Origin: an uncultured Acidobacteriota bacterium
GTDB lineage: Bacteria; Acidobacteriota; Polarisedimenticolia; Gp22-AA2
Length of the DNA stretch: 61,113 nt
Direction: 5' to 3'
NCBI GenBank assembly: GCA_964384905.1
Contig: CAYLND010000004.1
Span: 1 to 61,113 of the forward strand
Part shown: positions 1 through 61,113 of the stretch, in pieces
Layout of the letters: each line of letters opens with the position of its first letter
Position numbering within the stretch: the stretch's first letter is position 1
Program-made: the position numbers and the translations under genes
The notes under the pieces: generated by a model
Database searches by the model: none
What the model saw: the letters and a program-made list of their open reading frames with translations, nothing else
Told to the model about the DNA's origin: nothing

Positions 1-2
1 CC

Positions 3-956
3 CGCGGCTGCACGTTCGACTGCAGCTTCTGCTCGATCATCGAGATGCGCGGCCGGAACTTCCACACCTTCGACTTCGAGCGGGTGCTCGCCGACATCCG
101 CGATGCCCGGGAGCACGGCGCGCGAGCCATCTTCATCGTCGACGACAACGTGACTCTCGACGTTCGGCGCTTCGAAGCGCTCTGCCGCGCCCTGATCGAG
201 GCGAAATTGAACGACCTCCGTTATCTGGTGCAGGCGATGACCTCCTCCATCGCGAACCACGGCGAGACGCTCGCCCCCTTGATGCGTCAGGCGGGCTTTC
301 GCTACGTGTTTCTCGGAATCGAGAACGTTCTCGAGGACGATCTGGAGTTCCTGCGCGCGTCGTCGAAGAACCGGGAGAGAAGGAACGGACGCCTCGTCGG
401 CAACGCGACCGTGACGGCCATCGATCACCTGCATCGCAACAGGATGTACGTCGTCGGGGGCCTGATCGTCGGGAACCCCGCGGACACCGCCGACTCGATC
501 AGCGCCAACCTGGAGTTCGCCCGCCGTTACATCGACTGGCCCTACATCCAGCACCCGACGCCGTATCCCGGCACTCCCATGACCGCGGATTTCCGGGAGC
601 GTGATCTGATCATCAGCGAGCGTCTCGAGGAGTACGACGGGACGACGGCCGTCGTGCGCAGCGAGCACCTGTCCGCGGAGGAGATCGAGTTCCAGCGCTG
701 GCGCTCCGAACGCTGGATGAAGGTGCGCCATATGCCCGCCGTGCTGCGGCAGAGCCCGTTGTTCCTCCTGCGGCACTGGCGCAAGATGCTGAGCCACACG
801 TATCGGGGGAGCACCCTCAGGACGTTTCTGGGACTCGAAGACGAGCGCGCCGCGTTCGAGCGTTACAGGGCGATTCGGCGCGCCGAGCGCGACGACCTCC
901 TCGCGGGCGGTCCCGGGGCCACCCGTCCCTTTCCCTCCCGGGCGTTCTCGAGCTGA
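3..956 (+). CDS. Radical SAM protein, probably B12-binding (class B methylase-like) type; 5' end lies outside the window
   Basis: The frame is open from base 3, upstream of the listed ATG at 45, and reads RGCTFDCSFCS (CX3CX2C at 9-32). IFIVDDN, GIE and TPYPGTP are typical radical-SAM barrel motifs. Confidence 0.85.
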   Translation, partial: RGCTFDCSFCSIIEMRGRNFHTFDFERVLADIRDAREHGARAIFIVDDNVTLDVRRFEALCRALIEAKLNDLRYLVQAMTSSIANHGETLAPLMRQAGFRYVFLGIENVLEDDLEFLRASSKNRERRNGRLVGNATVTAIDHLHRNRMYVVGGLIVGNPADTADSISANLEFARRYIDWPYIQHPTPYPGTPMTADFRERDLIISERLEEYDGTTAVVRSEHLSAEEIEFQRWRSERWMKVRHMPAVLRQSPLFLLRHWRKMLSHTYRGSTLRTFLGLEDERAAFERYRAIRRAERDDLLAGGPGATRPFPSRAFSS

Positions 957-963
957 TCCTCCC

Positions 964-1788
964 GTGCGAGCGCTCCTGATCGCGGTCCTGGCCGCGTCGA
1001 CGGCGACCGGGGGCGTCCGTCCCGGGCGCGCCGACGAAAAGGCACAAATCGAAACCGCTTTCCGCCGGATGTACGAGCTGCGCTTCGACGATGCCCGTGC
1101 CGAGATTCGCGCTTACCGGGGCGCGCATCCGGACGATCCTTTCGGCGCGGCGGCCGAGGCGGCCAGCCATCTCTTCGAGGAGTTCGACCGACAGGGTGTC
1201 CTGACGTCCGGGTTCTTCCTCGACGATGACCGATTTCTCGGCGGCATCGCCGGGACACCCGATCCGGCGCGGAGCGCGGCGTTCCTCGCCGCCAACGATC
1301 GCGCCCGGGAGATGGCGGGCAAGCGCCTGGAGTCGAATCGCGACGATCCGGACGGTCTCTTCGTACTGACCCTGGTCGACGGAATGCAAGGAGACTTCGA
1401 GGCCGTGATCGAGAAACGCCCGCTGTCGGCCCTCCGCTTCATCCGCCGGGCCGAGCAGGAGGCCCAACGGCTTCTCGCGGTCAGGGCCGACGCCCAGGAC
1501 GCCTACGTCGCGCTCGGCGCCGCGAACTACATCATCGGCTGCCTCCCCGCCTACAAGCGCTTCTTCCTGTGGTTCGGCGGCATCCACGGAGACCGCCTGC
1601 ATGGCATGGAGCAGCTGCAGATGACCGCAGAGCGCGGTCATTACCTGAAGCCGCTCGCGAAGGCGTTCCTCGCGCTGGCCGCCGAGCGCGAGGGTCAGCT
1701 CGAGCGCGCCCGCGCACTGTTCGCAGATCTGACCCGCGAGTTTCCGGCGAACCAGGTCTTCGCTCGCGAAGCTGCGCTCGCGCGGTAG
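964..1788 (+). CDS. Exported TPR-like helical protein
   Basis: N-terminal hydrophobic signal-like segment (MRALLIAVLAASTA); helical repeats such as DAYVALGAANY and ARALFADLTREFPAN; starts 7 nt after the radical SAM stop. Confidence 0.65.
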   Translation: MRALLIAVLAASTATGGVRPGRADEKAQIETAFRRMYELRFDDARAEIRAYRGAHPDDPFGAAAEAASHLFEEFDRQGVLTSGFFLDDDRFLGGIAGTPDPARSAAFLAANDRAREMAGKRLESNRDDPDGLFVLTLVDGMQGDFEAVIEKRPLSALRFIRRAEQEAQRLLAVRADAQDAYVALGAANYIIGCLPAYKRFFLWFGGIHGDRLHGMEQLQMTAERGHYLKPLAKAFLALAAEREGQLERARALFADLTREFPANQVFAREAALAR

Positions 1789-1866
1789 ACGCGGGCCTCT
1801 GCGGCATTGCCCGCCGACAATCCCCGTCCCTAGGTGCCCCCGCTGCCTGTGCTACGCTCTCGCGCC

Positions 1867-3084
1867 ATGGTCGGCGGCACGGGCAAGCGGAAACGCTTCA
1901 CCAGCGCGAAGACGGAGCGCTTCAGCGAGTCGGTCATCCGCGAGATGACGCGGCTGGCGATGGAGCACGACGCCATCAACCTGGCGCAGGGGTTCCCCGA
2001 CTTCGCGGCCCCCGAGGAGCTGAAGCAGGCGGCGCGCCGGGCGATCACGGAGGACGTCAACCAGTACGCCATCACCTGGGGCGCGAAGAATCTCCGTGAC
2101 GCCATCGCCCGCCGGATGAACGAGACGCAGCGGCTGGAGGTCGACCCCGAGACCGAGATCACCGTCTGCTGCGGCTCGACCGAGGCGATGATCGCCTCGC
2201 TTCTCGCCACGACCGACGCGGGCGACGAGATCGTCGTGTTCGAGCCGTTCTACGAGAACTACGGGCCGGACGCCATCCTGTCGGGCGCCCGCCCGAGGTT
2301 CGTCGCGCTCCACCCTCCCGCCGATGACGGCGGCGAGTGGACCTTCGACGAAAAGGAGCTGCGCGCCGCGTTCGGCCCGCGCACCAAGGCGATCGTCCTC
2401 AACACGCCGAACAATCCCACCGGCAAGGTGTTCACCCGGTCCGAGCTGGAATTCATCCGCGATCTCTGCCTCGAGCACGACGCTCTGGCCGTCACGGACG
2501 AGATCTACGAGCACATCCTGTACGACGGCGCGGAGCACGTCTCGATGGCCCGCATCGACGGGATGCGCGGGCGCACCATCACCATCAACGGGATGTCGAA
2601 GACGTACAGCGTCACGGGCTGGCGCGTCGGCTGGGCGGTGGCGCCGCCGGCGCTCAGCGGGGCGATTCGCAAGGTGCACGATTTCCTGACCGTCGGGGCG
2701 CCGGCGCCTCTGCAGGAGGCGGGGGTCGCGGCCCTCGCCCTGCCGTCCGCGTACTACCGGCGCCTCGCCGAGGAGTACCGCGCCCGGCGCGACCGTCTCC
2801 TGCCCGCCTTGCGCCAGGCGGGCTTCGTCGCCTACACGCCCCGCGGCGCCTACTACATCATGACCGACATCCGCAGCTTCGGGTTCGCCGACGATCGGGC
2901 CTTCGCGATGCACCTGGTGCGCGACGTCGGGGTGGCCGTCGTCCCGGGCTCGAGCTTCTACGACGATCCCGCCGACGGGGCCCATCAGGTGCGGTTCGCC
3001 TTCTCCAAGCGCGACGAGACGCTGGACGAGGCCGCCTCCCGGCTGAGGACGCTCCGCGGCCGCCCGCGACGAACGCGCGGATGA
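1867..3084 (+). CDS. PLP-dependent aminotransferase class I/II (YbdL/kynurenine-aminotransferase-like)
   Basis: INLAQGFPDF, NTPNNPTG, DEIYEH and the PLP-lysine motif SKTYSVTGWRVG. Start placed at ATG 1867, 8 nt after an extended -10 (TGcTACGCT, 1850-1858). Confidence 0.92.
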   Translation: MVGGTGKRKRFTSAKTERFSESVIREMTRLAMEHDAINLAQGFPDFAAPEELKQAARRAITEDVNQYAITWGAKNLRDAIARRMNETQRLEVDPETEITVCCGSTEAMIASLLATTDAGDEIVVFEPFYENYGPDAILSGARPRFVALHPPADDGGEWTFDEKELRAAFGPRTKAIVLNTPNNPTGKVFTRSELEFIRDLCLEHDALAVTDEIYEHILYDGAEHVSMARIDGMRGRTITINGMSKTYSVTGWRVGWAVAPPALSGAIRKVHDFLTVGAPAPLQEAGVAALALPSAYYRRLAEEYRARRDRLLPALRQAGFVAYTPRGAYYIMTDIRSFGFADDRAFAMHLVRDVGVAVVPGSSFYDDPADGAHQVRFAFSKRDETLDEAASRLRTLRGRPRRTRG

Positions 3085-4418
3085 GCCGGCTCGCCCGGCG
3101 GCTGCGCACCGTCGACTATTTCACCCTCGGGTTCGGCACCATGGTCGGCGTCGGCTGGCTGGTCCTGATGGACGACTGGCTGACGCGCGGCGGCCCGGCC
3201 GGCGTCATGCTCGGCTTCGCCATCGGCGGCGTCGTCCTCCTGCCGATCGCCCTGGTGTACGGCCGCCTGGTGCGCGCCATCCCGGACGCCGGGAGCGAGA
3301 TCGCCTACACCGCCGGCGTCTTCCCGCCCGCCGCCAGCTTCGCCACCGGCTGGATGATGATGCTGGCTTACCTGATCGTCTGTCCGTGGGAGGCGGTCGC
3401 CATCGGCCGGCTGGCGGCCTATCTCTTCCCCGGGCTCGACCGGCTGGAGCTGTACCGCGTCGCCGGGACGCCGGTGTTCCTGCCGCGGCTCGGGCTCGGC
3501 ATGACGCTGACGGCCGCCATCACCCTGATCAACTATCGCGGCATCCGGCTGAGCGCCTCGTTCCAGAAGTGGATGACCTTCGTCCTGCTGGCGATGTTCG
3601 CGGCCTTCCTGCTGGCGTCGGCGGGCCGCGGGTCGCTGGCGAACTTCCGGCCCCCGTTCAGCCACGCCGGGCCGATCTCGGTCCTCCTGGTGCTGCAGAT
3701 CGTGCCTTACTTCATGACCGGGTTCGAGTCGGTGCCGAAGTGCGCCGAAGAGGCCAGCCCCGGCTTCCGCGACCAGGGATTCCTGAAGGCGATGCTGCTG
3801 GCGCTGGCGGTGGCGGTCGTCTTCTACACGACCGTCGCGGCCCTGATCGCCTACCTGCAGCCGTGGCAGGGTCTGGCGTCCCAGCGGTTCGCCACCGCGC
3901 TGGCGTTCGAGCGGGCGTTCGGAAGCCGTCGTGTCGTCGAGCTGCTGTTTCTGGCGGCGCTGGTGTCGCTGGTCAAGGTCTTCAACGGCAACTTCGTCGC
4001 CGCCAGCCGGCTGCTGTTCGCCCTGGGACGGAGAGGTCTCGTGGACGAGAGATTCGGCCGCATCCACGAACGAACCTTCGTCCCGTCCACGGCTGTTCTG
4101 GCCTTGGGCGGCGCCACGGCTGCGGCGACCTTCCTGGGGGACGCGATCCTGGTCCCGATCACCGAGGTCGGCTCGATGGCGTCGGCGCTTGGGTGGCTGG
4201 CAGCCTGTCTCGCCTTCTTCTTCCTCCAGCCCGCGCCGCGGGACCGCGCCCTCGCCCTGGCCGGGACGGGCGTGGCGGCGCTCTTGATCCTGATGAAGAT
4301 CGCCCCGATGGTCCCCGGCCATTTCACGCGCGCCGAGTGGATCGCCCTGCTCGTCTGGTCGGCCCTCGGCCTGGCCGTGCGCCGGCGCGGCCCGGCTCAG
4401 CGCGCGCCCCAGCCCTGA
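3081..4418 (+). CDS. APC-family amino acid permease
   Basis: ATGA overlap with the aminotransferase stop; GTMVGVGW in TM1, FMTGFESVPKCAEE in TM6, about 12 hydrophobic segments (C-terminal part of ORF 2337..4418). Confidence 0.9.
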   Translation: MSRLARRLRTVDYFTLGFGTMVGVGWLVLMDDWLTRGGPAGVMLGFAIGGVVLLPIALVYGRLVRAIPDAGSEIAYTAGVFPPAASFATGWMMMLAYLIVCPWEAVAIGRLAAYLFPGLDRLELYRVAGTPVFLPRLGLGMTLTAAITLINYRGIRLSASFQKWMTFVLLAMFAAFLLASAGRGSLANFRPPFSHAGPISVLLVLQIVPYFMTGFESVPKCAEEASPGFRDQGFLKAMLLALAVAVVFYTTVAALIAYLQPWQGLASQRFATALAFERAFGSRRVVELLFLAALVSLVKVFNGNFVAASRLLFALGRRGLVDERFGRIHERTFVPSTAVLALGGATAAATFLGDAILVPITEVGSMASALGWLAACLAFFFLQPAPRDRALALAGTGVAALLILMKIAPMVPGHFTRAEWIALLVWSALGLAVRRRGPAQRAPQP

Positions 4419-4481
4419 CTGCGGCCTCCACGCGCCCGATCGATCCGACCCTCCGCAGCATCGAAAGAATGCTCCCCATTG

Positions 4482-4510
4482 TTGAAAAAAACGGGATTGG
4501 CTGATATAGA
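4482..4510 (+). promoter_or_regulatory. sigma70-type promoter of the Cys-repeat gene
   Basis: TTGAAA (4482-4487), 17 nt, TATAGA (4505-4510), with TG at 4502-4503 (extended -10), in an AT-rich patch; SD GAGGAG at 4581-4586. Confidence 0.7.
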
Positions 4511-4589
4511 TGGATCCACACCTAAGGGCCGCGACGCTTGAGGGAGGACTTCCTCCCAGGAGGACGAGCGCAAGGGCCATGAGGAGATC

Positions 4590-6137
4590 GTGATGGAAAT
4601 CGGACAAGGGACCGGGTCGTTGGAGTCGAGGACGCGCTCGTCCGTGTCATCCAGGGCGGCGCTCCTCGCGATATTCATGATTCTGGCGGTCTGCGGATGG
4701 GTCGTCGCGGATGTATCCGACCACATTCCCCGTCGGGGGCTCACCGCCCTAGCCGCATTGCAGCATAGAAACCAGCAGAGACCCTGGAACGCCTTGATCC
4801 CGCGCATCGTCCTGGCGGCCGCCAACGCCTCCACACGCCTCGCTCAATCGGGCGTCCATTGCGAGCAGGGCGAGGCGCCCGACGCCGTCGAGGCCTGTGC
4901 GGGGAAGCAAGCGGGCGATGCCTGCACGGTCGACCGCGAAGAGCACGACTTCACCGGCCAGTGCGCTGTGATCCCGGGCGGGATGCTCGCCTGCCAGCCG
5001 CCGTCACCACCCCCTCCGCCCCCGAACGCGGTGAGCGCGTGCGACGGCCTGAAAGCGGGGGACGCGTGCCAGGTGACGGACGACAGTCACACGGTCAACG
5101 GCCTGTGCAGGATGTTCGGGACCGGCGTGCTGGCATGCGTGCCGATCCCGCTGCCCTTGCAGGGACTGATCGACGCCTGCACCGGCAAGAGCGCGGGCGA
5201 CGCCTGCTCGTTCACCCACGAGGACGAGACCGTCAGCGGCCTGTGCATGGCCCTCCCGGACCTGGGGAGCGTGCTGGTCTGCACCCCGCAGCAGGCGATT
5301 CCGCCACGGGTCACCGCCTGCGCCGGCAAGAGCGCCGGCGACGCCTGCTCCTTCACCGGCGAGGATGGGCCGATCAACGGGACCTGCGCCATGCCGCCCG
5401 ATCGCAACGTCCTGGTGTGCCAGTCTCCGCCTCCGCCGGCGGCCGTGAACCCCTGCACCAGCAAGAACGCCGGCGATGCCTGCTCCTTCACGGATGACGA
5501 TCAGACTGTGAACGGCACGTGTATGGCCCTCCCGGACCAGGGCGGACTGCTGGTCTGCGTGCCGCAACAGGAGATTCCGCCGCGGGTCACCGCCTGCGCC
5601 GGCAAGAGCGCCGGCGACGTCTGCTCCTTCACCAACGACGACAGGACCGTCACCGGAAACTGCATCATGCCTCCCGATCACAACATCCTGGTGTGCCAGC
5701 CGCCGCCCCCGCAGGCGCTGATCGACGCCTGCGCGGGCAAGGCGGCGGGCGATGCCTGCGCCGTGACCCTGGGCGATCGCTCCTTCACCGGAACCTGCGC
5801 GACGGCGCCCGACGGCACGACCCTCGCCTGCATGCCGCCGCGCGAGGAATCAGAGCAATCACCGCGCGTGACCGCCTGCACGGGCATGGCCGCGGGCGCG
5901 TCGTGCACCGTGTCGGGCGATCACAGGCCCCGGCACGGCACCTGCCGCCCGAACGACGAGGGGGTGCTGGCGTGCCTGCCGCCGGCACCGCCGCAGGAGA
6001 TGGTGGACGCGTGCTCCGGCCTGAAGGTCGGCGACGCCTGCTCCTTCCCCTGGAAGGATCAAACCCTGAGCGGCACGTGCCGGGCCCTGCCCGGTGGCGC
6101 CACTCTGGTCTGCGCCTCTCTCTGCCCGCACTCCTGA
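4590..6137 (+). CDS. Exported or membrane-anchored protein with nine tandem four-cysteine repeats
   Basis: N-terminal hydrophobic stretch AALLAIFMILAVCGWVVA, then 9 x C-x8-C-x12-C-x9-11-C (consensus ACxGKxAGDACSF...GxC...LxC) with Pro-rich linkers; SD and promoter present. Confidence 0.85.
   Translation: MMEIGQGTGSLESRTRSSVSSRAALLAIFMILAVCGWVVADVSDHIPRRGLTALAALQHRNQQRPWNALIPRIVLAAANASTRLAQSGVHCEQGEAPDAVEACAGKQAGDACTVDREEHDFTGQCAVIPGGMLACQPPSPPPPPPNAVSACDGLKAGDACQVTDDSHTVNGLCRMFGTGVLACVPIPLPLQGLIDACTGKSAGDACSFTHEDETVSGLCMALPDLGSVLVCTPQQAIPPRVTACAGKSAGDACSFTGEDGPINGTCAMPPDRNVLVCQSPPPPAAVNPCTSKNAGDACSFTDDDQTVNGTCMALPDQGGLLVCVPQQEIPPRVTACAGKSAGDVCSFTNDDRTVTGNCIMPPDHNILVCQPPPPQALIDACAGKAAGDACAVTLGDRSFTGTCATAPDGTTLACMPPREESEQSPRVTACTGMAAGASCTVSGDHRPRHGTCRPNDEGVLACLPPAPPQEMVDACSGLKVGDACSFPWKDQTLSGTCRALPGGATLVCASLCPHS
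5307..5633 (+). repeat. Intragenic direct repeat with 276-nt period
   Basis: A 37-nt exact match cgggtcaccgcctgcgccggcaagagcgccggcgacg at 5307 and 5583 continues after one mismatch as ctgctccttcacc. Confidence 0.9.
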
Positions 6138-6191
6138 CGGGAGGATAGGTCGTCCAGTGCACCCCGAGGGCGACCTGCACCGCTAGTCCGG

Positions 6192-6223
6192 GGCGGGCAC
6201 GGCGTATCGATGTCGTGCCCGCC
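6192..6223. terminator. Hairpin between convergent genes (possible terminator)
   Basis: 10-bp stem ggcgggcacg/cgtgcccgcc; no clear U-tract. Confidence 0.4.
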
Positions 6224-6259
6224 TCGCGTCATCTTCCGCGTGACCTGTCCACCAGGCTG

Positions 6260-9200
6260 TCAGGGCCGGCGATCCCAGTAATCGTCGGGGCGGTCGTCGG
6301 ATTCGAGCGCCTCCGGGCTGACCCAGTCATACTCGCCGAACGGCTGGCGCTGCGGCCAGACTTCGTCCAGCGTCGCGGCGTCGTAGAGGACGCCGTCCTG
6401 CATGACGTACAGCGCGTCGGTGGTGTTGCGGATGCCGTCGAGGGGATTCGCGTTCAGCACCACGAGATCGGCGAGCTTGCCGGGAACGAGCGAGCCGAGA
6501 TCCTGCTCCGCGCCGAGGAAGTGCGCCGGCTGGATCGTCGCCACCTCGAGGGCTCCCATCGGCCCCAGGCCCTCGGCGGCCATCCAGATGTCGAAGTGCG
6601 TGTCCATGCCGTGGAACTGCCCGTGGCCACCCACCGCGCCGTACCCGCCTTCGGCGATGACGTCGGCGAGCGCCTGGGCGTAGAGCGCCGAGCCGAAGTC
6701 GGTGATCGGGCGCAGCATGCGGCGGCGGGTGCGCGCCATGAGATCCCACGAAGGCATGAAGCGGCGCAGCTTGGCGTCCTTCCAGAGATCGCGCTCGGCG
6801 TAGAACTGCTGGTCGCCCCACGGACCGGGGCCGCTGGCGCAGAAGGTCGCGGAGTACGTGGCTTTCGCCTGCCCCACGAAGCGGGCGGCGTCGCGGTACA
6901 GCGGGATGGCCAGGATCTCGTGCTCCCAGCCGGGCTGGCCGTCCATGATCATGCCGAGCTCGTGCTCGAACGAGCCGCCCTCCCCCGTCACCATCACGCC
7001 GCGCTTCCTCGCCGCCTCCACGATCCACTGCCGCTGATCGCGCCGCGGGTTCATATACTGCTTGATGGAGACCGCACCCCAGGCGGCGAGCCGGTTGACT
7101 TCGTGCTCGGTCTCCTCGTAGCTGGCGATCTCCCTGGAGCGCTCCGACTGGAGCGACGGCTCGGTCGCCTCGTCCGGATTCTGTCCGGCGATCCAGTCGC
7201 CGATCGGCTCGCCGGTGCTGAACAGGCGCGGCCCGAGCGCCAGCCCGGCGCGGATCAGCTCGGCGTTGCTGAACACGGTGGTCGAGGTGGCGGAGGGATC
7301 CATGGCGGTCGTGATGCCGTAGGCGAGGTAGATCGCCGACTCGAAATTATGAGGCGGGATGACGATCGCCTTGCGGTCGTTGAAATGGGCGTGCATGTCG
7401 ATCAGGCCCGGGATGATCGTCTTGCCGGCGGCGTCGATCACGCGCTCCGCCTGCGCGGCGTCGCACTCCCCGACGCAGACAATCCGGCTGCCCCGGACCA
7501 GGACCGTCCCCCGCTCGATGTTCCTGCGGCCATCCATGGTCAGAATGCGGGCGTCCCGCAGGGCGATCGTCCCCCTGGGGAGGCGGCGCGGCACCCGCAG
7601 ACGGACCGACACGGCGTCGGTCTTGCCCGACGACCGGTGATGCGCCAGGTAGCGGCTGCCGCTCCCGAACTCGATCGTGTCGGCGTCGCGCCAGCGGGGA
7701 AAGAGCCCTCCTTCGTCGGAAAGGCTCCTGACCGGGAGCGCCGGCTTCGTCCAGTCCAGGGTCGGCGGCGCGGCGCCGGTGCCCAGCCAGGGGATCGGCG
7801 CGAGACGGACGTTCATCTCGGCCTGGAACGCGACCCAGCGTCCGTCGGGCGACGCCACCGCTTCGGCGGCGTACGGGAAGCGCAGGTGGACCCGGCGGTC
7901 GCCCCCGTCGGCTGCGACCGAGATCAATTCCGTCGTCGTGCCGGCCGCTCCGGAGGCTCCTTTCCCCTCGCTCTGCTCGGAGTAGAAGATTCTCCCCTCC
8001 GGCCCGAAGCTGGCGCGCACGACTTCCACCGGATCCTCGGGAGGCTTGACGTGCGCCACCACCGTCGCCGGGCCCCCGGCCGCCGGCAGCGACACCAGGT
8101 CGTACCAGGGGTTCTCGGGCCAGGTGCGTGCGCGGGCGGTCACGCCCGTGCCGCGGGCGGCGACGATGCGCCGGCCGTCGGGGCTCCACTCCGGGTTCAG
8201 GTACTCGCCGGTCTCGATCGTGATCCTGCGCGGCGCGCCGCCGCGTGCCGGGACGGTCCACAGCTCGCCGCGCGACTTCTCGTCCCAGGAGGCGAAGACG
8301 ATCGTCCGGCCGTCGGGGGACCAGGCGGGTGACAGCTCGAACGGCGCGAAGCCCTGCGGCGTGAGGCGCCGCGGCTCCCCGTCCGGCAGATCCATGACCC
8401 AGACCTTTCCGACCGCGTGGAACGCCAGCCGCCGGCCGTCGGGCGAAGCGGTCGGCCAGCGCAGCATGCGCGCCTCGAACGGATCGTCGGAAATGCGGAA
8501 CGGCGTGCGGGCCATCTGGGAGATCGTCCGGTGCACCCGGGCGGTGAACGGAATCGTGTCGACCTTGCCGGTCGACACCTCCAGCCGGCGCAGCCTTCCC
8601 CCCTGCGACAGGACGATCGATCTCCCGTCCCGCGCCCAGGCGTATCCGGGAAGGGCCCTGACCGAGAAGCGCACGTCCTCGGCGTTGTCGGTCTCGATCG
8701 GATCCATCACCCGGCGCTCGGCGCCGCTGTCGAGATCGCGCAGCCAGAGCGCCGCCCGCGGCCCGAAGCGCCGGCCGTCGTGCGACACGGTGCCGTCGGG
8801 AATGCGCCGCGCGAAGGCGAGCGTCCGGCCGTCCGGAGAAATCCGGGGCGCGAAACCGCCGTCTCCGGGTCCGCCCGTGAGGTCGTCGGTCCGTCCGGTG
8901 CGCAGCTCCATGCGCCTGATCTGAAGGCACCCCTGCGTCGCCTCGCCGAGGCGGCCGGCGCAGGTGTTGGACTCGAAATAGACGTACGTCCCGTCGGGGG
9001 ACACGGAGGGCCCGCTGACGCCCGTGTCCTCCATGAGGCGGACGCCCTCGCCGCCGTCGCGGTGGTACATCCAGAGGGTGGAGTAGTAGAGACCGCGATG
9101 GCAGACGAGCTGCTTGCGGACGATGAGGTACTGCCCGTCCGGCGTCCAGACCGGCTCTTCGGCGCAGGCGTCCGGATCGGCGAACACGGGCCGCGGACTC

Positions 9201-9589
9201 GAGCCGTCGGCGTTCATGACCCAGACGTTGTTCTGGCCCTGGCGATCGGAGACGAAGGCGATCTGCCGGCCATCCGGCGAGTAGCGCGGTCCGTAGTTGA
9301 GGGCGATGCCGCTGTCCCGCGTGAGGCACTCCGCCTCGCCGCCGGCGGCCGGGACGCGGTAGATGTGCGCCAGGAGATCGAACACCACCCAGCGGCCGTC
9401 CGGGGAGAGATCGACCGACATCTTGGTCCCTTCCTGGGTGCTGAAGTCGATCTCGCGGGTCGCCCCGCGCGGTCGCGTCACGTCCCAGGGCTCCTCGGCG
9501 CGCGGCGCGCCCGCGGTCGCGCAGAGGCACAGTGCCGCGACCAGCGTGGTTCCGGTGCTCAGCGCACGGATCAGGAAGCGGGCCGGCAT
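6260..9589 (-). CDS. Exported amidohydrolase with N-terminal PD40/TolB-like beta-propeller repeats
   Basis: SD GGAGG before ATG 9589 and a signal peptide; many SPDG/WSPDG repeats; C-terminal IIPGLIDMHAH metal motif and GSLVPGKLADLVVL. Confidence 0.9.
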   Translation of the reverse strand: MPARFLIRALSTGTTLVAALCLCATAGAPRAEEPWDVTRPRGATREIDFSTQEGTKMSVDLSPDGRWVVFDLLAHIYRVPAAGGEAECLTRDSGIALNYGPRYSPDGRQIAFVSDRQGQNNVWVMNADGSSPRPVFADPDACAEEPVWTPDGQYLIVRKQLVCHRGLYYSTLWMYHRDGGEGVRLMEDTGVSGPSVSPDGTYVYFESNTCAGRLGEATQGCLQIRRMELRTGRTDDLTGGPGDGGFAPRISPDGRTLAFARRIPDGTVSHDGRRFGPRAALWLRDLDSGAERRVMDPIETDNAEDVRFSVRALPGYAWARDGRSIVLSQGGRLRRLEVSTGKVDTIPFTARVHRTISQMARTPFRISDDPFEARMLRWPTASPDGRRLAFHAVGKVWVMDLPDGEPRRLTPQGFAPFELSPAWSPDGRTIVFASWDEKSRGELWTVPARGGAPRRITIETGEYLNPEWSPDGRRIVAARGTGVTARARTWPENPWYDLVSLPAAGGPATVVAHVKPPEDPVEVVRASFGPEGRIFYSEQSEGKGASGAAGTTTELISVAADGGDRRVHLRFPYAAEAVASPDGRWVAFQAEMNVRLAPIPWLGTGAAPPTLDWTKPALPVRSLSDEGGLFPRWRDADTIEFGSGSRYLAHHRSSGKTDAVSVRLRVPRRLPRGTIALRDARILTMDGRRNIERGTVLVRGSRIVCVGECDAAQAERVIDAAGKTIIPGLIDMHAHFNDRKAIVIPPHNFESAIYLAYGITTAMDPSATSTTVFSNAELIRAGLALGPRLFSTGEPIGDWIAGQNPDEATEPSLQSERSREIASYEETEHEVNRLAAWGAVSIKQYMNPRRDQRQWIVEAARKRGVMVTGEGGSFEHELGMIMDGQPGWEHEILAIPLYRDAARFVGQAKATYSATFCASGPGPWGDQQFYAERDLWKDAKLRRFMPSWDLMARTRRRMLRPITDFGSALYAQALADVIAEGGYGAVGGHGQFHGMDTHFDIWMAAEGLGPMGALEVATIQPAHFLGAEQDLGSLVPGKLADLVVLNANPLDGIRNTTDALYVMQDGVLYDAATLDEVWPQRQPFGEYDWVSPEALESDDRPDDYWDRRP

Positions 9590-9681
9590 CGCAGTCCTCC
9601 CGCGGACCCGCCCGGGTCCGCTCTCAGGACCGGCGAGTATATGTGAGGGGAGTCGGAGGTGCGGGTTGACCCGAATCCCGA

Positions 9682-9954
9682 TCAGCAGGGAGTGGCCGTG
9701 CAGTGCCCGCCGCTCTTCGAGCACCTGTACGCCAGGCTGCTCGCGAGGCAATCGGCGGGCTTGCTTCCCTTCGGCTTGTCGCAGATCTGCATGGGGCACC
9801 CGGGCGCGGCGATCGCCGTGCTCGGGCCGAAGATCGCAAGGGCGGAACGATAAGGCGTGCCGCCCGTCCTCAGCAGACTGGCGGCGGGGGACACCGCGGC
9901 CAGCACCAGCATCACCGCAAAGAATCTCGCAACGGAGCGCTTCGATACGAGCAT
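9682..9954 (-). CDS. Small secreted six-cysteine protein (90 aa)
   Basis: SD GAGGAG 6 nt before ATG 9954; basic and hydrophobic N-terminus; C-terminal C-x4-C-x10-C-x8-C-x6-C-x4-C ending at the last residue. Confidence 0.7.
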   Translation of the reverse strand: MLVSKRSVARFFAVMLVLAAVSPAASLLRTGGTPYRSALAIFGPSTAIAAPGCPMQICDKPKGSKPADCLASSLAYRCSKSGGHCTATPC

Positions 9955-10093
9955 GGTCGTCTCCTCTTTGTGGCCTCTATGTACCACGAGGATCGCGTGG
10001 ACGCAACCTGCGGGGCGTTTCCGCGCGGATCACGGCAGCGTGCCGGCGGTGAAGGTGACGCCGGCGTTGACCTGTCGTCGGTCCGCCTCCCGA

Positions 10094-10456
10094 TCACGCC
10101 GAGACGATCGTCTTGAACCCGCCCCAGAACATGCGCTTGCCGTCGAAGGGCATCGATTTCGGGTCCATCATCTTCGCGAGGCGGGGGTCCTTCATGACCT
10201 TCGCGTTGATCCGGTCGCGGTGCTGGCGCGACTTGTAGACGATGTAGGAGAACACCACCGTCTCCCCCGGCTTCAGCTTCACGCTCTGCGGGAACGAGGT
10301 CCACTTCCCGCGCTTGACGTCGTCCGCGGCGCACTCGATGTACTCGAGGGCCCCGTGATCGCGCCAGACCTTGCCGGCTTTCTGCGACATGCGGCGATAG
10401 GCCGCGAGCTTCTTCTTCGGCACCGGCACGACGAAACCATCGACGTAGTGGGCCAT
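10094..10456 (-). CDS. DUF1428 family protein
   Basis: MAHYVDGFVVPVP...GALEYIEC...ETVVFSYI...MPFDGKRMFWGGF family signature; SD GGAGG before ATG 10456. Confidence 0.9.
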   Translation of the reverse strand: MAHYVDGFVVPVPKKKLAAYRRMSQKAGKVWRDHGALEYIECAADDVKRGKWTSFPQSVKLKPGETVVFSYIVYKSRQHRDRINAKVMKDPRLAKMMDPKSMPFDGKRMFWGGFKTIVSA

Positions 10457-10477
10457 GCGTATCCTCCCTGGAGATCG

Positions 10478-10681
10478 CTCGTTCAAGTCGCGCGCCTCGA
10501 TCAGGTGGAAGCCGGCCCGCTGCTCCTTCGTTTCGGCGAAGGCCCCGTCGGAGACCGACAGCTTGCCGTTGCGCACGCGCACCGTCGTCGCGGTCTCCAC
10601 CGGCTGCAGCGCCTCCGAGGCGATGCAGCGGCCGCTCTCGCGCAGTCCCGCATCGTACGCCAGGCACTCGTGATCGTCCAG
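10478..10681 (-). pseudogene. YciI (DGPF-domain) fragment
   Basis: ALQPVETATTVRVRNGKLSVSDGAFAETKEQRAGFHLIEARDLNE matches the YciI/DGPF central motif; both termini are missing. Confidence 0.7.
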
Positions 10682-10702
10682 CGGGACCGCCGAGGGGTGC
10701 CC

Positions 10703-10774
10703 CGTCTCCCCTCCCAGGAACTCCATGACCAGGAAGTCGACGCCGTCCTGCGAGTCGAAGTCGTGGATCGCGGG
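10703..10774 (-). pseudogene. Internal fragment of a Ser/Thr protein kinase (subdomains IV-V)
   Basis: AIHDFDSQDGVDFLVMEFLGGET resembles the hinge region of bacterial Hanks-type kinases. Confidence 0.6.
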
Positions 10775-10925
10775 CTGAGGAGGTGCGAGCCAGGCAGCTT
10801 CGGCGCCCTGTCCGCGACTCGACGCGATCATACAGCGGAACCGCGACGCGCGATGAAGGCGCCGGATCGATGCGGCGGCCCGCTTGATCGCGAGCGCGAT
10901 CGGCGCCCGCTCTTCGCGTGGGGCG

Positions 10926-10931
10926 TATAAT
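10926..10931 (+). promoter_or_regulatory. -10 box upstream of the Tat-Rieske gene
   Basis: Perfect TATAAT with no recognisable -35; palindrome GATCGCG-AG-CGCGATC at 10886-10901; SD GGAGGGAGG before ATG 10997. Confidence 0.5.
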
Positions 10932-10996
10932 TCCGCTTCACTACGGGACAGATCATCGGCCAGATAGGCTCTCGAGCCTCATCGGAGGGAGGTCTC

Positions 10997-12406
10997 ATGG
11001 GAAACAGGAAGAAGGTGGATCGCCGCGACTTCGCCAAGACGACGCTGGCGGTCGGCGCCGCGGGCGCCGCCAGTATCGCTTTCCCTTCCGTGCTCGGCGC
11101 CGCCGACGAGCCGGACAGTCCGCTGGTGCCTAAAGGCGCTCACGCGCCGGCCGCGCCGGCGCGGGCCGCGTCCGCCTGGCGCGAGGGGACCACCATCCCG
11201 GCCTGGTATTACCTCGACCCGGCCCAGTACGCGGTCGACGAGCGTCTGATCGCCGACACCTTCTGGCTGATGGTCGATCACGAGAGCCGCATCCCGAACC
11301 CGGGCGACTATTTCGTCTTCGAGTTCGGCCGCGGCGAGAACGTCATCCTCGTCCGCAACGGCGAGGGGAAGGTGAAAGCGTTCCACAACGTCTGCCGCCA
11401 CCGCGGCTCGAGGCTGTGCCGGGACAGCGACGATCCCCGGCCGGCCGACCCGCGCCTCTCCGTGCGGCAGCTGAGCGCCAGCGGCAACACGCCGCTGTTC
11501 CGCTGTCCGTACCACGGCTGGACCTACGATCTCGACGGGCGTCTCGTCCAGTCGTACCGCATGCCGGGCGACTTCGACCCGGCGAGGAACGGTCTGGTCC
11601 CGTGCCACGTGCGTCTCTCCGAGGGGCACATCTTCGTCAACCTGTCGCGCGACGAGAAGCCGCCCGATTTCGAGAGCAATCTCGAGTGGTACACCCAGGT
11701 CGCGCAGCCGTACGGCTTCGCGGGGCTCAAGATCGGCGCCCGCCGCTTCTATCCGATCAAGGCCAACTGGAAGCTGGCGATCGAGAACTTCCTCGAGTGC
11801 TACCACTGCGGGCCGTCCCACAAGAACCTGGTCACGACGCACAACTGGGACTACACGCTGTCGGACGCGCAGGAGGCCCAGAGAGACAAGGAGATCGTCG
11901 CCTGGATGGCGCGGACCGGACGCCGGGAGGCGGCCGTGAGCAAGGGCATGGGGATGGGGGGAGCGACCGACCCCGCCGCCCTGGACGGCGAGCTGAACCC
12001 CGGCTTTCTCACCGGCTCGCTGGACGGCAAACCGGTGGCGCCGCTGCTTCCCAACATCAAGGACTGGACCCACACCACCAACATCGCCACGACCGCCTGG
12101 TCGACCGGCTACTGGCAGGCGTACGACGACCACGTGGCCGTGGCGCGGTTCACGCCGCGCGACGTGGCCCGCACCGACTGCGAGATCTTCTGGCTGGTCC
12201 ATCCGAAGGCCGTCGAGGGGAAGGACTTCGTTGCGGATCGGTTGATGGCCCTGTGGGACATCACGATCCAGGAAGATATCTGGATCGTCGAGAACAACCA
12301 TCTCGGCATCACCTCCGGCGCCTACTCCTCCGGACGGTACGCCGGCCACGAAAGCTATCCGGCCGATTTCGTGAAGTGGTACATGGAGAAGGTCGTGAAG
12401 TCGTGA
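10997..12406 (+). CDS. Rieske non-heme iron oxygenase alpha subunit (GbcA/choline-monooxygenase-like) with twin-arginine signal
   Basis: Rieske ligands CRH...CPYH; mononuclear Fe motif ENFLECYHCGPSH and late QED; N-terminus DRRDFAK followed by a hydrophobic h-region. Confidence 0.9.
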   Translation: MGNRKKVDRRDFAKTTLAVGAAGAASIAFPSVLGAADEPDSPLVPKGAHAPAAPARAASAWREGTTIPAWYYLDPAQYAVDERLIADTFWLMVDHESRIPNPGDYFVFEFGRGENVILVRNGEGKVKAFHNVCRHRGSRLCRDSDDPRPADPRLSVRQLSASGNTPLFRCPYHGWTYDLDGRLVQSYRMPGDFDPARNGLVPCHVRLSEGHIFVNLSRDEKPPDFESNLEWYTQVAQPYGFAGLKIGARRFYPIKANWKLAIENFLECYHCGPSHKNLVTTHNWDYTLSDAQEAQRDKEIVAWMARTGRREAAVSKGMGMGGATDPAALDGELNPGFLTGSLDGKPVAPLLPNIKDWTHTTNIATTAWSTGYWQAYDDHVAVARFTPRDVARTDCEIFWLVHPKAVEGKDFVADRLMALWDITIQEDIWIVENNHLGITSGAYSSGRYAGHESYPADFVKWYMEKVVKS

Positions 12407-12918
12407 GGAGGTGGCCGGCGGCCATCGGCCTGCTCGCGCTCGGCTGCGCCGCCCGGACGCTGCCGCGGGTCCTCTCGACCGAGGTCGCCCCGGGCGGCGC
12501 GCCCCGCACCCTCCGGGACGGCGTCTACAACGTCGAGCAGAGCCGGCGCGGCGAAGAAGTCTATTTCACGACCTGCGTCCGCTGCCACAAGCCGGAGATG
12601 ACCGGCTCGCAGATCGTGCCGCCCCTCGTCGGCCAGACGTTTCTCGCCCGCTGGCGCACGAAGACGGCGGGCGATCTGTTCGAATGGGTGCGGACGTCGA
12701 TGCCGCCGGGCGACCTCGCCCGACAGATGACCCCGCAGAAATACGCCGACGTCCTCGCCTATCTCTTCAGCCGGAACGAATTCCCCGCGGGACAGGACGA
12801 GCTGGCCGCCGATTTCGACGCTCTCCACACGATCCGGTTCGCCCCTGAGTCGGGGGGGCCGGACAGCGGCCTCCCGCCGGCCGCGGCGCAGGCTCTGCCG
12901 GCCGCTCCCGATCCCTAG
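12403..12918 (+). CDS. Monoheme cytochrome c, probable lipoprotein
   Basis: GTGA overlap with the Rieske stop; MRRWPAAIGLLALGC lipobox-like signal; CVRCH heme motif (12574-12588); axial Met candidate in RTSMPP. Confidence 0.85.
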   Translation: MRRWPAAIGLLALGCAARTLPRVLSTEVAPGGAPRTLRDGVYNVEQSRRGEEVYFTTCVRCHKPEMTGSQIVPPLVGQTFLARWRTKTAGDLFEWVRTSMPPGDLARQMTPQKYADVLAYLFSRNEFPAGQDELAADFDALHTIRFAPESGGPDSGLPPAAAQALPAAPDP

Positions 12919-12987
12919 GACGGGTGCGACCGGGACGCGGCTGCCCGTTCGGCACGACGCCTGAGGGGATCCGCCTGAACCCCGTGC

Positions 12988-14124
12988 TTACCTGGGCGAT
13001 CTGTCTTCGGATGGAGTCGGCCTGGGTCTGGGTGGATTCCTGGGGTTTCCCCTGGCATCGCCCCTCGCGCGGCCGTCGTTGTTCGCCGGCCCGTTGGCCT
13101 TCGGCTGCCGGACGGGAGGCTGCCGCACCTCCGGCGCCCGGTCCCATCGTCGGCCGCGATCCGAGGCCTCCGGCCGGGAGTCGGCCTGAGGCAGCGCCTG
13201 CGGGTCGGCGCTCGGAGAGAAGCGGCGGCCGTGCGGCTCCCCTTCCGGCTGCGGCGGGGCGGCCTGCGGTTGTCTCTCCCTGACTCTCCCGCGCCGCGCA
13301 TCGCTCCGATCACGCGAAACGTCGCCGGAGCGGCTGATGAGGGTCCCGGACTGCTTTTCGGAGATCGGCTCGGCGGCCCGCAGCCGCGTGCGGCTCCCCG
13401 CCGCATCCACGCGCAGGTCGCCGCGGGTCATGCGTCGGGACGGGCCGACCCTCGGCACGCTCTCGATCGACGTGCGCTGGATCGTCCTGCCGGTGGCCCT
13501 CTGGACGATCCGTATGTCGGGACCACGGTTGACCACGACGTTGTTCTCGACGCGGATCGTGTTCTCGATCCGGGTGTCGTTGATGATCCTGCGGGTGGTC
13601 CTGGCGGTCACGGCGCAGGTGCGCACGCGCGGGGCGAGAAAGTCGCGGCTCGCCACGAACACGAACAGATCGGGGCGGTCGCCCAGGGAATGGATCGACA
13701 TCCCGACGGAGTAGCCGACCGGAACGGGGGCCCAGCCGATGTAATCCGGCCCGCTGCTGAAGACGACCCACGCGGGGGCCCACACGTAGCCCGGAACCCA
13801 GACCCAGCCCAGGTCCGCATCGACGACCCAGGTCCCGTAATGGTAGGGAACCGCTCCCCATTGGTAGTCCGACACCCAGGTCCAGCCGAGATCGGTGTAG
13901 ACCCAGTGACCGTCGTAATACGGGTTCCATCCTCTCCGGTATTCGGCGGGCTGCCAGACGCGCCCGTAGCTGCCGGAGACGAGCCAGTCGCCATGGGGAC
14001 CGAGGCTCGAGTAGAAGAAGTCGAAGGAGATTCCCACGCCGGATGACGCACGGGCAGGAACGAAGACGCAGCCGGCAATCAACAGCACGATGAGACCGAT
14101 GCCAGAGAATCGCAGTCTGCTCAC
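12988..14124 (-). CDS. Exported DUF6600-like (Trp/Tyr/Gly-rich) protein with disordered C-terminus
   Basis: SD GGAGG before GTG 14124 and a signal peptide; GWxPYxxGxW, WTWVSDYQWG, YHYGTW and WVWVPGYVWAPAWV motifs. Confidence 0.8.
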   Translation of the reverse strand: MSRLRFSGIGLIVLLIAGCVFVPARASSGVGISFDFFYSSLGPHGDWLVSGSYGRVWQPAEYRRGWNPYYDGHWVYTDLGWTWVSDYQWGAVPYHYGTWVVDADLGWVWVPGYVWAPAWVVFSSGPDYIGWAPVPVGYSVGMSIHSLGDRPDLFVFVASRDFLAPRVRTCAVTARTTRRIINDTRIENTIRVENNVVVNRGPDIRIVQRATGRTIQRTSIESVPRVGPSRRMTRGDLRVDAAGSRTRLRAAEPISEKQSGTLISRSGDVSRDRSDARRGRVRERQPQAAPPQPEGEPHGRRFSPSADPQALPQADSRPEASDRGRRWDRAPEVRQPPVRQPKANGPANNDGRARGDARGNPRNPPRPRPTPSEDRSPR

Positions 14125-14189
14125 GATGCAACCTCCCGCCCTCGCCCCCTTACCGGGCTCCGGCTCGTTTCTGCACAGGAGGACGAAGA

Positions 14190-14205
14190 AGCAACATCGG
14201 TGCCA
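14190..14205 (-). promoter_or_regulatory. sigma54 (-24/-12) promoter
   Basis: Minus strand TGGCAC-CGATG-TTGCT is an exact match to TGGCAC-N5-TTGCW, 66 nt upstream of the GTG at 14124. Confidence 0.75.
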
Positions 14206-14324
14206 CCCATGCCAGAGTCCGGTTCCTCGAGTTTTGACGGCCGGCGCGCGGCCATTGTCCCCTCGCGCGGACGCCCGCAATCGCGCGGCGTCGTCCCCGG
14301 AGCGTTACGATGGCGTGGGAGCGC

Positions 14325-15503
14325 TCAATCCCTCATCGAGCGCGCCGGGCCGGGTGGATGGGAGCGGTCCGGAGCGTCGGGCGCCGGCCCGCGCTCGCGC
14401 AGGTAGTGCTGATCGAACTCGTAGACCCATTCGTCCTGAGGAGGATAGACGCCGCGCCGGTAGGCGCGCGAACGCTGCCCCATCTGGGCGCGCTCGCAGA
14501 TGCCCCAGTCCTGCCGGTTGATCAGGTCGTGGAACTCCACGATCTCGCGGGGGTCGAAGTCGTCGCGCGCGATGGTGGAGGGTTCGAACAGGAGACCGCA
14601 GGTGACGCCGGTGCGCTCGGCGGCGCCGGGCCACAGGATCGAGTACAGCACGTTGTCCGGGAAGCAATCGAGGATCAGGTTCGGGAAGACGGTCATGCCG
14701 TTGTAGAGTCCCCGCTCCTGCTCCGTCAGGTCCGGAAGAACAGGAAGACGCGAGCGCCCGGTGCGCGTGAACGAGGTCGCGCCCTCGACCAGACGGTTGC
14801 CCCAGATGCCGTCCGACTCGACCAGGACGCCCCTGCGATAGAGCGGGATCACCTTCACCAGCTCGGGGTGGACCTTGGGACAGTGGAGACACTCGTTGTA
14901 GTTCTCGTGGATGATCTTCCAGTTCGCCGCGACGTCGTAGGCGAAGCGGTGCGCCACCCGGAGACGTTCGAGACGGTAGCGCCGGTAACCGGTCCACTCG
15001 CCCAGCTGCCGGTCCAGCGGGCCCGGCTCGGCCGCCAGGTTGACGAAGATGAATCCCTCCCAGGTCTGCAGCGCGACGGCGTGCAGCCCATGCCGGGCCC
15101 GGTCGAAGCCCGCCACCTCCGGAACGTTCGGCGTCGCGATCAATCGCCCGTCGAGGGAATACGTCCAGGCATGATACGGGCAGGTGAGCGCCTTCGCGGA
15201 CGATCCCTCTCCCTCGCACAGCCGCGTCCCCCGGTGCCGGCAGACGTTGTAGAAGGCCCGCAGCGAAAGCGCCTCGTCGCGCACGACGACCAGACTCTCC
15301 CCCGTCACCTCGCGGACCATGAAATCGCCCGCGCCAGGGATCTGGTCGTCGCGCCCGACGCAGAACCAGCTGCGGAAGAAGATCCGCTCCTTCTCCAGCT
15401 CGAAGATGTCCGCGGCGTAGTAATCGCGCGCGGGAAGGGTCGGCCTCATCGCGGAGGACCCGGCGGCCCCGCGATCCAATCCCGTACCTGTCTCTTGGCT
15501 CAT
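14325..15503 (-). CDS. Cytoplasmic Rieske non-heme iron oxygenase alpha subunit (GbcA/CntA/choline-monooxygenase-like)
   Basis: CRH-x17-CPYH; ENYNECLHCPKVHPEL; NRQDWGICERAQ; no signal peptide. Confidence 0.9.
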   Translation of the reverse strand: MSQETGTGLDRGAAGSSAMRPTLPARDYYAADIFELEKERIFFRSWFCVGRDDQIPGAGDFMVREVTGESLVVVRDEALSLRAFYNVCRHRGTRLCEGEGSSAKALTCPYHAWTYSLDGRLIATPNVPEVAGFDRARHGLHAVALQTWEGFIFVNLAAEPGPLDRQLGEWTGYRRYRLERLRVAHRFAYDVAANWKIIHENYNECLHCPKVHPELVKVIPLYRRGVLVESDGIWGNRLVEGATSFTRTGRSRLPVLPDLTEQERGLYNGMTVFPNLILDCFPDNVLYSILWPGAAERTGVTCGLLFEPSTIARDDFDPREIVEFHDLINRQDWGICERAQMGQRSRAYRRGVYPPQDEWVYEFDQHYLRERGPAPDAPDRSHPPGPARSMRD

Positions 15504-15667
15504 CTTCGTTCCCCGCCTCACCCCGCGCCGGCGGCACCTCGCGTACCATGGAGCGGCGCGGCCGCTGACGATTCCGCGGAACAGCTCGCCGGACATGTAC
15601 CACGCCGGAGGTCTCCGGGCAACAAATGACGGACGTCGGGAGCCGATCCACATCCCGGGGCGGAACG

Positions 15668-17026
15668 ATGTTTCATGACAGGGTCCCGGACACCGGCCTG
15701 CGGCGCGAGATGCGGCCACTGGCCCTTCTCGCCACCATGTTCGTCCTTCTCTCCGGCGGGCCGTACGGACTCGAGGAGGTCATCCCGCGGGCGGGGCCTG
15801 GTCTCGCCCTTCTGGTCCTGAGCGCGCTGGCCATCGTGTGGGCCGTTCCGTACGCCCTGATCGTCGCCGAGCTGGTGTCCGTCCTGCCGGCCGAGGGAGG
15901 AATCTATCAATGGTTCCGCGCCGGGCTGGGACCGTTCTGGTCGTTCCAGCTCGCCCTGCTCGACTGGATCACCTGGATGCTCGATGCCGCCCTCTACCCT
16001 CCTCTGGTGGCGGCTTACGTGGCCGGACTGTTCGTCCACGATCCCGGCCGCTGGGTCAGGTGGGGGATCAGCCTCGTCATGATCTGGGGATGCACGTGGC
16101 TCAACGTTCGGGGCGTCAAGATGGTGGGATGGCTCTCCCTGGCGATCTCGATCGTGGTCCTGGCGCCGATCGTCGCGATCGTCCTTCTGGGAGCGTCTCG
16201 CGTGAGCCTCGGGCCGCTCGCCACGCTGATCCCCGAGGGTGAGTCCTTCTCCACCGCGCTCCGTTACGCCCTCATCTGGTCGCTCTGGAGCTACTCGGGG
16301 TACGGCGCCCTGGCCGGCGCGAGCGAGGAGATGGTGCGACCTGAGCGGACCTATCCGCGGGCTCTGGCGATCTTCGTGCCGCTGTCCGTCGCGACTTATG
16401 TTCTTCCTCTGCTCGTCGCGCTCGGCGTGTCGCCCGACTGGTCGCACTGGGACACGGGACAGTTCAACCAGGTGGCTCGGACACTCGGTGGCGCGGGCCT
16501 CCTGGCCCTCACGGTCGCCGCGGTGCAGATCTCGAGCCTCGGGCTCTTCAACAGCGAGCTCCTGGTCGTTTCCAGGACGCCGTACGCCATGGCTCGCGAC
16601 GGTCTGCTGCCTTCGGAGCTCGCCGCGCTCCACCCCCGCTACGGCACGCCGGCGCGGATCCTGTTTCTCACGGCGATCATGTACAGCCTCCTCACCTTCT
16701 TCTTCGACTTCGTGCAGCTCCTGGTCGCGAGCACCTGGCTCGCCTTGCCGGCCTATCTCCTGACGTTCGCCTCCCCGATCCTCCTGCGCTGGAGGCACCC
16801 CGAAGCCCGCGGGCCGTTCCGGATCCCCGGCGGCTGGCCGGTCCTCCTGGTCGTCGCGCTGGTTCCATCGGCGATCGCGCTGTACGTGCTCGTCACTATC
16901 GAGATGAGACACGTGCTGCTGGGCCTGGGCTTCGTCGCGGCGGTCCCGGTCCTGTACGTCTTCTCGAGATGGTGGAGCCGCCGGGACGGAGCTATTTTCT
17001 CGCCGACAGATCGGCGACCCAGTTGA
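15668..17026 (+). CDS. APC-family permease, polyamine-transporter-like
   Basis: SGGPYGLEE in TM1, WSYSGY in TM6, RYGTP loop, about 12 hydrophobic segments; divergent from the second Rieske gene. Confidence 0.85.
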
Positions 17027-17066
17027 TGACCAGGGTGAGCGGGGGCGACGTGTTCCCTTCGGCCAC

Positions 17067-17198
17067 CGGCAGCACCTTGATCGCCACGGCCCGATCGAGC
17101 CGCGTGTCGCGCGCGCGATAGACCTCCCCCATCCCGCCCGTGCCGATCGGCTCGAGGATCTCGTAAGGACCCAGACGCGTGCCGCCCGCAAGTGGCAT
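17067..17198 (-). pseudogene. N-terminal fragment of a Ser/Thr protein kinase
   Basis: [44 protein letters not shown] (Gly loop plus catalytic Lys), then similarity is lost and the frame stops at 16992. Confidence 0.8.
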
Positions 17199-17247
17199 GG
17201 AGAGCGCAGGATGGCAGAAGGAGCGGGCCCGACGAAGGCCGGGAGAC

Positions 17248-20016
<2,769 letters not shown>

Positions 20017-20126
20017 CGGCCAGTGTCCCTCGACAACGGTGACGGCGGCGGAAGGGTACCATGTCCGTGCCGGACGAACGCGCGCGCCCTGGTCGGTGCT
20101 GCTCCGCCAACTGTGCCCGTCCTTCG

Positions 20127-20135
20127 TGCTATAGT
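20127..20135 (+). promoter_or_regulatory. Extended -10 promoter
   Basis: TGcTATAGT about 200 nt upstream of ATG 20332. Confidence 0.45.
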
Positions 20136-20331
20136 CCGACCGGTTCTACCATCACCTCTTACTGTTTCACGGGCAGCAACGCTGTTTGGAGTGGTCGCGG
20201 TCCCGCGCCTCATCCGTGAGGCTGTGCATGAGCTCCAGGGCACCACCTGCCGTCGCAAGCGCCACGCATCGTCGTCACCTGCCGCAGAATTCTGCCGCGA
20301 ACCATTGGGTCATAGAGGATGGGAGGGGGCC

Positions 20332-21774
20332 ATGGGCTCAGCCTCGAAGAAGTGCCACGAGCCGGCGATCGGGTCGCGCCTGGCGTTCGTTCTTCTGGCG
20401 CTGTCGGTCGCCGGATGCGTGGCGGTCGGATCGGACATGTCGAAGAGCAAGCAGGACCACGGCGACAACGGGAAGAAAGTAGGAACGGGCCTGTCGTTCG
20501 CCGACCAGACGGTGGTGGTGGCGGCGGCGCCCGCGGCTCCTCCTGCCTCGGGGTGGGACGACGAGCGCGTGATGAGCGGCGAGGACGACTGGGAGCCGGC
20601 GAACGCCGTCGACCCCGTCAACTCGAACTACGTGTACCAGCTCACGACGCGTTACACCGGGCCGAAGCCGTGCGGCAACTGCAAGATGCCCGCGATCGTC
20701 CTGCGCCGTTCGACCGACGGCGGGGCGACCTGGCTGGCGGACAAGTTCCTGGCGGTCACGGGCAAGGGCCAATACGATCCGCAGATCCAGGTCGCGACCA
20801 GCGGCTGGGTCTACGCGGTGTGGCTGGATGCCTTCACGCCCGGATCGACGTTCGTGAGATCGATGGACCGCGGCGCGACCTTCTCGCCGGGCATCTCATG
20901 GTCCGGCAACGGGAAGAAGCCGCAGTGGAACGACAAACCCTGGCTGAACATCTCGAAAGACGGCCAGCACGTCTACCTCGGATTCAACTCCAGCGACAGC
21001 TACATCGTCGTGTCGCATGATTTCGGCAACTCGTTCTCGGCGCCGATCAAGACGAACAACGACACGCGCTACTGGTTCCATTCCGGAGGGGTCGTCTCGC
21101 CGACGAACCCGATGGTCGCCTACTTCGCCACCAGCAATTACACCAGCGGGAACAACTACAACGGAGACTCCAACGTCGAGATCCTGCGGACGACGGACGG
21201 CGGCGCGACCTGGACCGACATCCACATCGATACCTCCCGCGAGGTGCCGCCCTGTCCCTGGGCCGCGGGCTGCGGGCAGGGATTTCTCGGCACGCAGGCG
21301 GCGCTGGCGATGGACAGCGCCGGGAAGCTCATGATTGTCTACAACGCCAACGACGTCCCCGACGCGCCGGAGCAGATTTACGTGCGCACCTCGACCGACG
21401 GCGTCATCTGGAGCGCGCGCCAGAAGATTTCGGTCGCCTCCGCCACGGTGAACAGCGGCTTCCCCGCCGCGGCCGCCCACCCGACCACCGCCGGCGACTT
21501 CCGCGTCTGGTTTCAGGACGATCGTCTCCAGAGCCACACGGGATGGAACACCTGGTACAAGCGCACCACGAACGGCGGCTCGACGTGGTCCGCCGACGTC
21601 CGCGTGTCGAATCTCACCTCCGGGGCGCCCTACAAGAACGCCAACGGCTATGCGTTCCCGTACGGCGACTACGGCGAGATCGCCGTCGACGCGAACGGCC
21701 GGAACTACCTGGTCTGGGGCGAAGGGGCCAGCTACAGCGGCCCGGGCGGCACCTGGTACACCCGGGGGCAATAG
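20332..21774 (+). CDS. Lipoprotein with BNR/Asp-box beta-propeller (sialidase-like fold)
   Basis: SD GGAGG before the ATG; VLLALSVAGC lipobox; six Asp-boxes (RSTDGGATW, RSMDRGATF, VSHDFGNSF, RTTDGGATW, TSTDGVIW, RTTNGGSTW). Confidence 0.85.
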   Translation: MGSASKKCHEPAIGSRLAFVLLALSVAGCVAVGSDMSKSKQDHGDNGKKVGTGLSFADQTVVVAAAPAAPPASGWDDERVMSGEDDWEPANAVDPVNSNYVYQLTTRYTGPKPCGNCKMPAIVLRRSTDGGATWLADKFLAVTGKGQYDPQIQVATSGWVYAVWLDAFTPGSTFVRSMDRGATFSPGISWSGNGKKPQWNDKPWLNISKDGQHVYLGFNSSDSYIVVSHDFGNSFSAPIKTNNDTRYWFHSGGVVSPTNPMVAYFATSNYTSGNNYNGDSNVEILRTTDGGATWTDIHIDTSREVPPCPWAAGCGQGFLGTQAALAMDSAGKLMIVYNANDVPDAPEQIYVRTSTDGVIWSARQKISVASATVNSGFPAAAAHPTTAGDFRVWFQDDRLQSHTGWNTWYKRTTNGGSTWSADVRVSNLTSGAPYKNANGYAFPYGDYGEIAVDANGRNYLVWGEGASYSGPGGTWYTRGQ

Positions 21775-21804
21775 CGGTCGACTGGCTTTGAGGGTCATGC
21801 GAAA

Positions 21805-21832
21805 GGCCCCGACTGCGACGGCGGTCGGGGCC
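21805..21832. terminator. Probable bidirectional terminator
   Basis: 12-bp stem ggccccgactgc/gcggtcggggcc (one G-U pair) between convergent genes; short T-runs on both sides. Confidence 0.55.
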
Positions 21833-21839
21833 GTCGCTT

Positions 21840-23513
21840 TCAGTTGAACACGATCGTCGTCAGGAACGCTTCGTAGCTGGTCGGGGCGTCGGGCGACAGC
21901 GAGTAGGCGGCGTACGCCCTGCTTCCTGACGAGGTGATGGTCAGGAAATCGTTGTAGGCGCCGTACAGCGCCGGGGCCGGGCTCGTGGTCAGACGCAGGT
22001 TCCTCGACCAGGTCGCCCCGGCGTCCTCCGAGTAGGCGTAGTAGACATCCGCCACCTGTCCGTTGGTCTGCGCCCGGGTGGGTGACGAGAAACGGTAGTC
22101 GAACCAGATCACATCGAGGCGTCCGTTCGTGGACACCGAAAGCGACGGGCGAAAATGATCGACGGCGTCCCCCGGCAGGACATCATCGATGCGCACGGGG
22201 GTCGACCAGGTGGCGCCGCCGTCCAGGGAGCGGATCACGTACGCATGGACCGAGCCGCCGAGGGAAGCGACGCCCGCATTGAAGACCACGTAGACGCGGA
22301 GCGGATTGACTGGATCGGCGGCGGTCCAGGTTCCCGAGGGTGTCAGGTCTCCGGTCGCTTCGTACGCGCATGACGACAGCCCGAACGTCACGCCGCCATC
22401 CGTGGAGCGTCGCAGCCGGATGCCGTTCGCCGACAGGCAGGATGCCTCTCCGGTGATATTCGCGTAGTAGACGACTCCATTGGCTCCGATACCGAGGGCG
22501 CTCGTGAGGCGCGCGGTCGGCAGAACCTGAGCGGAGGTCCAGGTGGCGCCGCCGTTGACGGAACGGGCGTACGCCAGGAAGTAGGAGTCGCAGATGCCGT
22601 CACCGTCCTGATCGAACGGCACGCTGTGAGCGATGGCGTACAGGTTGCCCCTGTATGGAGAGGCCGCACCCTTGTCGGCGGCGATCTTCGGGTAGTCGAA
22701 GAAGAGGTCGTCCCAGTTCCCGGACGTACAGGGGTAGGTCGCCCGCCTGCCGCACACCGCTCGACTCGACCCGTTCGGAAGCAGGAACAGCGTGCTTTGG
22801 TCGAACGCGTATCCTGCGCGGGTGAAGTGCAATCCTTTGTCGGTGCTGAGATCGATCTGGAGACCCTGTGGATTGCCGTCGCAGCCCGTGTCGTCGAGAC
22901 TCATGAGGACCGCGGTCCCGCCCGGCAGGAACTCGATCGCCGGATCTCCTTCGCGGTTCGAGTCCTGGCCGAGACTCCGGGTCCATGTCGATCCACCGTC
23001 CACGGAGGCGTAGGCGGGATCCGGGATGTTCAATCCCCCCGAGCTGGTCGAGGCGACGGAGACGACCACGTTGCCGGCGTCCGTAGGATTGACGTCCACG
23101 TCCGGCTCGCGCGCATCACCGCCGACGACGATCTGCGCGATGGCGGGCGGCCCCACGGCCACAGTCTGTGTGGTCGTGCCGGTCGCCGAGTTGTTGTCGA
23201 GGACCTCCAGACGGATCGTGCGATTCCCTTCGCCGGCGTACTGATGGGTGGCGGTCTTGACGGTCGTGTACGCCGTGTCCCAGACGCCGTCGTTCTCCCA
23301 GTCCCAGCGAACTTTGAGGCGGCTCGCCGGCGTCCTGTCGTCGGTCGAAGCGGAGGCGTCGACCTGAAAGACGCGCTCGACCGTGCCGCTGCCGGGCGTG
23401 ACGGTGAATCGCGCCGTCGGCGGCTGATTCGCCGCGCGAGCCGCGCCGCCGGCGACACCGGCTGAAACCAGAAGAACGGGCATCCACGGGGAAACCAGCG
23501 ATCGTCGTCGCAT
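21840..23513 (-). CDS. Exported PKD-domain + BNR/Asp-box propeller protein
   Basis: SD GGAGG and a signal peptide; PKD (NQPPTARFTV...RWDWENDG...HQYAGEG); six Asp-boxes. Confidence 0.85.
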   Translation of the reverse strand: MRRRSLVSPWMPVLLVSAGVAGGAARAANQPPTARFTVTPGSGTVERVFQVDASASTDDRTPASRLKVRWDWENDGVWDTAYTTVKTATHQYAGEGNRTIRLEVLDNNSATGTTTQTVAVGPPAIAQIVVGGDAREPDVDVNPTDAGNVVVSVASTSSGGLNIPDPAYASVDGGSTWTRSLGQDSNREGDPAIEFLPGGTAVLMSLDDTGCDGNPQGLQIDLSTDKGLHFTRAGYAFDQSTLFLLPNGSSRAVCGRRATYPCTSGNWDDLFFDYPKIAADKGAASPYRGNLYAIAHSVPFDQDGDGICDSYFLAYARSVNGGATWTSAQVLPTARLTSALGIGANGVVYYANITGEASCLSANGIRLRRSTDGGVTFGLSSCAYEATGDLTPSGTWTAADPVNPLRVYVVFNAGVASLGGSVHAYVIRSLDGGATWSTPVRIDDVLPGDAVDHFRPSLSVSTNGRLDVIWFDYRFSSPTRAQTNGQVADVYYAYSEDAGATWSRNLRLTTSPAPALYGAYNDFLTITSSGSRAYAAYSLSPDAPTSYEAFLTTIVFN

Positions 23514-23693
23514 AGGTCAGGCACCTCCGTCTCTTCGAAGCGCAGGGGATACGGGACAGGCCACACCGTTCGACCGGCGTCCACTTGTTTCAGCAGTCAC
23601 TCCAGTGTCATCGGCGGCGAAAGGTTCCCGAAAAAGCGTCTCGTCCGCGCTGTCCCTGCGGTCCGGCACGGCGTTTCGGGGTACATTGCATCC

Positions 23694-24266
23694 ATGCAGC
23701 CCCCCCATGACGAGGTCGCCGCGTTCCTGCGCGGCGACGCCGCGCCGGTCGGGCAGATCCGGGCCGCGATCGAAGCAGTGGTGCGCCGCTTCCGGCTGTC
23801 GGACGGCGAGGTTGACAGGGACCTGGTGCAGGAGGCTCTCGGCAGGATCTGCCGGAATCTTCGCGCGGGAGAATTTCGCGGCCAATCCTCCCTCGAGACT
23901 TATGCGGAAAAGATCGCGAAGTACACCTGCCTGGAGCATCTGCGCCGGAAACGTTTCGAGGTCCGCATGGATGTCGAACTCATCCCGTCGGGCGCGCGCT
24001 GGTCCGACCCCGAACGGGCCCTCCTGTGGACCGAGGAGCACGCGCGCAATCTGAAAGTCTTCGCGTCCCTGCCTGAGGAGATGCGCGAGCTCCTGCGTCT
24101 GATCTTTCTCGAAGGGCTGTCGTATGGCGAGATCGCGCGTCGCCTGGGCGTCTCGGAGGGCACCGTCAAGTCCCGCGTCCACAGACTCCGTCTGTCGTGC
24201 CGCGACGCCGTCCGGTCGGAACAGGGCCCGGGGTTGCGGCGCGGCGGCGAGCGGGTCGGCGGGTGA
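23694..24266 (+). CDS. ECF RNA polymerase sigma factor
   Basis: DLVQEAL (region 2), EGLSYGEIARRLGVSEGTVKSRVHR (region 4); TACATT -10 box 6 nt upstream and no SD. Confidence 0.92.
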   Translation: MQPPHDEVAAFLRGDAAPVGQIRAAIEAVVRRFRLSDGEVDRDLVQEALGRICRNLRAGEFRGQSSLETYAEKIAKYTCLEHLRRKRFEVRMDVELIPSGARWSDPERALLWTEEHARNLKVFASLPEEMRELLRLIFLEGLSYGEIARRLGVSEGTVKSRVHRLRLSCRDAVRSEQGPGLRRGGERVGG

Positions 24267-25060
24267 GCGCCGTGACCGAGCACCCCGAGCTGCTGGCGCA
24301 GTATGTCGCTGGACATCTCGAGCCCTCCCGGGCGGGCGACATCGAGGCGCACCTGGAGCGCTGCGCGGACTGCCGCTCCGAGGCGGCCGCACTCGCTTCG
24401 ATGAGGGACACTCTTCGGCTGCAGCACGGCGCCGGCCACGTGCCCGGCGAGGATCTCGTCTCCCTGGTCGAGGGAGATCTCGAGCGCGCTCCGGAGCGGC
24501 GCCGGCCGATCGAGCGGCACCTGGAGACCTGCGCGGACTGCCGGGACGATCGGCTGGCGCTCGAGCGTGTCCGGGGCGCGCCGGGCTCACCCCGGGTGGG
24601 GCGCTGCCGTTCCTCGCGCCCCGGCGGAGCGCCGGCGCGGCGGCTCGTCCGGATCGGGGCGGTCGCGGCCGGGCTGGCGGCCGCGATTCTGCTGCTTCGA
24701 ACCGTTCCCGGGCTCTGGACGACCTCGACTCCGGTCCCCGGGCAGGCGCGGCCGGTGACGTTCGCGGCGCCTCGACGCGGGGCGGAGGAGGAACGGGTCC
24801 TCCGGATTGCCGGACCCTGGTCGATCACGGTCGTGCTGCCGCTCGGCGCCCCCGAGGGAGCGTATGGCGCGCGTGTCGAAGCCGCGGACGGGACGGTGCT
24901 GAAGGGCCCCGGGGCTCCGCGACCATCCGACGGTAGCACCCTCATCGTCCCGATCGAGTCGCTGACGGTCGGTTCCTATCGGCTGATCATCGACCCGAAG
25001 ACGCCGGCCGCGGGCGCGCCCTATGTCTATCCGTTCCGGGTGGAAGAGGGCCGACCGTGA
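24263..25060 (+). CDS. Membrane anti-sigma factor with two zf-HC2/ZAS motifs
   Basis: GTGA overlap with the sigma stop; HLERCADC and HLETCADC (HxxxCxxC) 56 aa apart; one TM (GAVAAGLAAAILLL); beta-rich C-terminal domain. Confidence 0.85.
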   Translation: MSAVTEHPELLAQYVAGHLEPSRAGDIEAHLERCADCRSEAAALASMRDTLRLQHGAGHVPGEDLVSLVEGDLERAPERRRPIERHLETCADCRDDRLALERVRGAPGSPRVGRCRSSRPGGAPARRLVRIGAVAAGLAAAILLLRTVPGLWTTSTPVPGQARPVTFAAPRRGAEEERVLRIAGPWSITVVLPLGAPEGAYGARVEAADGTVLKGPGAPRPSDGSTLIVPIESLTVGSYRLIIDPKTPAAGAPYVYPFRVEEGRP

Positions 25061-27699
25061 TGCCACCCGCCGCTCGACCACGCCACGCGCCGCTCCTCAC
25101 CGGGGGTCTGGTGCTGCTCTGTCTGGGCTTCGAGACCTCCGACAGACAGACGCCGCGCGCCGGCCGTCTGAACGATCTCCTCTCGGGCGACGCGAGTCGC
25201 GACGCTCGCGTGCCGAGCAACCGTCAGGAGCGCCGTCAGACTCTGGAGGCTCTCCAGGAGGCCCGGACCTCCCTGAAGCTGATCGAGCGGACGGGCGTCG
25301 GCGACGATCTCGAGGTCGCTCGGATCCTTGCCTCGATGGTGCAGATGCTGTGGAGTCTCGAGGAGTACGCCGAGGCGAAGCCGCTCGCCGAGCGCGCCCT
25401 CGCCATCCGCCTGAAGACCCTCCCTCCGGTGCATCGCGATGTCGCCTCGAGCCTGTACCAGCTCGCCGAGCTGAGTCGGGCCACCGGAGACTACGCCGCC
25501 GCCATGCGCCTGCACCGGCGGGCGCTGGCGGTCTGGGAGAAGGCCCTCGGACGGGATCACTCCGAGGCGGCCTCGTCCCTGCATTACCTGGGCGTGCTGG
25601 CTCTGACGACCGGCGATCTGAAGGGGGCGGAGCGTTTGCTCGAGCAGGCGCTGTCGATCCGGCAGAAGACGCTCGGTCCGTCGCACGAGCAGGTGGCGAC
25701 CACCTTGAACGCCCTCGCCGAAGTGCGGGCGCGGTCGGGAGATCGGGCGGAGGCGGCGGTCCTCCTGGAGCGTGCTCAGGCGATCTGGGAGCGCGCTCTG
25801 GGACCCGACCACCCCTTCATCGCCAGGAGCCTGACTGGCCGGGCGCACCTGCTGGCCGACACCGGCGACATCCCCGGGGCGCGGCGCCTGCTCGAGAGGG
25901 CCCTCGAGATCCGCCTCAGGGCGTTCGGCCCCGAGCATTACCTCGTGGGCCGCAGTCTCGCCGATATCGCCGGCCTGACCGCCCGGGGCGGCGACGAGGC
26001 TCCGGCGGAGGCGCTCTACCTTCGGGCCCTGGAGATCGACCGGCGCGCGCTCGGCCCGACGCATCCCGAGGTCGCCTCGACCCTCGCTGCTCTCGCGCGC
26101 CTGCAGCGGTCCATGGGACGCGTCGGACCGGCGCTCGAGGGCGCGCTGCGCGCCGAGGAGATGGCTCGGGAGTACTTCCTGCGCTCCGCCCGGGATCTGA
26201 CCGAGGACGAGGCGCTGCGATACGAGACTTTGAGGACGTCGGGTCAGGACGTGCTGCTCTCCTTCCTCGCGCATTCGCCCGCGGGGACGACCGACCGCGC
26301 GGCCCCCGAAGCGCCCACCGACACGGTTCGTCGAATCGCCGACGAGATCGTGCGGTCCCGTGCCGTCCTGCTCGGGGACAGGACCAGGGGTCGCGATCGT
26401 CCGGACGGCGAGCCCGACCTGGGCGAAGTGACGTCCGCCCTGCCGGACCGGAGCGCTCTCATCATCTATGTGCAGTTCCAACGGCTTCGCCGCGGGGCGG
26501 AACCGCTGGCCGAATATCTGGCTCTGGTCGTCCGTCCCGATTCCGCGACGCCTGCGGCCATCCCGCTGGGAGCCGCCGGGGAGATCGACACCCTGGTCGC
26601 CGACTGGCGGACGGAAGCGTCCTCCGACCCGCGGTTGCGTCCGCCCGGGTCCGGCGAGCGGGCCTACGCGCTCGCGGGCGGCCGTCTGCGCGAGGCGATC
26701 TGGGACCCGCTGCAACCGGAGCTGGAGCGCGTGCGGCGCGTGTTCGTCGTGCCCGACGGCGCGATCAGTCTGGTGAGCCTCGCCACCCTGCCGCTTCCCG
26801 GAGACGCGTTCCTGGCCGAAAGCGGTCTTCTTATCCACTATCTCTCGGCGCCGCGAGACCTGGTCGTCGAGCGGCACCGCGGCGCCATCGGTGATCGGGT
26901 CCTGATCGTCGGAGCGCCGGACTTCGACGCGCGCTCGAGGACCCACGTTCCCGCGGGCCCGCGGGATGCGAGCACCGATTCGCGGCGGGAGGGGGAGCCC
27001 GTCTGTCCCGAGTTCGCCGCACTCCACTTCGATCCGCTTCCGGGCGCCCAGGCCGAGGCCGGCGAGATCGAATCTCTCCTGGAGCGGCGCGGTCGGGTGC
27101 TACGATTGAGCGGCGCGCGCGCCGATGAGGCCACCTTCAAGAGGAACGCCCCCGCGAGCAGCATCCTCCACCTGGCGACGCATGCCTATGTTCTTCCCGA
27201 CCGCTGCGGCGCCACGGTCGATTCGTCGGAGCCCCTGGAGGATGCGCCCGTCGCCGGGGACAGCCCGTTCCTCCTCTCCGGTGTGGCGCTGGCGGGCGCC
27301 AACCATCGGAGCGACGCCGGCGAGACGCCGTCGGCCGAGGACGGAATCCTCACCGCCGGCGAGATCGCGTCGCTCGACCTCTCCGGCGTGGACTGGACGG
27401 TGCTCTCCGCCTGCGACACGGGCGTCGGCCGGATCCTGCCCGGGGAGGGTCTCGCCGGGCTCCGGCGCGCCTTCGAGGTCGCCGGCGTCAGGACGGTCAT
27501 CATGAGCCTCTGGGCCGTCGACGACGGCGCCGCCCGGATCTGGATGCGCGACTTGTACGAGAAGCGGCTTTCCGGTCTGTCCACGATCGAGGCGGTCGGC
27601 GCCACCGATCTCGAAGTCCTCCGGGCCCAGCGTGCCCGCGGCCGGACGGCGCATCCTTATTTCTGGGGCGGCTTCGTCGCCGCCGGCGACTGGCGATGA
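25057..27699 (+). CDS. TPR-CHAT (caspase-like) protease
   Basis: About seven 42-aa TPRs (LGPxHPxVA); CHAT motifs VPDGAI, HLATHA (His), VLSACDTG (Cys), SLWAVDD and HPYFWGGF. Confidence 0.92.
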   Translation: MMPPAARPRHAPLLTGGLVLLCLGFETSDRQTPRAGRLNDLLSGDASRDARVPSNRQERRQTLEALQEARTSLKLIERTGVGDDLEVARILASMVQMLWSLEEYAEAKPLAERALAIRLKTLPPVHRDVASSLYQLAELSRATGDYAAAMRLHRRALAVWEKALGRDHSEAASSLHYLGVLALTTGDLKGAERLLEQALSIRQKTLGPSHEQVATTLNALAEVRARSGDRAEAAVLLERAQAIWERALGPDHPFIARSLTGRAHLLADTGDIPGARRLLERALEIRLRAFGPEHYLVGRSLADIAGLTARGGDEAPAEALYLRALEIDRRALGPTHPEVASTLAALARLQRSMGRVGPALEGALRAEEMAREYFLRSARDLTEDEALRYETLRTSGQDVLLSFLAHSPAGTTDRAAPEAPTDTVRRIADEIVRSRAVLLGDRTRGRDRPDGEPDLGEVTSALPDRSALIIYVQFQRLRRGAEPLAEYLALVVRPDSATPAAIPLGAAGEIDTLVADWRTEASSDPRLRPPGSGERAYALAGGRLREAIWDPLQPELERVRRVFVVPDGAISLVSLATLPLPGDAFLAESGLLIHYLSAPRDLVVERHRGAIGDRVLIVGAPDFDARSRTHVPAGPRDASTDSRREGEPVCPEFAALHFDPLPGAQAEAGEIESLLERRGRVLRLSGARADEATFKRNAPASSILHLATHAYVLPDRCGATVDSSEPLEDAPVAGDSPFLLSGVALAGANHRSDAGETPSAEDGILTAGEIASLDLSGVDWTVLSACDTGVGRILPGEGLAGLRRAFEVAGVRTVIMSLWAVDDGAARIWMRDLYEKRLSGLSTIEAVGATDLEVLRAQRARGRTAHPYFWGGFVAAGDWR

Positions 27700-27730
27700 C
27701 GGACAGGACGTCCGCCGTGAGGAGCCGCTC

Positions 27731-28849
27731 GTGAGCGTACCGTTCGTGGTGATCGCACTGGCCTTGATCGGCATCGTCCTCTGGGACGCCTTCGAGGTGA
27801 TCGTGCTGCCCCGGCGCGTCGCCCGGCGCTGGCGGTTGGCGCGGATCGTTTATCGGCTGAGCTGGATACCCTGGGTGTCGGTCGCGCGGCGGATCGCCAC
27901 GCGGCCCCGGCGCGAGGCGTTCCTCGGCGTCTACGGACCGCTGTCGCTCCTGATCCTCCTGGCGATGTGGGCGGCCGGTCTGGTGCTCGGCTTCGGGACG
28001 CTGCACTGGTCGCTCCGCACGACGATGCACGCGCCAGGAGGGCCGCCGTCGTTTCTCACCTACCTGTACCTGAGCGGCACGACCTTCTTCACCCTCGGCC
28101 TGGGCGATGTGGCGCCGGGTGGTCCGCTGGCGCGCGGCCTCACGGTCCTGGAGTCGGGTCTCGGGTTCGGCTTCCTGGCCATGGTCATCGGGTACTTCCC
28201 CGTCCTGTACACCTCGTTCTCCCGGCGCGAGGTGTGGATCACGCTCCTCGATCCGAGGGCGGGCTCCCCTCCGACCGCCGGCGAGCTGCTGCACCGGCAC
28301 GGCCGCGATCACCTCCACCATTTGGACCCGTTCCTGCATGAATGCGAACGCTGGACGGCCGAGCTGATGGAGAGCCACATCTCCTATCCGGTCCTGGCCT
28401 ACTTCCGCTCCCAGCATGCCAACCAGTCGTGGCTGTCGGCGCTGACGACGATCCTCGACACCTGTGCGCTCCTCCTGGCCGGGTCCCGGGACGGATCGGT
28501 CTGGCAGGCCCGCGTCACGTTCGCGATGGCGCGGCACGCGGTCGTCGATCTCACCAAGGTCTTCCTTCTCGAGCCGCGCTCTCCGGAGCCCAACCGGCTC
28601 TCTTCATCGGATTTCGCGCGTCTCGTCCGGCTGCTCGACGAGGCCGGACGCCCTCCGGCCGACGCGGCCGAGACGGAGCACCGTCTCGGCCCTCTCCGCC
28701 GGAGTTACGAGCCGTACGTCAATGCGCTCGCGTGCTTCCTGCTCATGCCCCTCCCCGCCTGGGTCCCTCCCCAGCAACCGGCCGGCACACCCGGGCCCTC
28801 CGAGAGGCTGCCCGGGGTGAAGACCGTCACGGAGCCTGCCGTCAGGTAG
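27731..28849 (+). CDS. Two-TM potassium-channel-family protein
   Basis: SD GAGGAG before the GTG; pore helix and filter YLSGTTFFTLGLGDVAP between TM segments. Confidence 0.85.
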   Translation: MSVPFVVIALALIGIVLWDAFEVIVLPRRVARRWRLARIVYRLSWIPWVSVARRIATRPRREAFLGVYGPLSLLILLAMWAAGLVLGFGTLHWSLRTTMHAPGGPPSFLTYLYLSGTTFFTLGLGDVAPGGPLARGLTVLESGLGFGFLAMVIGYFPVLYTSFSRREVWITLLDPRAGSPPTAGELLHRHGRDHLHHLDPFLHECERWTAELMESHISYPVLAYFRSQHANQSWLSALTTILDTCALLLAGSRDGSVWQARVTFAMARHAVVDLTKVFLLEPRSPEPNRLSSSDFARLVRLLDEAGRPPADAAETEHRLGPLRRSYEPYVNALACFLLMPLPAWVPPQQPAGTPGPSERLPGVKTVTEPAVR

Positions 28850-28900
28850 ATTCGTCTCGCGCGAGGGACGTATCGATGTTCGAGTCGCCCGGGAGCATCC

Positions 28901-29377
28901 TCAGCTGGCAGAGCCTTCCTTGTCGACAGGCTCTCCGGCCTTGACCCAGCCCATGATTCCGGACGGCATGATGAAGACTTCGCGATAGCCGAGATCGGCG
29001 GCCCGCCGGGCCGACTGGTGGCACTCCATTCAATGCTCGTTCATGCAGTAGAAAATGAGCATCGCGTCCTTGTCGGCGGGCAGGACCTCCGGCGTAATGT
29101 CCTTGTGGTTCAGGCGCACGGCGCCCGGCAGATGGTTCTTGGCGTAGACATCGGCCGTGTTGCCGTCGAAGACGTAGGTGTTTGGATGGCCGAGCCGGCG
29201 GGCCACCTGATCGACGGTGTAGTGCCCAAACGGCTCCGGCTCGATCTTCTCTTCCTTGTCGGCGGCCTTCTTGCCCGCGGCGATGGCCCGCGGGGCGTTT
29301 GCGACGGTCACAAGGAGAGCGAGCGGCACGGCAAGAACGAGTGCCGCGAATGCGAAACTCCGCTGCGATGGCGGCAT
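28901..29377 (-). CDS. Exported rhodanese-domain selenoprotein (in-frame UGA at 29030-29032)
   Basis: HLPGA motif, then FYCMNEH-TGA-MECHQSARRAADLGYREVFIMPSGIMGWVKAG, which completes the rhodanese fold in frame to TGA 28901; hairpin after the UGA. Confidence 0.85.
28999..29013 (-). promoter_or_regulatory. Candidate bacterial SECIS (rhodanese)
   Basis: CGGCCC-GGC-GGGCCG hairpin; the G-first loop begins 22 nt after the UGA. Confidence 0.55.
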
Positions 29378-29433
29378 GCTGACCCCCGGGTTTCGGACGG
29401 TCCCGACCCACGACGGGCCGGGCTTCTGCAAAG

Positions 29434-29462
29434 AGTATAGGCGAATCGGAAGGGGCGGTCGA
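29434..29462 (-). promoter_or_regulatory. sigma70-type internal promoter for the rhodanese gene
   Basis: TCGACC, 17 nt, TATACT; about 57 nt upstream of ATG 29377. Confidence 0.5.
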
Positions 29463-29484
29463 GACCGGCGCTGCCGGCCGGCGT

Positions 29485-30012
29485 TCACTTCACCGGATCC
29501 GTGGCCGGATCGACCGCCTCCACCTCCAGCGCCCCGGCTCCCTGCGCCAGCCACCGTCCGCGTATCAGGAGGGTCCGGCCCACCTTCTCTCTGAGCTCCG
29601 TCTCGGACGATCCGGCCGACCGGCCCGCGACACAGGTCAGCTCCCTGGGCGCCAGCATCCGATCGAGGACGAGCACGAGCCGGCCGTCGCGCGACCCCAG
29701 CGCACCGGTCGCGGTGAGATGGACGTTCTCGGGAACGGGGGTGAACCCGGCGTCCCTGATCACCTCGAGCATCTTCGAGGGATCGACCCAGGCCCCGGGT
29801 TGGAGGGTGACTCTCATCTCCGGTGGATCGAGAAAGAGCTTCGCGTCGGCAACGCCAGCCTGGCGTTTGAGCCCCTTGACGAGGCTGTACCCTCACGTCG
29901 CTCAGGTCGCCCCTTTCACCGCGAGACGCACCTCCCTGACGTCCGCTCCGGCCGGCGCGGCGATCAGGATCGCGAGACATAAACCCGCCATCCACTTCCT
30001 GCTCGGCATCAT
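29485..30012 (-). CDS. Exported HMA-like selenoprotein with UxxU motif and a C-terminal beta-rich domain (175 aa)
   Basis: SD GAAGGAGG and a signal peptide; EVRLAVKGAT-TGA-AT-TGA-GYSLVKGLKRQAGVADAKL continues in frame into ORF 29485..29817 (EVIRDAGF). This is the GMxCxxC pattern of HMA domains with both Cys as UGA (29902-29904 and 29893-29895). Confidence 0.85.
29851..29886 (-). promoter_or_regulatory. Two tandem candidate SECIS hairpins (UxxU gene)
   Basis: AGCCTC-GTCAA-GGGGCT (29870-29886; loop 21 nt after UGA1) and AACGCCA-GGC-TGGCGTT (29851-29867; loop 32 nt after UGA2); both loops start with G. Confidence 0.5.
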
Positions 30013-30023
30013 CGTGGCCTCCT

Positions 30024-30932
30024 TCAGAAAAACGTCTCCCATCCGGCGCGGATCTCGTAGCCGAAATCGGTCTCCCTCTCGTCCCCTCCCTTGAACAGCG
30101 GGAAGAACACTCCGACGCGGTACTGGTTCCGACCCTTGGTGATGATCGGCGTCAGGTGCAGGCCGGCCACGCGGTGAGCGTTGCCGCTGGACAGCCCGCC
30201 CTCGAGCCGGTCGCTCGCGGCCGCTTCGCCGTGCACCCCGACGGCGAGGTTGATGCCGAGGTCGTCCGCCGTGTTCGGACGCACGACCCACCGACCGTAC
30301 GACGCGTCCGCCTCCCCCATGTCGCCCTTCCTGAAGCCGTCGCCGAAATCGTGATCGTACGAGAAGCTCGCCCAGAAGGAATCGACGAGCCGCTCGCGGT
30401 CGTACGCGTAGCCCAGCCGGACCCCGTGGCGGCCGCTCCCGGGCTGGTCGCCCGGGGCCAGCCGGGCCCCGTCGGCTCCCACCCGGTCGTCCGCGCCGGT
30501 CGGGAGCTTCCAGCCGACGACGAGAGTCTGACCGGTCTGGAAGCCGGTCTCCTGATGAAGGTGGAAGCGGTACTTGGCCTCGAGGGTCGCGTCGCCGATG
30601 CCCGAAACTGTGGCGCTCTGGACGGAGCCGGCGAGGTTCTCGTCAAGGTCCATGCGGGCGACCGGGAGCGTGAGACGCACGTTCACGAAGCGGTTGATGC
30701 CGTACTGCAAGCCGAACTCCTGCTCGAGGCTGCGCATCCTCTGCTCGCCCGGATCGAGCCGGCCCCCGAGGCGGACCAGGCGGAACATGATCTCGGGGTG
30801 GATCACACCGGGGCCGAAGACGACCGGTGTCTCGCCCCAGAGCGGCTCGTGCGCCAGCGCCGGAGCGCCCGAGCCGAGGAGGATGGCCGAAGCCATCCCG
30901 ACGCAGCGCCTTCGCAGCGCGCCTGTTCTCAT
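30024..30932 (-). CDS. Outer-membrane beta-barrel protein (putative channel or transporter)
   Basis: ATGA overlap with the TlpA-like stop and a signal peptide (ALA/HEP); alternating amphipathic strands; GIGDATLEAKYRF motif; C-terminal Phe. Confidence 0.75.
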   Translation of the reverse strand: MRTGALRRRCVGMASAILLGSGAPALAHEPLWGETPVVFGPGVIHPEIMFRLVRLGGRLDPGEQRMRSLEQEFGLQYGINRFVNVRLTLPVARMDLDENLAGSVQSATVSGIGDATLEAKYRFHLHQETGFQTGQTLVVGWKLPTGADDRVGADGARLAPGDQPGSGRHGVRLGYAYDRERLVDSFWASFSYDHDFGDGFRKGDMGEADASYGRWVVRPNTADDLGINLAVGVHGEAAASDRLEGGLSSGNAHRVAGLHLTPIITKGRNQYRVGVFFPLFKGGDERETDFGYEIRAGWETFF

Positions 30933-31495
30933 GGTCGATGCTCCTGCGCTTCGAGGACCGCCCGCTCGATCTCTTTTTCCTCTCCTCTCAGGAATCCCAC
31001 GTTGGTGTAACGCACGATGCCGCGCGCGTCGATCACGATCGAGGTCGGGTGCGCCTCGAGGGCGTAAAGCGACGCGATGCGCGCGCCGGGGTCGAAGAGG
31101 ATCGTGTAGGTCGCTCCGGTCTGTCCGAGAAACTCCGTCACCTGATCGCGCGGCGGATCCATCTCGGTGATTCCGATCACCTCGAGACCGCGAGAAGAAT
31201 AGAGGCGGTGGATGCGCTCCAGCTCCGGCATCTCGATGCGGCAGGGAGGGCAGACGGGCGACCAGAAGTTCAGGAGCACGACGTGCCCCCGCAGCGACGC
31301 CAGGGACAGCCTCCGGCCGCTCAGGGTCCGGGCGGAGAACAGGGGCGCCGGCTCGCCGGGCGCAGGCGCACGTCGCCCAGGAGCCCCGCCGGACAGGCTC
31401 TCCCCACCCGCCCGGGCCATCGGGCCGATCCCGGCGATCAGCAACGCCAGCGCGGCCGCTCGATGGACACGATTCCACGATCGCTCGCCTCTCAA
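30929..31495 (-). CDS. TlpA/ResA-like thiol-disulfide oxidoreductase
   Basis: TTG start with SD GGAGGG; N-terminal hydrophobic anchor; APLFSARTLSG, LLNFWSPVCPPCRIEMPEL and cis-Pro motif HPTS. Confidence 0.9.
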   Translation of the reverse strand: MRGERSWNRVHRAAALALLIAGIGPMARAGGESLSGGAPGRRAPAPGEPAPLFSARTLSGRRLSLASLRGHVVLLNFWSPVCPPCRIEMPELERIHRLYSSRGLEVIGITEMDPPRDQVTEFLGQTGATYTILFDPGARIASLYALEAHPTSIVIDARGIVRYTNVGFLRGEEKEIERAVLEAQEHRP

Positions 31496-31580
31496 CGATC
31501 CCTCCGTGCGATGCCGGGCGCGCGCACGCGGCCGGCTCGCGATTCGATCGATCCCTCAGCTCAGGATTTCCCTGGAACGA

Positions 31581-31955
31581 CTAGGCGAGGGGCGGAGCGC
31601 GGGAAGGACGTGGGGACGGCGGCGGGCCGGGTCGCCCTCGCGCCCCTGGCGGGGCCGGCAGGACGATCGGCGGCTGCGGCACGTCGAGCGAGAGGCCCGC
31701 GGTCGCGGGAAGCCCCTCCTGATCCGGGGAGATGATCGGCTCGACCGTCGCGCGCGCCACGACCGGGGCGATCGGCCGGCAGCAGGCACGGGCCTGCGTC
31801 AGGAGAGCACCGGCCTCTGCGGCCACGCGGCCGACCGCCGACTCGGGGCGGCAGCAGGGGTCGCGGCGCGCGCAGCAGGCGGAGCGCGTCAGTGGCGCAA
31901 TCTGAAGGAGGACCGTGAGCAGGCCAAGGAGGATCGCCAGGACATGTCGCTTCAT
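31581..31955 (-). CDS. Cys-rich leader protein with C-terminal RAPP motif (DUF2946-like regulatory uORF)
   Basis: Signal-like MKRHVLAILLGLLTVLL; three CC pairs; Pro-rich tail ending SRAPPLA*; 85 nt upstream of the TlpA-like start. Confidence 0.75.
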   Translation of the reverse strand: MKRHVLAILLGLLTVLLQIAPLTRSACCARRDPCCRPESAVGRVAAEAGALLTQARACCRPIAPVVARATVEPIISPDQEGLPATAGLSLDVPQPPIVLPAPPGARGRPGPPPSPRPSRAPPLA

Positions 31956-32058
31956 GGACGCCTGCAAGGCTAGCACATCGACGCCGGTCGCGACCACCCG
32001 GCCCGGCGGTGTGATACAGTCGATTCGCTCGAAGCACGCAACGGGAGCGGTGGCGGTC

Positions 32059-33315
32059 GTGACGAAGAACCCAGCGGGCGGAGCGGCCACGCGCACGGGA
32101 GCCTGCATCGTCGGCGGCGGCCCGGCCGGATTGCTCCTGGGGCTGCTCCTCGCCAAGCGCGGCGCGGACGTGATCGTCCTCGAGGGACACGAGACCTTCG
32201 ACCGCGAGTTCCGCGGCGAGGTCCTGCAGCCGAGCACGGCGCGCCTGCTCGATCAGATCGGACTCCTCCCGTACGTCCTCGACCAGGAGCACCTGACCCT
32301 CACCGAAGGCAAGCTGCTCGTCGGCGGCGTGCCGGCGGCCGGATTCGACTTCAAGAGAGTCTCCCCCGAATACCCGTACGCCATCTGGATGCCGCAGCCG
32401 ATCTTCCTGCAGGCCCTCGTGCGGAAGGCTGGAGCGTTCAAGGGCTTCCACTGCTGGATGGGAGCGCGGGTCACCGGGCTGATCGAGGACGCCGGAGTGA
32501 TCACCGGCGTCAAGGGGGTGCGCCACGGAAACGAGCCCTTCGAGGTCCACGCCGACGTCGTGGTGGGAGCGGACGGACGGCACTCCATCGTCAGGCGGCT
32601 CGGACGCTTCGAGACGGAATACGAGCACAACGATTTCAACGTCATCTGGTTCGTCATCGCGCCGCCGCCCGGCTGGCCGAAGACGATCTATTTCGCGGTC
32701 GGGGGCACACCGGTGCTGCTCCTTCCGAAATACCCGAATCAGATCCAGGCGGGGCTCATGCTCACGGAGAGCCGCTGGAAGGAATGGAAATCGGAAGGGA
32801 TCGAGGTGGTCGCGGACAGGATCCGTCGCCTGAGCCCGCTCTTCGCCGACTTCTCCGCGAACCTGCGCGACTTCACCCCGTTCATTCCCCTGCCCGGCGT
32901 CATCCTTCTGGTCCGGGACTGGGCGAAGGACGGGTTGCTTCTCATCGGGGACGCGGCCCACACCATGAGCCCCGCCGGGGCGATCGGCGTCAACGTGGCG
33001 CTGTCGACCGCCGCGATCGCCGCCCAGGAGATCTTTCCGCGGCTCGGCAAGGGCCCGATCCTGCGCGGGGCCCTCGCGAAAGTCCAGGAGCTGCGCGAGG
33101 CGGACGTGCGGACGATGCACCGGCTGCAACGGGCGGCCGGGCGGACGCTCCTCGGCTCGGGAACCGGGAACCCGGTGCTGAAGTGGGTCGTTCCGCGCAT
33201 GCTCCCGCTCGCCGTACGCTCCGGTCTGTTCCCGAGGCTGCAGAGGCGCCTGTTCTTCGGTGTCCCCCTGCCGCCCCTCGACCCCGCCTTCAGCTTCCGA
33301 CCGGCCGCGCAGTAG
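32059..33315 (+). CDS. FAD-dependent monooxygenase (FAD_binding_3 family)
   Basis: IVGGGPAG, GADGRHS and IGDAAHTMSPAGAIG motifs; exact start uncertain. Confidence 0.88.
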   Translation: MTKNPAGGAATRTGACIVGGGPAGLLLGLLLAKRGADVIVLEGHETFDREFRGEVLQPSTARLLDQIGLLPYVLDQEHLTLTEGKLLVGGVPAAGFDFKRVSPEYPYAIWMPQPIFLQALVRKAGAFKGFHCWMGARVTGLIEDAGVITGVKGVRHGNEPFEVHADVVVGADGRHSIVRRLGRFETEYEHNDFNVIWFVIAPPPGWPKTIYFAVGGTPVLLLPKYPNQIQAGLMLTESRWKEWKSEGIEVVADRIRRLSPLFADFSANLRDFTPFIPLPGVILLVRDWAKDGLLLIGDAAHTMSPAGAIGVNVALSTAAIAAQEIFPRLGKGPILRGALAKVQELREADVRTMHRLQRAAGRTLLGSGTGNPVLKWVVPRMLPLAVRSGLFPRLQRRLFFGVPLPPLDPAFSFRPAAQ

Positions 33316-33506
33316 ACCCGCGCCCGAGCCTCTCCTCCGCCCGACGCTTCACACGATCGCGACCCGACCGTCACGAAAACTCCACCCGCACGGCCCACCG
33401 TATTCCCGCGGGGCCCGGATGATTCGGGCTCGCACGGGCGCCGAGCCGGGACTGACCCGCGTCGCGGCGACCGGCAGACAGGAGGCGATCGTGCCGAGGA
33501 GGGACC

Positions 33507-33740
33507 ATGAAGGTTGCGGATGAAGTCGCAGGAGAGGTGCTCGTGGTGCGCAATCCATTCCGATCCTGCGTCGAGGTGCATATCAAGGGGACGGCGCCGG
33601 AGGACTACCGCGTGGTCCGGCTCGCGCGCCAGGAGGCCCGCCGCCTTGCCGCGCTGATCCTGTTCCAGGCGGAGCGGCTGGAAGGGACGCGGGCGCGACG
33701 GCTGGCGACCTACGACGAGATCGAGTCCGAAAGCGCCTGA
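33507..33740 (+). CDS. Small hypothetical protein (77 aa)
   Basis: Strong SD GAGGAGGG before the ATG; protein-like composition; fills the intergenic space. Confidence 0.6.
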   Translation: MKVADEVAGEVLVVRNPFRSCVEVHIKGTAPEDYRVVRLARQEARRLAALILFQAERLEGTRARRLATYDEIESESA

Positions 33741-33824
33741 GCGACTCGGTCTCGCGCGTCCGGATCGCCCGTCACCCGCCGACCCGCTTGTTCACGCGGG
33801 TCACTTCGCGTAGGCTGGCCCGCC

Positions 33825-35039
33825 ATGACCCCCGCGCGGGCCGGCCGGAGCGCCGTCGTCTTCATCTTCGTCACCGTGCTCGTCGACAGCATCGGGCTCG
33901 GTCTCATCCTCCCCGTCCTGCCCGACCTCATCCGTGAGCTGACCGGCGAGGGACTCAGCCGCGCCTCGATCTACGGCGGCTGGCTGTGGTTCGCTTACGC
34001 GGTCATGCAGTTCTTCTGCGCGCCCGTGCTCGGCAACCTGAGCGACCGCTTCGGGCGCCGTCCGGTCATTCTCTTCTCGCTCGGGGCTCTCGGCATCGAT
34101 TACCTGATCATGGGTCTCGCGCCGACCCTCGGCTGGCTGTTCGTCGGGCGGACGATCGCCGGCATGGCGGGGGCCTCGTACACGCCCGCCTACGCCTATC
34201 TCGCCGACGTCAGCCCGCTCGAGAAACGGGCGCAGAATTTCGGGCTGATCGGCGCCGCCTTCGGTCTGGGATTCATCCTGGGTCCGGCCGCGGGCGGCCT
34301 GCTCGGGTCGCTCGGCCCCCGCGCCCCTTTTTTCGCGGCCGCGAGCCTGGCGCTGCTCAACCTGACGTTCGGCCTCATCGTTCTGCCGGAATCCCTGGCC
34401 CCCGGTTCGCGACGGCCGTTCGACGTGCGGCGGGCCAATCCGCTGGGGACGTTGCTCCAGATACGCCGCCATCCCGCCGTCATCGGACTGATGGCGGCGC
34501 TGTTCCTGTGGCAGCTCGGCCACCAGTCGCTGCCGACCACCTGGGCGTACTACACCATGTTCAGGTTCCACTGGTCGGAGGCCCAGGTCGGCGCCTCGCT
34601 GGCGTTCGTCGGCATCATCATGGCGCTCAGCACCGCCGGCATGACGCGGGTGCTCGTGCCGCGCATCGGGGAGCGCCGCGCCGCGCTCGCGGGTCTGCTG
34701 TCCGGAGCGACGGCCTACGTGGGGTACGCCCTGGCGACGCGGGGCTGGATGATGTACGCGGTGATGCTGACCTGGCTGTTCGCCGGTCTCGTCCATCCGT
34801 CGGTCATCGCCATCATGTCCAAGCAGATTCCCGCCGACGCGCAGGGCGAGCTTCAGGGTGGCGTCGCCAGTCTTTACAGCATCAGCTCGATCGTCGGACC
34901 GCCGCTGATGACCCAGCTGTTCGGCACGTTCTCCGCCGACACCGCCCCCGTCCGGCTGCCGGGGGCCGCGTTCCTCTGCGCCGCCCTCCTGGCGATCGGG
35001 TCCGCGCTCCTCCTCCTGCGCTCGATGGCGACTCGGTAA
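33825..35039 (+). CDS. TCR/Tet-family (DHA1) MFS efflux transporter
   Basis: Motif A (GNLSDRFGRRP), motif C (FGLGFILGPAAGG), 12 TMs; -10 TAGGCT 8 nt upstream. Confidence 0.9.
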   Translation: MTPARAGRSAVVFIFVTVLVDSIGLGLILPVLPDLIRELTGEGLSRASIYGGWLWFAYAVMQFFCAPVLGNLSDRFGRRPVILFSLGALGIDYLIMGLAPTLGWLFVGRTIAGMAGASYTPAYAYLADVSPLEKRAQNFGLIGAAFGLGFILGPAAGGLLGSLGPRAPFFAAASLALLNLTFGLIVLPESLAPGSRRPFDVRRANPLGTLLQIRRHPAVIGLMAALFLWQLGHQSLPTTWAYYTMFRFHWSEAQVGASLAFVGIIMALSTAGMTRVLVPRIGERRAALAGLLSGATAYVGYALATRGWMMYAVMLTWLFAGLVHPSVIAIMSKQIPADAQGELQGGVASLYSISSIVGPPLMTQLFGTFSADTAPVRLPGAAFLCAALLAIGSALLLLRSMATR

Positions 35040-35078
35040 GCCCTGCCCCGATCGGTCGATGCCTGCGGACCGCGGCGC

Positions 35079-37814
35079 TCAGCTCTGCAGGACCGCCTCG
35101 CGAACGATCGGTCGCCTCCCCAGCGACATGCGCGCTCCGTACGCCGCCAGACCGGCGGTGACCAGGACGACGAGGACGGTGTTCCCCGCGGACCAGTCCG
35201 TGAGATCGAAAGTCAGCGGATAGTAGGTCAGGAGCGTCGCCTGGAACGAGGCGATGACCGCGGTCAAGAGGCCGCCGCGGAACAGCGCGACCAGGATCAG
35301 CGTCGTCGACAGGACGAAGGCGGCCACGTGCAGGAAGGGATTGACGCCGGCGCTGTAGTCCAGCACGCAGCCGAGAGCAAGGAACGCTCCGACGGCGAGA
35401 CCCTGCCTGCGGAGCAGAAGGCGCAGGAGCAGCAGGACCACGAGAAAGAGCAGCGGGAAGAACAGGGTCGGTATCAGGTTGCCGACGAGGTTGCCCAGGG
35501 AAAAGCGCAGCCCCCGCAGGCTGATCAGCTGGAAGCCGAGGCGAGGGTCGCCCTGATCGGGACGGAGAGTCGGGAGTCCGAGCCAGCCAGTTGTCGCGAC
35601 GTAGAGCTGGTCGAGGAGCGCCAGACCGGTCCCGACGATCACCCCGAGCAGGACGTCCCGGCCGACCAGCGGATCGCGGAGGCGACCGTCCAGGACGCGC
35701 ACCCACGACACGAGCATCCGCGGCCAGAGACGCCGCGCGTAAGGTTCGAGAGCGAGATAGAAGAGCCAGACCGTGCATCCGATGAGGAGCGGCAGCGCCA
35801 GCTCCAGGAGGCAGCGTCCCATCTCGGTCACCTCCGGCACGTGGTGCGCCTTGAGCAGCCAGCCCAGGTAGTCCCCGGTCATGGCGACCAGCCCCAGTCG
35901 GGTCGCTCCCTTGCGATCGACGCGGCCGAGACGAGTGTTCCTGCGCGCGAGGAGAACGCAGGCGATCAGGGTCGACCCGACCACGACGCCGAACAACCCC
36001 CTCGAGACGGTCTCCCAGACAACCGCGGTCGGGATCTCCGTCCGATCGGCCCGCGTCCAGGGCTCGAGGATCCGGAAGAAGGTGGGCCGGCCATGGTACG
36101 ACGCCGCCTCGATCCGGATCCGCGCCTGCGGCCGGGCCGGATAGGACCCCTCCCAGGCGGTCCGGCGATCCGCGTAGCTTGGAGGGGACCAGATGGAATC
36201 GACGACGCTGAAATCGCGCGGATCCAGGCCTGCCTCGGCGAAGCAGCGCGACCAGTCGGTCTCCGGCCAGGGCCCTCGAGAGTCGTCGCGCTCCGGCGGA
36301 ACCGCCTCGAAGCGGCGGAGATTCCCGATCGGATCGAGATGGACGCCCACCATGCCGGGGAGCGTCAGCGGAGGATCCTCGTAGGACGGGCTGCGGGCCA
36401 GATCGTTCGCCGGGATCAGGTAGCGCGGACTCTGCTTGTACCAGAAGTAGATCACTCCCGGCACTTCGGCCGCGAGCCGATTCCAGCGCCCGCCGGTGCG
36501 GTCGAGCTCGACGAGGCGTCCGATACCGCCGCTGTCGACGCTGAGGCCGTACGTGCTGTCCCTGACGGTCTCGGAGTAGCCTAGGCGACGGGTGACTTCC
36601 CGCGCCCTTTCGGTCAGGACCTCGGGCGGCTTCGGGAGCGGGACGACGCGGACGAGCTGCGTCCGGGCGGAGAGGGCGACCACGACGACGAACCCCAGCA
36701 CCAACCAGCCGAGACAGACGCCGGCGACCGCCGGACGCAGGCTGCCGAACTCGCCGGCCTCGGCGACCAGGTCGGGCGAGGGCGTCTCGCCGGCGGCCAG
36801 CGCGGCCGCCAAGGGATCGCCTCCCGGCAGCGCGGTAGCGACCGCGAGGGCCGACCCGGGGCGATTGCGCGGGTCGGTCTCCAGACAGCGCAGGATTACT
36901 CTTTCGACGACCGGGTCGAACCCGTCGACGAGACCGGAGGGACTGGCGGGGGTGGTCTCCGTCTGCAGGCGTCGCAGGTCGGCGGGGGTGGCCGCCTTGA
37001 ACGCCGCGCGGCCGGTGAACAGCTCGTACAGGACGAGGCCGAGGCCGTACAGGTCGCTGCGGATCGACGCCTCCCCGCCGGCGAGCAGCTCGGGCGCCAT
37101 GTAGGCCGGCGTCCCGGCGGGCACCTCCCTGCCGTCGCCCTCTCCCAGCAGGCGGGCCAGCCCGAAGTCGGTGATGCGCGCCCGCCCGCGGCCGTCGATC
37201 ATGATGTTCGCCGGCTTGAGGTCGCGGTGGAGAACCCCCTGCTCGTGCGCCGCCGCGAGACCGGCGCAGAGCTGCCGGGCGATTTGCAGCGCCTTGTCGC
37301 GCGGCAGCCGGCCGATTCTGCGAAGGAGGGTCGCCAGGTCCTCCCCATCGACGAACTCCATGGAGATGAAGTGGCGCCCCTCGGTCTCCGCGATGTCGTA
37401 GACCCGGCAGACGCCGGGGTGCGACACCTGGCGCGCGATCTTGACCTCGTTGAGCAGTCGCGCCAGGCGGCCCGCGTCCCGGTCCACGTTCTCGGGCAGA
37501 AACTTGAGCGCCACCGCCTGCCCCAGCTTCAGATCGTCGGCGCGATAGACCTCGCCCATCCCTCCCTTGCCGATGAGACCGATGACCCGGTAGCGACCCG
37601 CCACCAGGGCGCCCGGAAGGAACCGTCCCGGGAGCGCCTCGTAAGGAGAGACGCGCGCCGCCCCCGGATCCACGACCGCGCCAGCGCTCGTGTCCGGCGG
37701 GCGCAGGGCCGTCCGGGTCGGCGACCACGACGCGGAGTCGAGCGCGGCGCCGCAGGCCGGGCAGAAGCGGCCGTCGTCGGGCGCCTCGCGCGAGCAGGAG
37801 GGGCAGCGGCGCAT
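35079..37814 (-). CDS. Membrane Ser/Thr kinase, paralogue of 17248..20016
   Basis: CPSC...CPAC; GKGGMGEVY, HRDLKPAN, DFG, APE; same polytopic C-terminus; extended -10 TGcTACCGT 8 nt before ATG 37814. Confidence 0.93.
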   Translation of the reverse strand: MRRCPSCSREAPDDGRFCPACGAALDSASWSPTRTALRPPDTSAGAVVDPGAARVSPYEALPGRFLPGALVAGRYRVIGLIGKGGMGEVYRADDLKLGQAVALKFLPENVDRDAGRLARLLNEVKIARQVSHPGVCRVYDIAETEGRHFISMEFVDGEDLATLLRRIGRLPRDKALQIARQLCAGLAAAHEQGVLHRDLKPANIMIDGRGRARITDFGLARLLGEGDGREVPAGTPAYMAPELLAGGEASIRSDLYGLGLVLYELFTGRAAFKAATPADLRRLQTETTPASPSGLVDGFDPVVERVILRCLETDPRNRPGSALAVATALPGGDPLAAALAAGETPSPDLVAEAGEFGSLRPAVAGVCLGWLVLGFVVVVALSARTQLVRVVPLPKPPEVLTERAREVTRRLGYSETVRDSTYGLSVDSGGIGRLVELDRTGGRWNRLAAEVPGVIYFWYKQSPRYLIPANDLARSPSYEDPPLTLPGMVGVHLDPIGNLRRFEAVPPERDDSRGPWPETDWSRCFAEAGLDPRDFSVVDSIWSPPSYADRRTAWEGSYPARPQARIRIEAASYHGRPTFFRILEPWTRADRTEIPTAVVWETVSRGLFGVVVGSTLIACVLLARRNTRLGRVDRKGATRLGLVAMTGDYLGWLLKAHHVPEVTEMGRCLLELALPLLIGCTVWLFYLALEPYARRLWPRMLVSWVRVLDGRLRDPLVGRDVLLGVIVGTGLALLDQLYVATTGWLGLPTLRPDQGDPRLGFQLISLRGLRFSLGNLVGNLIPTLFFPLLFLVVLLLLRLLLRRQGLAVGAFLALGCVLDYSAGVNPFLHVAAFVLSTTLILVALFRGGLLTAVIASFQATLLTYYPLTFDLTDWSAGNTVLVVLVTAGLAAYGARMSLGRRPIVREAVLQS

Positions 37815-37968
37815 GATCCGGGACGGTAGCACTCTTGCCGCGACGATGGAAGGGGCGGCGCGGGCGTATACTGTGGCCACTGAGCCGTCTTTGCTGGAAC
37901 CCGCCTGGTCGAGACGCCCGGCCGTCGGGGGAGCGGTCGAGGCCCGGCAACTCGAGGAGACAGCATCC

Positions 37969-39345
37969 ATGCGATGGGCACTCGTGGCGTTCCTGACCGT
38001 GGCGCTTGCGATCGGTCTCGCCGATGCGTCGCTCGCGGACGGCGGCAAGTCGCTGGACGCGGACCTGGCCGTGCTGCTGCAGCGAAACGGCTTCACGGGC
38101 CGGATCGAATCGACCTTCCGCGCGAAGCTGGGACGACCGATCGACCAGGCGCGCGCCGACCTCGGCCGGCTGCTCTGGTTCGACATCGTCGGCGGACTGA
38201 ACGGCGACAACACCTGCGGCGGCTGTCACTCGCCGACGAACGGATTCGGCGACACGCAGTCGATCGCCATCGGCATCGACAACAACCTGATCGTCGGGCC
38301 GCACCGCACCGGACCGCGCAACCAGAGACGGACCCCGCTCGCGATCAACACCGCGCTCTACCCGAACCTGATGTGGAACTCCCGGTTCGCGTCGCTGTCG
38401 GGAGACCCGTTCGACAACAGTGGCGGCTTCAGCTTTCCCCCGCCCGAAGGGCTGAGCCTCTCGTACCAGCCCCACCTCCTCGTGGCGCAGGCGTTCATTC
38501 CACCGACGGAGCGGGTCGAGGTCGCCGGCTTCGATTTCCCGGGCGACAATTTCGCCATCCGGACCGAGGTCCTCAGGAGGCTCAACGCCCTCGCTCCCTA
38601 CCGCAAGCTGTTCGGCCAGGTGTTCTCCGACGTCGCCGCGGGCGCCCCGATCGACTTCGATCACTTCGGCAAGGCAATCGCCGAGTTCGAATTCACCCTG
38701 ATCTTCGCCGATGCGCCGATCGATCAGTTCGCGCGCGGGTCGCGCAACGCCCTCACCGACAGGCAGAAGAGAGGCGCCCTGCTCTTCTTCGGGAAGGCGG
38801 GGTGCGTCCGGTGCCATGCCGTGTCGGGCGAGTCCAACGAGATGTTCAGCGATTTCCGGCAACACGTGATCGGGGTGCCGCAGATCGTGCCCTCGGTCGG
38901 GAACGTGACCTTCGACGGCCCCGGCGCCAACGAGGACTTCGGTCTCGAGCAGGTCACCGGCAACCTGGCCGACCGCTACATGTTCCGCACCACGCCGCTC
39001 CGGAACGCGGCGGTCATGCCGGCGTTCATGCACAACGGCGCCTTCCTGCGGCTGGACGACGCGATCCGCCATCATCTCGACCCGTACGCCTCCGCCCGCG
39101 CCTATTCGCCGGCCGGCCTCGCGCCCGACTTGAGGGGACCCACGGGGCCGATCGAGCCGGTCCTCGATCGAGTCGACCCCCTGCTCCGCTTGCCGCTCGT
39201 CCTGACCGACGCGGAGCTCGCCAGCCTGGTGGACTTCGTGCGGTACGGGCTCCTCGATCAGCGCGCCACGCCGCAGCGGCTGAAGACGCTGGTCCCGAGG
39301 GGCGTGCCGAGCGGTCTCCCGACGATGACGTTCGAGTTCCCTTGA
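37969..39345 (+). CDS. Exported di-heme cytochrome c peroxidase/MauG-family protein
   Basis: SD GAGGAG and a signal peptide; CGGCH and CVRCH; FRTTPLRN and FMHNG motifs. Confidence 0.88.
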   Translation: MRWALVAFLTVALAIGLADASLADGGKSLDADLAVLLQRNGFTGRIESTFRAKLGRPIDQARADLGRLLWFDIVGGLNGDNTCGGCHSPTNGFGDTQSIAIGIDNNLIVGPHRTGPRNQRRTPLAINTALYPNLMWNSRFASLSGDPFDNSGGFSFPPPEGLSLSYQPHLLVAQAFIPPTERVEVAGFDFPGDNFAIRTEVLRRLNALAPYRKLFGQVFSDVAAGAPIDFDHFGKAIAEFEFTLIFADAPIDQFARGSRNALTDRQKRGALLFFGKAGCVRCHAVSGESNEMFSDFRQHVIGVPQIVPSVGNVTFDGPGANEDFGLEQVTGNLADRYMFRTTPLRNAAVMPAFMHNGAFLRLDDAIRHHLDPYASARAYSPAGLAPDLRGPTGPIEPVLDRVDPLLRLPLVLTDAELASLVDFVRYGLLDQRATPQRLKTLVPRGVPSGLPTMTFEFP

Positions 39346-40541
39346 CGGGGCGCGGCGGGTCGCACGAACCCGCGCAGGACGGAATCGACCGGGCGCGTCT
39401 GCGGGCCGGCCGTCTCGCGCGGCTTCAGGAGGCGATGCGCTCCCAGGGCTTCGACGCCTGCCTGCTGTTCAACGAGCCGAACATCCGCTACGCGATCGGG
39501 GCCTCGGCGATGCCGATCTGGAGCAACACGACGTTCGTGCGCTGCGCTCTCGTTCCGGCGCAGGGGCGGCCGATCCTGTTCGAGCACCCGAACTCGATGC
39601 ACCTGTTCCGCGGCATCGAGGCCGAGGTCCATCCGATGCACGCGTGGGAGTTCTACGATGACACGGCGACGCACGCCGCGACCTTCGCGGCCGAGACCCG
39701 CTCCGCGATGCGCCGCCTCGGCGTCGCCGGTGACCGGCTGGCTCTGGACCGCCTCGGCACGCCCGGCTACCTCGCGCTCCAGAGCGCGGGCGTGACGCTG
39801 GTCGATTCCGCGCCGGTCACGGCAGCCGCCCGCGCGATCAAGACGCCGGAGGAGATCGCGCTGTTCGAGCTGAACGGCGCGATCCTGATGCGGATGCTGG
39901 CCGATTTCGAGCGGGCGATCGCGCCCGGGATCCGGGAGCGCGACCTGCTCGCGGTCCTCGCGGGCACGCTCTTGCGGCAGGGTGGCGAGCACCTCGCCAC
40001 GAGCACGGTCTGCTCCGGCCCGAACACGAACCCCTGGAGGGCCGAAACGACCGGCCGGGTCGTCGACGAAGGCGATCTGGTCTACGTCGACACCGACGCG
40101 GTCGGCGTGGAGGGGTATTTCTTCTGCGTCTCCCGAACCTTCCTGTGCGGCGGCCGCCCCGCGACCCCCGCGCAGGCGGACGCGTACCGGGTGGCGCACG
40201 ACTGGCTGCTCGCCTTGCGGGAGATGGTCCGGCCGGGGCTCACGTGCGGCGACCTGGCGGCGCGCGCGCCGCGGCTCCCCGCACGCTTCATGCCGCAGCG
40301 CTACGAGGTCATGATCCACAGCGCCGGGCTGGAGGAAGAGAGCCCGAGCGTCGCCTATCCCGGCGACCCGCAGCCCAACGGCGATTGCGTGCTGCGCGAG
40401 AACATGGTGCTGGTCGTGGAGCTGTACTGCGGCGAGACCGGAGGGCGGGACGGCGTGAAGCTCGGCGACCAGATCGTCGTCACGTCCGGGGAGCCCCGGC
40501 TCCTCGTGCCGTATCCTTATTGCGACGCGCTGCTCCGGTGA
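39342..40541 (+). CDS. M24 (pita-bread fold) protein resembling DMSP lyase DddP / Xaa-Pro peptidase family
   Basis: TTGA overlap; LFNEPNIRYA, SGPNTNPW, VDTDAVG, IHSAG, VVELY and GVKLGDQIVVT. Confidence 0.8.
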   Translation: MTGRGGSHEPAQDGIDRARLRAGRLARLQEAMRSQGFDACLLFNEPNIRYAIGASAMPIWSNTTFVRCALVPAQGRPILFEHPNSMHLFRGIEAEVHPMHAWEFYDDTATHAATFAAETRSAMRRLGVAGDRLALDRLGTPGYLALQSAGVTLVDSAPVTAAARAIKTPEEIALFELNGAILMRMLADFERAIAPGIRERDLLAVLAGTLLRQGGEHLATSTVCSGPNTNPWRAETTGRVVDEGDLVYVDTDAVGVEGYFFCVSRTFLCGGRPATPAQADAYRVAHDWLLALREMVRPGLTCGDLAARAPRLPARFMPQRYEVMIHSAGLEEESPSVAYPGDPQPNGDCVLRENMVLVVELYCGETGGRDGVKLGDQIVVTSGEPRLLVPYPYCDALLR

Positions 40542-41821
40542 AACCGTCCCCGTCCGGCGGCTACTCCGTCTACGTCCTCTGTCTCCTGACCTGCCTCAAT
40601 CTCCTGGATTATCTCGACCGGTACATCATCGCCTCGGTCCAGTCGCTGGTGCGCGTGGACTTCCCGATGACCGAGAGTCAGTACGGTCTGTTCGGGACGC
40701 TGTTCTTCCTCGTCTACCTGACGACCGCGCCGATCTTCGGCTACCTCGGCGATCGTTACCCGCGTCGCGGCATCCTGGCGCTGGGAGCGGCCCTGTGGAG
40801 TCTGGCGACCGCGGCGTCGGCGCTGGCCACCTCCTATGCCTGGCTTCTGGTCTCGCGCGGTCTGGTCGGGATAGGCGAAGCGTCCTTCGGCACGCTTTCG
40901 CCCCCCTTCCTGGCGGATCTCTTCCCCGCGCACAAACGCGGCCGGGTCATGGCGATCTTCTTCCTGACCATTCCGGCGGGCGCCGCCAGCGCCTACCTGA
41001 TCGTCCCGCTGCTCGGGGCGCACCACGGCTGGCGCTTCTTCTTCACCCTCGTCGGACTGCCCGGCCTGCTGCTGGCCGTCCCGATCATTTTCCTCGAGGA
41101 GCCGCCGCGAAGCGCCTCGGGCGCGGCGGGGCCCATGCCCGTGGCCGGGCCGGCATCGAGGTTCGTCGAGCTGATCAGGACGTATCGGGAGCTCATCCGC
41201 GCTCGCTCGTACCTGTTCACCAACCTGGGATACGCGGCGCTCACCTTCGCGCTCGGAGGGATGGCCTATTTCATGCCCCGCTACCTGGAGACGATCAAGG
41301 GGATGCCGGTGGAGGAAGCGAATCGCCTCACCGGCGGCATCGTCGCCGGGGCCGGGCTTCTCGGGACGCTGGCGGGCGGATTCGTCGGCGATCGGCTGAT
41401 GCGCCGGACGCGTCGCGCGTACCTTCTGTTCTCGGGACTGGGCGTGCTCGCGGCCATCCCGTTCGCGGTCGTGGCGATCATGTCGGGCGACCGGTCGACT
41501 TTCTCCGTATGCTTCGCGCTGGCGATCTTCTGCCTGTTCCTGAACACCGGCCCCCTCAACGCGGTCATCCTCGGCGTGACGCCGACGCAGCTGCGCGCCA
41601 GCGCGATCGCGGCCAACATCGTCATCATTCACATCCTGGGCGACGCGCCCTCGCCGTTCCTGATCGGGTGGGTCTCGGATCGCTCCAGCCTGCAGGGAGG
41701 GATCCTTCTGGCCGCTGCGGCGATGCTGGTCTCGGGAATCATCCTGCTGGCCGGCTCGCGGCATCTCCCGGGCGATCTGGATCGCGCCGCGGGGCGGCCG
41801 GCTGCCGCGCCGGCGCCCTAG
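40538..41821 (+). CDS. Spinster-like MFS transporter
   Basis: GTGA overlap; LNLLDYLDRYII, GYLGDRYPRR, RGLVGIGEASF and IHILGDAPSP motifs. Confidence 0.9.
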   Translation: MKPSPSGGYSVYVLCLLTCLNLLDYLDRYIIASVQSLVRVDFPMTESQYGLFGTLFFLVYLTTAPIFGYLGDRYPRRGILALGAALWSLATAASALATSYAWLLVSRGLVGIGEASFGTLSPPFLADLFPAHKRGRVMAIFFLTIPAGAASAYLIVPLLGAHHGWRFFFTLVGLPGLLLAVPIIFLEEPPRSASGAAGPMPVAGPASRFVELIRTYRELIRARSYLFTNLGYAALTFALGGMAYFMPRYLETIKGMPVEEANRLTGGIVAGAGLLGTLAGGFVGDRLMRRTRRAYLLFSGLGVLAAIPFAVVAIMSGDRSTFSVCFALAIFCLFLNTGPLNAVILGVTPTQLRASAIAANIVIIHILGDAPSPFLIGWVSDRSSLQGGILLAAAAMLVSGIILLAGSRHLPGDLDRAAGRPAAAPAP

Positions 41822-41831
41822 GAACCCGCGC

Positions 41832-41996
41832 CTAGTGTCGCGTCCCCGAAGTCTTGTTACGTTCGGCCGCCGCTGCCTCCCGGCCCGCGGCGTTGCTTCT
41901 CGGTCACATATTCCCGATATGCTCCCTCGTCGCGCCTTGCGGGCCGGGCGCATCGACGGCCTCGGCGTTAACAACACTTCGGAGACGCGACACTAG
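41832..41996. mobile_element. MITE / non-autonomous element with 28-bp terminal inverted repeats at a CTAG site
   Basis: The left arm ctagtgtcgcgtccccgaagtcttgtta (41832-41859) matches the reverse complement of 41969-41996 at 26/28; internal palindromes; no ORF. Confidence 0.8.
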
Positions 41997-44900
41997 ACCG
42001 CGGGCGCCAGGTCGACGGCCCGTTCGTCGCCCGTCTCGCGCGAGGGGGCGAGGGCGTGTCGGCGCGCCACGAGCACGTAGATCGACGGGACCACGAACAG
42101 CGTGAAGCCGGTGCCGATGATCATGCCCGTGACGAGCATCATGCCGATGCTGTTGCGGGCGCCGGCGCCGGGCCCGGTCGCGAACACCAGCGGCAGGTGG
42201 CCGACGACCGTCGCGGCCGTGGTCATGAGGACGGGACGCAGCCGCGTGCCGGCGGCCTCGATGATGGCCTGAAGCGGGGCCTTCCCCTGCTCCTGAAGCT
42301 TGTTGGCGAACTCGACGATCAGGATGCCGTTCTTCGAGACCAGCCCGACCAGGGTGATCAGGCCGACCTGGCTGTAGATGTTCAGCGTCGTCAGGCCGAG
42401 GTACGAGAACAGGAGCGCCCCTGACAGCGCCAGAGGCACCGAGCCGATCAGGATGACGAACGGATCGCGGAAGCTCTCGAACTGGGCCGCCAGGACGAGA
42501 TAGATCAGGATCGCCGAGAGGACGAAGACCCCGAGGAACTTCCTGCCTTCCGTCCGCAGCTGCCGCGACTCGCCGGCGTAATCGATGCTGTAGCCCTGCG
42601 GCAGAAGGGCGCTCGACTCGTTCTCGAGATAGGTCAGCGCGCGGTCGAGCGACACGCCGGGCGCGATGACCCCCTGGACGCGGACGGCGTTGAGCTGCTG
42701 GAACCGCTTCAACTCGCGGGGCTCCGTCGTGGTCCGCAGCGTGGCGAAGGTGGAGAGCGGCACCAGGCGGCCTCCCGGCCCGGTGACGTACATGTCCTTG
42801 AGCTGCTCGGGGGTGAGACGCTCCGACCTCTTGACCTGGGGGATGACCTTGTAGCTGCGGCCCTGGATGCTGAACCGGTTGACGTAGTTCCCGCCCAGGA
42901 GCGTCGACAGATCCGCGCCGGCCTGGCTCAAATCGACTCCCTGCGAGCGGACCTGGTCGCGATTGAACACGATCTCCGTCTGCGGCTGGTCGAACTTCAC
43001 GTCGACGTCCGCGTACATGAACAGGCCGCTGGCGTACGCCTTCTGGACGAGCTCGCCGGCGAGCGCGGCGATCTGGGCCGGCTCGGTGGTCGAGCCGATG
43101 ACGAACTCGACCGGGAACCCCTCGCCGCCGGGAAGCGGCGGCGGCGTCAGCGGGATGATGCGCAGCCCGGGGATCTTCGCGAGCGCGGCGGCCGCCTCCA
43201 CCTGGAGCTGCGCGGCGCTCTTCGTCCTCTCGCTCCACGGCTTCATGACCATCCCTCCGAACCCCGCGGTGTTCGAGGACACGACCTGGAAGGTGATGTC
43301 GGTTTCCGGGAACGACCCGAACACTTCGCCGACCTTGGTCGCGAACAGCTTCGTCTGGTCCAGCGTGGCGTTGGCCGCAGACTGGATGATGGCGAACACG
43401 AACCCCTGATCCTCGGTCGGCGCCAGCTCCTGCTGCGACTGCATGTAGAACGGGACGATGAGCGCCACGACGATCGCCCACAGGACCAGGACCACGGGCC
43501 GGTACTCCAGCGTTCCCGACAGGGCCCGCGTATACAGGGTGCGAATCCGCTCGAAGCCGCGATTGACCATGCCGGCGAAGCCCCTCTCGGTATCGCCGGA
43601 GTGCAGGAGCTTCGACCCCATCATCGGGGAGAGCGTGAGCGCCACGACGCCGGAAACGATGACCGCGCCCGCCAGCGTGAAGGCGAATTCCCGGAAGAGC
43701 GCTCCGGTGAGCCCCCCCTGGATGCCGACCGGCATGTAGACCGTGGCGAGGGTGATCGTCATGGCGATGATCGGACCGACCAGCTCGCGGGCGGCGTGCA
43801 GGGCGGCCTCGAATGGTCGCTGGCCCGATTGCAGGTGCCGCTCGACGTTCTCGACCATGACGATGGCGTCGTCGACCACCAGACCGACCGACAGAACGAT
43901 GGCGAGCAGCGTCAGCAGATTGATCGAGAAGCCGGCCACGAGCATCAGGAAGACCGCGCCGATGAGCGAGATCGGGATGGCGACCACCGGAATCAGCACG
44001 GCGCGCAGCGACCCGAGGAACAGATAGATCACCACGATGACGATCAGCAGCGTCTCGGAGAGGGTCTTCAGGACCTCCTTGATGGCGTGCTCGATGTACA
44101 CCGTCGAATCGTAGGCGATGGCCGCCTTGATGCCGGGCGGAAGCTGCGCCCGGATCTCCGGAATGAGGTCGCGCACGCGGCGGACCACCTCGAGCGAGTT
44201 GGCGGTGGGCAGCACCCAGACCCCCAGGAAGGTCGCGGTCTGGCCGCTGAACCGGACGTCGGCCTCGTAATTCTCCGCGCCCAGGACCACGTCGGCGATC
44301 TCCCCCAGCCGGACGATGACGCCGTTCTCCTCCTTGACGACGAGCTGCCGGAACTCGTCCGCCGTCTTCAGGTCGGTGTTGGCCACCAGGTTCACGGACA
44401 CCATGGAGCCCTTTGTCCGGCCGAGGGCGGAGAGATAGTTGTTGCGCGCCAGGGCGTCGCGCACGTCGGACGGCGAGATGCGCAGCGCCGCCATCTTGTC
44501 CGGCTTGAGCCAGATGCGCATGGCGAACGTGCGGCCCCCCAGGATGTCGGCGCGCTGCACGCCGCTGACGGCGCTCAGCTTCGGCTGGACCACGCGGGTC
44601 AGGTAGTCGGTGATCTGGTTCTCGTCGAGCGCGTCGGACGAGAAGCCGATGTACATGGCCGCGAACTCGTTGTCGGCGGTCTGCAGCTCGATCACCGGCG
44701 CCTCGGCCTCCGGAGGAAGCGTGTTGCGGACCTGCGCCACCTTCGCCTGGATCTGCGTCAAGGCGGCGTTGGTGTCGTAGTTCAGCTTCAGGTGCACGGT
44801 GATGGTGCTGATCCCCTGGGCGCTGGACGATTCGAGGAAATCGATGCCGTCGGCGCTGGCGATGACCCGCTCGAGCGGCGTGGTGATGAAGCCGCGCACC

Positions 44901-45073
44901 AGATCGGCCCCGGCGCCCACGTACACGGTCGACACGTTGATCACCGCGATGTCGCTGCGGGGGTACTGACGCACGGCGAGGGTGCGGATCGACTGCAGGC
45001 CGGCGATGAGGATGATCAGATTGACGACGACCGCGAGGACCGGACGCCGGATGAAGAGATCGGTGAGCTTCAT
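41993..45073 (-). CDS. RND efflux permease (AcrB/AcrD/AcrF family, MexW/MexI-like)
   Basis: FIRRPVLA, GLVVDDAIVMVEN, KNGILIVEFA and RLRPVLMTT motifs; 1026 aa. Confidence 0.95.
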   Translation of the reverse strand: MKLTDLFIRRPVLAVVVNLIILIAGLQSIRTLAVRQYPRSDIAVINVSTVYVGAGADLVRGFITTPLERVIASADGIDFLESSSAQGISTITVHLKLNYDTNAALTQIQAKVAQVRNTLPPEAEAPVIELQTADNEFAAMYIGFSSDALDENQITDYLTRVVQPKLSAVSGVQRADILGGRTFAMRIWLKPDKMAALRISPSDVRDALARNNYLSALGRTKGSMVSVNLVANTDLKTADEFRQLVVKEENGVIVRLGEIADVVLGAENYEADVRFSGQTATFLGVWVLPTANSLEVVRRVRDLIPEIRAQLPPGIKAAIAYDSTVYIEHAIKEVLKTLSETLLIVIVVIYLFLGSLRAVLIPVVAIPISLIGAVFLMLVAGFSINLLTLLAIVLSVGLVVDDAIVMVENVERHLQSGQRPFEAALHAARELVGPIIAMTITLATVYMPVGIQGGLTGALFREFAFTLAGAVIVSGVVALTLSPMMGSKLLHSGDTERGFAGMVNRGFERIRTLYTRALSGTLEYRPVVLVLWAIVVALIVPFYMQSQQELAPTEDQGFVFAIIQSAANATLDQTKLFATKVGEVFGSFPETDITFQVVSSNTAGFGGMVMKPWSERTKSAAQLQVEAAAALAKIPGLRIIPLTPPPLPGGEGFPVEFVIGSTTEPAQIAALAGELVQKAYASGLFMYADVDVKFDQPQTEIVFNRDQVRSQGVDLSQAGADLSTLLGGNYVNRFSIQGRSYKVIPQVKRSERLTPEQLKDMYVTGPGGRLVPLSTFATLRTTTEPRELKRFQQLNAVRVQGVIAPGVSLDRALTYLENESSALLPQGYSIDYAGESRQLRTEGRKFLGVFVLSAILIYLVLAAQFESFRDPFVILIGSVPLALSGALLFSYLGLTTLNIYSQVGLITLVGLVSKNGILIVEFANKLQEQGKAPLQAIIEAAGTRLRPVLMTTAATVVGHLPLVFATGPGAGARNSIGMMLVTGMIIGTGFTLFVVPSIYVLVARRHALAPSRETGDERAVDLAPAV

Positions 45074-46197
45074 CAGCTGTCCTCGGGCTTGGGCTGCGGA
45101 TTGTTGGGCGGCTGGACCTCGTTGTTCACCTGCACCGCGGCGCCGTTGCGCAGCTTGAAGGCGCCCGAGGTGACGACCTCCGCCCCCGGCGCGATGCCCG
45201 AGACGACCGCGATCTGATCGCCCCGCGCGCCGCCCAGCTTGACGAACTGCTGGCGCACCCCGCGATATGTTTTGCCGTCCGGCGATTTCATGTCCTCGAC
45301 GATGAACACCGAGTCGCCGTAGGGAGCGTAGCTGATGGCGGAAGCGGGCAGCGCCACGACCTGGTCCCTGGTCTCGAGGGTGACGCTCGCGGTGACGAAC
45401 ATCCCGGGGCGCAGCCGCGCCTTGCCGTTCTCGAACGTCGCCTGCACCCGCGCGTTGCGCGTCGATTCGTCGACGATCGAGTCGATCGCCGAGAGGCGCC
45501 CGACGGCCTCGGCGCCCGGCACGCCCTCGGCGGCCACGCGCACCTCGGCCCCCGGCTTCAGGCGTCCGATCTCCTGCTGCGGCACGTCGAAGTTGACGTA
45601 GATCGGATCGAGGGACTGCAGCGGCACCACGGGGTCGCCGCTCTTCAGGTACTGGCCGAGATTGACCTGGCGGATCCCGAGGATGCCGCCGAACGGCGCC
45701 CGGATCGTCTTGCGGTCGATGCTCGCCTTGATCTCGCCGACGCTCCCCTGCGCCTGCCGGTTCTCCGCGTCGGCGCTGTCGAAGTCGGCCTGCGAGGTGA
45801 CGCCCTCGCCGCGCAGCCCGCGGACGCGCTCGAGATTCAGCCGCGTGAGCTCGAGCCTGGCCTCGGCCGCCGCCAGCTGCGCCTGCTCCTGACGCGTGTC
45901 GAGCTGGACGAGGAGCGTGCCGCCGGCGACCCGGTCACCAGAGGCAAAGGCAATCTTCTGGACCACGCCCGGCAAGTCGGCGCTCACGGTCACGCCGTTG
46001 ACCGCCGCCACCGTCCCGATGGCGCTGAGGCTCCGCTGCCATTCCTCCTGACGGGCGATGATCGTGGTGACCGCCTCGGGCGGCGGCTGGTACCCCCCGC
46101 CCCCCATCGCGGCCTGGGTCCGCCGGAACTTCACGAAGCCGATGAGAGAAAGCAGCGCCGCCATCGTGACCAGCATGACGACCATTCGCCTGACCAT
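45073..46197 (-). CDS. RND periplasmic adaptor (membrane fusion protein)
   Basis: N-terminal TM, lipoyl-like halves (GVVQKIAFASG; IRAPFGG) and LRPGMFV; TGATG overlap with the RND gene. Confidence 0.93.
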   Translation of the reverse strand: MVRRMVVMLVTMAALLSLIGFVKFRRTQAAMGGGGYQPPPEAVTTIIARQEEWQRSLSAIGTVAAVNGVTVSADLPGVVQKIAFASGDRVAGGTLLVQLDTRQEQAQLAAAEARLELTRLNLERVRGLRGEGVTSQADFDSADAENRQAQGSVGEIKASIDRKTIRAPFGGILGIRQVNLGQYLKSGDPVVPLQSLDPIYVNFDVPQQEIGRLKPGAEVRVAAEGVPGAEAVGRLSAIDSIVDESTRNARVQATFENGKARLRPGMFVTASVTLETRDQVVALPASAISYAPYGDSVFIVEDMKSPDGKTYRGVRQQFVKLGGARGDQIAVVSGIAPGAEVVTSGAFKLRNGAAVQVNNEVQPPNNPQPKPEDS

Positions 46198-46346
46198 CAG
46201 GATGCGTCTCCGTGAGAGACGCCGCTCGTAGACTCCGAGCCGGCGCCCCCGAGAGTGCGAGCGGGTGCAGTGGCCCACCCGGCCTGTCCGTTGACTCGCC
46301 TATTGTACAGGAGCGGGCGCCCCGCCGAGGAGGAGGAAACGGGGCC

Positions 46347-46964
46347 TCAGCGCGGCTTGGCGCGATGCCTCTCCAGCTCGGGCTTGACGATTCTCTCGTA
46401 GCACTCAGGGCAGATGCTGTGGCTGAACTGGGCCTCCGAGTGCCGTCCGATGTACGCCTCGACCTGCTGCCAGTAGTTCGTATCATCCCGCACCTTCTTG
46501 CAGTACGAGCAGATCGGCAGAAGCCCGCTGAGCTGCTTCACTCGCGCCATCGCGTCCTCGAGGTCGCGCACCCGATTCGCGAGCAGGCTTTGCAGCTCGA
46601 TCATCCGCACGCCGACCGCGAGCCGGGCCCTCAGCTCGTCGTGGTCGAACGGCTTGGTGACGTAGTCGTTCGCGCCGGCGTCGAGACCCTCCACGATGTC
46701 CTCTCTCCGATCCTTACCGGTGAGGAGAATGACGTAGACCGCCTCGGCCCCGGGTGATTTCCGCAGCCTGCGGCAGATCTCCGGCCCGTCGACGCCCGGC
46801 ATCATCCAATCCAGGATCGCCAGGCGGGGCGCGTCCTGTCCCTGCAGGCCCTGCCAGGCCTGGGTGCCGTCCGTGCATTCCACGACCTCGTGCCCCCAGG
46901 CGGAAAGAGCCGCCTTGAGGACGACGCGGACGGTGTCGTTATCCTCCGCCACCAGGATTTTCAT
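46347..46964 (-). CDS. Response regulator (REC + Cys/His-rich C-terminal domain)
   Basis: LVAEDN, ILDWMMP, LTGK and YVTKPF; C-terminal LPICSYCKK...SHSICPEC. Confidence 0.92.
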   Translation of the reverse strand: MKILVAEDNDTVRVVLKAALSAWGHEVVECTDGTQAWQGLQGQDAPRLAILDWMMPGVDGPEICRRLRKSPGAEAVYVILLTGKDRREDIVEGLDAGANDYVTKPFDHDELRARLAVGVRMIELQSLLANRVRDLEDAMARVKQLSGLLPICSYCKKVRDDTNYWQQVEAYIGRHSEAQFSHSICPECYERIVKPELERHRAKPR

Positions 46965-47005
46965 GAGCCGCTCCGATTCCTCACGCGAGTTCAGGCGGCC
47001 ATCCT

Positions 47006-47083
47006 ATGACGAAATGGGGCTTCCGGCGCTCGGATCTCACGATTGAGATCGGGGCGCGCGGCTGCGCGCCACTCTTTCGTCAT
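47006..47083. other. Intergenic multi-stem structure (candidate cis-regulatory RNA or sRNA)
   Basis: A closing stem atgacgaaa/tttcgtcat (9 bp) encloses two 7-bp hairpins (47033-47050 and 47053-47070). Confidence 0.35.
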
Positions 47084-47222
47084 CCGCTTGATCGGTCCGC
47101 CTCTGGTTCCTAGGTTTACGCCCGTGCAGCAGGAAGGGAGGTGCCGCTTCGTTGTGCGCCCCGGGAACTCTGGCGTCCCGGGCATGAAACCGATTTCAAA
47201 CCACGAAAGGAGAACACACGTC

Positions 47223-47786
47223 ATGAAGCGGATCCTGTGTCTCGCGTTGTTTGCTGTGGTCGCGCTGGCGGCGCCTGTCTTCGCCGCCAACCAGCCGGAC
47301 AAGACCGGTGAGATCGGGTTCGACGTCGCGCAGGCGAACCTCAGCAATTCCGACGCCACCGGCATCGATTCGGCGCAGTTCCTCGGCATCCGTGGCGGGT
47401 ACCAGATCAACCCGCAGTGGCAGATCGAGGGTCAGATCGCGTCGTCGTCCGAGAACGGCACCGTCGCCGGCACGGACGTCGACACCAAGATGCGTCTGTA
47501 CATGGTGAACGGCGTGATGAACTTCCACCCGCGCAAGAAGGAGTACGTGCCGTACGTCATGGCGGGGATCGGCCGGGCCGACGTTCAGGTCGACTCGACC
47601 GGCTCCAACGCCAGCGACAACGCGGTCGCGTACCAGATCGGCGGCGGAACGCGCATCTTCTTCGGCAAGACCCAGAGGATGGCGTTCCGGACGGACGTGT
47701 CCCTGCTGCGCGAGAACTCCTTCAGCGCCAGCACCACGTTCACGACCGTCACGGCCGGAATGACCTTTAAGCTGGGAGGCCGCTAA
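47223..47786 (+). CDS. Outer-membrane beta-barrel (OmpA-like membrane domain) protein
   Basis: SD GAAAGGAG and a signal peptide; eight amphipathic strands; VPYVMAGIG and AYQIGGG motifs. Confidence 0.85.
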   Translation: MKRILCLALFAVVALAAPVFAANQPDKTGEIGFDVAQANLSNSDATGIDSAQFLGIRGGYQINPQWQIEGQIASSSENGTVAGTDVDTKMRLYMVNGVMNFHPRKKEYVPYVMAGIGRADVQVDSTGSNASDNAVAYQIGGGTRIFFGKTQRMAFRTDVSLLRENSFSASTTFTTVTAGMTFKLGGR

Positions 47787-47821
47787 GCCGCCCCGCAGCA
47801 CGGGTCCGTTCGGATTCACTC

Positions 47822-47858
47822 GAAGCCCCGATCGCCACGCGATCGGGGCTTCTGTCTT
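47822..47858 (+). terminator. Rho-independent terminator
   Basis: 14-bp stem gaagccccgatcgc/gcgatcggggcttc with a 3-nt loop, followed by tgtctt, between convergent genes. Confidence 0.75.
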
Positions 47859-47894
47859 GCGGGAGGCTCGATCGGACGGACCGGGCGGCCCTCG

Positions 47895-48404
47895 CTACGG
47901 CTCATCCGGCGCGTCAGCCTGATCCTCTCCCCAGGCGCCATGGTGCTGCCCGAGCCGCTGCTGCATGCGCTCGAGAGACTGCTGGCGCAGCGTGTCCATC
48001 TGCTTCTGCTGGTCGGGCGTCAGGACGCCCCGGATTCGGGACGCCAGCCGCCCCCGCTCGACCGCGAGATCCCCCTCGGCGCCCGACGCCCGCGTGGCCG
48101 CGGCGCGGATGGCGCTCTCGTCGAAGACCGGCCCGTGGATCGCCTCCTCGAGGGCGCGGCGCGCCGCACGGCTCGCCTCGGAGAGCGGGGCGAGCTTGGC
48201 GTGCTCGTCATCGACGATCGACTTGACCTGGTTCTTCTGATTCTCGCTGAGATTGAGCTCGGAAAGGAACGGCATCGGCGGTCCGCCATGCGACCCATGG
48301 GGCCGATCCATCGGCTTCCCGCCCGCCAGGGCGAGACCGATGCTGAACAGCCCGGCCAGGGCCAGACCGGCCGCCTTCTTCGGTGCTGTGGTTCTCGGCT
48401 TCAT
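47895..48404 (-). CDS. Spy/CpxP-family periplasmic chaperone (LTXXQ)
   Basis: Signal peptide; LNLSENQ and VLTPDQQ motifs; SD GAGGAGG. Confidence 0.88.
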   Translation of the reverse strand: MKPRTTAPKKAAGLALAGLFSIGLALAGGKPMDRPHGSHGGPPMPFLSELNLSENQKNQVKSIVDDEHAKLAPLSEASRAARRALEEAIHGPVFDESAIRAAATRASGAEGDLAVERGRLASRIRGVLTPDQQKQMDTLRQQSLERMQQRLGQHHGAWGEDQADAPDEP

Positions 48405-48452
48405 CGACTCCTCCTCAGGAAGTGGGAGCCCCGCGGGCCCCTGCCATCCACA

Positions 48453-48480
48453 CAGACGGCACGCCGCTCCCGCCGGTTAC
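48453..48480 (-). promoter_or_regulatory. ECF-type promoter for the Spy/CpxP gene
   Basis: GTAACC-N16-CGTCTG on the minus strand. Confidence 0.65.
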
Positions 48481-48488
48481 GTGAGCCT

Positions 48489-48516
48489 GTAACCACCCGG
48501 CGTCCGTCGGCGTCTG
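48489..48516 (+). promoter_or_regulatory. ECF-type promoter for the lipoprotein gene
   Basis: GTAACC-N16-CGTCTG on the plus strand, with the same boxes and spacing as the divergent copy. Confidence 0.65.
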
Positions 48517-48553
48517 GACGCTCGGAGCCCGACATCGAACGGAGTGACCGCCG

Positions 48554-49417
48554 TTGGCCGCACGCGAGCGCGAAGACGACTGCAGCGTACGAGGCTGGGA
48601 GCGATCCTGCGTGGCGGGCCTTCTGTCGGTGCTCCTGGGGACGAGCTGTGGCGGCGTCGAGCTGGAAAGCGCAGCCCGGGACCACCCGATCGTCATCGAT
48701 GGGAAAGCGAACGAGTGGCAGGATTCGCTGACCGTCCTCGAGGACGTCCAGATGGCGGTCGGTCTCTCCAACGACGAGCACGATCTCTATCTCTGCATCA
48801 CGTCCTGGAACCGGGACGTCAACCTTCAGGCGATGAACCTGGGACTGACTCTCTGGTTCGACCCTGCCGGCGGCGATGACCGGAAGTTCGGCGTCGAGTA
48901 CCCGGTCATGGAGGACCTGATCCAATCGAAGGGGCCGCCTGCGGCCGGCGACGTCGCCTCGCTGCCCGAGGTGTCGGGAAGGACGGCGTCCCGCCTGGCG
49001 GTGCGCGGACCTCTCCCTTGGGATCGTCGTGTCATGGCGCTGTCGGACGCCCCCGGGATCGAGGTGAACGTCTCCTCGCTGAACGGCACTTTCGTCTACG
49101 AGCTCAAGGTGCCGCTGGACCACAGCGCCGAGCATCCCTTCGCGATCGGGGCCGGTCCCGGTCGGGTCGTCGGCATGACGCTCGAAACGACGAGGGCCCC
49201 GGGTTACAGGGAAGAGCAGGGTCCATCGGGAGGTCCCCGCAGCGGCCGGGGCGGCGGCGGTGGCGGCATGGGCGGCCATCGTCACGGTGGCGGCGGCATG
49301 CGAGGCGGCGGTGGCGGCCCGGGACCGACGAGCCCGGACCGCCCCAGAATGCCCAAGCCGCTGAAATTCTCGGCGAAAGTCCGGCTGGCGAGCGTCACGG
49401 CTTCGTCCGGCGGCTGA
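48554..49417 (+). CDS. Hypothetical lipoprotein with Gly-rich tail
   Basis: GGAG 9 nt before the TTG; LLSVLLGTSC lipobox-like; IVIDGKANEW motif; GGGGMGG-rich C-terminus; start uncertain. Confidence 0.7.
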   Translation: MAAREREDDCSVRGWERSCVAGLLSVLLGTSCGGVELESAARDHPIVIDGKANEWQDSLTVLEDVQMAVGLSNDEHDLYLCITSWNRDVNLQAMNLGLTLWFDPAGGDDRKFGVEYPVMEDLIQSKGPPAAGDVASLPEVSGRTASRLAVRGPLPWDRRVMALSDAPGIEVNVSSLNGTFVYELKVPLDHSAEHPFAIGAGPGRVVGMTLETTRAPGYREEQGPSGGPRSGRGGGGGGMGGHRHGGGGMRGGGGGPGPTSPDRPRMPKPLKFSAKVRLASVTASSGG

Positions 49418-49446
49418 GCCCCGTGCGCGCGGACGGCCGTCTCCCC

Positions 49447-50616
49447 TCAGGACCCGGCCTTCTGCAGCGGCGTTCCATCCAGGAGGCCGTCGATCTCGTC
49501 CCGGCGGCGCTCCGCGTCGGCCTCGCCGAGCTCGATCAGACGGGTCAGGTAGTCGGGCTGGAACATGAGGAGGGAGAGCAGGTCGTTCGACCGCGTCTCG
49601 CGCGTGCCCAGGCCGCGCGTCATGAAGCGGAACGCCGACGGGAGCTGCGCCTCGTACTCGTTGGCCAGCCGGCCCAGATCGCGTGACGGCCGGAGGACGA
49701 CGAGGCGGACCATGCGGTAGTCGCGGCGCGTCCCGGACGGCAGCCGCTCCATCGCCGCGTTCACCCGTTCGAGGGTCAGAGCGTCGGCGTCGAAGAGATC
49801 CAGGAAAATGGCGTTGAACAGGGCGCCGATGATCTGCGCCGGCGGCGGGTAGCCCTTCACCACCGGCTGGTCCGCCTCTTCGCGGGTCCGGGGATAGCGG
49901 GTCGAGATCGCCAGGATCCGGTCGGCGCCCAGGTGGACGGCGGGCGAGAGCGGCGCCGTCAGACGAATGCCGCCGTCGCCGAACCACTGTCCGTCGATCT
50001 CGATCGCCGGGAAGAAGATCGGCAGGGCCGCCGAGGCCATGACGTGACGCACGCCCAGCATGGCGTCGATCGACTTGCGGTGGGCCCTCTCCCACTGCGG
50101 AATGCCGCGACCCTGCACCCAGGTGATCGACTGTCCGGTGGTATAGCTCGAGGCGGTGATCGCGATCGCCTTGAGCGCGCCGCGTTTCAGGTTGGCCTCG
50201 ACGCCCGTCAGCGCGTCCTGACGCGCCTCGAGCTCGCGCTCGAGCAGCCCCCACAACGGCTGGGTGTCGACCGCCGCGTGCGGGCGGGGAGCGGCCGCCA
50301 GGCCGCCCGAGGCCAGCTTGAAACCGAGACGCAGCACGTTGCGCGCCAGAGACAGGCCGTCGACCCTGAAGACCTCCTGCGTGGTGAGCCGGCTCCAGAG
50401 GCGGGCGAGATGTTCGACGCGCGGGCCGAAGCCCTCGGGGCGCGTCGCCAGGAAGGCGGCGTTGATGGCGCCCGCCGACACGCCGGTCAGGATCGGGACG
50501 TGCAGGTCGGGGTGGCGCCGCGCCAGCCAGCGCAGCATTCCGACCTGGTAAGCGGCGCGCGCGCCGCCACCGCTCATGACCAGAGCGAGGTGTCCCCCGG
50601 AAGGGTCGCCCGTCAT
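49447..50616 (-). CDS. Patatin-like phospholipase
   Basis: SGGGARAAY, GVSAG (GxSxG) and DGG motifs. Confidence 0.92.
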   Translation of the reverse strand: MTGDPSGGHLALVMSGGGARAAYQVGMLRWLARRHPDLHVPILTGVSAGAINAAFLATRPEGFGPRVEHLARLWSRLTTQEVFRVDGLSLARNVLRLGFKLASGGLAAAPRPHAAVDTQPLWGLLERELEARQDALTGVEANLKRGALKAIAITASSYTTGQSITWVQGRGIPQWERAHRKSIDAMLGVRHVMASAALPIFFPAIEIDGQWFGDGGIRLTAPLSPAVHLGADRILAISTRYPRTREEADQPVVKGYPPPAQIIGALFNAIFLDLFDADALTLERVNAAMERLPSGTRRDYRMVRLVVLRPSRDLGRLANEYEAQLPSAFRFMTRGLGTRETRSNDLLSLLMFQPDYLTRLIELGEADAERRRDEIDGLLDGTPLQKAGS

Positions 50617-50694
50617 CGGCGTCTCAAACGGCCGGGCCGGCGTCTGCCGGAACGAAGCGCCCCGCACGCCTCACCGCCGGCCCCGACCGGGCCC

Positions 50695-51498
50695 TCATCC
50701 GAACTGCACCGATCGGCGCGTCAGCGAGCCCGAATGGAACCCTGTGATCGGGAACGTCACCGCCCCAGGGTCCTCGACCGAGGCTCCCGCCGCGACGATC
50801 ACCGGGACGAAGTGCTCGTGCGTCGGGAGCGCCTGCCGCACGCCCGGGGCGCGCCCCCGGTACTCGAGGAGCGCGTCCATGTCCCGCCGGGCCAGGACAT
50901 CGGCCGCCCAGGCGTCGAACTCCGCGGCCCAGGATGGAGTGATGGGGTGCGGCCCCCAGTCCATGGAGCGCAGGTTGTGGGTCAGAAACCCGCTCCCCAT
51001 GAGAAGCACCCCCTCGCGGCGCAGGGGCGCGAGGGCGCGCCCGAGGTCGAACAGCGCCCCGGGGTCGAGACCGGGCAACGACACCTGCAGGACCGGGACA
51101 TCGGCCTTCGGATACATGGCAACGAGCGGGATGTACGCCCCGTGGTCGAGCCCCCGGTCGGGCGAGTCGGCGATCGGACGCGTCGCCGCGAGCAGCAGGC
51201 GCACGCGCTCCGCGAGGCCGGGGGCCCCCGGGGCGGGATAGGTCACGCCGTAGTACTTCGCGGGGAAGCCGTAGAAGTCGTGGACGAGGGGGACGGTACG
51301 CGTCGCCGCCAGGGTCACCGGTCTCTGCTCCCAATGAGCCGAGACCACGAGAATCGATTCCGGGCGCGGCAGGTCGCGGGCCCATCGCCCGAGATCGGCC
51401 ACCCATACCGGGTCATCGAGCAGGAGGGGCGAGCCGTGGGCGAGGAAGACGGCCGGCATCCGTCCGCCGGCCGGCTCATCGGAACGTGTCGCCTGCAT
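50695..51498 (-). CDS. DODA/YgiD-like class III extradiol dioxygenase
   Basis: FLAHGSP, VSAHW, RGLDHGAY, GSGFLTHNL and PTHEHF motifs. Confidence 0.92.
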   Translation of the reverse strand: MQATRSDEPAGGRMPAVFLAHGSPLLLDDPVWVADLGRWARDLPRPESILVVSAHWEQRPVTLAATRTVPLVHDFYGFPAKYYGVTYPAPGAPGLAERVRLLLAATRPIADSPDRGLDHGAYIPLVAMYPKADVPVLQVSLPGLDPGALFDLGRALAPLRREGVLLMGSGFLTHNLRSMDWGPHPITPSWAAEFDAWAADVLARRDMDALLEYRGRAPGVRQALPTHEHFVPVIVAAGASVEDPGAVTFPITGFHSGSLTRRSVQFG

Positions 51499-51567
51499 GT
51501 GCGAGTGTGCGCGCGGGTCACGTCCGCGACGGGGCGGGTCCGGCCCGCCAGGCGCCCGCCGCGTTGC

Positions 51568-51768
51568 CTACGCTTCGTCCTCGAGAGGCGGCTGCGGGCC
51601 GGGCTGGATCCCCGCGATATCGGGATCCTCGTCGGGCGCGCCCGGGACGGATGTTTCCTGTCGCTCCTTCTTGCGCTGCAGACGGCGGGCGAGCTTGTCC
51701 TGCTGTCTCTGCTGCCTCGCCATCTCCTTCTGTCGTTTTTTGAACGTTGAACGGGATCGTCTCGCCAC
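51568..51768 (-). CDS. Small basic/acidic hypothetical protein (66 aa)
   Basis: GTG start with SD GAGG; KKRQKEMAR...DPDIAGIQPGPQP has protein-like charge segregation; -10-like TAGCCT upstream. Confidence 0.65.
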   Translation of the reverse strand: MARRSRSTFKKRQKEMARQQRQQDKLARRLQRKKERQETSVPGAPDEDPDIAGIQPGPQPPLEDEA

Positions 51769-51817
51769 GTTCGGTCCTCACCAGGCTAGAGTGGATCCAT
51801 CCGCGCGTCGAAATCGC

Positions 51818-52195
51818 TCAAAGACTGCGCTTCCTCGCGCGCAGGCCGCGGCGGCTCCCACCGTCCTTCCGGAACCGCGGGGCGTCCATGGGAGCCATAC
51901 GCGAGTAGCCGCCCGAGCCGGCGGGCGGCCGCGGGCCGCGGGCCTCGGAGCGTTCGCGCGCCTCGCTGACGTTGATGTTCCTCCCGCGCAGCTCGCGGCC
52001 GTTGAGCTCGGCGATCGCCTTCCTGGCTTCCTCGTCCGAGCCCATCTCGACGAAAGCGAACCCCCGCGATCGACCGGTCAGCCGGTCCTTGATGACCGAA
52101 GCCGTCGAACAGGCACCGGCCTTCGAGAAGGCCTCCATCAGATCCTCGTCGGTGGTTTCGAACGAAAGGTTGCCCACGAACAGTCTCAGACCCAT
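51818..52195 (-). CDS. RRM-domain RNA-binding protein
   Basis: RNP-2 LFVGNL and RNP-1 RGFAFVEM; Gly/Arg-rich tail. Confidence 0.93.
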   Translation of the reverse strand: MGLRLFVGNLSFETTDEDLMEAFSKAGACSTASVIKDRLTGRSRGFAFVEMGSDEEARKAIAELNGRELRGRNINVSEARERSEARGPRPPAGSGGYSRMAPMDAPRFRKDGGSRRGLRARKRSL

Positions 52196-52236
52196 GACGC
52201 TCTCAGACCGAAACACCTGCTCTTGCGACTGGCCAT
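52186..52236 (-). other. Possible 16-aa uORF overlapping the RRM start
   Basis: Strong SD AAAGGAG before ATG 52236 (MASRKSRCFGLRASWV*), out of frame with the RRM gene; its stop lies 10 nt inside that gene. Confidence 0.4.
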
Positions 52237-52383
52237 TTTCGTTTCTCCTTTGACGCAACCCTGACGCGGGCACGCCGCCCCCGGTCGTCCAACTCAGGAG
52301 CGGTTGCACGGAAGCCACCACCGGAACACAAAGGCACGTCGTGGTCAACTCGTGGGGAAGTCAATCGCAGGCGTGCGGAGGAG

Positions 52384-52412
52384 ATGCTACCCGAACAGCG
52401 TGCGTCCGTCAA
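52384..52412 (-). promoter_or_regulatory. sigma70 promoter of the RRM gene
   Basis: TTGACG, 17 nt, TAGCAT; implies a leader of about 180 nt. Confidence 0.7.
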
Positions 52413-52434
52413 TCCAGCGGGTTACCATGCGCGC

Positions 52435-53211
52435 ATGCCCTCCGGACGCGATGACTTTGGCGCCTGGTTCGAGGCCCTCGAGACCAGACACCTGGCCCGT
52501 CTGACCTTCGCCGAGGTGCGGAGAGGGGCGCAGGCCCTGTCGTCCCTCTACGTGGAACGACGCAAGCGTCTGTGCGCCAGAGCGGGCCTGGAGGGACGCG
52601 GGAAACGGGCCGCGTTCGCCCTGTACTACGCGCCGCTCCATTTCCTCCTGGCGCGCGCGGTCGCCCGCGCCCTCGCCGCGGCCGAGCCGCCGCCGCGGAG
52701 GATCGTCGACCTCGGCTGCGGCACCGGCGTCGCGGGGGCTGCCTGGGCGATCGAGGCCGGCGCCGGATGCGACGTCATCGGTGTCGATCGCAGCGGCTGG
52801 GCCGTCGAGGAGGCCCGCTGGAACTACCGCGTGCTCGGAGTCGACGGCCGGGCCTACCGCGGCGACCTCGCCAGCGCGGATATGCCGGGCAAGGGCGGCG
52901 CGGTCGTCGCCGCCTTCACGGTGAACGAGCTGGAGACCGAGCCGCGGGGCCGTCTCCTCCAGATGCTGCTCGCCGCGGCCCGGCGCGGCGCGCGCGTCCT
53001 GGTTGTGGAGCCGATCGCCTCCCGGATCGTCCCGTGGTGGGTGTCCTGGTCGGATGCCTTCCGGATGGCGGGCGGACGGGACGATCTCTGGCGCATCCCG
53101 CCCGATCTGCCGGAGCGATGGCGTCTGCTCGACCGCGCCACCGGGCTGGACCATCGCGAGCTGACGGCCCGGTCGCTCTGGCTGCCGCCAGGCCCGGCAG
53201 CGACTCCTTGA
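52435..53211 (+). CDS. Class I SAM-dependent methyltransferase
   Basis: IVDLGCGTG motif I and IGVDRS; TACCAT -10 box 6 nt before the ATG. Confidence 0.85.
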   Translation: MPSGRDDFGAWFEALETRHLARLTFAEVRRGAQALSSLYVERRKRLCARAGLEGRGKRAAFALYYAPLHFLLARAVARALAAAEPPPRRIVDLGCGTGVAGAAWAIEAGAGCDVIGVDRSGWAVEEARWNYRVLGVDGRAYRGDLASADMPGKGGAVVAAFTVNELETEPRGRLLQMLLAAARRGARVLVVEPIASRIVPWWVSWSDAFRMAGGRDDLWRIPPDLPERWRLLDRATGLDHRELTARSLWLPPGPAATP

Positions 53212-53268
53212 CCCGGCGCGGCGCCCGATCATAGCCTGCGCCACGGCAGCACGATCCCGGAGCACCTC

Positions 53269-54873
53269 GTGAGCGACGCCCTGGATGTCATCATCGTCGG
53301 CGGGGGACACAACGGCCTGGTGGCCGCCGCCTATCTCGCGGGGGCCGGGCTGAGCACGCTGGTCCTCGAGCGCCGGCCGATCCTCGGCGGGGCCTGCGTG
53401 ACCGAGGAGCTGCTGCCCGGCTACCGCTTCTCGACCGCATCCTACGTGTGCTCGCTCCTCCGTCCGGAGATCATCCGCGACCTGCGGCTGAAGCGGCACG
53501 GACTCGAGATCCTCCCCTGCAGCTCCTCGTTCACGCCCCTTCCGGACGGGCGCTCGCTGCTCCTGGGTCTCGGGCGCGACGAGGACGCCCGCCAGATCGC
53601 GCGCCTGTCGCCGCGCGACGCGGAGGCCTACCCGCGCTTCAACTCGGCGCTCGCGCGCATGGCCGACGTCGTGCGTCCGACGCTCGCGGCGACCCCGCCC
53701 GATCCGTCCTCGCTGCGTCTGGCCGATCTGCTGGACCTGATGCAGCTCGGCCGCCGGTTCCGGAGGCTGCCGCGCGCCGATCAGGCGCAGCTGATCAAGG
53801 CGATGACCATGAGCTGCGCGGGGTTCCTGGACGAATGGTTCGAGTCGCCCGAGCTGAAGGCCAGCCTGGCGGCCACCGGAACGATCGGAACGTACGGCAG
53901 CCCGCGCACGCCGGGGACCGCCTTCGTCTTCCTGCACTACTACCTCGGTGAGGCGGATGGAACTCCCGGGGCCTGGGGCTTCGTCCGGGGCGGCATGGGC
54001 GGCATCGCCCAATCGCTCGCCGCCGCGGCACAGGCCGCGGGGGCGGCGATCAGGGCGGGCGCGCCCGTCGAGCGGATCCTGGTCCGCCACGGTTCTGCCG
54101 CAGGCGTCGTCCTGGAGGGCGGCGAGGAGATCCGCGCGCCCATCGTCGTGTCGAACGCCGATCCGAAGCGCACCTTTCTCGGGATGATGCAGCGCTCCGA
54201 TCTCCCGCCCGAGTTCGTGCGCGGAATCGAGAATCTCCGATGCACCGGCAACTCGGCCAAGGTCAATCTCGCCCTCTCGGAGCTCCCGGACTTCAGGGCG
54301 ATCCCGGGCGATGGACCGCACCTGCGCGGCAGCATCCAGGTGTCCGGCTCCGACCCGGCCTATCTCGAGGAGGCTTTCGACGACTTCAGGAGCGGGCGCC
54401 CGTCGCGCCGCCCCTATCTCGACATCGTCCTGCCATCGACGGTCGACGGTTCGCTCGCGCCGCCGGGCCGCCACGTGATGTCGATTTCCATGAAGTTCAT
54501 CCCCTACCGCCCCGCCGAGGGGGACTGGCGGTCCCGGCGGGAGGAGCTGGGCGACCTGGCGATCGACACGCTCGGAGACTACGCGTCCAACCTTCGCCGG
54601 TCGGTCATCTACCGGCAGGTCCTGACACCGCTCGACCTCGAGGAGGTCTACGGGCTGACCGGGGGCAACATCTGCCATGGCGACATGGCGCTGGACCAGC
54701 TGTTCGCGATGCGCCCTCTCTGGGGATGGGCGAGGTACCGCACTCCCGTGGCCAACCTGTATCTGTGCGGTTCCGGGACGCATCCGGGAGGCGGGGTGAT
54801 GGGGGCGCCGGGAAGGAACGCGGCCAGGGAGATACTCCGGGATCAGCGCCGCAGGCGGGCGCGACGCGCCTGA
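53269..54873 (+). CDS. Phytoene-dehydrogenase-like FAD oxidoreductase (COG1233/PYROXD2-like)
   Basis: IIVGGGHNG, GGACVTEE, GGNICHG and LYLCGSGTHPGGGVMGAPG. Confidence 0.92.
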   Translation: MSDALDVIIVGGGHNGLVAAAYLAGAGLSTLVLERRPILGGACVTEELLPGYRFSTASYVCSLLRPEIIRDLRLKRHGLEILPCSSSFTPLPDGRSLLLGLGRDEDARQIARLSPRDAEAYPRFNSALARMADVVRPTLAATPPDPSSLRLADLLDLMQLGRRFRRLPRADQAQLIKAMTMSCAGFLDEWFESPELKASLAATGTIGTYGSPRTPGTAFVFLHYYLGEADGTPGAWGFVRGGMGGIAQSLAAAAQAAGAAIRAGAPVERILVRHGSAAGVVLEGGEEIRAPIVVSNADPKRTFLGMMQRSDLPPEFVRGIENLRCTGNSAKVNLALSELPDFRAIPGDGPHLRGSIQVSGSDPAYLEEAFDDFRSGRPSRRPYLDIVLPSTVDGSLAPPGRHVMSISMKFIPYRPAEGDWRSRREELGDLAIDTLGDYASNLRRSVIYRQVLTPLDLEEVYGLTGGNICHGDMALDQLFAMRPLWGWARYRTPVANLYLCGSGTHPGGGVMGAPGRNAAREILRDQRRRRARRA

Positions 54874-54933
54874 GAACATTCGGACCCCGGGCTTTGTCTG
54901 CGGGCGGACTCAGGGATATCATCCCTTCCCGAT

Positions 54934-57270
54934 ATGAACAGGACCGCGGCACGGCCCGCAGGGGGTGAGGGCCCGGGGGCGAGGCAGGGGTGGGCTCTGT
55001 GGGTGCTCGCCGCCGTCCTGGTCGCGGGCATCGGCATCTGTTTCTACCTGACCCGATTCCACGAAAACCAGATGTACGGCGACGCGACCGCCACGCTCGC
55101 CAACTGCCCCGAGACCGAGACCACCACCTGCGAGGTCGTCAACACCAGCGGCTACTCCGAAATCGCCGGCGTGCCGATCTCGGCGCTCGGGATACCGACC
55201 TACGGGCTGCTCCTGTCGCTGCTCGTCCTGGCGCGCCGCAGGCCGCGGCTTTTGGCCTACGTGCTCGCGATCGGTATCCTGACCGTTCTCTATTCCGCGT
55301 ATCTTTATTATGTCTCCGTGGTGAAGATCGGCTTCCTGTGCCTGTGGTGCTTCCGCCTGTACTGCATCAACGCCTCGATTCCGATCCTCGCGGGTCTGGC
55401 CGCGAGGCGGAATCCCCTGATTCTGCTGCGTGAGACCGTCGCGGACCTGCTGCGGCTGGCGCCGGAGGTGCGGATGGCGGCCGCCCTGTTCGCGGTTCTT
55501 CTGGCCTCCGTCATCCTGGGCGACCGCGTCTATCGCGCCGGCCTGATGCCGGCGGCGCCGGCCGCGTCGGTGCCGAACGAGCCGCAGCCCCCCGTCGCCG
55601 AGGCGCCGGCCCCGGAGGCGGCCGCGACTGCGCCGACGGTCGCACCCGCTCCGTCACCTGTCTCCGCGCGTGCTCATCCTCCACAGGGTGCGGCGCGCCC
55701 GGTTTCCCAGCCTCCCGCGAACCTCGCCGCCCCGCCCCTCGTCGAGGCGACGCCAGCGGTCCCGGCGCCCGCGCCGGTGACGCCGCCCTCGTCACCCACG
55801 GCGCCCGCGATGCTTGCCGGGGCGCCGTTCGTCGTGCCGGGCCCGCTGCTCCAGCTCGCGGGGCTGGCCGGCGGGCTCACGCAGACGCCGTTCGATCTCC
55901 AGTCGCATGTCGGGAAGGGGCGGCCGGTCGCCCTGTTGTTCTGGGCGCCCGGCTATTCCCTCTCCGAATCCTCGCTGGTGGCGCTCACCCGTTACATCCG
56001 GCAGCAGGCGCCGCAATACGAGCTGTTCGCGATCGCCGGACGTCGCGAGGACCAGAGGGCGGAGATGCTGTGGGAGTCGTTCCTGATGCTCGATCTGCCT
56101 CCCGACATGCCTCTGCTGATGGACGACGGCTACGCCGTCTCCAAGCAGCTCGACGTGACCGATGTCCCGAACCTGGTCCTGATCGACGGCAAGGGCCGGC
56201 TGGTGATCTCGAAGATCAAAGGCCTCGAGCAGATCGTCAGCTACTCTCCGACGCAGGTCCCCGCCGAAAGGCTCATCCGTGACGTCGCGCGGGGCGAGCC
56301 GTATGCCCCGATCACGCGCGTGCCGCCGTTCTACCCCGGCAGCGAGCTGTACGGTCAATGCGCCCCCGAGTTCACCCTGCCCGAGGTCCTGAGCGGCAGG
56401 GAGGTCCACTTCGCGGGCCGGTCGGCGAACGGCAAGCCGACCCTCCTGATGTTCTGGTCGGCGACCTGCCGGCACTGTCAGAAGGAGATCCCGCAGCTCC
56501 TGGCACACGTGCGGGCGCACCCCGGTCTCTACAACGTCGTGTCGGTGGCGATGATCAAGCCCGACCGCCCCGACTTCTCGCACCGCAAGGTGACCGAGGC
56601 CTACATCCGGAGCAACGGCCTTCCGTGGCTGGTGCTGGATGACTCGAGCGGCTACGCCACCGACCTGTACCAGGTCGTCTCCACGCCGACGTCCTTCCTG
56701 ATCTCGCCCGGCGGCCAGGTGATGGACGCCTGGTACTACCCGCACGAAAGCCTCGACGCGCCGATGTCCGAGGCGCTGGCGCGGCTCAACGCCGCGGGCG
56801 GCGGCTGCCGGCCTCGGCAGGAGGCTCGTCCCAGCACCGTGTCGTTCTCCGTCCTCGGGCCGGACGGCCGGAAGGTCGCGCTCGCGTCCCTGGCCGACCG
56901 GCCGGCCCTCGTGCACCTCTGGGCCACGTGGTGCGTCCCCTGTCAGACGGAGCTGCCGGACATCCTGAAGTTCGGCGAGGCGCTCGAGAAGAAGGGCGGG
57001 CGCCTGATCCTGGTCTCGGTCGAGGACGCCGGCGCCGGCGGCCGCATCACGAGCTACGGCGGGCGCTTCGGGCCGTCATTCCAGAGCTACCGCGCTCCCC
57101 AGGACGGAATCGCCGACCGGATCAATCTCAGCTACGAGGTGCCGCGCACCTTCCTGGTCTCGGCCGGCGGGCGGCTGGTCCGAACGTTCCACGGCGCGCA
57201 GAAGTGGACCGACCCGGCCTTCGAGACGAAGATCCTTTCCCTGCTCCAGATCAACAGGGACCACGGTTAG
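54934..57270 (+). CDS. VKOR domain fused to three thioredoxin-like (redoxin) domains
   Basis: VKOR loop Cys pair (CPETETTTC) and CLWC; Pro/Ala linker; LFWAPGYSLS (no CxxC), FWSATCRHC and LWATWCVPC. Confidence 0.85.
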   Translation: MNRTAARPAGGEGPGARQGWALWVLAAVLVAGIGICFYLTRFHENQMYGDATATLANCPETETTTCEVVNTSGYSEIAGVPISALGIPTYGLLLSLLVLARRRPRLLAYVLAIGILTVLYSAYLYYVSVVKIGFLCLWCFRLYCINASIPILAGLAARRNPLILLRETVADLLRLAPEVRMAAALFAVLLASVILGDRVYRAGLMPAAPAASVPNEPQPPVAEAPAPEAAATAPTVAPAPSPVSARAHPPQGAARPVSQPPANLAAPPLVEATPAVPAPAPVTPPSSPTAPAMLAGAPFVVPGPLLQLAGLAGGLTQTPFDLQSHVGKGRPVALLFWAPGYSLSESSLVALTRYIRQQAPQYELFAIAGRREDQRAEMLWESFLMLDLPPDMPLLMDDGYAVSKQLDVTDVPNLVLIDGKGRLVISKIKGLEQIVSYSPTQVPAERLIRDVARGEPYAPITRVPPFYPGSELYGQCAPEFTLPEVLSGREVHFAGRSANGKPTLLMFWSATCRHCQKEIPQLLAHVRAHPGLYNVVSVAMIKPDRPDFSHRKVTEAYIRSNGLPWLVLDDSSGYATDLYQVVSTPTSFLISPGGQVMDAWYYPHESLDAPMSEALARLNAAGGGCRPRQEARPSTVSFSVLGPDGRKVALASLADRPALVHLWATWCVPCQTELPDILKFGEALEKKGGRLILVSVEDAGAGGRITSYGGRFGPSFQSYRAPQDGIADRINLSYEVPRTFLVSAGGRLVRTFHGAQKWTDPAFETKILSLLQINRDHG

Positions 57271-57290
57271 CGCGATTCTCCGGCGGACCC

Positions 57291-58271
57291 TCAGCGCGGC
57301 AAGGGGCCGGACACTCCGTCGGCGCCCGACAGCAGCAGCCAGGACTCCAGCTCCTCCAGCGAGTCGTCGGCGAGGTGGTGCGGGAAGGCCAGAAGACGCT
57401 CCGCCGGCGGAACGATGCCCTGGAGGTCGCGGTCGCACAGGGGCGAGACATAGACGAAGTCCGCATGCGCCAGCTCGCGCCGCACCGCGCCCCGGTCGGA
57501 ACCTGCCACGACGCTGATGCGGTCCAGATGATCACGCTGCAGGCCCAGGAGACCGAGGGCCTTCTTGAAGGCGGGGACGAAGGACGGATCGTACACCACC
57601 ATGGCCAGACGCCCGCGGCGCGCCGCGCCCATCAACGCCGGCAGGAAGTCGCGTCTCAGCCGCAGTCGAACGAGCGGCTTGCGGAAGCACCTGGCGATGT
57701 GCGTGCCTTCCTTGTAGTGGAAATCGGTCACGGTCAGGATCGAGGACGACCGCACGAGGGCGGCGGACCTCCGGTCGGCGAGATCGGCGAGGAGGATCGG
57801 ATGCGCCTCGACGCCGAGGCGCGCCTGGATCTCGCGGGCGTAGAGGCGGACCTGCTCGGCGTTGCACTCCAGGACCGCCACCGACCGGCCCCGCAGGTTC
57901 GACCGCGTCACCAGCCGGTGCACCAGCGTCACGTAAGCGCCCGGGCTCACGTTCATCCCCGAGGCCTCGTCCATGTGACGGCGCAGGAGGCGGGTCAGGC
58001 GCGCCGCCTGAGCGGGCTCGAAGTCGTCGGAGTCCCGCGCGGTGAGAAAGGCGCCACTCCCCCGGCGCAGCGCCACAAGCCCCTCGCGCTGCAGGGCGCG
58101 GTAGACCCGCATGATGGTCTTGACGTTGAGCCCTGACAGCGCCGCCACGCGGCGCAGCGACGGCAGCCGGTCGCCGTGCCGCAACAGGCCGGCGTGCAGA
58201 CCGGAGATGATCTGGTCGCGGGCCTGCTCCAGGAGGCTTTCCCTGCGCCCCCGATCGAGCCGAATCTTCAT
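57291..58271 (-). CDS. GntR-family transcriptional regulator with unassigned C-terminal domain
   Basis: GDRLPSLRRVAALSGLNVKTIMRVYRALQREG...RGSGAF winged HTH. Confidence 0.88.
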   Translation of the reverse strand: MKIRLDRGRRESLLEQARDQIISGLHAGLLRHGDRLPSLRRVAALSGLNVKTIMRVYRALQREGLVALRRGSGAFLTARDSDDFEPAQAARLTRLLRRHMDEASGMNVSPGAYVTLVHRLVTRSNLRGRSVAVLECNAEQVRLYAREIQARLGVEAHPILLADLADRRSAALVRSSSILTVTDFHYKEGTHIARCFRKPLVRLRLRRDFLPALMGAARRGRLAMVVYDPSFVPAFKKALGLLGLQRDHLDRISVVAGSDRGAVRRELAHADFVYVSPLCDRDLQGIVPPAERLLAFPHHLADDSLEELESWLLLSGADGVSGPLPR

Positions 58272-58342
58272 CGGGATGACCGATCATAGCCCGCCGGCCG
58301 CGCGCCCGCGCGACGTTCCGTGCTAGTTTGTGCGGACCACGC

Positions 58343-59952
58343 ATGAGACGCCCGCCGCGGCTGACCGACCTGACGCTGAACCTCGCACTCACCGCGATCT
58401 ATTTCGTCGCCGGCAAGTTCGGACTGCGGCTGGCGATCGTCAACGCGAGCGCGTCGGCGGTCTGGGCGCCCACCGGGATCGCCCTCGCCTGTCTCCTCCT
58501 CCTCGGGCGCCGGGTCTGGCCCGGGATCTTCCTGGGCGCCTTCCTGGTCAACATCACGACCACCGGCGGGTTCGCCAGCTCGATCGGTATCGCCGTCGGC
58601 AACACCCTGGAGGCGCTGGCCGGCGCCTGGCTCGTCCTCCGGTTCGCCGGCGGGCGGCGCGCCTTCGAGCGGCCGCGTGATCTGTTCAAGTACGTCATCC
58701 TCGCCGGGCTCCTGAGCACCACCATCAGCGCAACGTTCGGCGTGGTCAGCATCTGTCTGGCCGGGTTGGGCCGGTGGGCCGATTTCCAGTCGATCTGGCT
58801 CACCTGGTGGCTCGGGGACATGGGCGGAGCCTTGATCGTCGCCCCCCCGCTGATTCTCTGGGCGCTGAATCCTCGTCCGGGCTGGGGCCGATGGCAGCTT
58901 CTCGAGGGGACGATCCTGCTCGGTCTCATCGGGCTCGTCGGCGCCGCCGTGTTCGCGCAGCTGATACCCACCCTCGGCCGGGATCCGCTCAGCTTCCTGT
59001 GCATTCCGTTCCTGGTCTGGACGGCGTTCCGCTTCGACCAGCGGCTCGCCGCGGCCGCCGCCCTGCTGCTCTCGGCGATCGCAACCTGGGGAACGCTGCA
59101 CGGCTTCGGCCCGTTCATCCGCGAGGACCCGAACGACTCCCTCCTGTTGCTGCAGGCGTTCATGGTGGTGACGGTCCTCATGTCGATGTCGCTCGCGGCC
59201 GCCGTCTCGGAGGTCCGGAGAGCCCACGCGGCGCTGGAAGTCCAGGCGGCGGAGCTGGCGCGATCGAACGCCGACCTCGAGCAGTTCGCGTACGTCGCCT
59301 CCCACGATCTGAAGGAGCCGCTGCGCGCCGTGACGAGCTCGTTCAGCTCCTGGCGAAACGCTACAAGGGCCGTCTCGACGGCGACGCCGACGAGTTCATC
59401 CAGTACACGGTGGAGGGGACCTCCCGGATGGCGATGATGGTCGACGACCTCCTGGAATACGCCCGCGCCGGCAGGCGGAAGGAGCCCTACCAGCCCACCG
59501 ATTGCGGCGAGGCCCTGGCGCGCAGCCTCGCCAGCCTGGCGCTGGTGGTCAAGGAGAGCGCCGCCGTCGTGACCTCGGACCGCCTGCCGGTCGTCTCCGG
59601 CGATCCCGTCCAGCTCGCCCTCGTGTTCCAGAATCTGATCGGAAACGCCATCCGGTTCCGCGGCGAAGCGCCTCCGAAGGTGCACGTGTCGGCGCTGCGG
59701 GAGCGCAACCGCTGGCTGCTCTCCGTCCGCGACAACGGCATCGGCATCGCCCCCGAGCACCGCGAGCGCATCTTCGTCCTGTTCCAGCGTCTGCATGGCC
59801 GGGACAGGTATCCCGGAAGCGGCATCGGGCTGACCCTCTGCAAGAAGATCATCGAGCGCCATGGCGGCAGCATCTGGGTCGGCCCGACGACCGGTCAGGG
59901 CTCGACCATCCACTTCACGCTGCCCCTCGCGGATCAGCGCGACGACCGCTGA
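58343..59952 (+). pseudogene. MASE1 sensor histidine kinase, frameshifted (1-nt deletion near 59339)
   Basis: MASE1 TMs (VWAPTG, WWLGD) and H-box [10 protein letters not shown] in one frame; VQLLAKRY and the N, G1, F and G2 boxes in another; junction agc-tc-gtt. Confidence 0.85.
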
Positions 59953-59986
59953 GAGACTCGGCGCCCCGGCGCCGCCGGAGAGCGTC

Positions 59987-61113
59987 TCACGGGTCGGGAC
60001 CTAGAAGCCCGGCGAAGACATCCAGAAGGATCGGGGCCACCTGCGGCCCGGTCGAGTTCATCTCCCCGTACTGGGGCGCGTCGCGGCCGTACGCGAAGGG
60101 CGGATTCTCGTCCCATTCGGACTTCGGGATGATGTATCCGAGCTCGTCATTACACAGGGCGACGACGAAGCGGAACGGTCCGCGCATCAGCGACCTGAGC
60201 GGCGGTTCGGGCGGCGCCCCCTGGAAATCCGCGCCGGGATCCTGCGGGCTCTGGATCCCGCCGCCCACCAGCTCGGGATAGATCTCACCGGGAACGCACG
60301 CCAGCTGCGCGAGCGGCGCTCCTGCGTCGCCGTCCCCGCGGATGGTCAGCACCGCCGCCTCGCTGGCGAGACGGCCGTCGTCCCCCAGGTCGCGCGGCCA
60401 GATGCGACCCTCCACGAGTCCGCTCTGGAACCGGGCGTTCTCGAGCGGCACTCTGAACTCGCGGGCCCGCACTTCGACCACGCCGCGCGACGCCGTCGAC
60501 GCCGCCCGCTCCGTGCCGCGCGCAGCGCCCCGGCTCCGCCAGGCGGCAATCACGGAGCGCGCCAGCTCCCGACCGAGAGCCCCGGCCATGCGGGGCGTCT
60601 TCTCCGGGATCGGCTGACCGGTGTCGGGGTCGGTCAGGGACACGCCGAGGGGAGTGAGCAGACCGCCGAGGGGGCCGCTCACGAAGATCGCCACGCCGCC
60701 GAAGGCGTCCTCCAGCGCGCCGCGTGCCGCCGCCGGATAGTCGGATGAGATCAGGGTGTTCTCGCGCCCGAGGGACTCCGGGTGGTCGGCGAACTCGAGA
60801 AGGGTCGCGATGGTCCTGCCGCCGTCGTCGGTGTCGACCTTCATCAGAAGGGCGCTCGGATCGACGACCTCCGGCCGCCGCGAGTCCCGGATGAGGTCGG
60901 GTCGGGTGGTCGTGGCGAACGACAGTCGGGCCGCCGCCCGGGCGGCCCACGCGCGGGCCACCGCGTCGGCCGCGGCGGACCGGACCCGCGCGACATAGGT
61001 GGAGTCGACCGCGCTCCCCTGGGGAGTCCAGAGACCGATGACGTCCGGCCCCGCGTGGGTGTGGGTGCTGCAGACCATGACGTACCCGACCGTCACGTCG
61101 GGGTGACGCTTCC
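59987..61113 (-). CDS. Neutral/alkaline ceramidase-like metallohydrolase; 5' end outside the window
   Basis: STHTHAGPD, FADHPE, GPLGG, PGEIYPEL and GYII motifs; the frame is open to the window edge. Confidence 0.75.
   Translation of the reverse strand, partial: KRHPDVTVGYVMVCSTHTHAGPDVIGLWTPQGSAVDSTYVARVRSAAADAVARAWAARAAARLSFATTTRPDLIRDSRRPEVVDPSALLMKVDTDDGGRTIATLLEFADHPESLGRENTLISSDYPAAARGALEDAFGGVAIFVSGPLGGLLTPLGVSLTDPDTGQPIPEKTPRMAGALGRELARSVIAAWRSRGAARGTERAASTASRGVVEVRAREFRVPLENARFQSGLVEGRIWPRDLGDDGRLASEAAVLTIRGDGDAGAPLAQLACVPGEIYPELVGGGIQSPQDPGADFQGAPPEPPLRSLMRGPFRFVVALCNDELGYIIPKSEWDENPPFAYGRDAPQYGEMNSTGPQVAPILLDVFAGLLGPDP

Follow-up and report, generated by a model that had tools for sequence, protein, structure and literature searches.

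The stretch of DNA analysed here (the window, 61,113 nucleotides of a contig from an uncultured Acidobacteriota bacterium) carries on its forward strand a gene for a Rieske non-haem-iron oxygenase alpha subunit with a predicted twin-arginine (Tat) signal, overlapped at its 3' end by a gene for a predicted lipoprotein cytochrome c (Table 1). The overlap had been reported in the first-pass annotation as a GTGA shared with a CxxCH lipoprotein gene and was found as described, with the GTG start of the downstream gene at 12403 running into the oxygenase TGA and with both a haem motif (CVRCH) and a lipobox (LALGC) in the encoded protein. Among the other products of the window are an RND pump, its fusion protein and a beta-barrel protein of the outer membrane, which mark the host as diderm.

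Table 1. Features of the oxygenase-cytochrome c locus, numbered from the first nucleotide of the window.
Feature	Position	Strand	Basis
Shine-Dalgarno-like GGAGGGAGG, 5' of oxygenase ATG	10984-10992	+	sequence reading
Tat-signal Rieske non-haem-iron oxygenase alpha subunit gene, ATG start, 469 aa	10997-12406	+	Pfam, fold, homologues
Predicted twin-arginine signal peptide, residues 1-36 (n-region, DRRDFAK, Ala/Gly-rich h-region, LGA/A)	10997-11104	+	conservation, alignment
DRRDFAK motif	11018-11038	+	
Ala/Pro-rich linker, residues 37-60, length varying between homologues	11105-11176	+	alignment
Rieske [2Fe-2S] domain, residues 90-185	11264-11551	+	Pfam; invariant columns
Insertion between CxH and CxxH, specific to the clade, residues about 142-163, RDSDDPRPADPRLSVRQLSASG	11420-11485	+	spacer comparison
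Catalytic domain, residues 244-466	11726-12394	+	Pfam Ring_hydroxyl_A; invariant columns; 3n0q/Stc2 alignment
E267/H270/H275	11795-11821	+	
D427	12275-12277	+	
GTGA overlap, oxygenase TGA (12404-12406)/cytochrome c GTG start (12403)	12403-12406	+	sequence
Predicted lipoprotein monohaem class I cytochrome c gene, 171 aa	12403-12918	+	Pfam; motifs; conserved residues
Lipobox LALGC (Cys15)	12433-12447	+	
Haem motif CVRCH, residues 58-62	12574-12588	+	
Axial Met-Pro, M100-P101	12700-12705	+	
Second Rieske oxygenase gene, signal-less	14325-15719	-	

The oxygenase matched the Pfam models Rieske (53 bits, cut-off 20.3) and Ring_hydroxyl_A (102 bits, cut-off 24.9). In agreement with the earlier reading of an intact Rieske cluster and intact mononuclear-iron motifs, the cluster ligands (C133-R-H135 and C170-P-Y-H173), the mononuclear-iron ligands (H270, H275 and D427) and the bridging E267 were all present and were invariant in an alignment of 37 sequences. 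The latter four residues, which make up a 2-His-1-carboxylate site whose first His lies three residues after the bridging carboxylate, lined up with the iron-site residues of 3n0q and Stc2. An AlphaFold model of the protein (pTM 0.78; pLDDT 76, but below 50 for residues 1-59 and for the insertion) had the two-domain fold, Rieske plus START-like catalytic domain, and matched Stc2, 3n0q and CntA with E values down to 4e-31. The top match in the PDB was Stc2 (4qur, E 4e-31, TM 0.78 on target), followed by 3n0q and then CntA, and a PDB search by sequence gave the same ranking. In the fold matches, identity to the solved GbcA/Stc2/CntA-type members was just 21-30%.

Stc2, a stachydrine (proline betaine) demethylase (3vca, 4qup/4quq/4qur), and the TM1040_3219 protein (3n0q), which we take to be uncharacterised, were the top matches by sequence (E 8e-54 to 8e-48) and by fold (TM 0.77-0.81 on target) and, like the oxygenase, are alpha-only proteins with Rieske and Ring_hydroxyl_A domains and an E-x2-H-x4-H ... 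D iron site. These proteins are cytoplasmic and dependent on an NAD(P)H reductase; they share only 28-30% identity with the oxygenase, lack a signal peptide and linker, so that alignment begins at query residue 62-64, and have no counterpart of the 17-residue insertion between CxH and CxxH. The best NCBIfam model was that of the glycine betaine monooxygenase GbcA (NF058607, residues 60-468), but the score of 226.5 bits was far under the equivalog cut-off of 670, which places the oxygenase on a sister branch rather than among GbcA orthologues. The carnitine monooxygenase CntA formed the next fold group after Stc2 and could be aligned by sequence over the N-terminal half only. GbcA, CntA and the oxygenase all have a bridging glutamate where classical dioxygenases have aspartate. 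The protein is most likely an alpha-only Rieske non-haem-iron monooxygenase of the Stc2/GbcA/CntA branch, and its quaternary state is probably alpha3.

The N-terminus of the oxygenase reads MGNRKKVDRRDFAK, followed by 22 uncharged residues (TTLAVGAAGAASIAFPSVLGAA, mean Kyte-Doolittle value 1.45) and then DEP, so the DRRDFAK motif and hydrophobic stretch noted in the first pass were confirmed. Loss of the arginine pair in homologues had been named as grounds for abandoning a Tat signal; the pair was instead retained, with RRxF in 112 of the 120 highest-ranking homologues (50-80% identity) and with R9, R10 and F12 invariant in the 37-sequence alignment. The remaining eight homologues are N-terminally truncated, beginning inside or past the signal, and the conservation of the motif thus cannot be put down to chance. 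The same 112 proteins share the pattern [SN]RRxF[AT]K, an uncharged stretch and an AxA-like site; the consensus of the clade at the motif is SRRDFAK, as compared with DRRDFAK in the window, and the n-region and linker vary freely around an R-R-x-F that is fixed in every full-length member (50-100% identity). At the end of the signal, homologues have either LRA|E or a lipobox, and four of them combine the RR motif with a lipobox in place of the signal-peptidase I site, a substitution that makes sense only if the protein concerned is exported. The N-terminus of the L004 homologue weakly matched the Pfam model of the bc1 Tat signal, PF10399 (E 4.4e-4, 20 bits, below the cut-off of 24). Cytoplasmic relatives lack the first 60 or so residues, and their alignment opens at about residue 58-64.

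The annotated start, which might have been placed upstream of a true start beyond the signal, proved sound, given the strong Shine-Dalgarno sequence, the alignment of homologues from residue 1 and the four lipobox variants. A false open reading frame or downstream start was ruled out as well, as homologues cover residues 1-469 (those at 50-80% identity span 99-100% of the protein) and the signal is under protein-level selection. Judged by its sequence, then, the N-terminal extension is a Tat signal, probably cleaved after LGA, that would direct export of the oxygenase to the periplasm.

A second trait common to the Tat clade was an insertion of at least 17 residues in the Rieske domain. Thus, the spacer between CxH and CxxH was 34-46 residues long in all 120 clade members versus 17 (rarely 18-19) in signal-less relatives, all of which lack the insertion, and signal and insertion were always inherited together. 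The clade is set apart by a sharp gap, its members having at least 47% identity and 350 bits versus about 40% and no more than 290 bits for the next relatives, and it comprises at least 120 clusters at 90% identity from Acidobacteriota and Woeseiaceae metagenome-assembled genomes. Genomes and metagenomes were scanned with the generic pattern CPYH[AG]W, and gene context was then taken from look-ups of exact proteins; among the matches listed, most were cytoplasmic GbcA-like relatives and about ten were clade loci. Three further candidates (L031, L039 and L095) were rejected because their N-terminal alignments ran through stop codons and were part of upstream genes, the proteins themselves being ordinary signal-less relatives.

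The 171-residue product of the downstream gene matched the Pfam model Cytochrome_CBB3 (33.1 bits, cut-off 27). C58, C61, H62, M100 and P101 were invariant among 25 homologues, and the lipobox Cys15 was kept in at least 90% of them, mostly as [AIV][GSA]C. The N-terminus (MRRW-PAAIGLLA-LGC) consists of a basic n-region, a short h-region and the lipobox Cys, with Ala rather than Leu at position -3, which is acceptable if non-canonical; were translation to begin at another in-frame GTG, at 12376, the product would gain nine residues and keep its lipobox. Searches of the PDB by sequence gave marginal matches only (E 0.015 or worse), and those by fold gave weak matches only (E 0.08 or worse), every one a class I cytochrome c, with cL and XoxG among them; the class is thereby supported and no specific relative identified. 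The protein is best explained as a His/Met-ligated monohaem cytochrome c that would be tethered to the membrane by an N-terminal lipid anchor. Cytochromes of the c type are matured and functional only outside the cytoplasm.

Pairing of the two genes is conserved. A cytochrome c of the same family was encoded just 3' of the oxygenase in each of the 11 distinct loci at 58% identity or above (the window, L169, L089, L090, L081/82, L170-172, L092, L083/84, L093, L085 and L091), which differ in their flanking genes. The four-nucleotide overlap recurred in L169, L081, L089 and L090, giving five loci with the window, and gaps of 23-70 nucleotides separated the genes in other loci; in L092 the genes nearly abut if the ATG at 952 is used. 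Look-ups that started from cytochrome c homologues led back to a Rieske gene or fragment just upstream in three cases out of three: full genes upstream of P0271 and P0299 and a putative 65-residue fragment, at a contig end, upstream of P0302. The cytochrome-linked loci formed one subclade of a neighbour-joining tree, and in the basal locus L004 the cytochrome c gene is convergent with that of the oxygenase. Of the clade members whose context is known, roughly half had no cytochrome c gene within 5-8 kb; these are the groups L001/87, L002, L003, L008/86 and L088 (48-57% identity). The expectation that homologues would keep a neighbouring cytochrome c therefore held for one subclade and a basal member but not for the whole Tat clade.

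None of the 37 open reading frames of the window scanned with Pfam, which lie outside positions 20016-21840, 27699-29485 and 38213-41993, encodes a reductase, ferredoxin or beta subunit, and three frames tried within 2985-6137 had no match. The first-pass statement that no reductase or ferredoxin gene lies nearby was borne out to this extent, and a partner may be encoded elsewhere. The NAD(P)H reductase, with or without ferredoxin, by which a Rieske oxygenase is recognised was accordingly missing from the scanned window, the conserved neighbour being a cytochrome c. The signal-less second oxygenase of the window is likewise without a reductase gene nearby, and the absence of one near the Tat-Rieske gene thus carries little weight. 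Divergent paralogue groups often adjoin genes for Tat-exported spermidine dehydrogenase (SpdH)-like flavoproteins or for PQQ quinohaemoproteins. SpdH-like flavoproteins, which bear RRDF signals where they occur next to clade members, were often encoded within a few kb in cytochrome-unlinked loci (L088, L003, L008 and L001/87), and the PQQ protein of L085, which has a signal peptide and a CxxCH motif, has a homologue adjoining the oxygenase in L004. No homologues of the SpdH-like and PQQ neighbours were found in the window, and L169 has neither; coupling to a dehydrogenase cannot therefore be claimed for the present locus. A promoter and terminator scan of 10600-13300 returned no promoter-like site and one terminator-like site, not above chance expectation.

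Rieske oxygenases are regarded as cytoplasmic enzymes that need a reductase chain driven by NAD(P)H, a cofactor not present in the periplasm, and all classification schemes for them that we know of are built on the electron-transfer chain. GbcA and CntA use the cytoplasmic reductases GbcB and CntB, homologues of which were not seen among the Pfam-scanned frames of the window. We consider it rather likely that the two genes encode a two-component periplasmic system, a Rieske monooxygenase reduced by cytochrome c. According to this proposal, the oxygenase would acquire its fold and its [2Fe-2S] cluster in the cytoplasm before export via the Tat pathway, and the lipid-anchored cytochrome c, which we infer to be its direct partner, would take the place of the usual reductase or ferredoxin. 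Single electrons would pass from the respiratory chain or periplasmic dehydrogenases to the cytochrome and on to the Rieske cluster, where the adjacent insertion probably reshapes the docking surface, and would then cross the subunit interface via E267 to the mononuclear iron (H270, H275 and D427), which would activate O2 and hydroxylate the substrate. Most probably a small N-alkylated or quaternary amine, or some similar nitrogen compound, would serve as substrate and be dealkylated; the N-demethylase idea has as its bases weak one-carbon-metabolism neighbours and the closest relatives, Stc2, GbcA and CntA, the substrate class being read from relatives at 28-30% identity. Such a system would open another cellular compartment to the family and pair it with redox partners of a new class, and O2 activation at a Rieske/mononuclear-iron site could be driven from a respiratory or periplasmic electron pool. 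It would further imply that abundant, poorly cultured bacteria of soils and sediments oxidise nitrogen-containing compounds outside the cytoplasm. Full-text searches of open-access papers turned up no account of a Rieske oxygenase that is exported.

The Rieske subunits of bc1 complexes (PetA/QcrA) and of arsenite oxidase (AioB) are Tat-exported [2Fe-2S] proteins that exchange electrons with an extracytoplasmic c-type cytochrome, but they are small electron-transfer subunits devoid of a mononuclear-iron catalytic domain, whereas the oxygenase has a full Ring_hydroxyl_A domain; their CTHLGC/CPCHGS motifs include a disulfide pair, as opposed to CRHRGS and CPYHGW here. Methanol dehydrogenase with cytochrome cL, XoxF with XoxG, flavocytochrome c and SpdH-type amine dehydrogenases likewise set a periplasmic redox enzyme beside a small, dedicated class I cytochrome c. 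In those pairs, however, the cytochrome accepts electrons, while the oxygenase has an O2-activating site that consumes them.

The direction of electron flow is the point at which the proposal can be turned around, the exported Rieske protein then acting like a dehydrogenase that oxidises its substrate and passes electrons through a high-potential cytochrome c to a terminal oxidase. Arsenite oxidase, in which a Tat-exported Rieske subunit feeds cytochrome c, offers a parallel, and the SpdH-like and PQQ enzymes encoded nearby in relatives, being dehydrogenases, need an acceptor too. The potentials to be expected point the same way, since the conserved M100-P101 suggests His/Met ligation, which in cytochromes c usually goes with a high potential, and Rieske box II (CPYHGWTY), common to the cytoplasmic relatives, belongs to the low-potential type found in oxygenases; transfer from Rieske cluster to cytochrome would be downhill, and reduction of the cluster by the cytochrome would on naive grounds be uphill. 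The Tyr four residues past the second His ligand also occurs in cytoplasmic relatives, and the Rieske potential cannot therefore be read from sequence. We nevertheless consider reversed flow unlikely. Every residue of the O2-activating 2-His-1-carboxylate site, like the bridging glutamate, is conserved without exception in the clade, the fold matches that of genuine monooxygenases, and the extra disulfide cysteines of high-potential Rieske domains of the bc1/AioB type are absent. To our knowledge, no member of the Ring_hydroxyl_A family is an O2-independent dehydrogenase.

The oxygenase could also be exported and yet draw on another reductant (the haem domain of an SpdH-like flavohaemoprotein, a quinohaemoprotein or some other carrier), the adjacent cytochrome c serving a different periplasmic enzyme or general respiration. 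The half of the clade without an adjacent cytochrome c, often with a Tat-exported SpdH-like flavoprotein near, speaks for such an arrangement, as does the insertion, which was equally present in linked and unlinked members and is thus not specific to the cytochrome-linked subclade. Nor was clear charge complementarity seen between the insertion, whose first half is mildly acidic (net about -2), and the near neutral to acidic core of the cytochrome, which leaves a simple electrostatic docking model unsupported. On the other hand, this cytochrome family occurred only beside Tat-Rieske genes in every readable context, the pairing was independent of SpdH-like and PQQ genes, which both the window and L169 lack, and the translational coupling seen in five loci suggests that the two proteins are made in matching amounts; that the cytochrome is not the partner therefore seems improbable. 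Least credible, and in our estimation very improbable, is an N-terminal extension that only mimics a Tat signal on a cytoplasmic enzyme (or serves as an inward-facing membrane anchor), with a reductase elsewhere and adjacency of the cytochrome gene reflecting mere co-regulation. Reductases of Rieske oxygenases are often encoded far from the oxygenase, and the second oxygenase of the window is a case without a nearby reductase. The fixed R-R-x-F between variable flanks, the exchange of AxA site for lipobox in some members, the Tat- or Sec-exported products of neighbouring genes in relatives and the confinement of c-type cytochrome function to the outside of the cytoplasm all argue against a cytoplasmic enzyme.

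A broader reading, possible but on balance doubtful, would extend the proposal of a cytochrome-reduced periplasmic monooxygenase to the whole Tat clade as NAD(P)H-independent periplasmic oxygenases that receive two electrons, via haem, from periplasmic substrate-oxidising dehydrogenases. The electrons would come from SpdH-like flavohaemoproteins, from PQQ quinohaemoproteins or from the respiratory chain and would travel either through the dedicated lipoprotein cytochrome or straight from the haem domain of the dehydrogenase itself, with the Rieske-domain insertion allowing a haem protein to dock in place of a ferredoxin. Oxygenase and dehydrogenase would then form a self-balanced module by which amines are dealkylated and then oxidised outside the cytoplasm. 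An oxygenase fed by a simple haem protein, and possibly by an electrode, would be attractive for biocatalysis. All clade members seen bear only generic annotations, namely 'aromatic ring-hydroxylating dioxygenase subunit alpha' or 'Rieske 2Fe-2S family protein'.

Re-reading of positions 10997–12918 (+) bore out every detail of the two-gene layout, the motifs and the GTGA overlap described in the first-pass annotation, the TG of the GTG start codon of the cytochrome c gene also opening the TGA stop codon of the oxygenase gene. The cytochrome c begins MRRWPAAIGLLALGC..., matches Pfam Cytochrome_CBB3/Cytochrom_C and contains CVRCH (residues 58–62) and Met100-Pro101; an alternative in-frame GTG start 27 nt upstream leaves the lipobox unaffected. 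In the oxygenase, residues 90–185 and 244–466 matched Pfam Rieske and Ring_hydroxyl_A, both well over cut-offs, and neither the cluster ligands (C133, H135, C170 and H173) nor the iron ligands (H270, H275 and D427) and bridging carboxylate (E267) varied among 37 aligned homologues. The best NCBIfam model was GbcA, a glycine betaine monooxygenase subunit, at 226 bits versus an equivalog cut-off of 670, so the protein is a relative of GbcA and not an orthologue. A PDB sequence search returned 3n0q (E 8e-54), the stachydrine demethylase Stc2 (3vca/4qup, E 6e-48) and then CntA. The AlphaFold model (pLDDT 76, pTM 0.78), of low confidence only at residues 1–59, 135–157 and 309–326, had Stc2 4qur (E 4e-31, TM 0.78 on target) among its top fold matches, the order being 3n0q/Stc2 structures, then CntA and only afterwards alpha/beta dioxygenases. 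Both sequence and model indicate an intact oxygenase, in catalytic machinery and fold, of the alpha-only quaternary-amine branch, and the window showed no gene for a beta subunit.

In residues 1–36 of the oxygenase, a basic n-region leads into DRRDFAK, then 22 uncharged residues rich in Ala and Gly, and LGA|A; an Ala/Pro-rich linker of variable length extends from there to the conserved motif GWREGTTIPA..YY near residue 60. The proposal that homologues keep the RR motif held, RRxF being present in 112 of the 120 best database hits (50–80% identity, 99–100% coverage; consensus SRRDFAKTSVAAGAAAVALP..LRAE), with R9, R10 and F12 invariant in the alignment while preceding residues and the linker varied freely. 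The remaining eight hits start inside or after the h-region and hence have truncated or mis-called starts. Signal-less relatives aligned only from query residue 58–64 or so. RR motif plus lipobox is the arrangement of Tat-dependent lipoproteins, and in P0058, P0082, P0105 and P0120, which are candidate Tat-exported lipoprotein oxygenases, the RR motif is kept and the h-region ends in the lipobox L[VL]GC. Such variation between AxA site and lipobox would be expected only if the export signal is functional, and the alignment indicates that the Tat signal is real and under purifying selection; the oxygenase would, then, be exported. The window also encodes an RND pump and its fusion protein, together with a beta-barrel protein of the outer membrane, which imply a diderm host with a periplasm.

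Homologues with this signal were also distinguished by the CxH-CxxH spacer, which was at least 34 residues long in all 120 best hits and 17 (rarely 18–19) in signal-less relatives from the representative search and in solved structures. The insertion in the window oxygenase, RDSDDPRPADPRLSVRQLSASG, is highly conserved (RLSV.QL nearly invariant) and sits between the pair of loops carrying the [2Fe-2S] cluster, as a feature that the alignments mark as clade-specific. In other Rieske oxygenases, redox partners dock at the tip of the Rieske domain; by homology the insertion would lie at this tip, and a role there may be presumed. Among 1.84 billion representatives, members of this Tat clade scored at least 350 bits at 47% identity or more; after a sharp break, the next relatives (290 bits or less, about 40% identity, 400–420 aa) were without signal and insertion. 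The clade was monophyletic in an NJ tree, and its named members were Acidobacteriota and Woeseiaceae/Gammaproteobacteria MAGs, all with generic annotations. Three paralogues occur in tandem in L088 (6001–10159), followed by a flavoprotein described below, and at least five members occur on three contigs (L002, L003 and L008) of Acidobacteriota MAG CBDAMQ01. The match to the gene in L093 (4001–5358) is split between two frames at about residue 166, which points to a frameshift, from either a sequencing error or a pseudogene.

The expectation of a neighbouring cytochrome c held for part of the clade. The pair was found in 11 distinct loci, including the window, with differing flanking genes, cytochrome homologues lying directly downstream of the oxygenase gene in syntenic L169 (87% identity), L089 (77%), L090 and L081/82 (76% each), L170-172 (74%), L092 (71%), L083/84 (65%), L093 (62%), L085 (60%) and L091 (58%). 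These loci formed one subclade of the NJ tree. In the most basal locus, L004 (41%), one cytochrome homologue lies just downstream in convergent orientation and another copy upstream. The genes overlapped by 4 nt in five loci and were 23–70 nt apart in others, except in L092, where they nearly abut if the ATG at 952 is used. Approached from the cytochrome side, a Rieske gene lay directly upstream of P0271 and P0299 and a 65-aa gene fragment upstream of P0302 at a contig end; P0002/P0276, P0007/P0296 and P0008/P0286 are suggested as three further pairs, oxygenase and cytochrome coming in each case from contigs of equal length. Residues C58, C61, H62, M100 and P101 were invariant in 25 cytochrome homologues and the lipobox Cys was present in at least 90%; a fold search with the cytochrome model gave weak matches, to class I cytochromes c only. 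The pairing is tight and repeatedly conserved, this cytochrome family was found only beside Tat-Rieske genes in the contexts that could be read, and gene order marks the cytochrome as a conserved partner in one subclade. No CxxCH ORF occurred within several kb in clade members of 48–57% identity (L001/87, L002, L003, L008/86 and L088), where tandem paralogues were frequent.

Coordinates of the gene pair, of other window features and of selected neighbours in homologous loci (L-numbers)
Feature	Location	Strand	Remarks
Sequence ahead of oxygenase ATG	window 10984-10992	+	GGAGGGAGG, read from sequence
Oxygenase gene	window 10997-12406	+	469 aa, ATG start
Cytochrome c gene	window 12403-12918	+	171 aa, GTG start
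ORF divergent from oxygenase	window 10094-10831	-	YCII-related domain, DUF1428
DUF6600 protein	window 12988-14280	-	between cytochrome c gene and second Rieske oxygenase
Second Rieske oxygenase	window 14325-15719	-	Rieske, Ring_hydroxyl_A
Amino-acid permease	window 15626-17026	+	divergent from second Rieske oxygenase
PD40-repeat/amidohydrolase protein	window 6260-9799	-	1179 aa
Ser/Thr kinases (two)	window 17248-20016; 35079-38213	-; -	920-1040 aa
TPR-CHAT protein	window 25057-27699	+	
VKOR-thioredoxin/AhpC fusion	window 54934-57270	+	
SpdH-like flavoprotein	L081 3918-5948		RRDF Tat signal
SpdH-like flavoprotein	L083 3952-5925		RRDF Tat signal
SpdH-like flavoprotein	L088 10227-12155		RRDF Tat signal
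SpdH-like flavoprotein	L089 1990-3957		RRDF Tat signal
SpdH-like flavoprotein	L003 9379-11301		RRDF Tat signal
SpdH-like flavoprotein	L008 15282-17291	-	RRDF Tat signal
PQQ beta-propeller protein	L085 3995-5929		signal peptide, N-terminal CxxCH, quinohaemoprotein-like; directly upstream of Tat-Rieske gene
PQQ beta-propeller homologue	L004 2940-5024		signal peptide, N-terminal CxxCH; ~3 kb upstream of Tat-Rieske gene
GFA (formaldehyde-activating) family gene	L169 4130-4543		upstream
Formate-dehydrogenase-like molybdopterin and NuoF-like genes	L004 10861-14280		downstream
S-methyltransferase	L083 8082-9137		downstream

In L081/82, L089, L083, L088, L003, L008 and L001/87, the oxygenase gene has beside it or close by a gene for a flavoprotein of 640–690 aa that bears its own Tat signal and is homologous to the spermidine dehydrogenase SpdH of Pseudomonas (PDB 7d9h, E 9e-49). 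SpdH cleaves spermidine and spermine, with FAD and haem as cofactors (PMC9397018). Homologues of this flavoprotein and of the PQQ proteins were looked for in the window and none was found. The GFA, formate-dehydrogenase-like and S-methyltransferase genes are weak one-carbon hints. By analogy with the nearest relatives and these amine-dehydrogenase and one-carbon neighbours, N-alkylated or quaternary amines are suggested as the substrate class.

The gene pair is best read as encoding a Rieske monooxygenase with export by the Tat route, for which a membrane-tethered monohaem cytochrome c would stand in for the reductase/ferredoxin chain. As the first-pass annotation had stated, reductase and ferredoxin genes are lacking nearby; a Pfam scan found no FNR-type reductase, ferredoxin or beta subunit among 37 window ORFs. 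By itself this is a weak argument, since the second, signal-less oxygenase of the window has no reductase nearby either. Direct electron transfer between cytochrome c and oxygenase, and its direction, we infer. Thermodynamics pose the main difficulty: the Rieske motifs look low-potential and the haem ligation high-potential, so that reverse electron flow, with a dehydrogenase-like role of the oxygenase, is still a live rival. Against this, the invariant O2-activating site speaks for an oxygenase, and O2 hydroxylation would have ample driving force even from cytochrome c, provided that the cluster potential is tuned. For the half of the clade with no adjacent cytochrome, a partner may be encoded elsewhere in the genome, or haem domains of the neighbouring dehydrogenases may be direct donors.

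In its active site the putatively exported monooxygenase resembles Stc2, GbcA and CntA. What sets it apart from all three is the compartment predicted from its signal, the conserved partner gene next to it and the insertion in the Rieske domain. Like the Rieske subunits of bc1 and arsenite oxidase, it would leave the cytoplasm by the Tat route and face a cytochrome c, although it falls outside their family. In full-text searches of open-access papers, no description of a Rieske oxygenase with export came up; such an enzyme would run counter to what is generally assumed for this well-studied family, and the idea can be tested directly.

The second Rieske oxygenase, GbcA-like at 195 bits, has no signal and a normal 17-residue spacer, is convergent with the cytochrome c gene and probably has its true start internal to the listed ORF. 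Pairing of exported-type and cytoplasmic oxygenases is repeated in L169, which is without a DUF6600 gene at the corresponding position, and a DUF1428 gene also occurs near the pair in L170. A Pfam scan of the three longest ORFs in window 3084–6260 gave no match. The PD40/amidohydrolase, kinase, TPR-CHAT and VKOR content of the window is in keeping with the assignment of the nearest relatives to Acidobacteriota.

Follow-up and report, generated by a model that had tools for sequence, protein, structure and literature searches.

Rhodaneses that contain selenocysteine (Sec) have been predicted computationally before, as the preliminary description of the gene studied here had pointed out. A review of 2026 lists five forms of rhodanese selenoproteins, and the motif C-x4-U-x2-C is found in none of them (PMC13188914). 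Forms 1–4, which have the motifs UxxS, UxxG, CxU (NF041203, rhodanese_LYCAU) and UxxG, were predicted through Sec/Cys pairing together with a SECIS element, and form 5 is TsoB, a selenoprotein resembling a rhodanese/DsbD fusion, with the motif U-x-x-x-x-U (PMC13188914). The gene described here is located in a stretch of 61,113 nt from an uncultured Acidobacteriota bacterium, in the following called the window, and its predicted product is an exported rhodanese with the active-site loop C111-MNEH-U116-ME-C119, followed by His120. It has in common with forms 1–4 the rhodanese fold and a Sec in or beside the active-site loop. Forms 1, 2 and 4 may be set apart by their listed motifs (UxxS, UxxG), as 112 out of 112 Sec forms found here read U-x-x-C; in case of form 1 (WP_010941598.1) the presumed distinction is taken from the motif. 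With rhodanese_LYCAU the window protein scores 37.3 bits, compared to a cut-off of 115, and its Sec follows the Cys after five residues, not after two. No selenoprotein model of NCBIfam reached its cut-off with the window protein. The best NCBIfam match was TsoB (NF045694), where residues 88–154 align to profile positions 93–159 and the four residues between the two Sec of the motif U-x4-U correspond to the spacing of C-x4-U in the window. However, the score of 41.7 bits stays below the cut-off of 805, the DsbD-like membrane module is missing, there is one Sec instead of two, and the first position is occupied by Cys. Neighbours known from the Tso operon were not found in the window. Going by the score and by the spacing of the listed motif, the likeness to TsoB might tie a domain of this kind to a transmembrane reductant pathway.

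Among proteins without Sec, the PQQ-associated CXXCW protein (TIGR03865) is likewise exported and rhodanese-like and has a second Cys in its active-site loop. BLASTP aligns FFCLD-GCWMSW of QND36250.1 from S. meliloti pSymB to FYCMNEHUMECH (36% identity over 53 residues, E = 5e-12), so that both its Cys coincide with Cys111 and Sec116. Yet the window protein reaches only 35.6 bits with TIGR03865 (cut-off 128) and lacks the Trp of the motif, whereas the loop of the CXXCW protein is one residue shorter and lacks Sec as well as the third Cys. Furthermore, the CXXCW protein belongs to a methanol/ethanol PQQ-dehydrogenase cluster and the window is free of PQQ genes. A tblastn search against plasmids brought up no close relative, its matches being confined to generic rhodaneses, ArsR fusions and the CXXCW protein.

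In classical sulfurtransferase rhodaneses the active-site loop (C-X5) comprises six residues, among them basic or hydroxyl-bearing ones. GlpE, the periplasmic PspE, the rhodanese domain of YgaP and the solved structures 6mxv, 3nhv and 1yt8 show the same fold (TM-score 0.6–0.65) with an aligned catalytic Cys. At 18–27% identity, these classical single-domain sulfurtransferases differ from the window protein in having a loop of this type, a single Cys and no Sec. The loop of the window protein is 1–2 residues longer and often acidic in the family; alignments to canonical rhodaneses require a gap of 1–2 residues, and no basic residue is conserved. Phosphatases or arsenate reductases of the Cdc25/Acr2 type have the motif C-X5-R with an essential Arg, whereas position +6 is here M, H, T, L, G, P or S, without a conserved Arg. 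In low-molecular-weight protein tyrosine phosphatases a reversible disulfide between the catalytic Cys and the second Cys of the P-loop C-x4-C-R-S protects and regulates the catalytic one. By analogy, a similar logic may apply to Cys111 and Sec116, although these phosphatases have an unrelated fold and an Arg-containing phosphate-binding loop, are cytoplasmic and lack selenium. The rhodanese ExtH of Geobacter was followed as a lead and turned out to be irrelevant, the selenoprotein of that cluster being ExtKL.

The full coding sequence (28901..29377, minus strand), for which the coordinates given earlier proved correct, consists of 157 amino-acid codons, with Sec as codon 116, and a true stop. 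It begins with an ATG at 29377–29375 on the minus strand, as read from the sequence and backed by homologues which align from residue 1. A GGGGG located 5 nt before this ATG (29383..29387, minus strand) may be a Shine-Dalgarno-like element. The in-frame TGA at 29032–29030 (minus strand) is placed right behind ...LIFYCMNEH and is followed by 42 codons, MECHQSARRAADLGYREVFIMPSGIMGWVKAGEPVDKEGSAS, up to the true stop TGA at 28903–28901 (minus strand). At the N-terminus a Sec-type signal peptide is predicted (29279..29377, minus strand), consisting of MPPSQRS, a hydrophobic core and AIA, with cleavage probably before A34. Hydropathy peaks there at 2.5–3.0 over residues 7–26. A hydrophobic export segment is present family-wide (114 of the 116 distinct homologue N-termini, with a lipobox in 28), in accordance with the export postulated earlier. 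The rhodanese homology domain spans residues 54–146 (28940..29218, minus strand) and is defined by the match to Pfam PF00581.

Several lines of evidence point to translation through the TGA. The read-through product matches PF00581 with 45.4 bits over profile positions 1–101 of 102 (gathering threshold 22.2), compared to 26.7 bits and positions 1–69 for the truncated ORF. GC3 is 0.83 upstream of the TGA and 0.81 downstream of it; beyond the true stop it drops to 0.63, with GC2 climbing to 0.73. Within the tail downstream of the TGA, 48% of the differences fall on codon position 3 and 38% of the differing codon pairs are synonymous. Judged by this pattern, the tail is evolving as a coding sequence under purifying selection. 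It is conserved over 42–45 codons among the homologues. In TGA-form homologues the TGA is often followed by a codon other than a start (CAC, ACG, CTG, GGC and others), hence the tail does not constitute a gene of its own. Gene callers break the gene into an ORF of 103–106 aa and another one of 42 aa, and in the databases 18 out of 18 homologues terminate where the truncated ORF does. At the codon aligned to Sec116 (29030..29032, minus strand), TGA is shared by 117 other loci, which belong to Acidobacteriota, Myxococcota, Verrucomicrobiia and Planctomycetota. A further 18 loci carry TGC or TGT there. Such an agreement is much too large to be accidental. Among diverse representatives, Cys occupies the position of Sec116 in 171 of 172 occurrences of the motif. 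The assumption of a Sec codon had implied Cys homologues of the type FYCxxxxCxxC/S, and exactly this pattern was obtained in the alignment. Since TGA ends 22 of the 30 Pfam-supported genes of the window as an ordinary stop, the genetic code is not reassigned. From these comparisons we conclude that the locus is one gene, neither two ORFs nor a pseudogene, and that the UGA at 29032–29030 is almost certainly a conserved Sec codon and the gene a genuine selenoprotein gene.

Bacterial SECIS elements are expected to have a stem of 4–16 bp, a loop of 3–9 nt with a G in its first two positions, a distance of 16–37 nt from the UGA and a minimum free energy of at most -7.5 kcal/mol (PMC13188914). The window contains a hairpin, CGGCCC-GGC-GGGCCG (28999..29013, minus strand), which agrees with all four of these requirements: six G-C pairs, the loop GGC, an apical loop beginning 22 nt after the UGA and -10.3 kcal/mol. 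The same is true for 95 out of 95 distinct Sec forms, in which the hairpin is located 20–25 nt past the UGA, compared to only 2 of the 18 Cys forms. The hairpins of Sec forms, with a mean energy of -13.6 kcal/mol, are more stable than those of Cys forms, which average -9.3 kcal/mol (Mann-Whitney p = 5e-8). Relative to synonymous recodings, mean z is -1.39 for Sec forms and +0.17 for Cys forms; a stability exceeding that of synonymous recodings is thus a property of TGA forms only. Compensatory changes occur at pair 20:34 (CG in 58 sequences, GC in 17) and at pair 21:33 (GC in 40 sequences, CG in 26). Furthermore, 76% of the hairpin cells are paired, as opposed to at most 55% after sliding the 3' partners. 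Within this set, the hairpin of the window itself ranks with the weaker ones, having 6 bp and z = -0.73 against recodings. A plain fold of its 71-nt region was no better than shuffles (z = +0.95); with a genome of 70% G+C such a single-sequence fold is uninformative when taken alone. A single consensus SECIS structure was also attempted and discarded: RNAalifold kept just four pairs, because the pairing register moves by one between clades. Instead, the criteria were applied per sequence, together with the controls. Taken from the sequence comparison, the short G+C hairpin with its loop 22 nt past the UGA is a predicted bacterial SECIS element which directs Sec decoding at this codon.

The genes selA, selB and selD and a tRNA-Sec were not found within the 61-kb window, neither by Pfam on about 40 of its genes nor by the Rfam and tRNA scans, which returned no matches there. 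Decoding of Sec by the host organism is therefore a presumption. Indirect support for Sec machinery in this genome comes from a second TGA-containing gene next door, 30012..29485, which encodes an exported HMA-like protein with U-x-x-U and would be a second selenoprotein gene. A crude scan of the window for further genes with in-frame TGA gave antisense artefacts only.

The fold was examined in an AF2 model of the Cys orthologue P0139, which is 53% identical to the window protein and reads FYCANEVCMECHQ. The model reaches a pLDDT of about 97 in the rhodanese domain, and its nearest solved folds are single-domain rhodaneses. Together with the coverage of PF00581, it substantiates the earlier suggestion that the 42 codons downstream of the TGA complete the rhodanese fold. 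A strand ends at the first Cys (Cys98, equivalent to Cys111), the second Cys is situated just before a helix, and the third one lies in the first turn of this helix. Cys111 (TGC, 29045..29047, minus strand) aligns with the catalytic Cys of YgaP and hence is the canonical catalytic Cys at the end of a beta-strand, as had been assumed. It is invariant among all homologues examined, several of the screens having required a Cys there. Cys119 (TGC, 29021..29023, minus strand) is the partner in U-x-x-C; its placement in the first helix turn is taken from the model. The loop follows the consensus C-[AM]-N-E-x-[U/C]-x; Glu is frequent in it and a conserved basic residue is missing, which is unusual for a thiosulfate-binding site.

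The exported rhodanese-like homologues with C-x4-C, among which P0139 is the nearest example, resemble the window protein in export signal, domain, loop length and the invariant C-x4-C spacing. They differ by having Cys instead of Sec, mostly Ser or Ala instead of Cys119, and no SECIS hairpin; moreover, some of them are tandem proteins of two or three domains, whereas the window protein has a single domain. This family is large: counted as representatives at 50% identity, it has 339 sequences with E <= 1e-30 and 2,347 with E <= 1e-10. Its members are annotated merely as rhodanese-like domain-containing protein or rhodanese-related sulfurtransferase, and no characterised function was found in annotation names or in the literature retrieved. 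Some myxobacterial Cys forms have mature N-termini rich in His and Met. In the phylogenetic tree, the Sec forms and those Cys forms which have C-x-x-C are interleaved in one part, with at least three switches between them. The strict association of Sec with Cys119 may reflect shared ancestry.

Considering all this, an exported Sec rhodanese working through a Cys-Sec-Cys relay appears to us a reasonably probable explanation of the locus. This judgement is a compromise between the near certainty for the selenoprotein itself and the lower confidence in the relay of Cys111, Sec116 and Cys119, which we put forward tentatively and rate somewhat short of even. In this scheme, the invariant C-x4-(C/U) pair would act as a redox couple within the active-site loop. 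Cys111 would accept sulfane sulfur or undergo oxidation, and Sec116, as the stronger nucleophile, would then attack Cys111 under formation of an intraloop selenenylsulfide. The extra stretch of the loop places Sec116 before the helix, with Cys119 in its first turn, giving C-x4-U-x2-C-H. Through this U-x-x-C arrangement Cys119 could resolve or shield the selenium and hand on the oxidising equivalent to a thiol-disulfide partner in the periplasm. On balance, the protein would thus work as a periplasmic reductase or exchanger for persulfides, polysulfides or disulfides rather than as a plain thiosulfate:cyanide sulfurtransferase.

The same U-x-x-C pair could also belong to a pure thiol-disulfide oxidoreductase built on a rhodanese scaffold, which acts like DsbA, DsbC or DsbG or in the repair of sulfenic acids and does not use sulfane-sulfur chemistry. 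PspE, a rhodanese of the periplasm, is able to bring about disulfide formation when E. coli is devoid of DsbA, which speaks for such a function. So does U-x-x-C at a helix N-terminus, a position known here from the model, as this is the classical arrangement of oxidoreductases, and so does the best NCBIfam match, a fusion of a rhodanese with a DsbD-like module. Furthermore, the majority of bacterial selenoproteins are of the oxidoreductase type (PMC13188914). Still, we regard this reading as unlikely, because the pair which is invariant throughout the family is C-x4-C and not C-x-x-C. The canonical catalytic Cys is strictly kept as well, therefore rhodanese-type cysteine chemistry presumably still matters.

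Even less probable is a role of the selenoprotein in binding or handling metals or metalloids, in cooperation with the adjoining double-Sec HMA/MerP-like protein. Cys111, Sec116, Cys119 and His120 would then form a site for soft metals (Cu(I), Hg(II)) or for selenite, tellurite or arsenate. The exported HMA-like neighbour with its U-x-x-U fits this idea, C-x4-U-x2-C-H with frequent Glu or His in the loop resembles a ligand set, and the loop is lengthened as in superfamily members of the Cdc25/Acr2 type; the His/Met-rich N-termini of the myxobacterial Cys forms can be counted on this side, too. However, the HMA cassette is linked to the rhodanese family nowhere else, and a promoter-like site lies between the HMA-like gene and the rhodanese gene. 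As most Cys forms have Ser or Ala in place of Cys119, the site with three chalcogens is no feature of the family. Moreover, the Arg of the C-X5-R motif of arsenate reductases and phosphatases is missing, position +6 being variable. Finally, that the TGA is a real stop, in a pseudogene, through a sequencing error or between two small genes (115 aa and 42 aa), as gene callers and the NCBI annotation treat it, is hardly credible despite the ATG which follows the TGA in the window and one related locus (L119) in which the conserved tail is lost soon past the TGA, since the identical position of the TGA across four phyla with a conserved tail, the Cys codons in 18 relatives, the absence of a start at the next codon in most homologues, the SECIS-type hairpin specific to TGA forms and the purifying-selection pattern of the tail all argue against it, and truncation would deprive the product of the helix and strands completing the fold.

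As far as can be judged from the sequences, this is a subtype of rhodanese which is truncated in the databases and absent from the selenoprotein catalogues examined. With the Sec codon recognised, the annotation of more than 100 genes of soil bacteria is repaired, because public databases keep the gene family as fragments of 99–108 aa and 42 aa. Lineages whose selenoproteomes are usually thought to be small gain one selenoprotein more. The Sec does not replace the canonical catalytic Cys but comes five residues further along the active-site loop, invariably with a Cys at +3, and the Cys forms with C-x4-C-x2-S/A/C are ready-made controls. This compact system of 12 kDa may thus show what selenium adds at a resolving or backdoor position and provides a handle on the periplasmic role of the large family of C-x4-C rhodaneses. 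We consider it possible, though rather doubtful, that the protein adds a sixth form to the five rhodanese selenoproteins catalogued so far, being exported, with a Cys-Sec-Cys relay in a lengthened active-site loop, and that it acts as a novel type of selenol-based periplasmic reductase of persulfides, polysulfides or oxidised cysteines. If so, this form would be widespread in mostly aerobic soil lineages, the four named above, and hidden by truncation at the UGA in current annotation pipelines. Nothing known would be overturned, as there are precedents for rhodanese selenoproteins and also for exported selenoproteins.

Conservation of flanking genes gives no indication of substrates or redox partners. 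Clustering of the flanking ORFs of related loci revealed no family common to more than about 12 loci, and the Pfam-annotated neighbourhoods of P0013, P0014 and P0022 were all unlike each other, without conserved neighbours of this kind. Upstream of the rhodanese gene in the window there is a cassette of TlpA-like, outer-membrane-like and HMA (UxxU) genes. The preliminary description had placed the rhodanese in a metal-type operon. The cassette is real and conserved at other loci, where a cupin gene comes next, but it was found near none of the 135 related rhodanese loci, and the idea of a conserved metal operon containing the rhodanese was rejected. Because of these two observations, the rhodanese gene most likely is a separate transcription unit which merely adjoins the cassette in the window. 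It is probably transcribed from a promoter of its own, as had been proposed: in the 107-nt gap downstream of the HMA-like gene and upstream of the rhodanese gene, a candidate sigma-70-type promoter, TCGACC-17 nt-TATACT (29434..29462, minus strand), is present as a consensus match with 9 of 12 positions, one such site being found compared to 0.1 expected in shuffles.

On the minus strand, the rhodanese gene starts with an ATG at 29377-29375, five bases downstream of a GGGGG, and runs through 115 codons, ending in ...DAMLIFYCMNEH, to an in-frame TGA at 29032-29030, the codon of Sec116. Another 42 in-frame codons, reading MECHQSARRAADLGYREVFIMPSGIMGWVKAGEPVDKEGSAS, precede the final stop TGA at 28903-28901. 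Re-reading gave the same coordinates and the same C-x4-U-x2-C active-site loop as the preliminary description, namely C111-M-N-E-H-U116-M-E-C119-H120. With Cys in place of the stop, the read-through product matches the Pfam Rhodanese model PF00581 with 45.4 bits over positions 1-101 of 102, the truncated ORF with 26.7 bits over positions 1-69 only; the codons behind the TGA complete the rhodanese fold, as had been proposed. Third-position G+C of the frame is 0.83 before and 0.81 after the TGA; past the final stop it falls to 0.63 and second-position G+C climbs to 0.73. As the usual stop in the window, TGA ends 22 of the 30 genes with Pfam support, so there is no global reassignment of the genetic code.

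A search of a 5.8-billion-protein collection yielded 18 homologues of 99-108 residues, all of which terminate four residues past the cysteine, with FYCMNEL, FYCANEL, FYCMNLL or FYCMNLV. This shared end is the signature of a gene family cut by gene callers at one conserved stop. We fetched the DNA of homologues from 56 genome loci and 80 metagenome loci. The Sec116 codon is TGA in 117 of these loci (Sec forms), followed by a conserved tail of 42-45 codons, and TGC or TGT in 18 (Cys forms). The carriers of the Sec forms are Acidobacteriota (Candidatus Polarisedimenticolia, 'gp22'), many Myxococcota, one Verrucomicrobiia MAG and three Planctomycetota MAGs. NCBI and JGI records hold the gene as two ORFs of 103-106 aa and 42 aa, a gene-caller split, and one homologue stands in the NCBI annotation as a truncated 106-aa protein. 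However, the codon after the TGA is a non-start in most homologues, and therefore the tail is not a separate gene; a pseudogene or two separate genes have next to no probability. Within the tail, 48% of the nucleotide differences among 97 distinct Sec forms fall on codon position 3 and 38% of the differing codon pairs are synonymous. We are nearly certain that the rhodanese gene is a genuine selenoprotein gene. In one Sec form (L119, 1027-1290) the similarity is gone about 10 codons past the TGA (…MECHESARRVIRTRGGRNPC…); a frameshift, a decayed copy or an assembly chimera are possible, and this locus was left out of the SECIS statistics.

In nearly all Sec forms a G+C-rich hairpin follows the UGA at a distance of about 15-17 nt. 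The published bacterial SECIS model asks for a stem of 4-16 bp, a loop of 3-9 nt whose first two positions contain G, a UGA-to-loop distance of 16-37 nt and a minimum free energy of at most -7.5 kcal/mol (PMC13188914). Applied sequence by sequence, these four constraints are satisfied by 95 of 95 distinct Sec forms (spacing 20-25 nt, stems 5-8 bp, loops 3-6 nt) but by only 2 of 18 Cys forms. Averaged over the Sec forms, the segment +13 to +42 has an energy of -13.6 kcal/mol, versus -9.3 kcal/mol for the Cys forms (Mann-Whitney p = 5e-8). Relative to synonymous recodings that leave the protein unchanged, stability is higher in Sec forms (mean z -1.39, 81% below -1) but not in Cys forms (mean z +0.17). 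Between clades the stem changes in a compensatory way: at pair 20:34, 58 sequences carry CG and 17 carry GC; at pair 21:33, the split is 40 GC to 26 CG. Overall, 76% of cells are paired, versus at most 55% with the 3' partner slid. A single consensus structure keeps only four pairs, because the pairing register moves one base between clades. In the window the SECIS-type hairpin is CGGCCC-GGC-GGGCCG (29013-28999, minus strand; spacing 22 nt, -10.3 kcal/mol). It is among the weaker ones (z = -0.73 versus recodings), and in this genome of 70% G+C a naive fold of its region does not outperform shuffles. It is the family, rather than the window sequence by itself, that argues for the putative SECIS element.

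More than 2,000 full-length relatives with Cys came out of a profile search; their only names are 'rhodanese-like domain-containing protein' and 'rhodanese-related sulfurtransferase'. Of the clusters in a library of 1.84 billion representatives, 339 have matches with E <= 1e-30 and 2,347 with E <= 1e-10. The closest Cys relative (P0139) is 53% identical and reads FYCANEVCMECHQ. Homologues of the pattern FYCxxxxCxxC/S had been expected, and their lacking Cys at the Sec position would have spoken against selenocysteine; among the best 148 representatives, 171 of 172 occurrences of the motif have Cys there, which favours the finding. The residue three further on is Ser in 122, Ala in 31 and Cys in 7 cases in this set. 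Among complete sequences from the fetched loci, all 112 Sec forms have U-x-x-C-H, and the 17 Cys forms have C-x-x-C (6) or C-x-x-S (11). The C-x-x-C forms are interleaved with Sec forms in a neighbour-joining tree, which requires at least three Sec/Cys switches. Many top-scoring Cys relatives (P0155-P0175 and others) are tandem proteins of two or three domains and 250-530 residues, with loops such as FYCSGPTCMAAP in the representative library, so the C-x4-C module is also used in repeats. In three myxobacterial C-x-x-S loci (L026, L030, L039), a canonical single-Cys rhodanese (…VYCAVGSRS…) is encoded directly upstream, about 120 codons before the family gene; the two may be a functional pair.

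The N-terminus (MPPSQRS, a hydrophobic core of about 20 residues, AIA, then AGKK) has the predicted features of a Sec-type signal peptide, with an inferred cleavage site. Of 116 distinct homologues, 114 have a comparable hydrophobic segment ahead of the domain, and 28 have a lipobox; export, assumed from the start, is thus a family trait. Cys111 had been taken for the canonical catalytic Cys, and HMMER indeed aligns it with that of the YgaP rhodanese domain, with a gap of one or two residues in the active-site loop. In the AlphaFold2 model of P0139 (mean pLDDT 86, about 97 inside the domain) the first Cys ends strand 93-97, the second, equivalent to Sec, lies in the loop directly before helix 105-115, and the third within the first helical turn. 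Among solved structures, the nearest are ordinary rhodaneses of a single domain (18-27% identity, TM-score about 0.6). The loop follows C-[A/M]-N-E-x-[U/C], where Asn hardly varies and Glu is frequent; a conserved basic residue was not found there among the homologues compared. What these data show is a single exported protein of rhodanese fold whose Sec occupies loop position +5.

Rhodanese selenoproteins form an established class; they are predicted computationally, as the preliminary description recognized. Five forms were listed in 2026: UxxS, UxxG, CxU (NF041203), UxxG and UxxxxU (TsoB, NF045694) (PMC13188914). UxxC is not among the sulfurtransferase selenoproteins of earlier catalogues. 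The window protein scores 41.7 with the TsoB model (curated cut-off 805), 37.3 with NF041203 (115) and 35.6 with TIGR03865 (128). Its motif, the position of Sec, the loop's length and its scores with the models mark it as an apparently distinct form. Identity with a catalogued form is unlikely, although the first is set apart by its listed motif (UxxS) only. Judged from sequence, the subfamily is solid, widespread and currently mis-annotated. It is noteworthy for its unusual Sec position and its built-in Cys controls; the class has precedents, and the function we infer.

Throughout the family, the invariant feature is two chalcogens that share a single active-site loop with a spacing of four residues, which suggests a redox couple within the loop. 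Cys111 would gain sulfane sulfur or undergo oxidation, and attack on it by Sec116 would give a selenenylsulfide; Cys119, set in a U-x-x-C arrangement where the helix begins, would resolve the selenium or shield it and pass the oxidising equivalent to a periplasmic thiol-disulfide partner. We put forward this relay tentatively, at somewhat under even chances. A redox-cycled rather than static site is supported by the best NCBIfam match, the rhodanese domain of TsoB, a selenoprotein that joins such a domain, with the listed motif U-x4-U, to a DsbD-like membrane reductant module. It is further supported by the exported PQQ-associated CXXCW rhodanese-like protein, both Cys of which align with Cys111 and Sec116, and by low-molecular-weight tyrosine phosphatases, in which a C-x4-C pair in the P-loop forms a protective disulfide. 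That the protein is a pure Dsb-like oxidoreductase seems rather unlikely.

Still more doubtful is a site for a metal or metalloid that would work together with the adjacent HMA protein, encoded directly upstream (30012..29485, minus strand). This exported HMA/MerP-like gene has two in-frame TGAs (29904-29902 and 29895-29893), giving G-A-T-U-A-T-U in place of the HMA-domain GMTCxxC; an additional domain of some 85 residues probably follows at the C-terminus. Among NCBIfam models, NF041115, 'UxxU metal-binding (seleno)protein', fits best (32 bits, cut-off 95). Both TGAs are kept in homologues (P0141 is translated with W at both, the metagenome contig L141 reads GAT*VT*GYS), and the RNA past them forms two hairpins (-33.3 kcal/mol, z = -2.69). 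It is probably a double-Sec metal-binding selenoprotein. Together with a TlpA/ResA-like redoxin and a 302-aa, Phe-ended, outer-membrane-like protein without Pfam match, both ahead of it, it makes up a cassette (29485-31495, minus strand) that recurs in three metagenome contigs, L141 (1110-3185), L142 and L143, where the next gene is a cupin, not a rhodanese. Against the metal site, the cassette lies beside none of 135 related rhodanese loci, and the loop of the homologues compared lacks the Arg of the C-X5-R phosphatase/arsenate-reductase motif. No other conserved neighbour was found among the related loci compared. The 107-nt gap between the HMA and rhodanese genes holds the candidate promoter noticed earlier, TCGACC-17-TATACT, a consensus match of putative function. 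Because the cassette is unlinked elsewhere and a promoter-like site lies in the gap, the 'metal-type operon' is a local juxtaposition of two selenoprotein genes and no conserved system: a metal-type gene does adjoin, but of the preliminary description the selenoprotein reading stands and the operon link does not. The adjacency independently shows that this organism has more than one gene with a conserved in-frame TGA.

The gene of an Ion_trans_2 ion-channel membrane protein (27632-28849, plus strand) runs tail to tail with the rhodanese gene, their stops 51 nt apart. It is the only flanking gene in common with about 11 of the closest acidobacterial loci, where it lies mostly upstream; in the window it lies downstream. 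About 13-19 kb from the rhodanese gene, a metal/efflux-type cluster (41996-48476) encodes an AcrB-family RND pump, a CusB/HlyD-type adaptor, a response regulator, an outer-membrane beta-barrel protein and a Metal_resist/LTXXQ (CpxP/ZraP-like) protein. A large fusion of a VKOR domain with two thioredoxin/redoxin-like domains (54874-57267, plus strand) is a candidate periplasmic oxidant or reductant system of the same organism.
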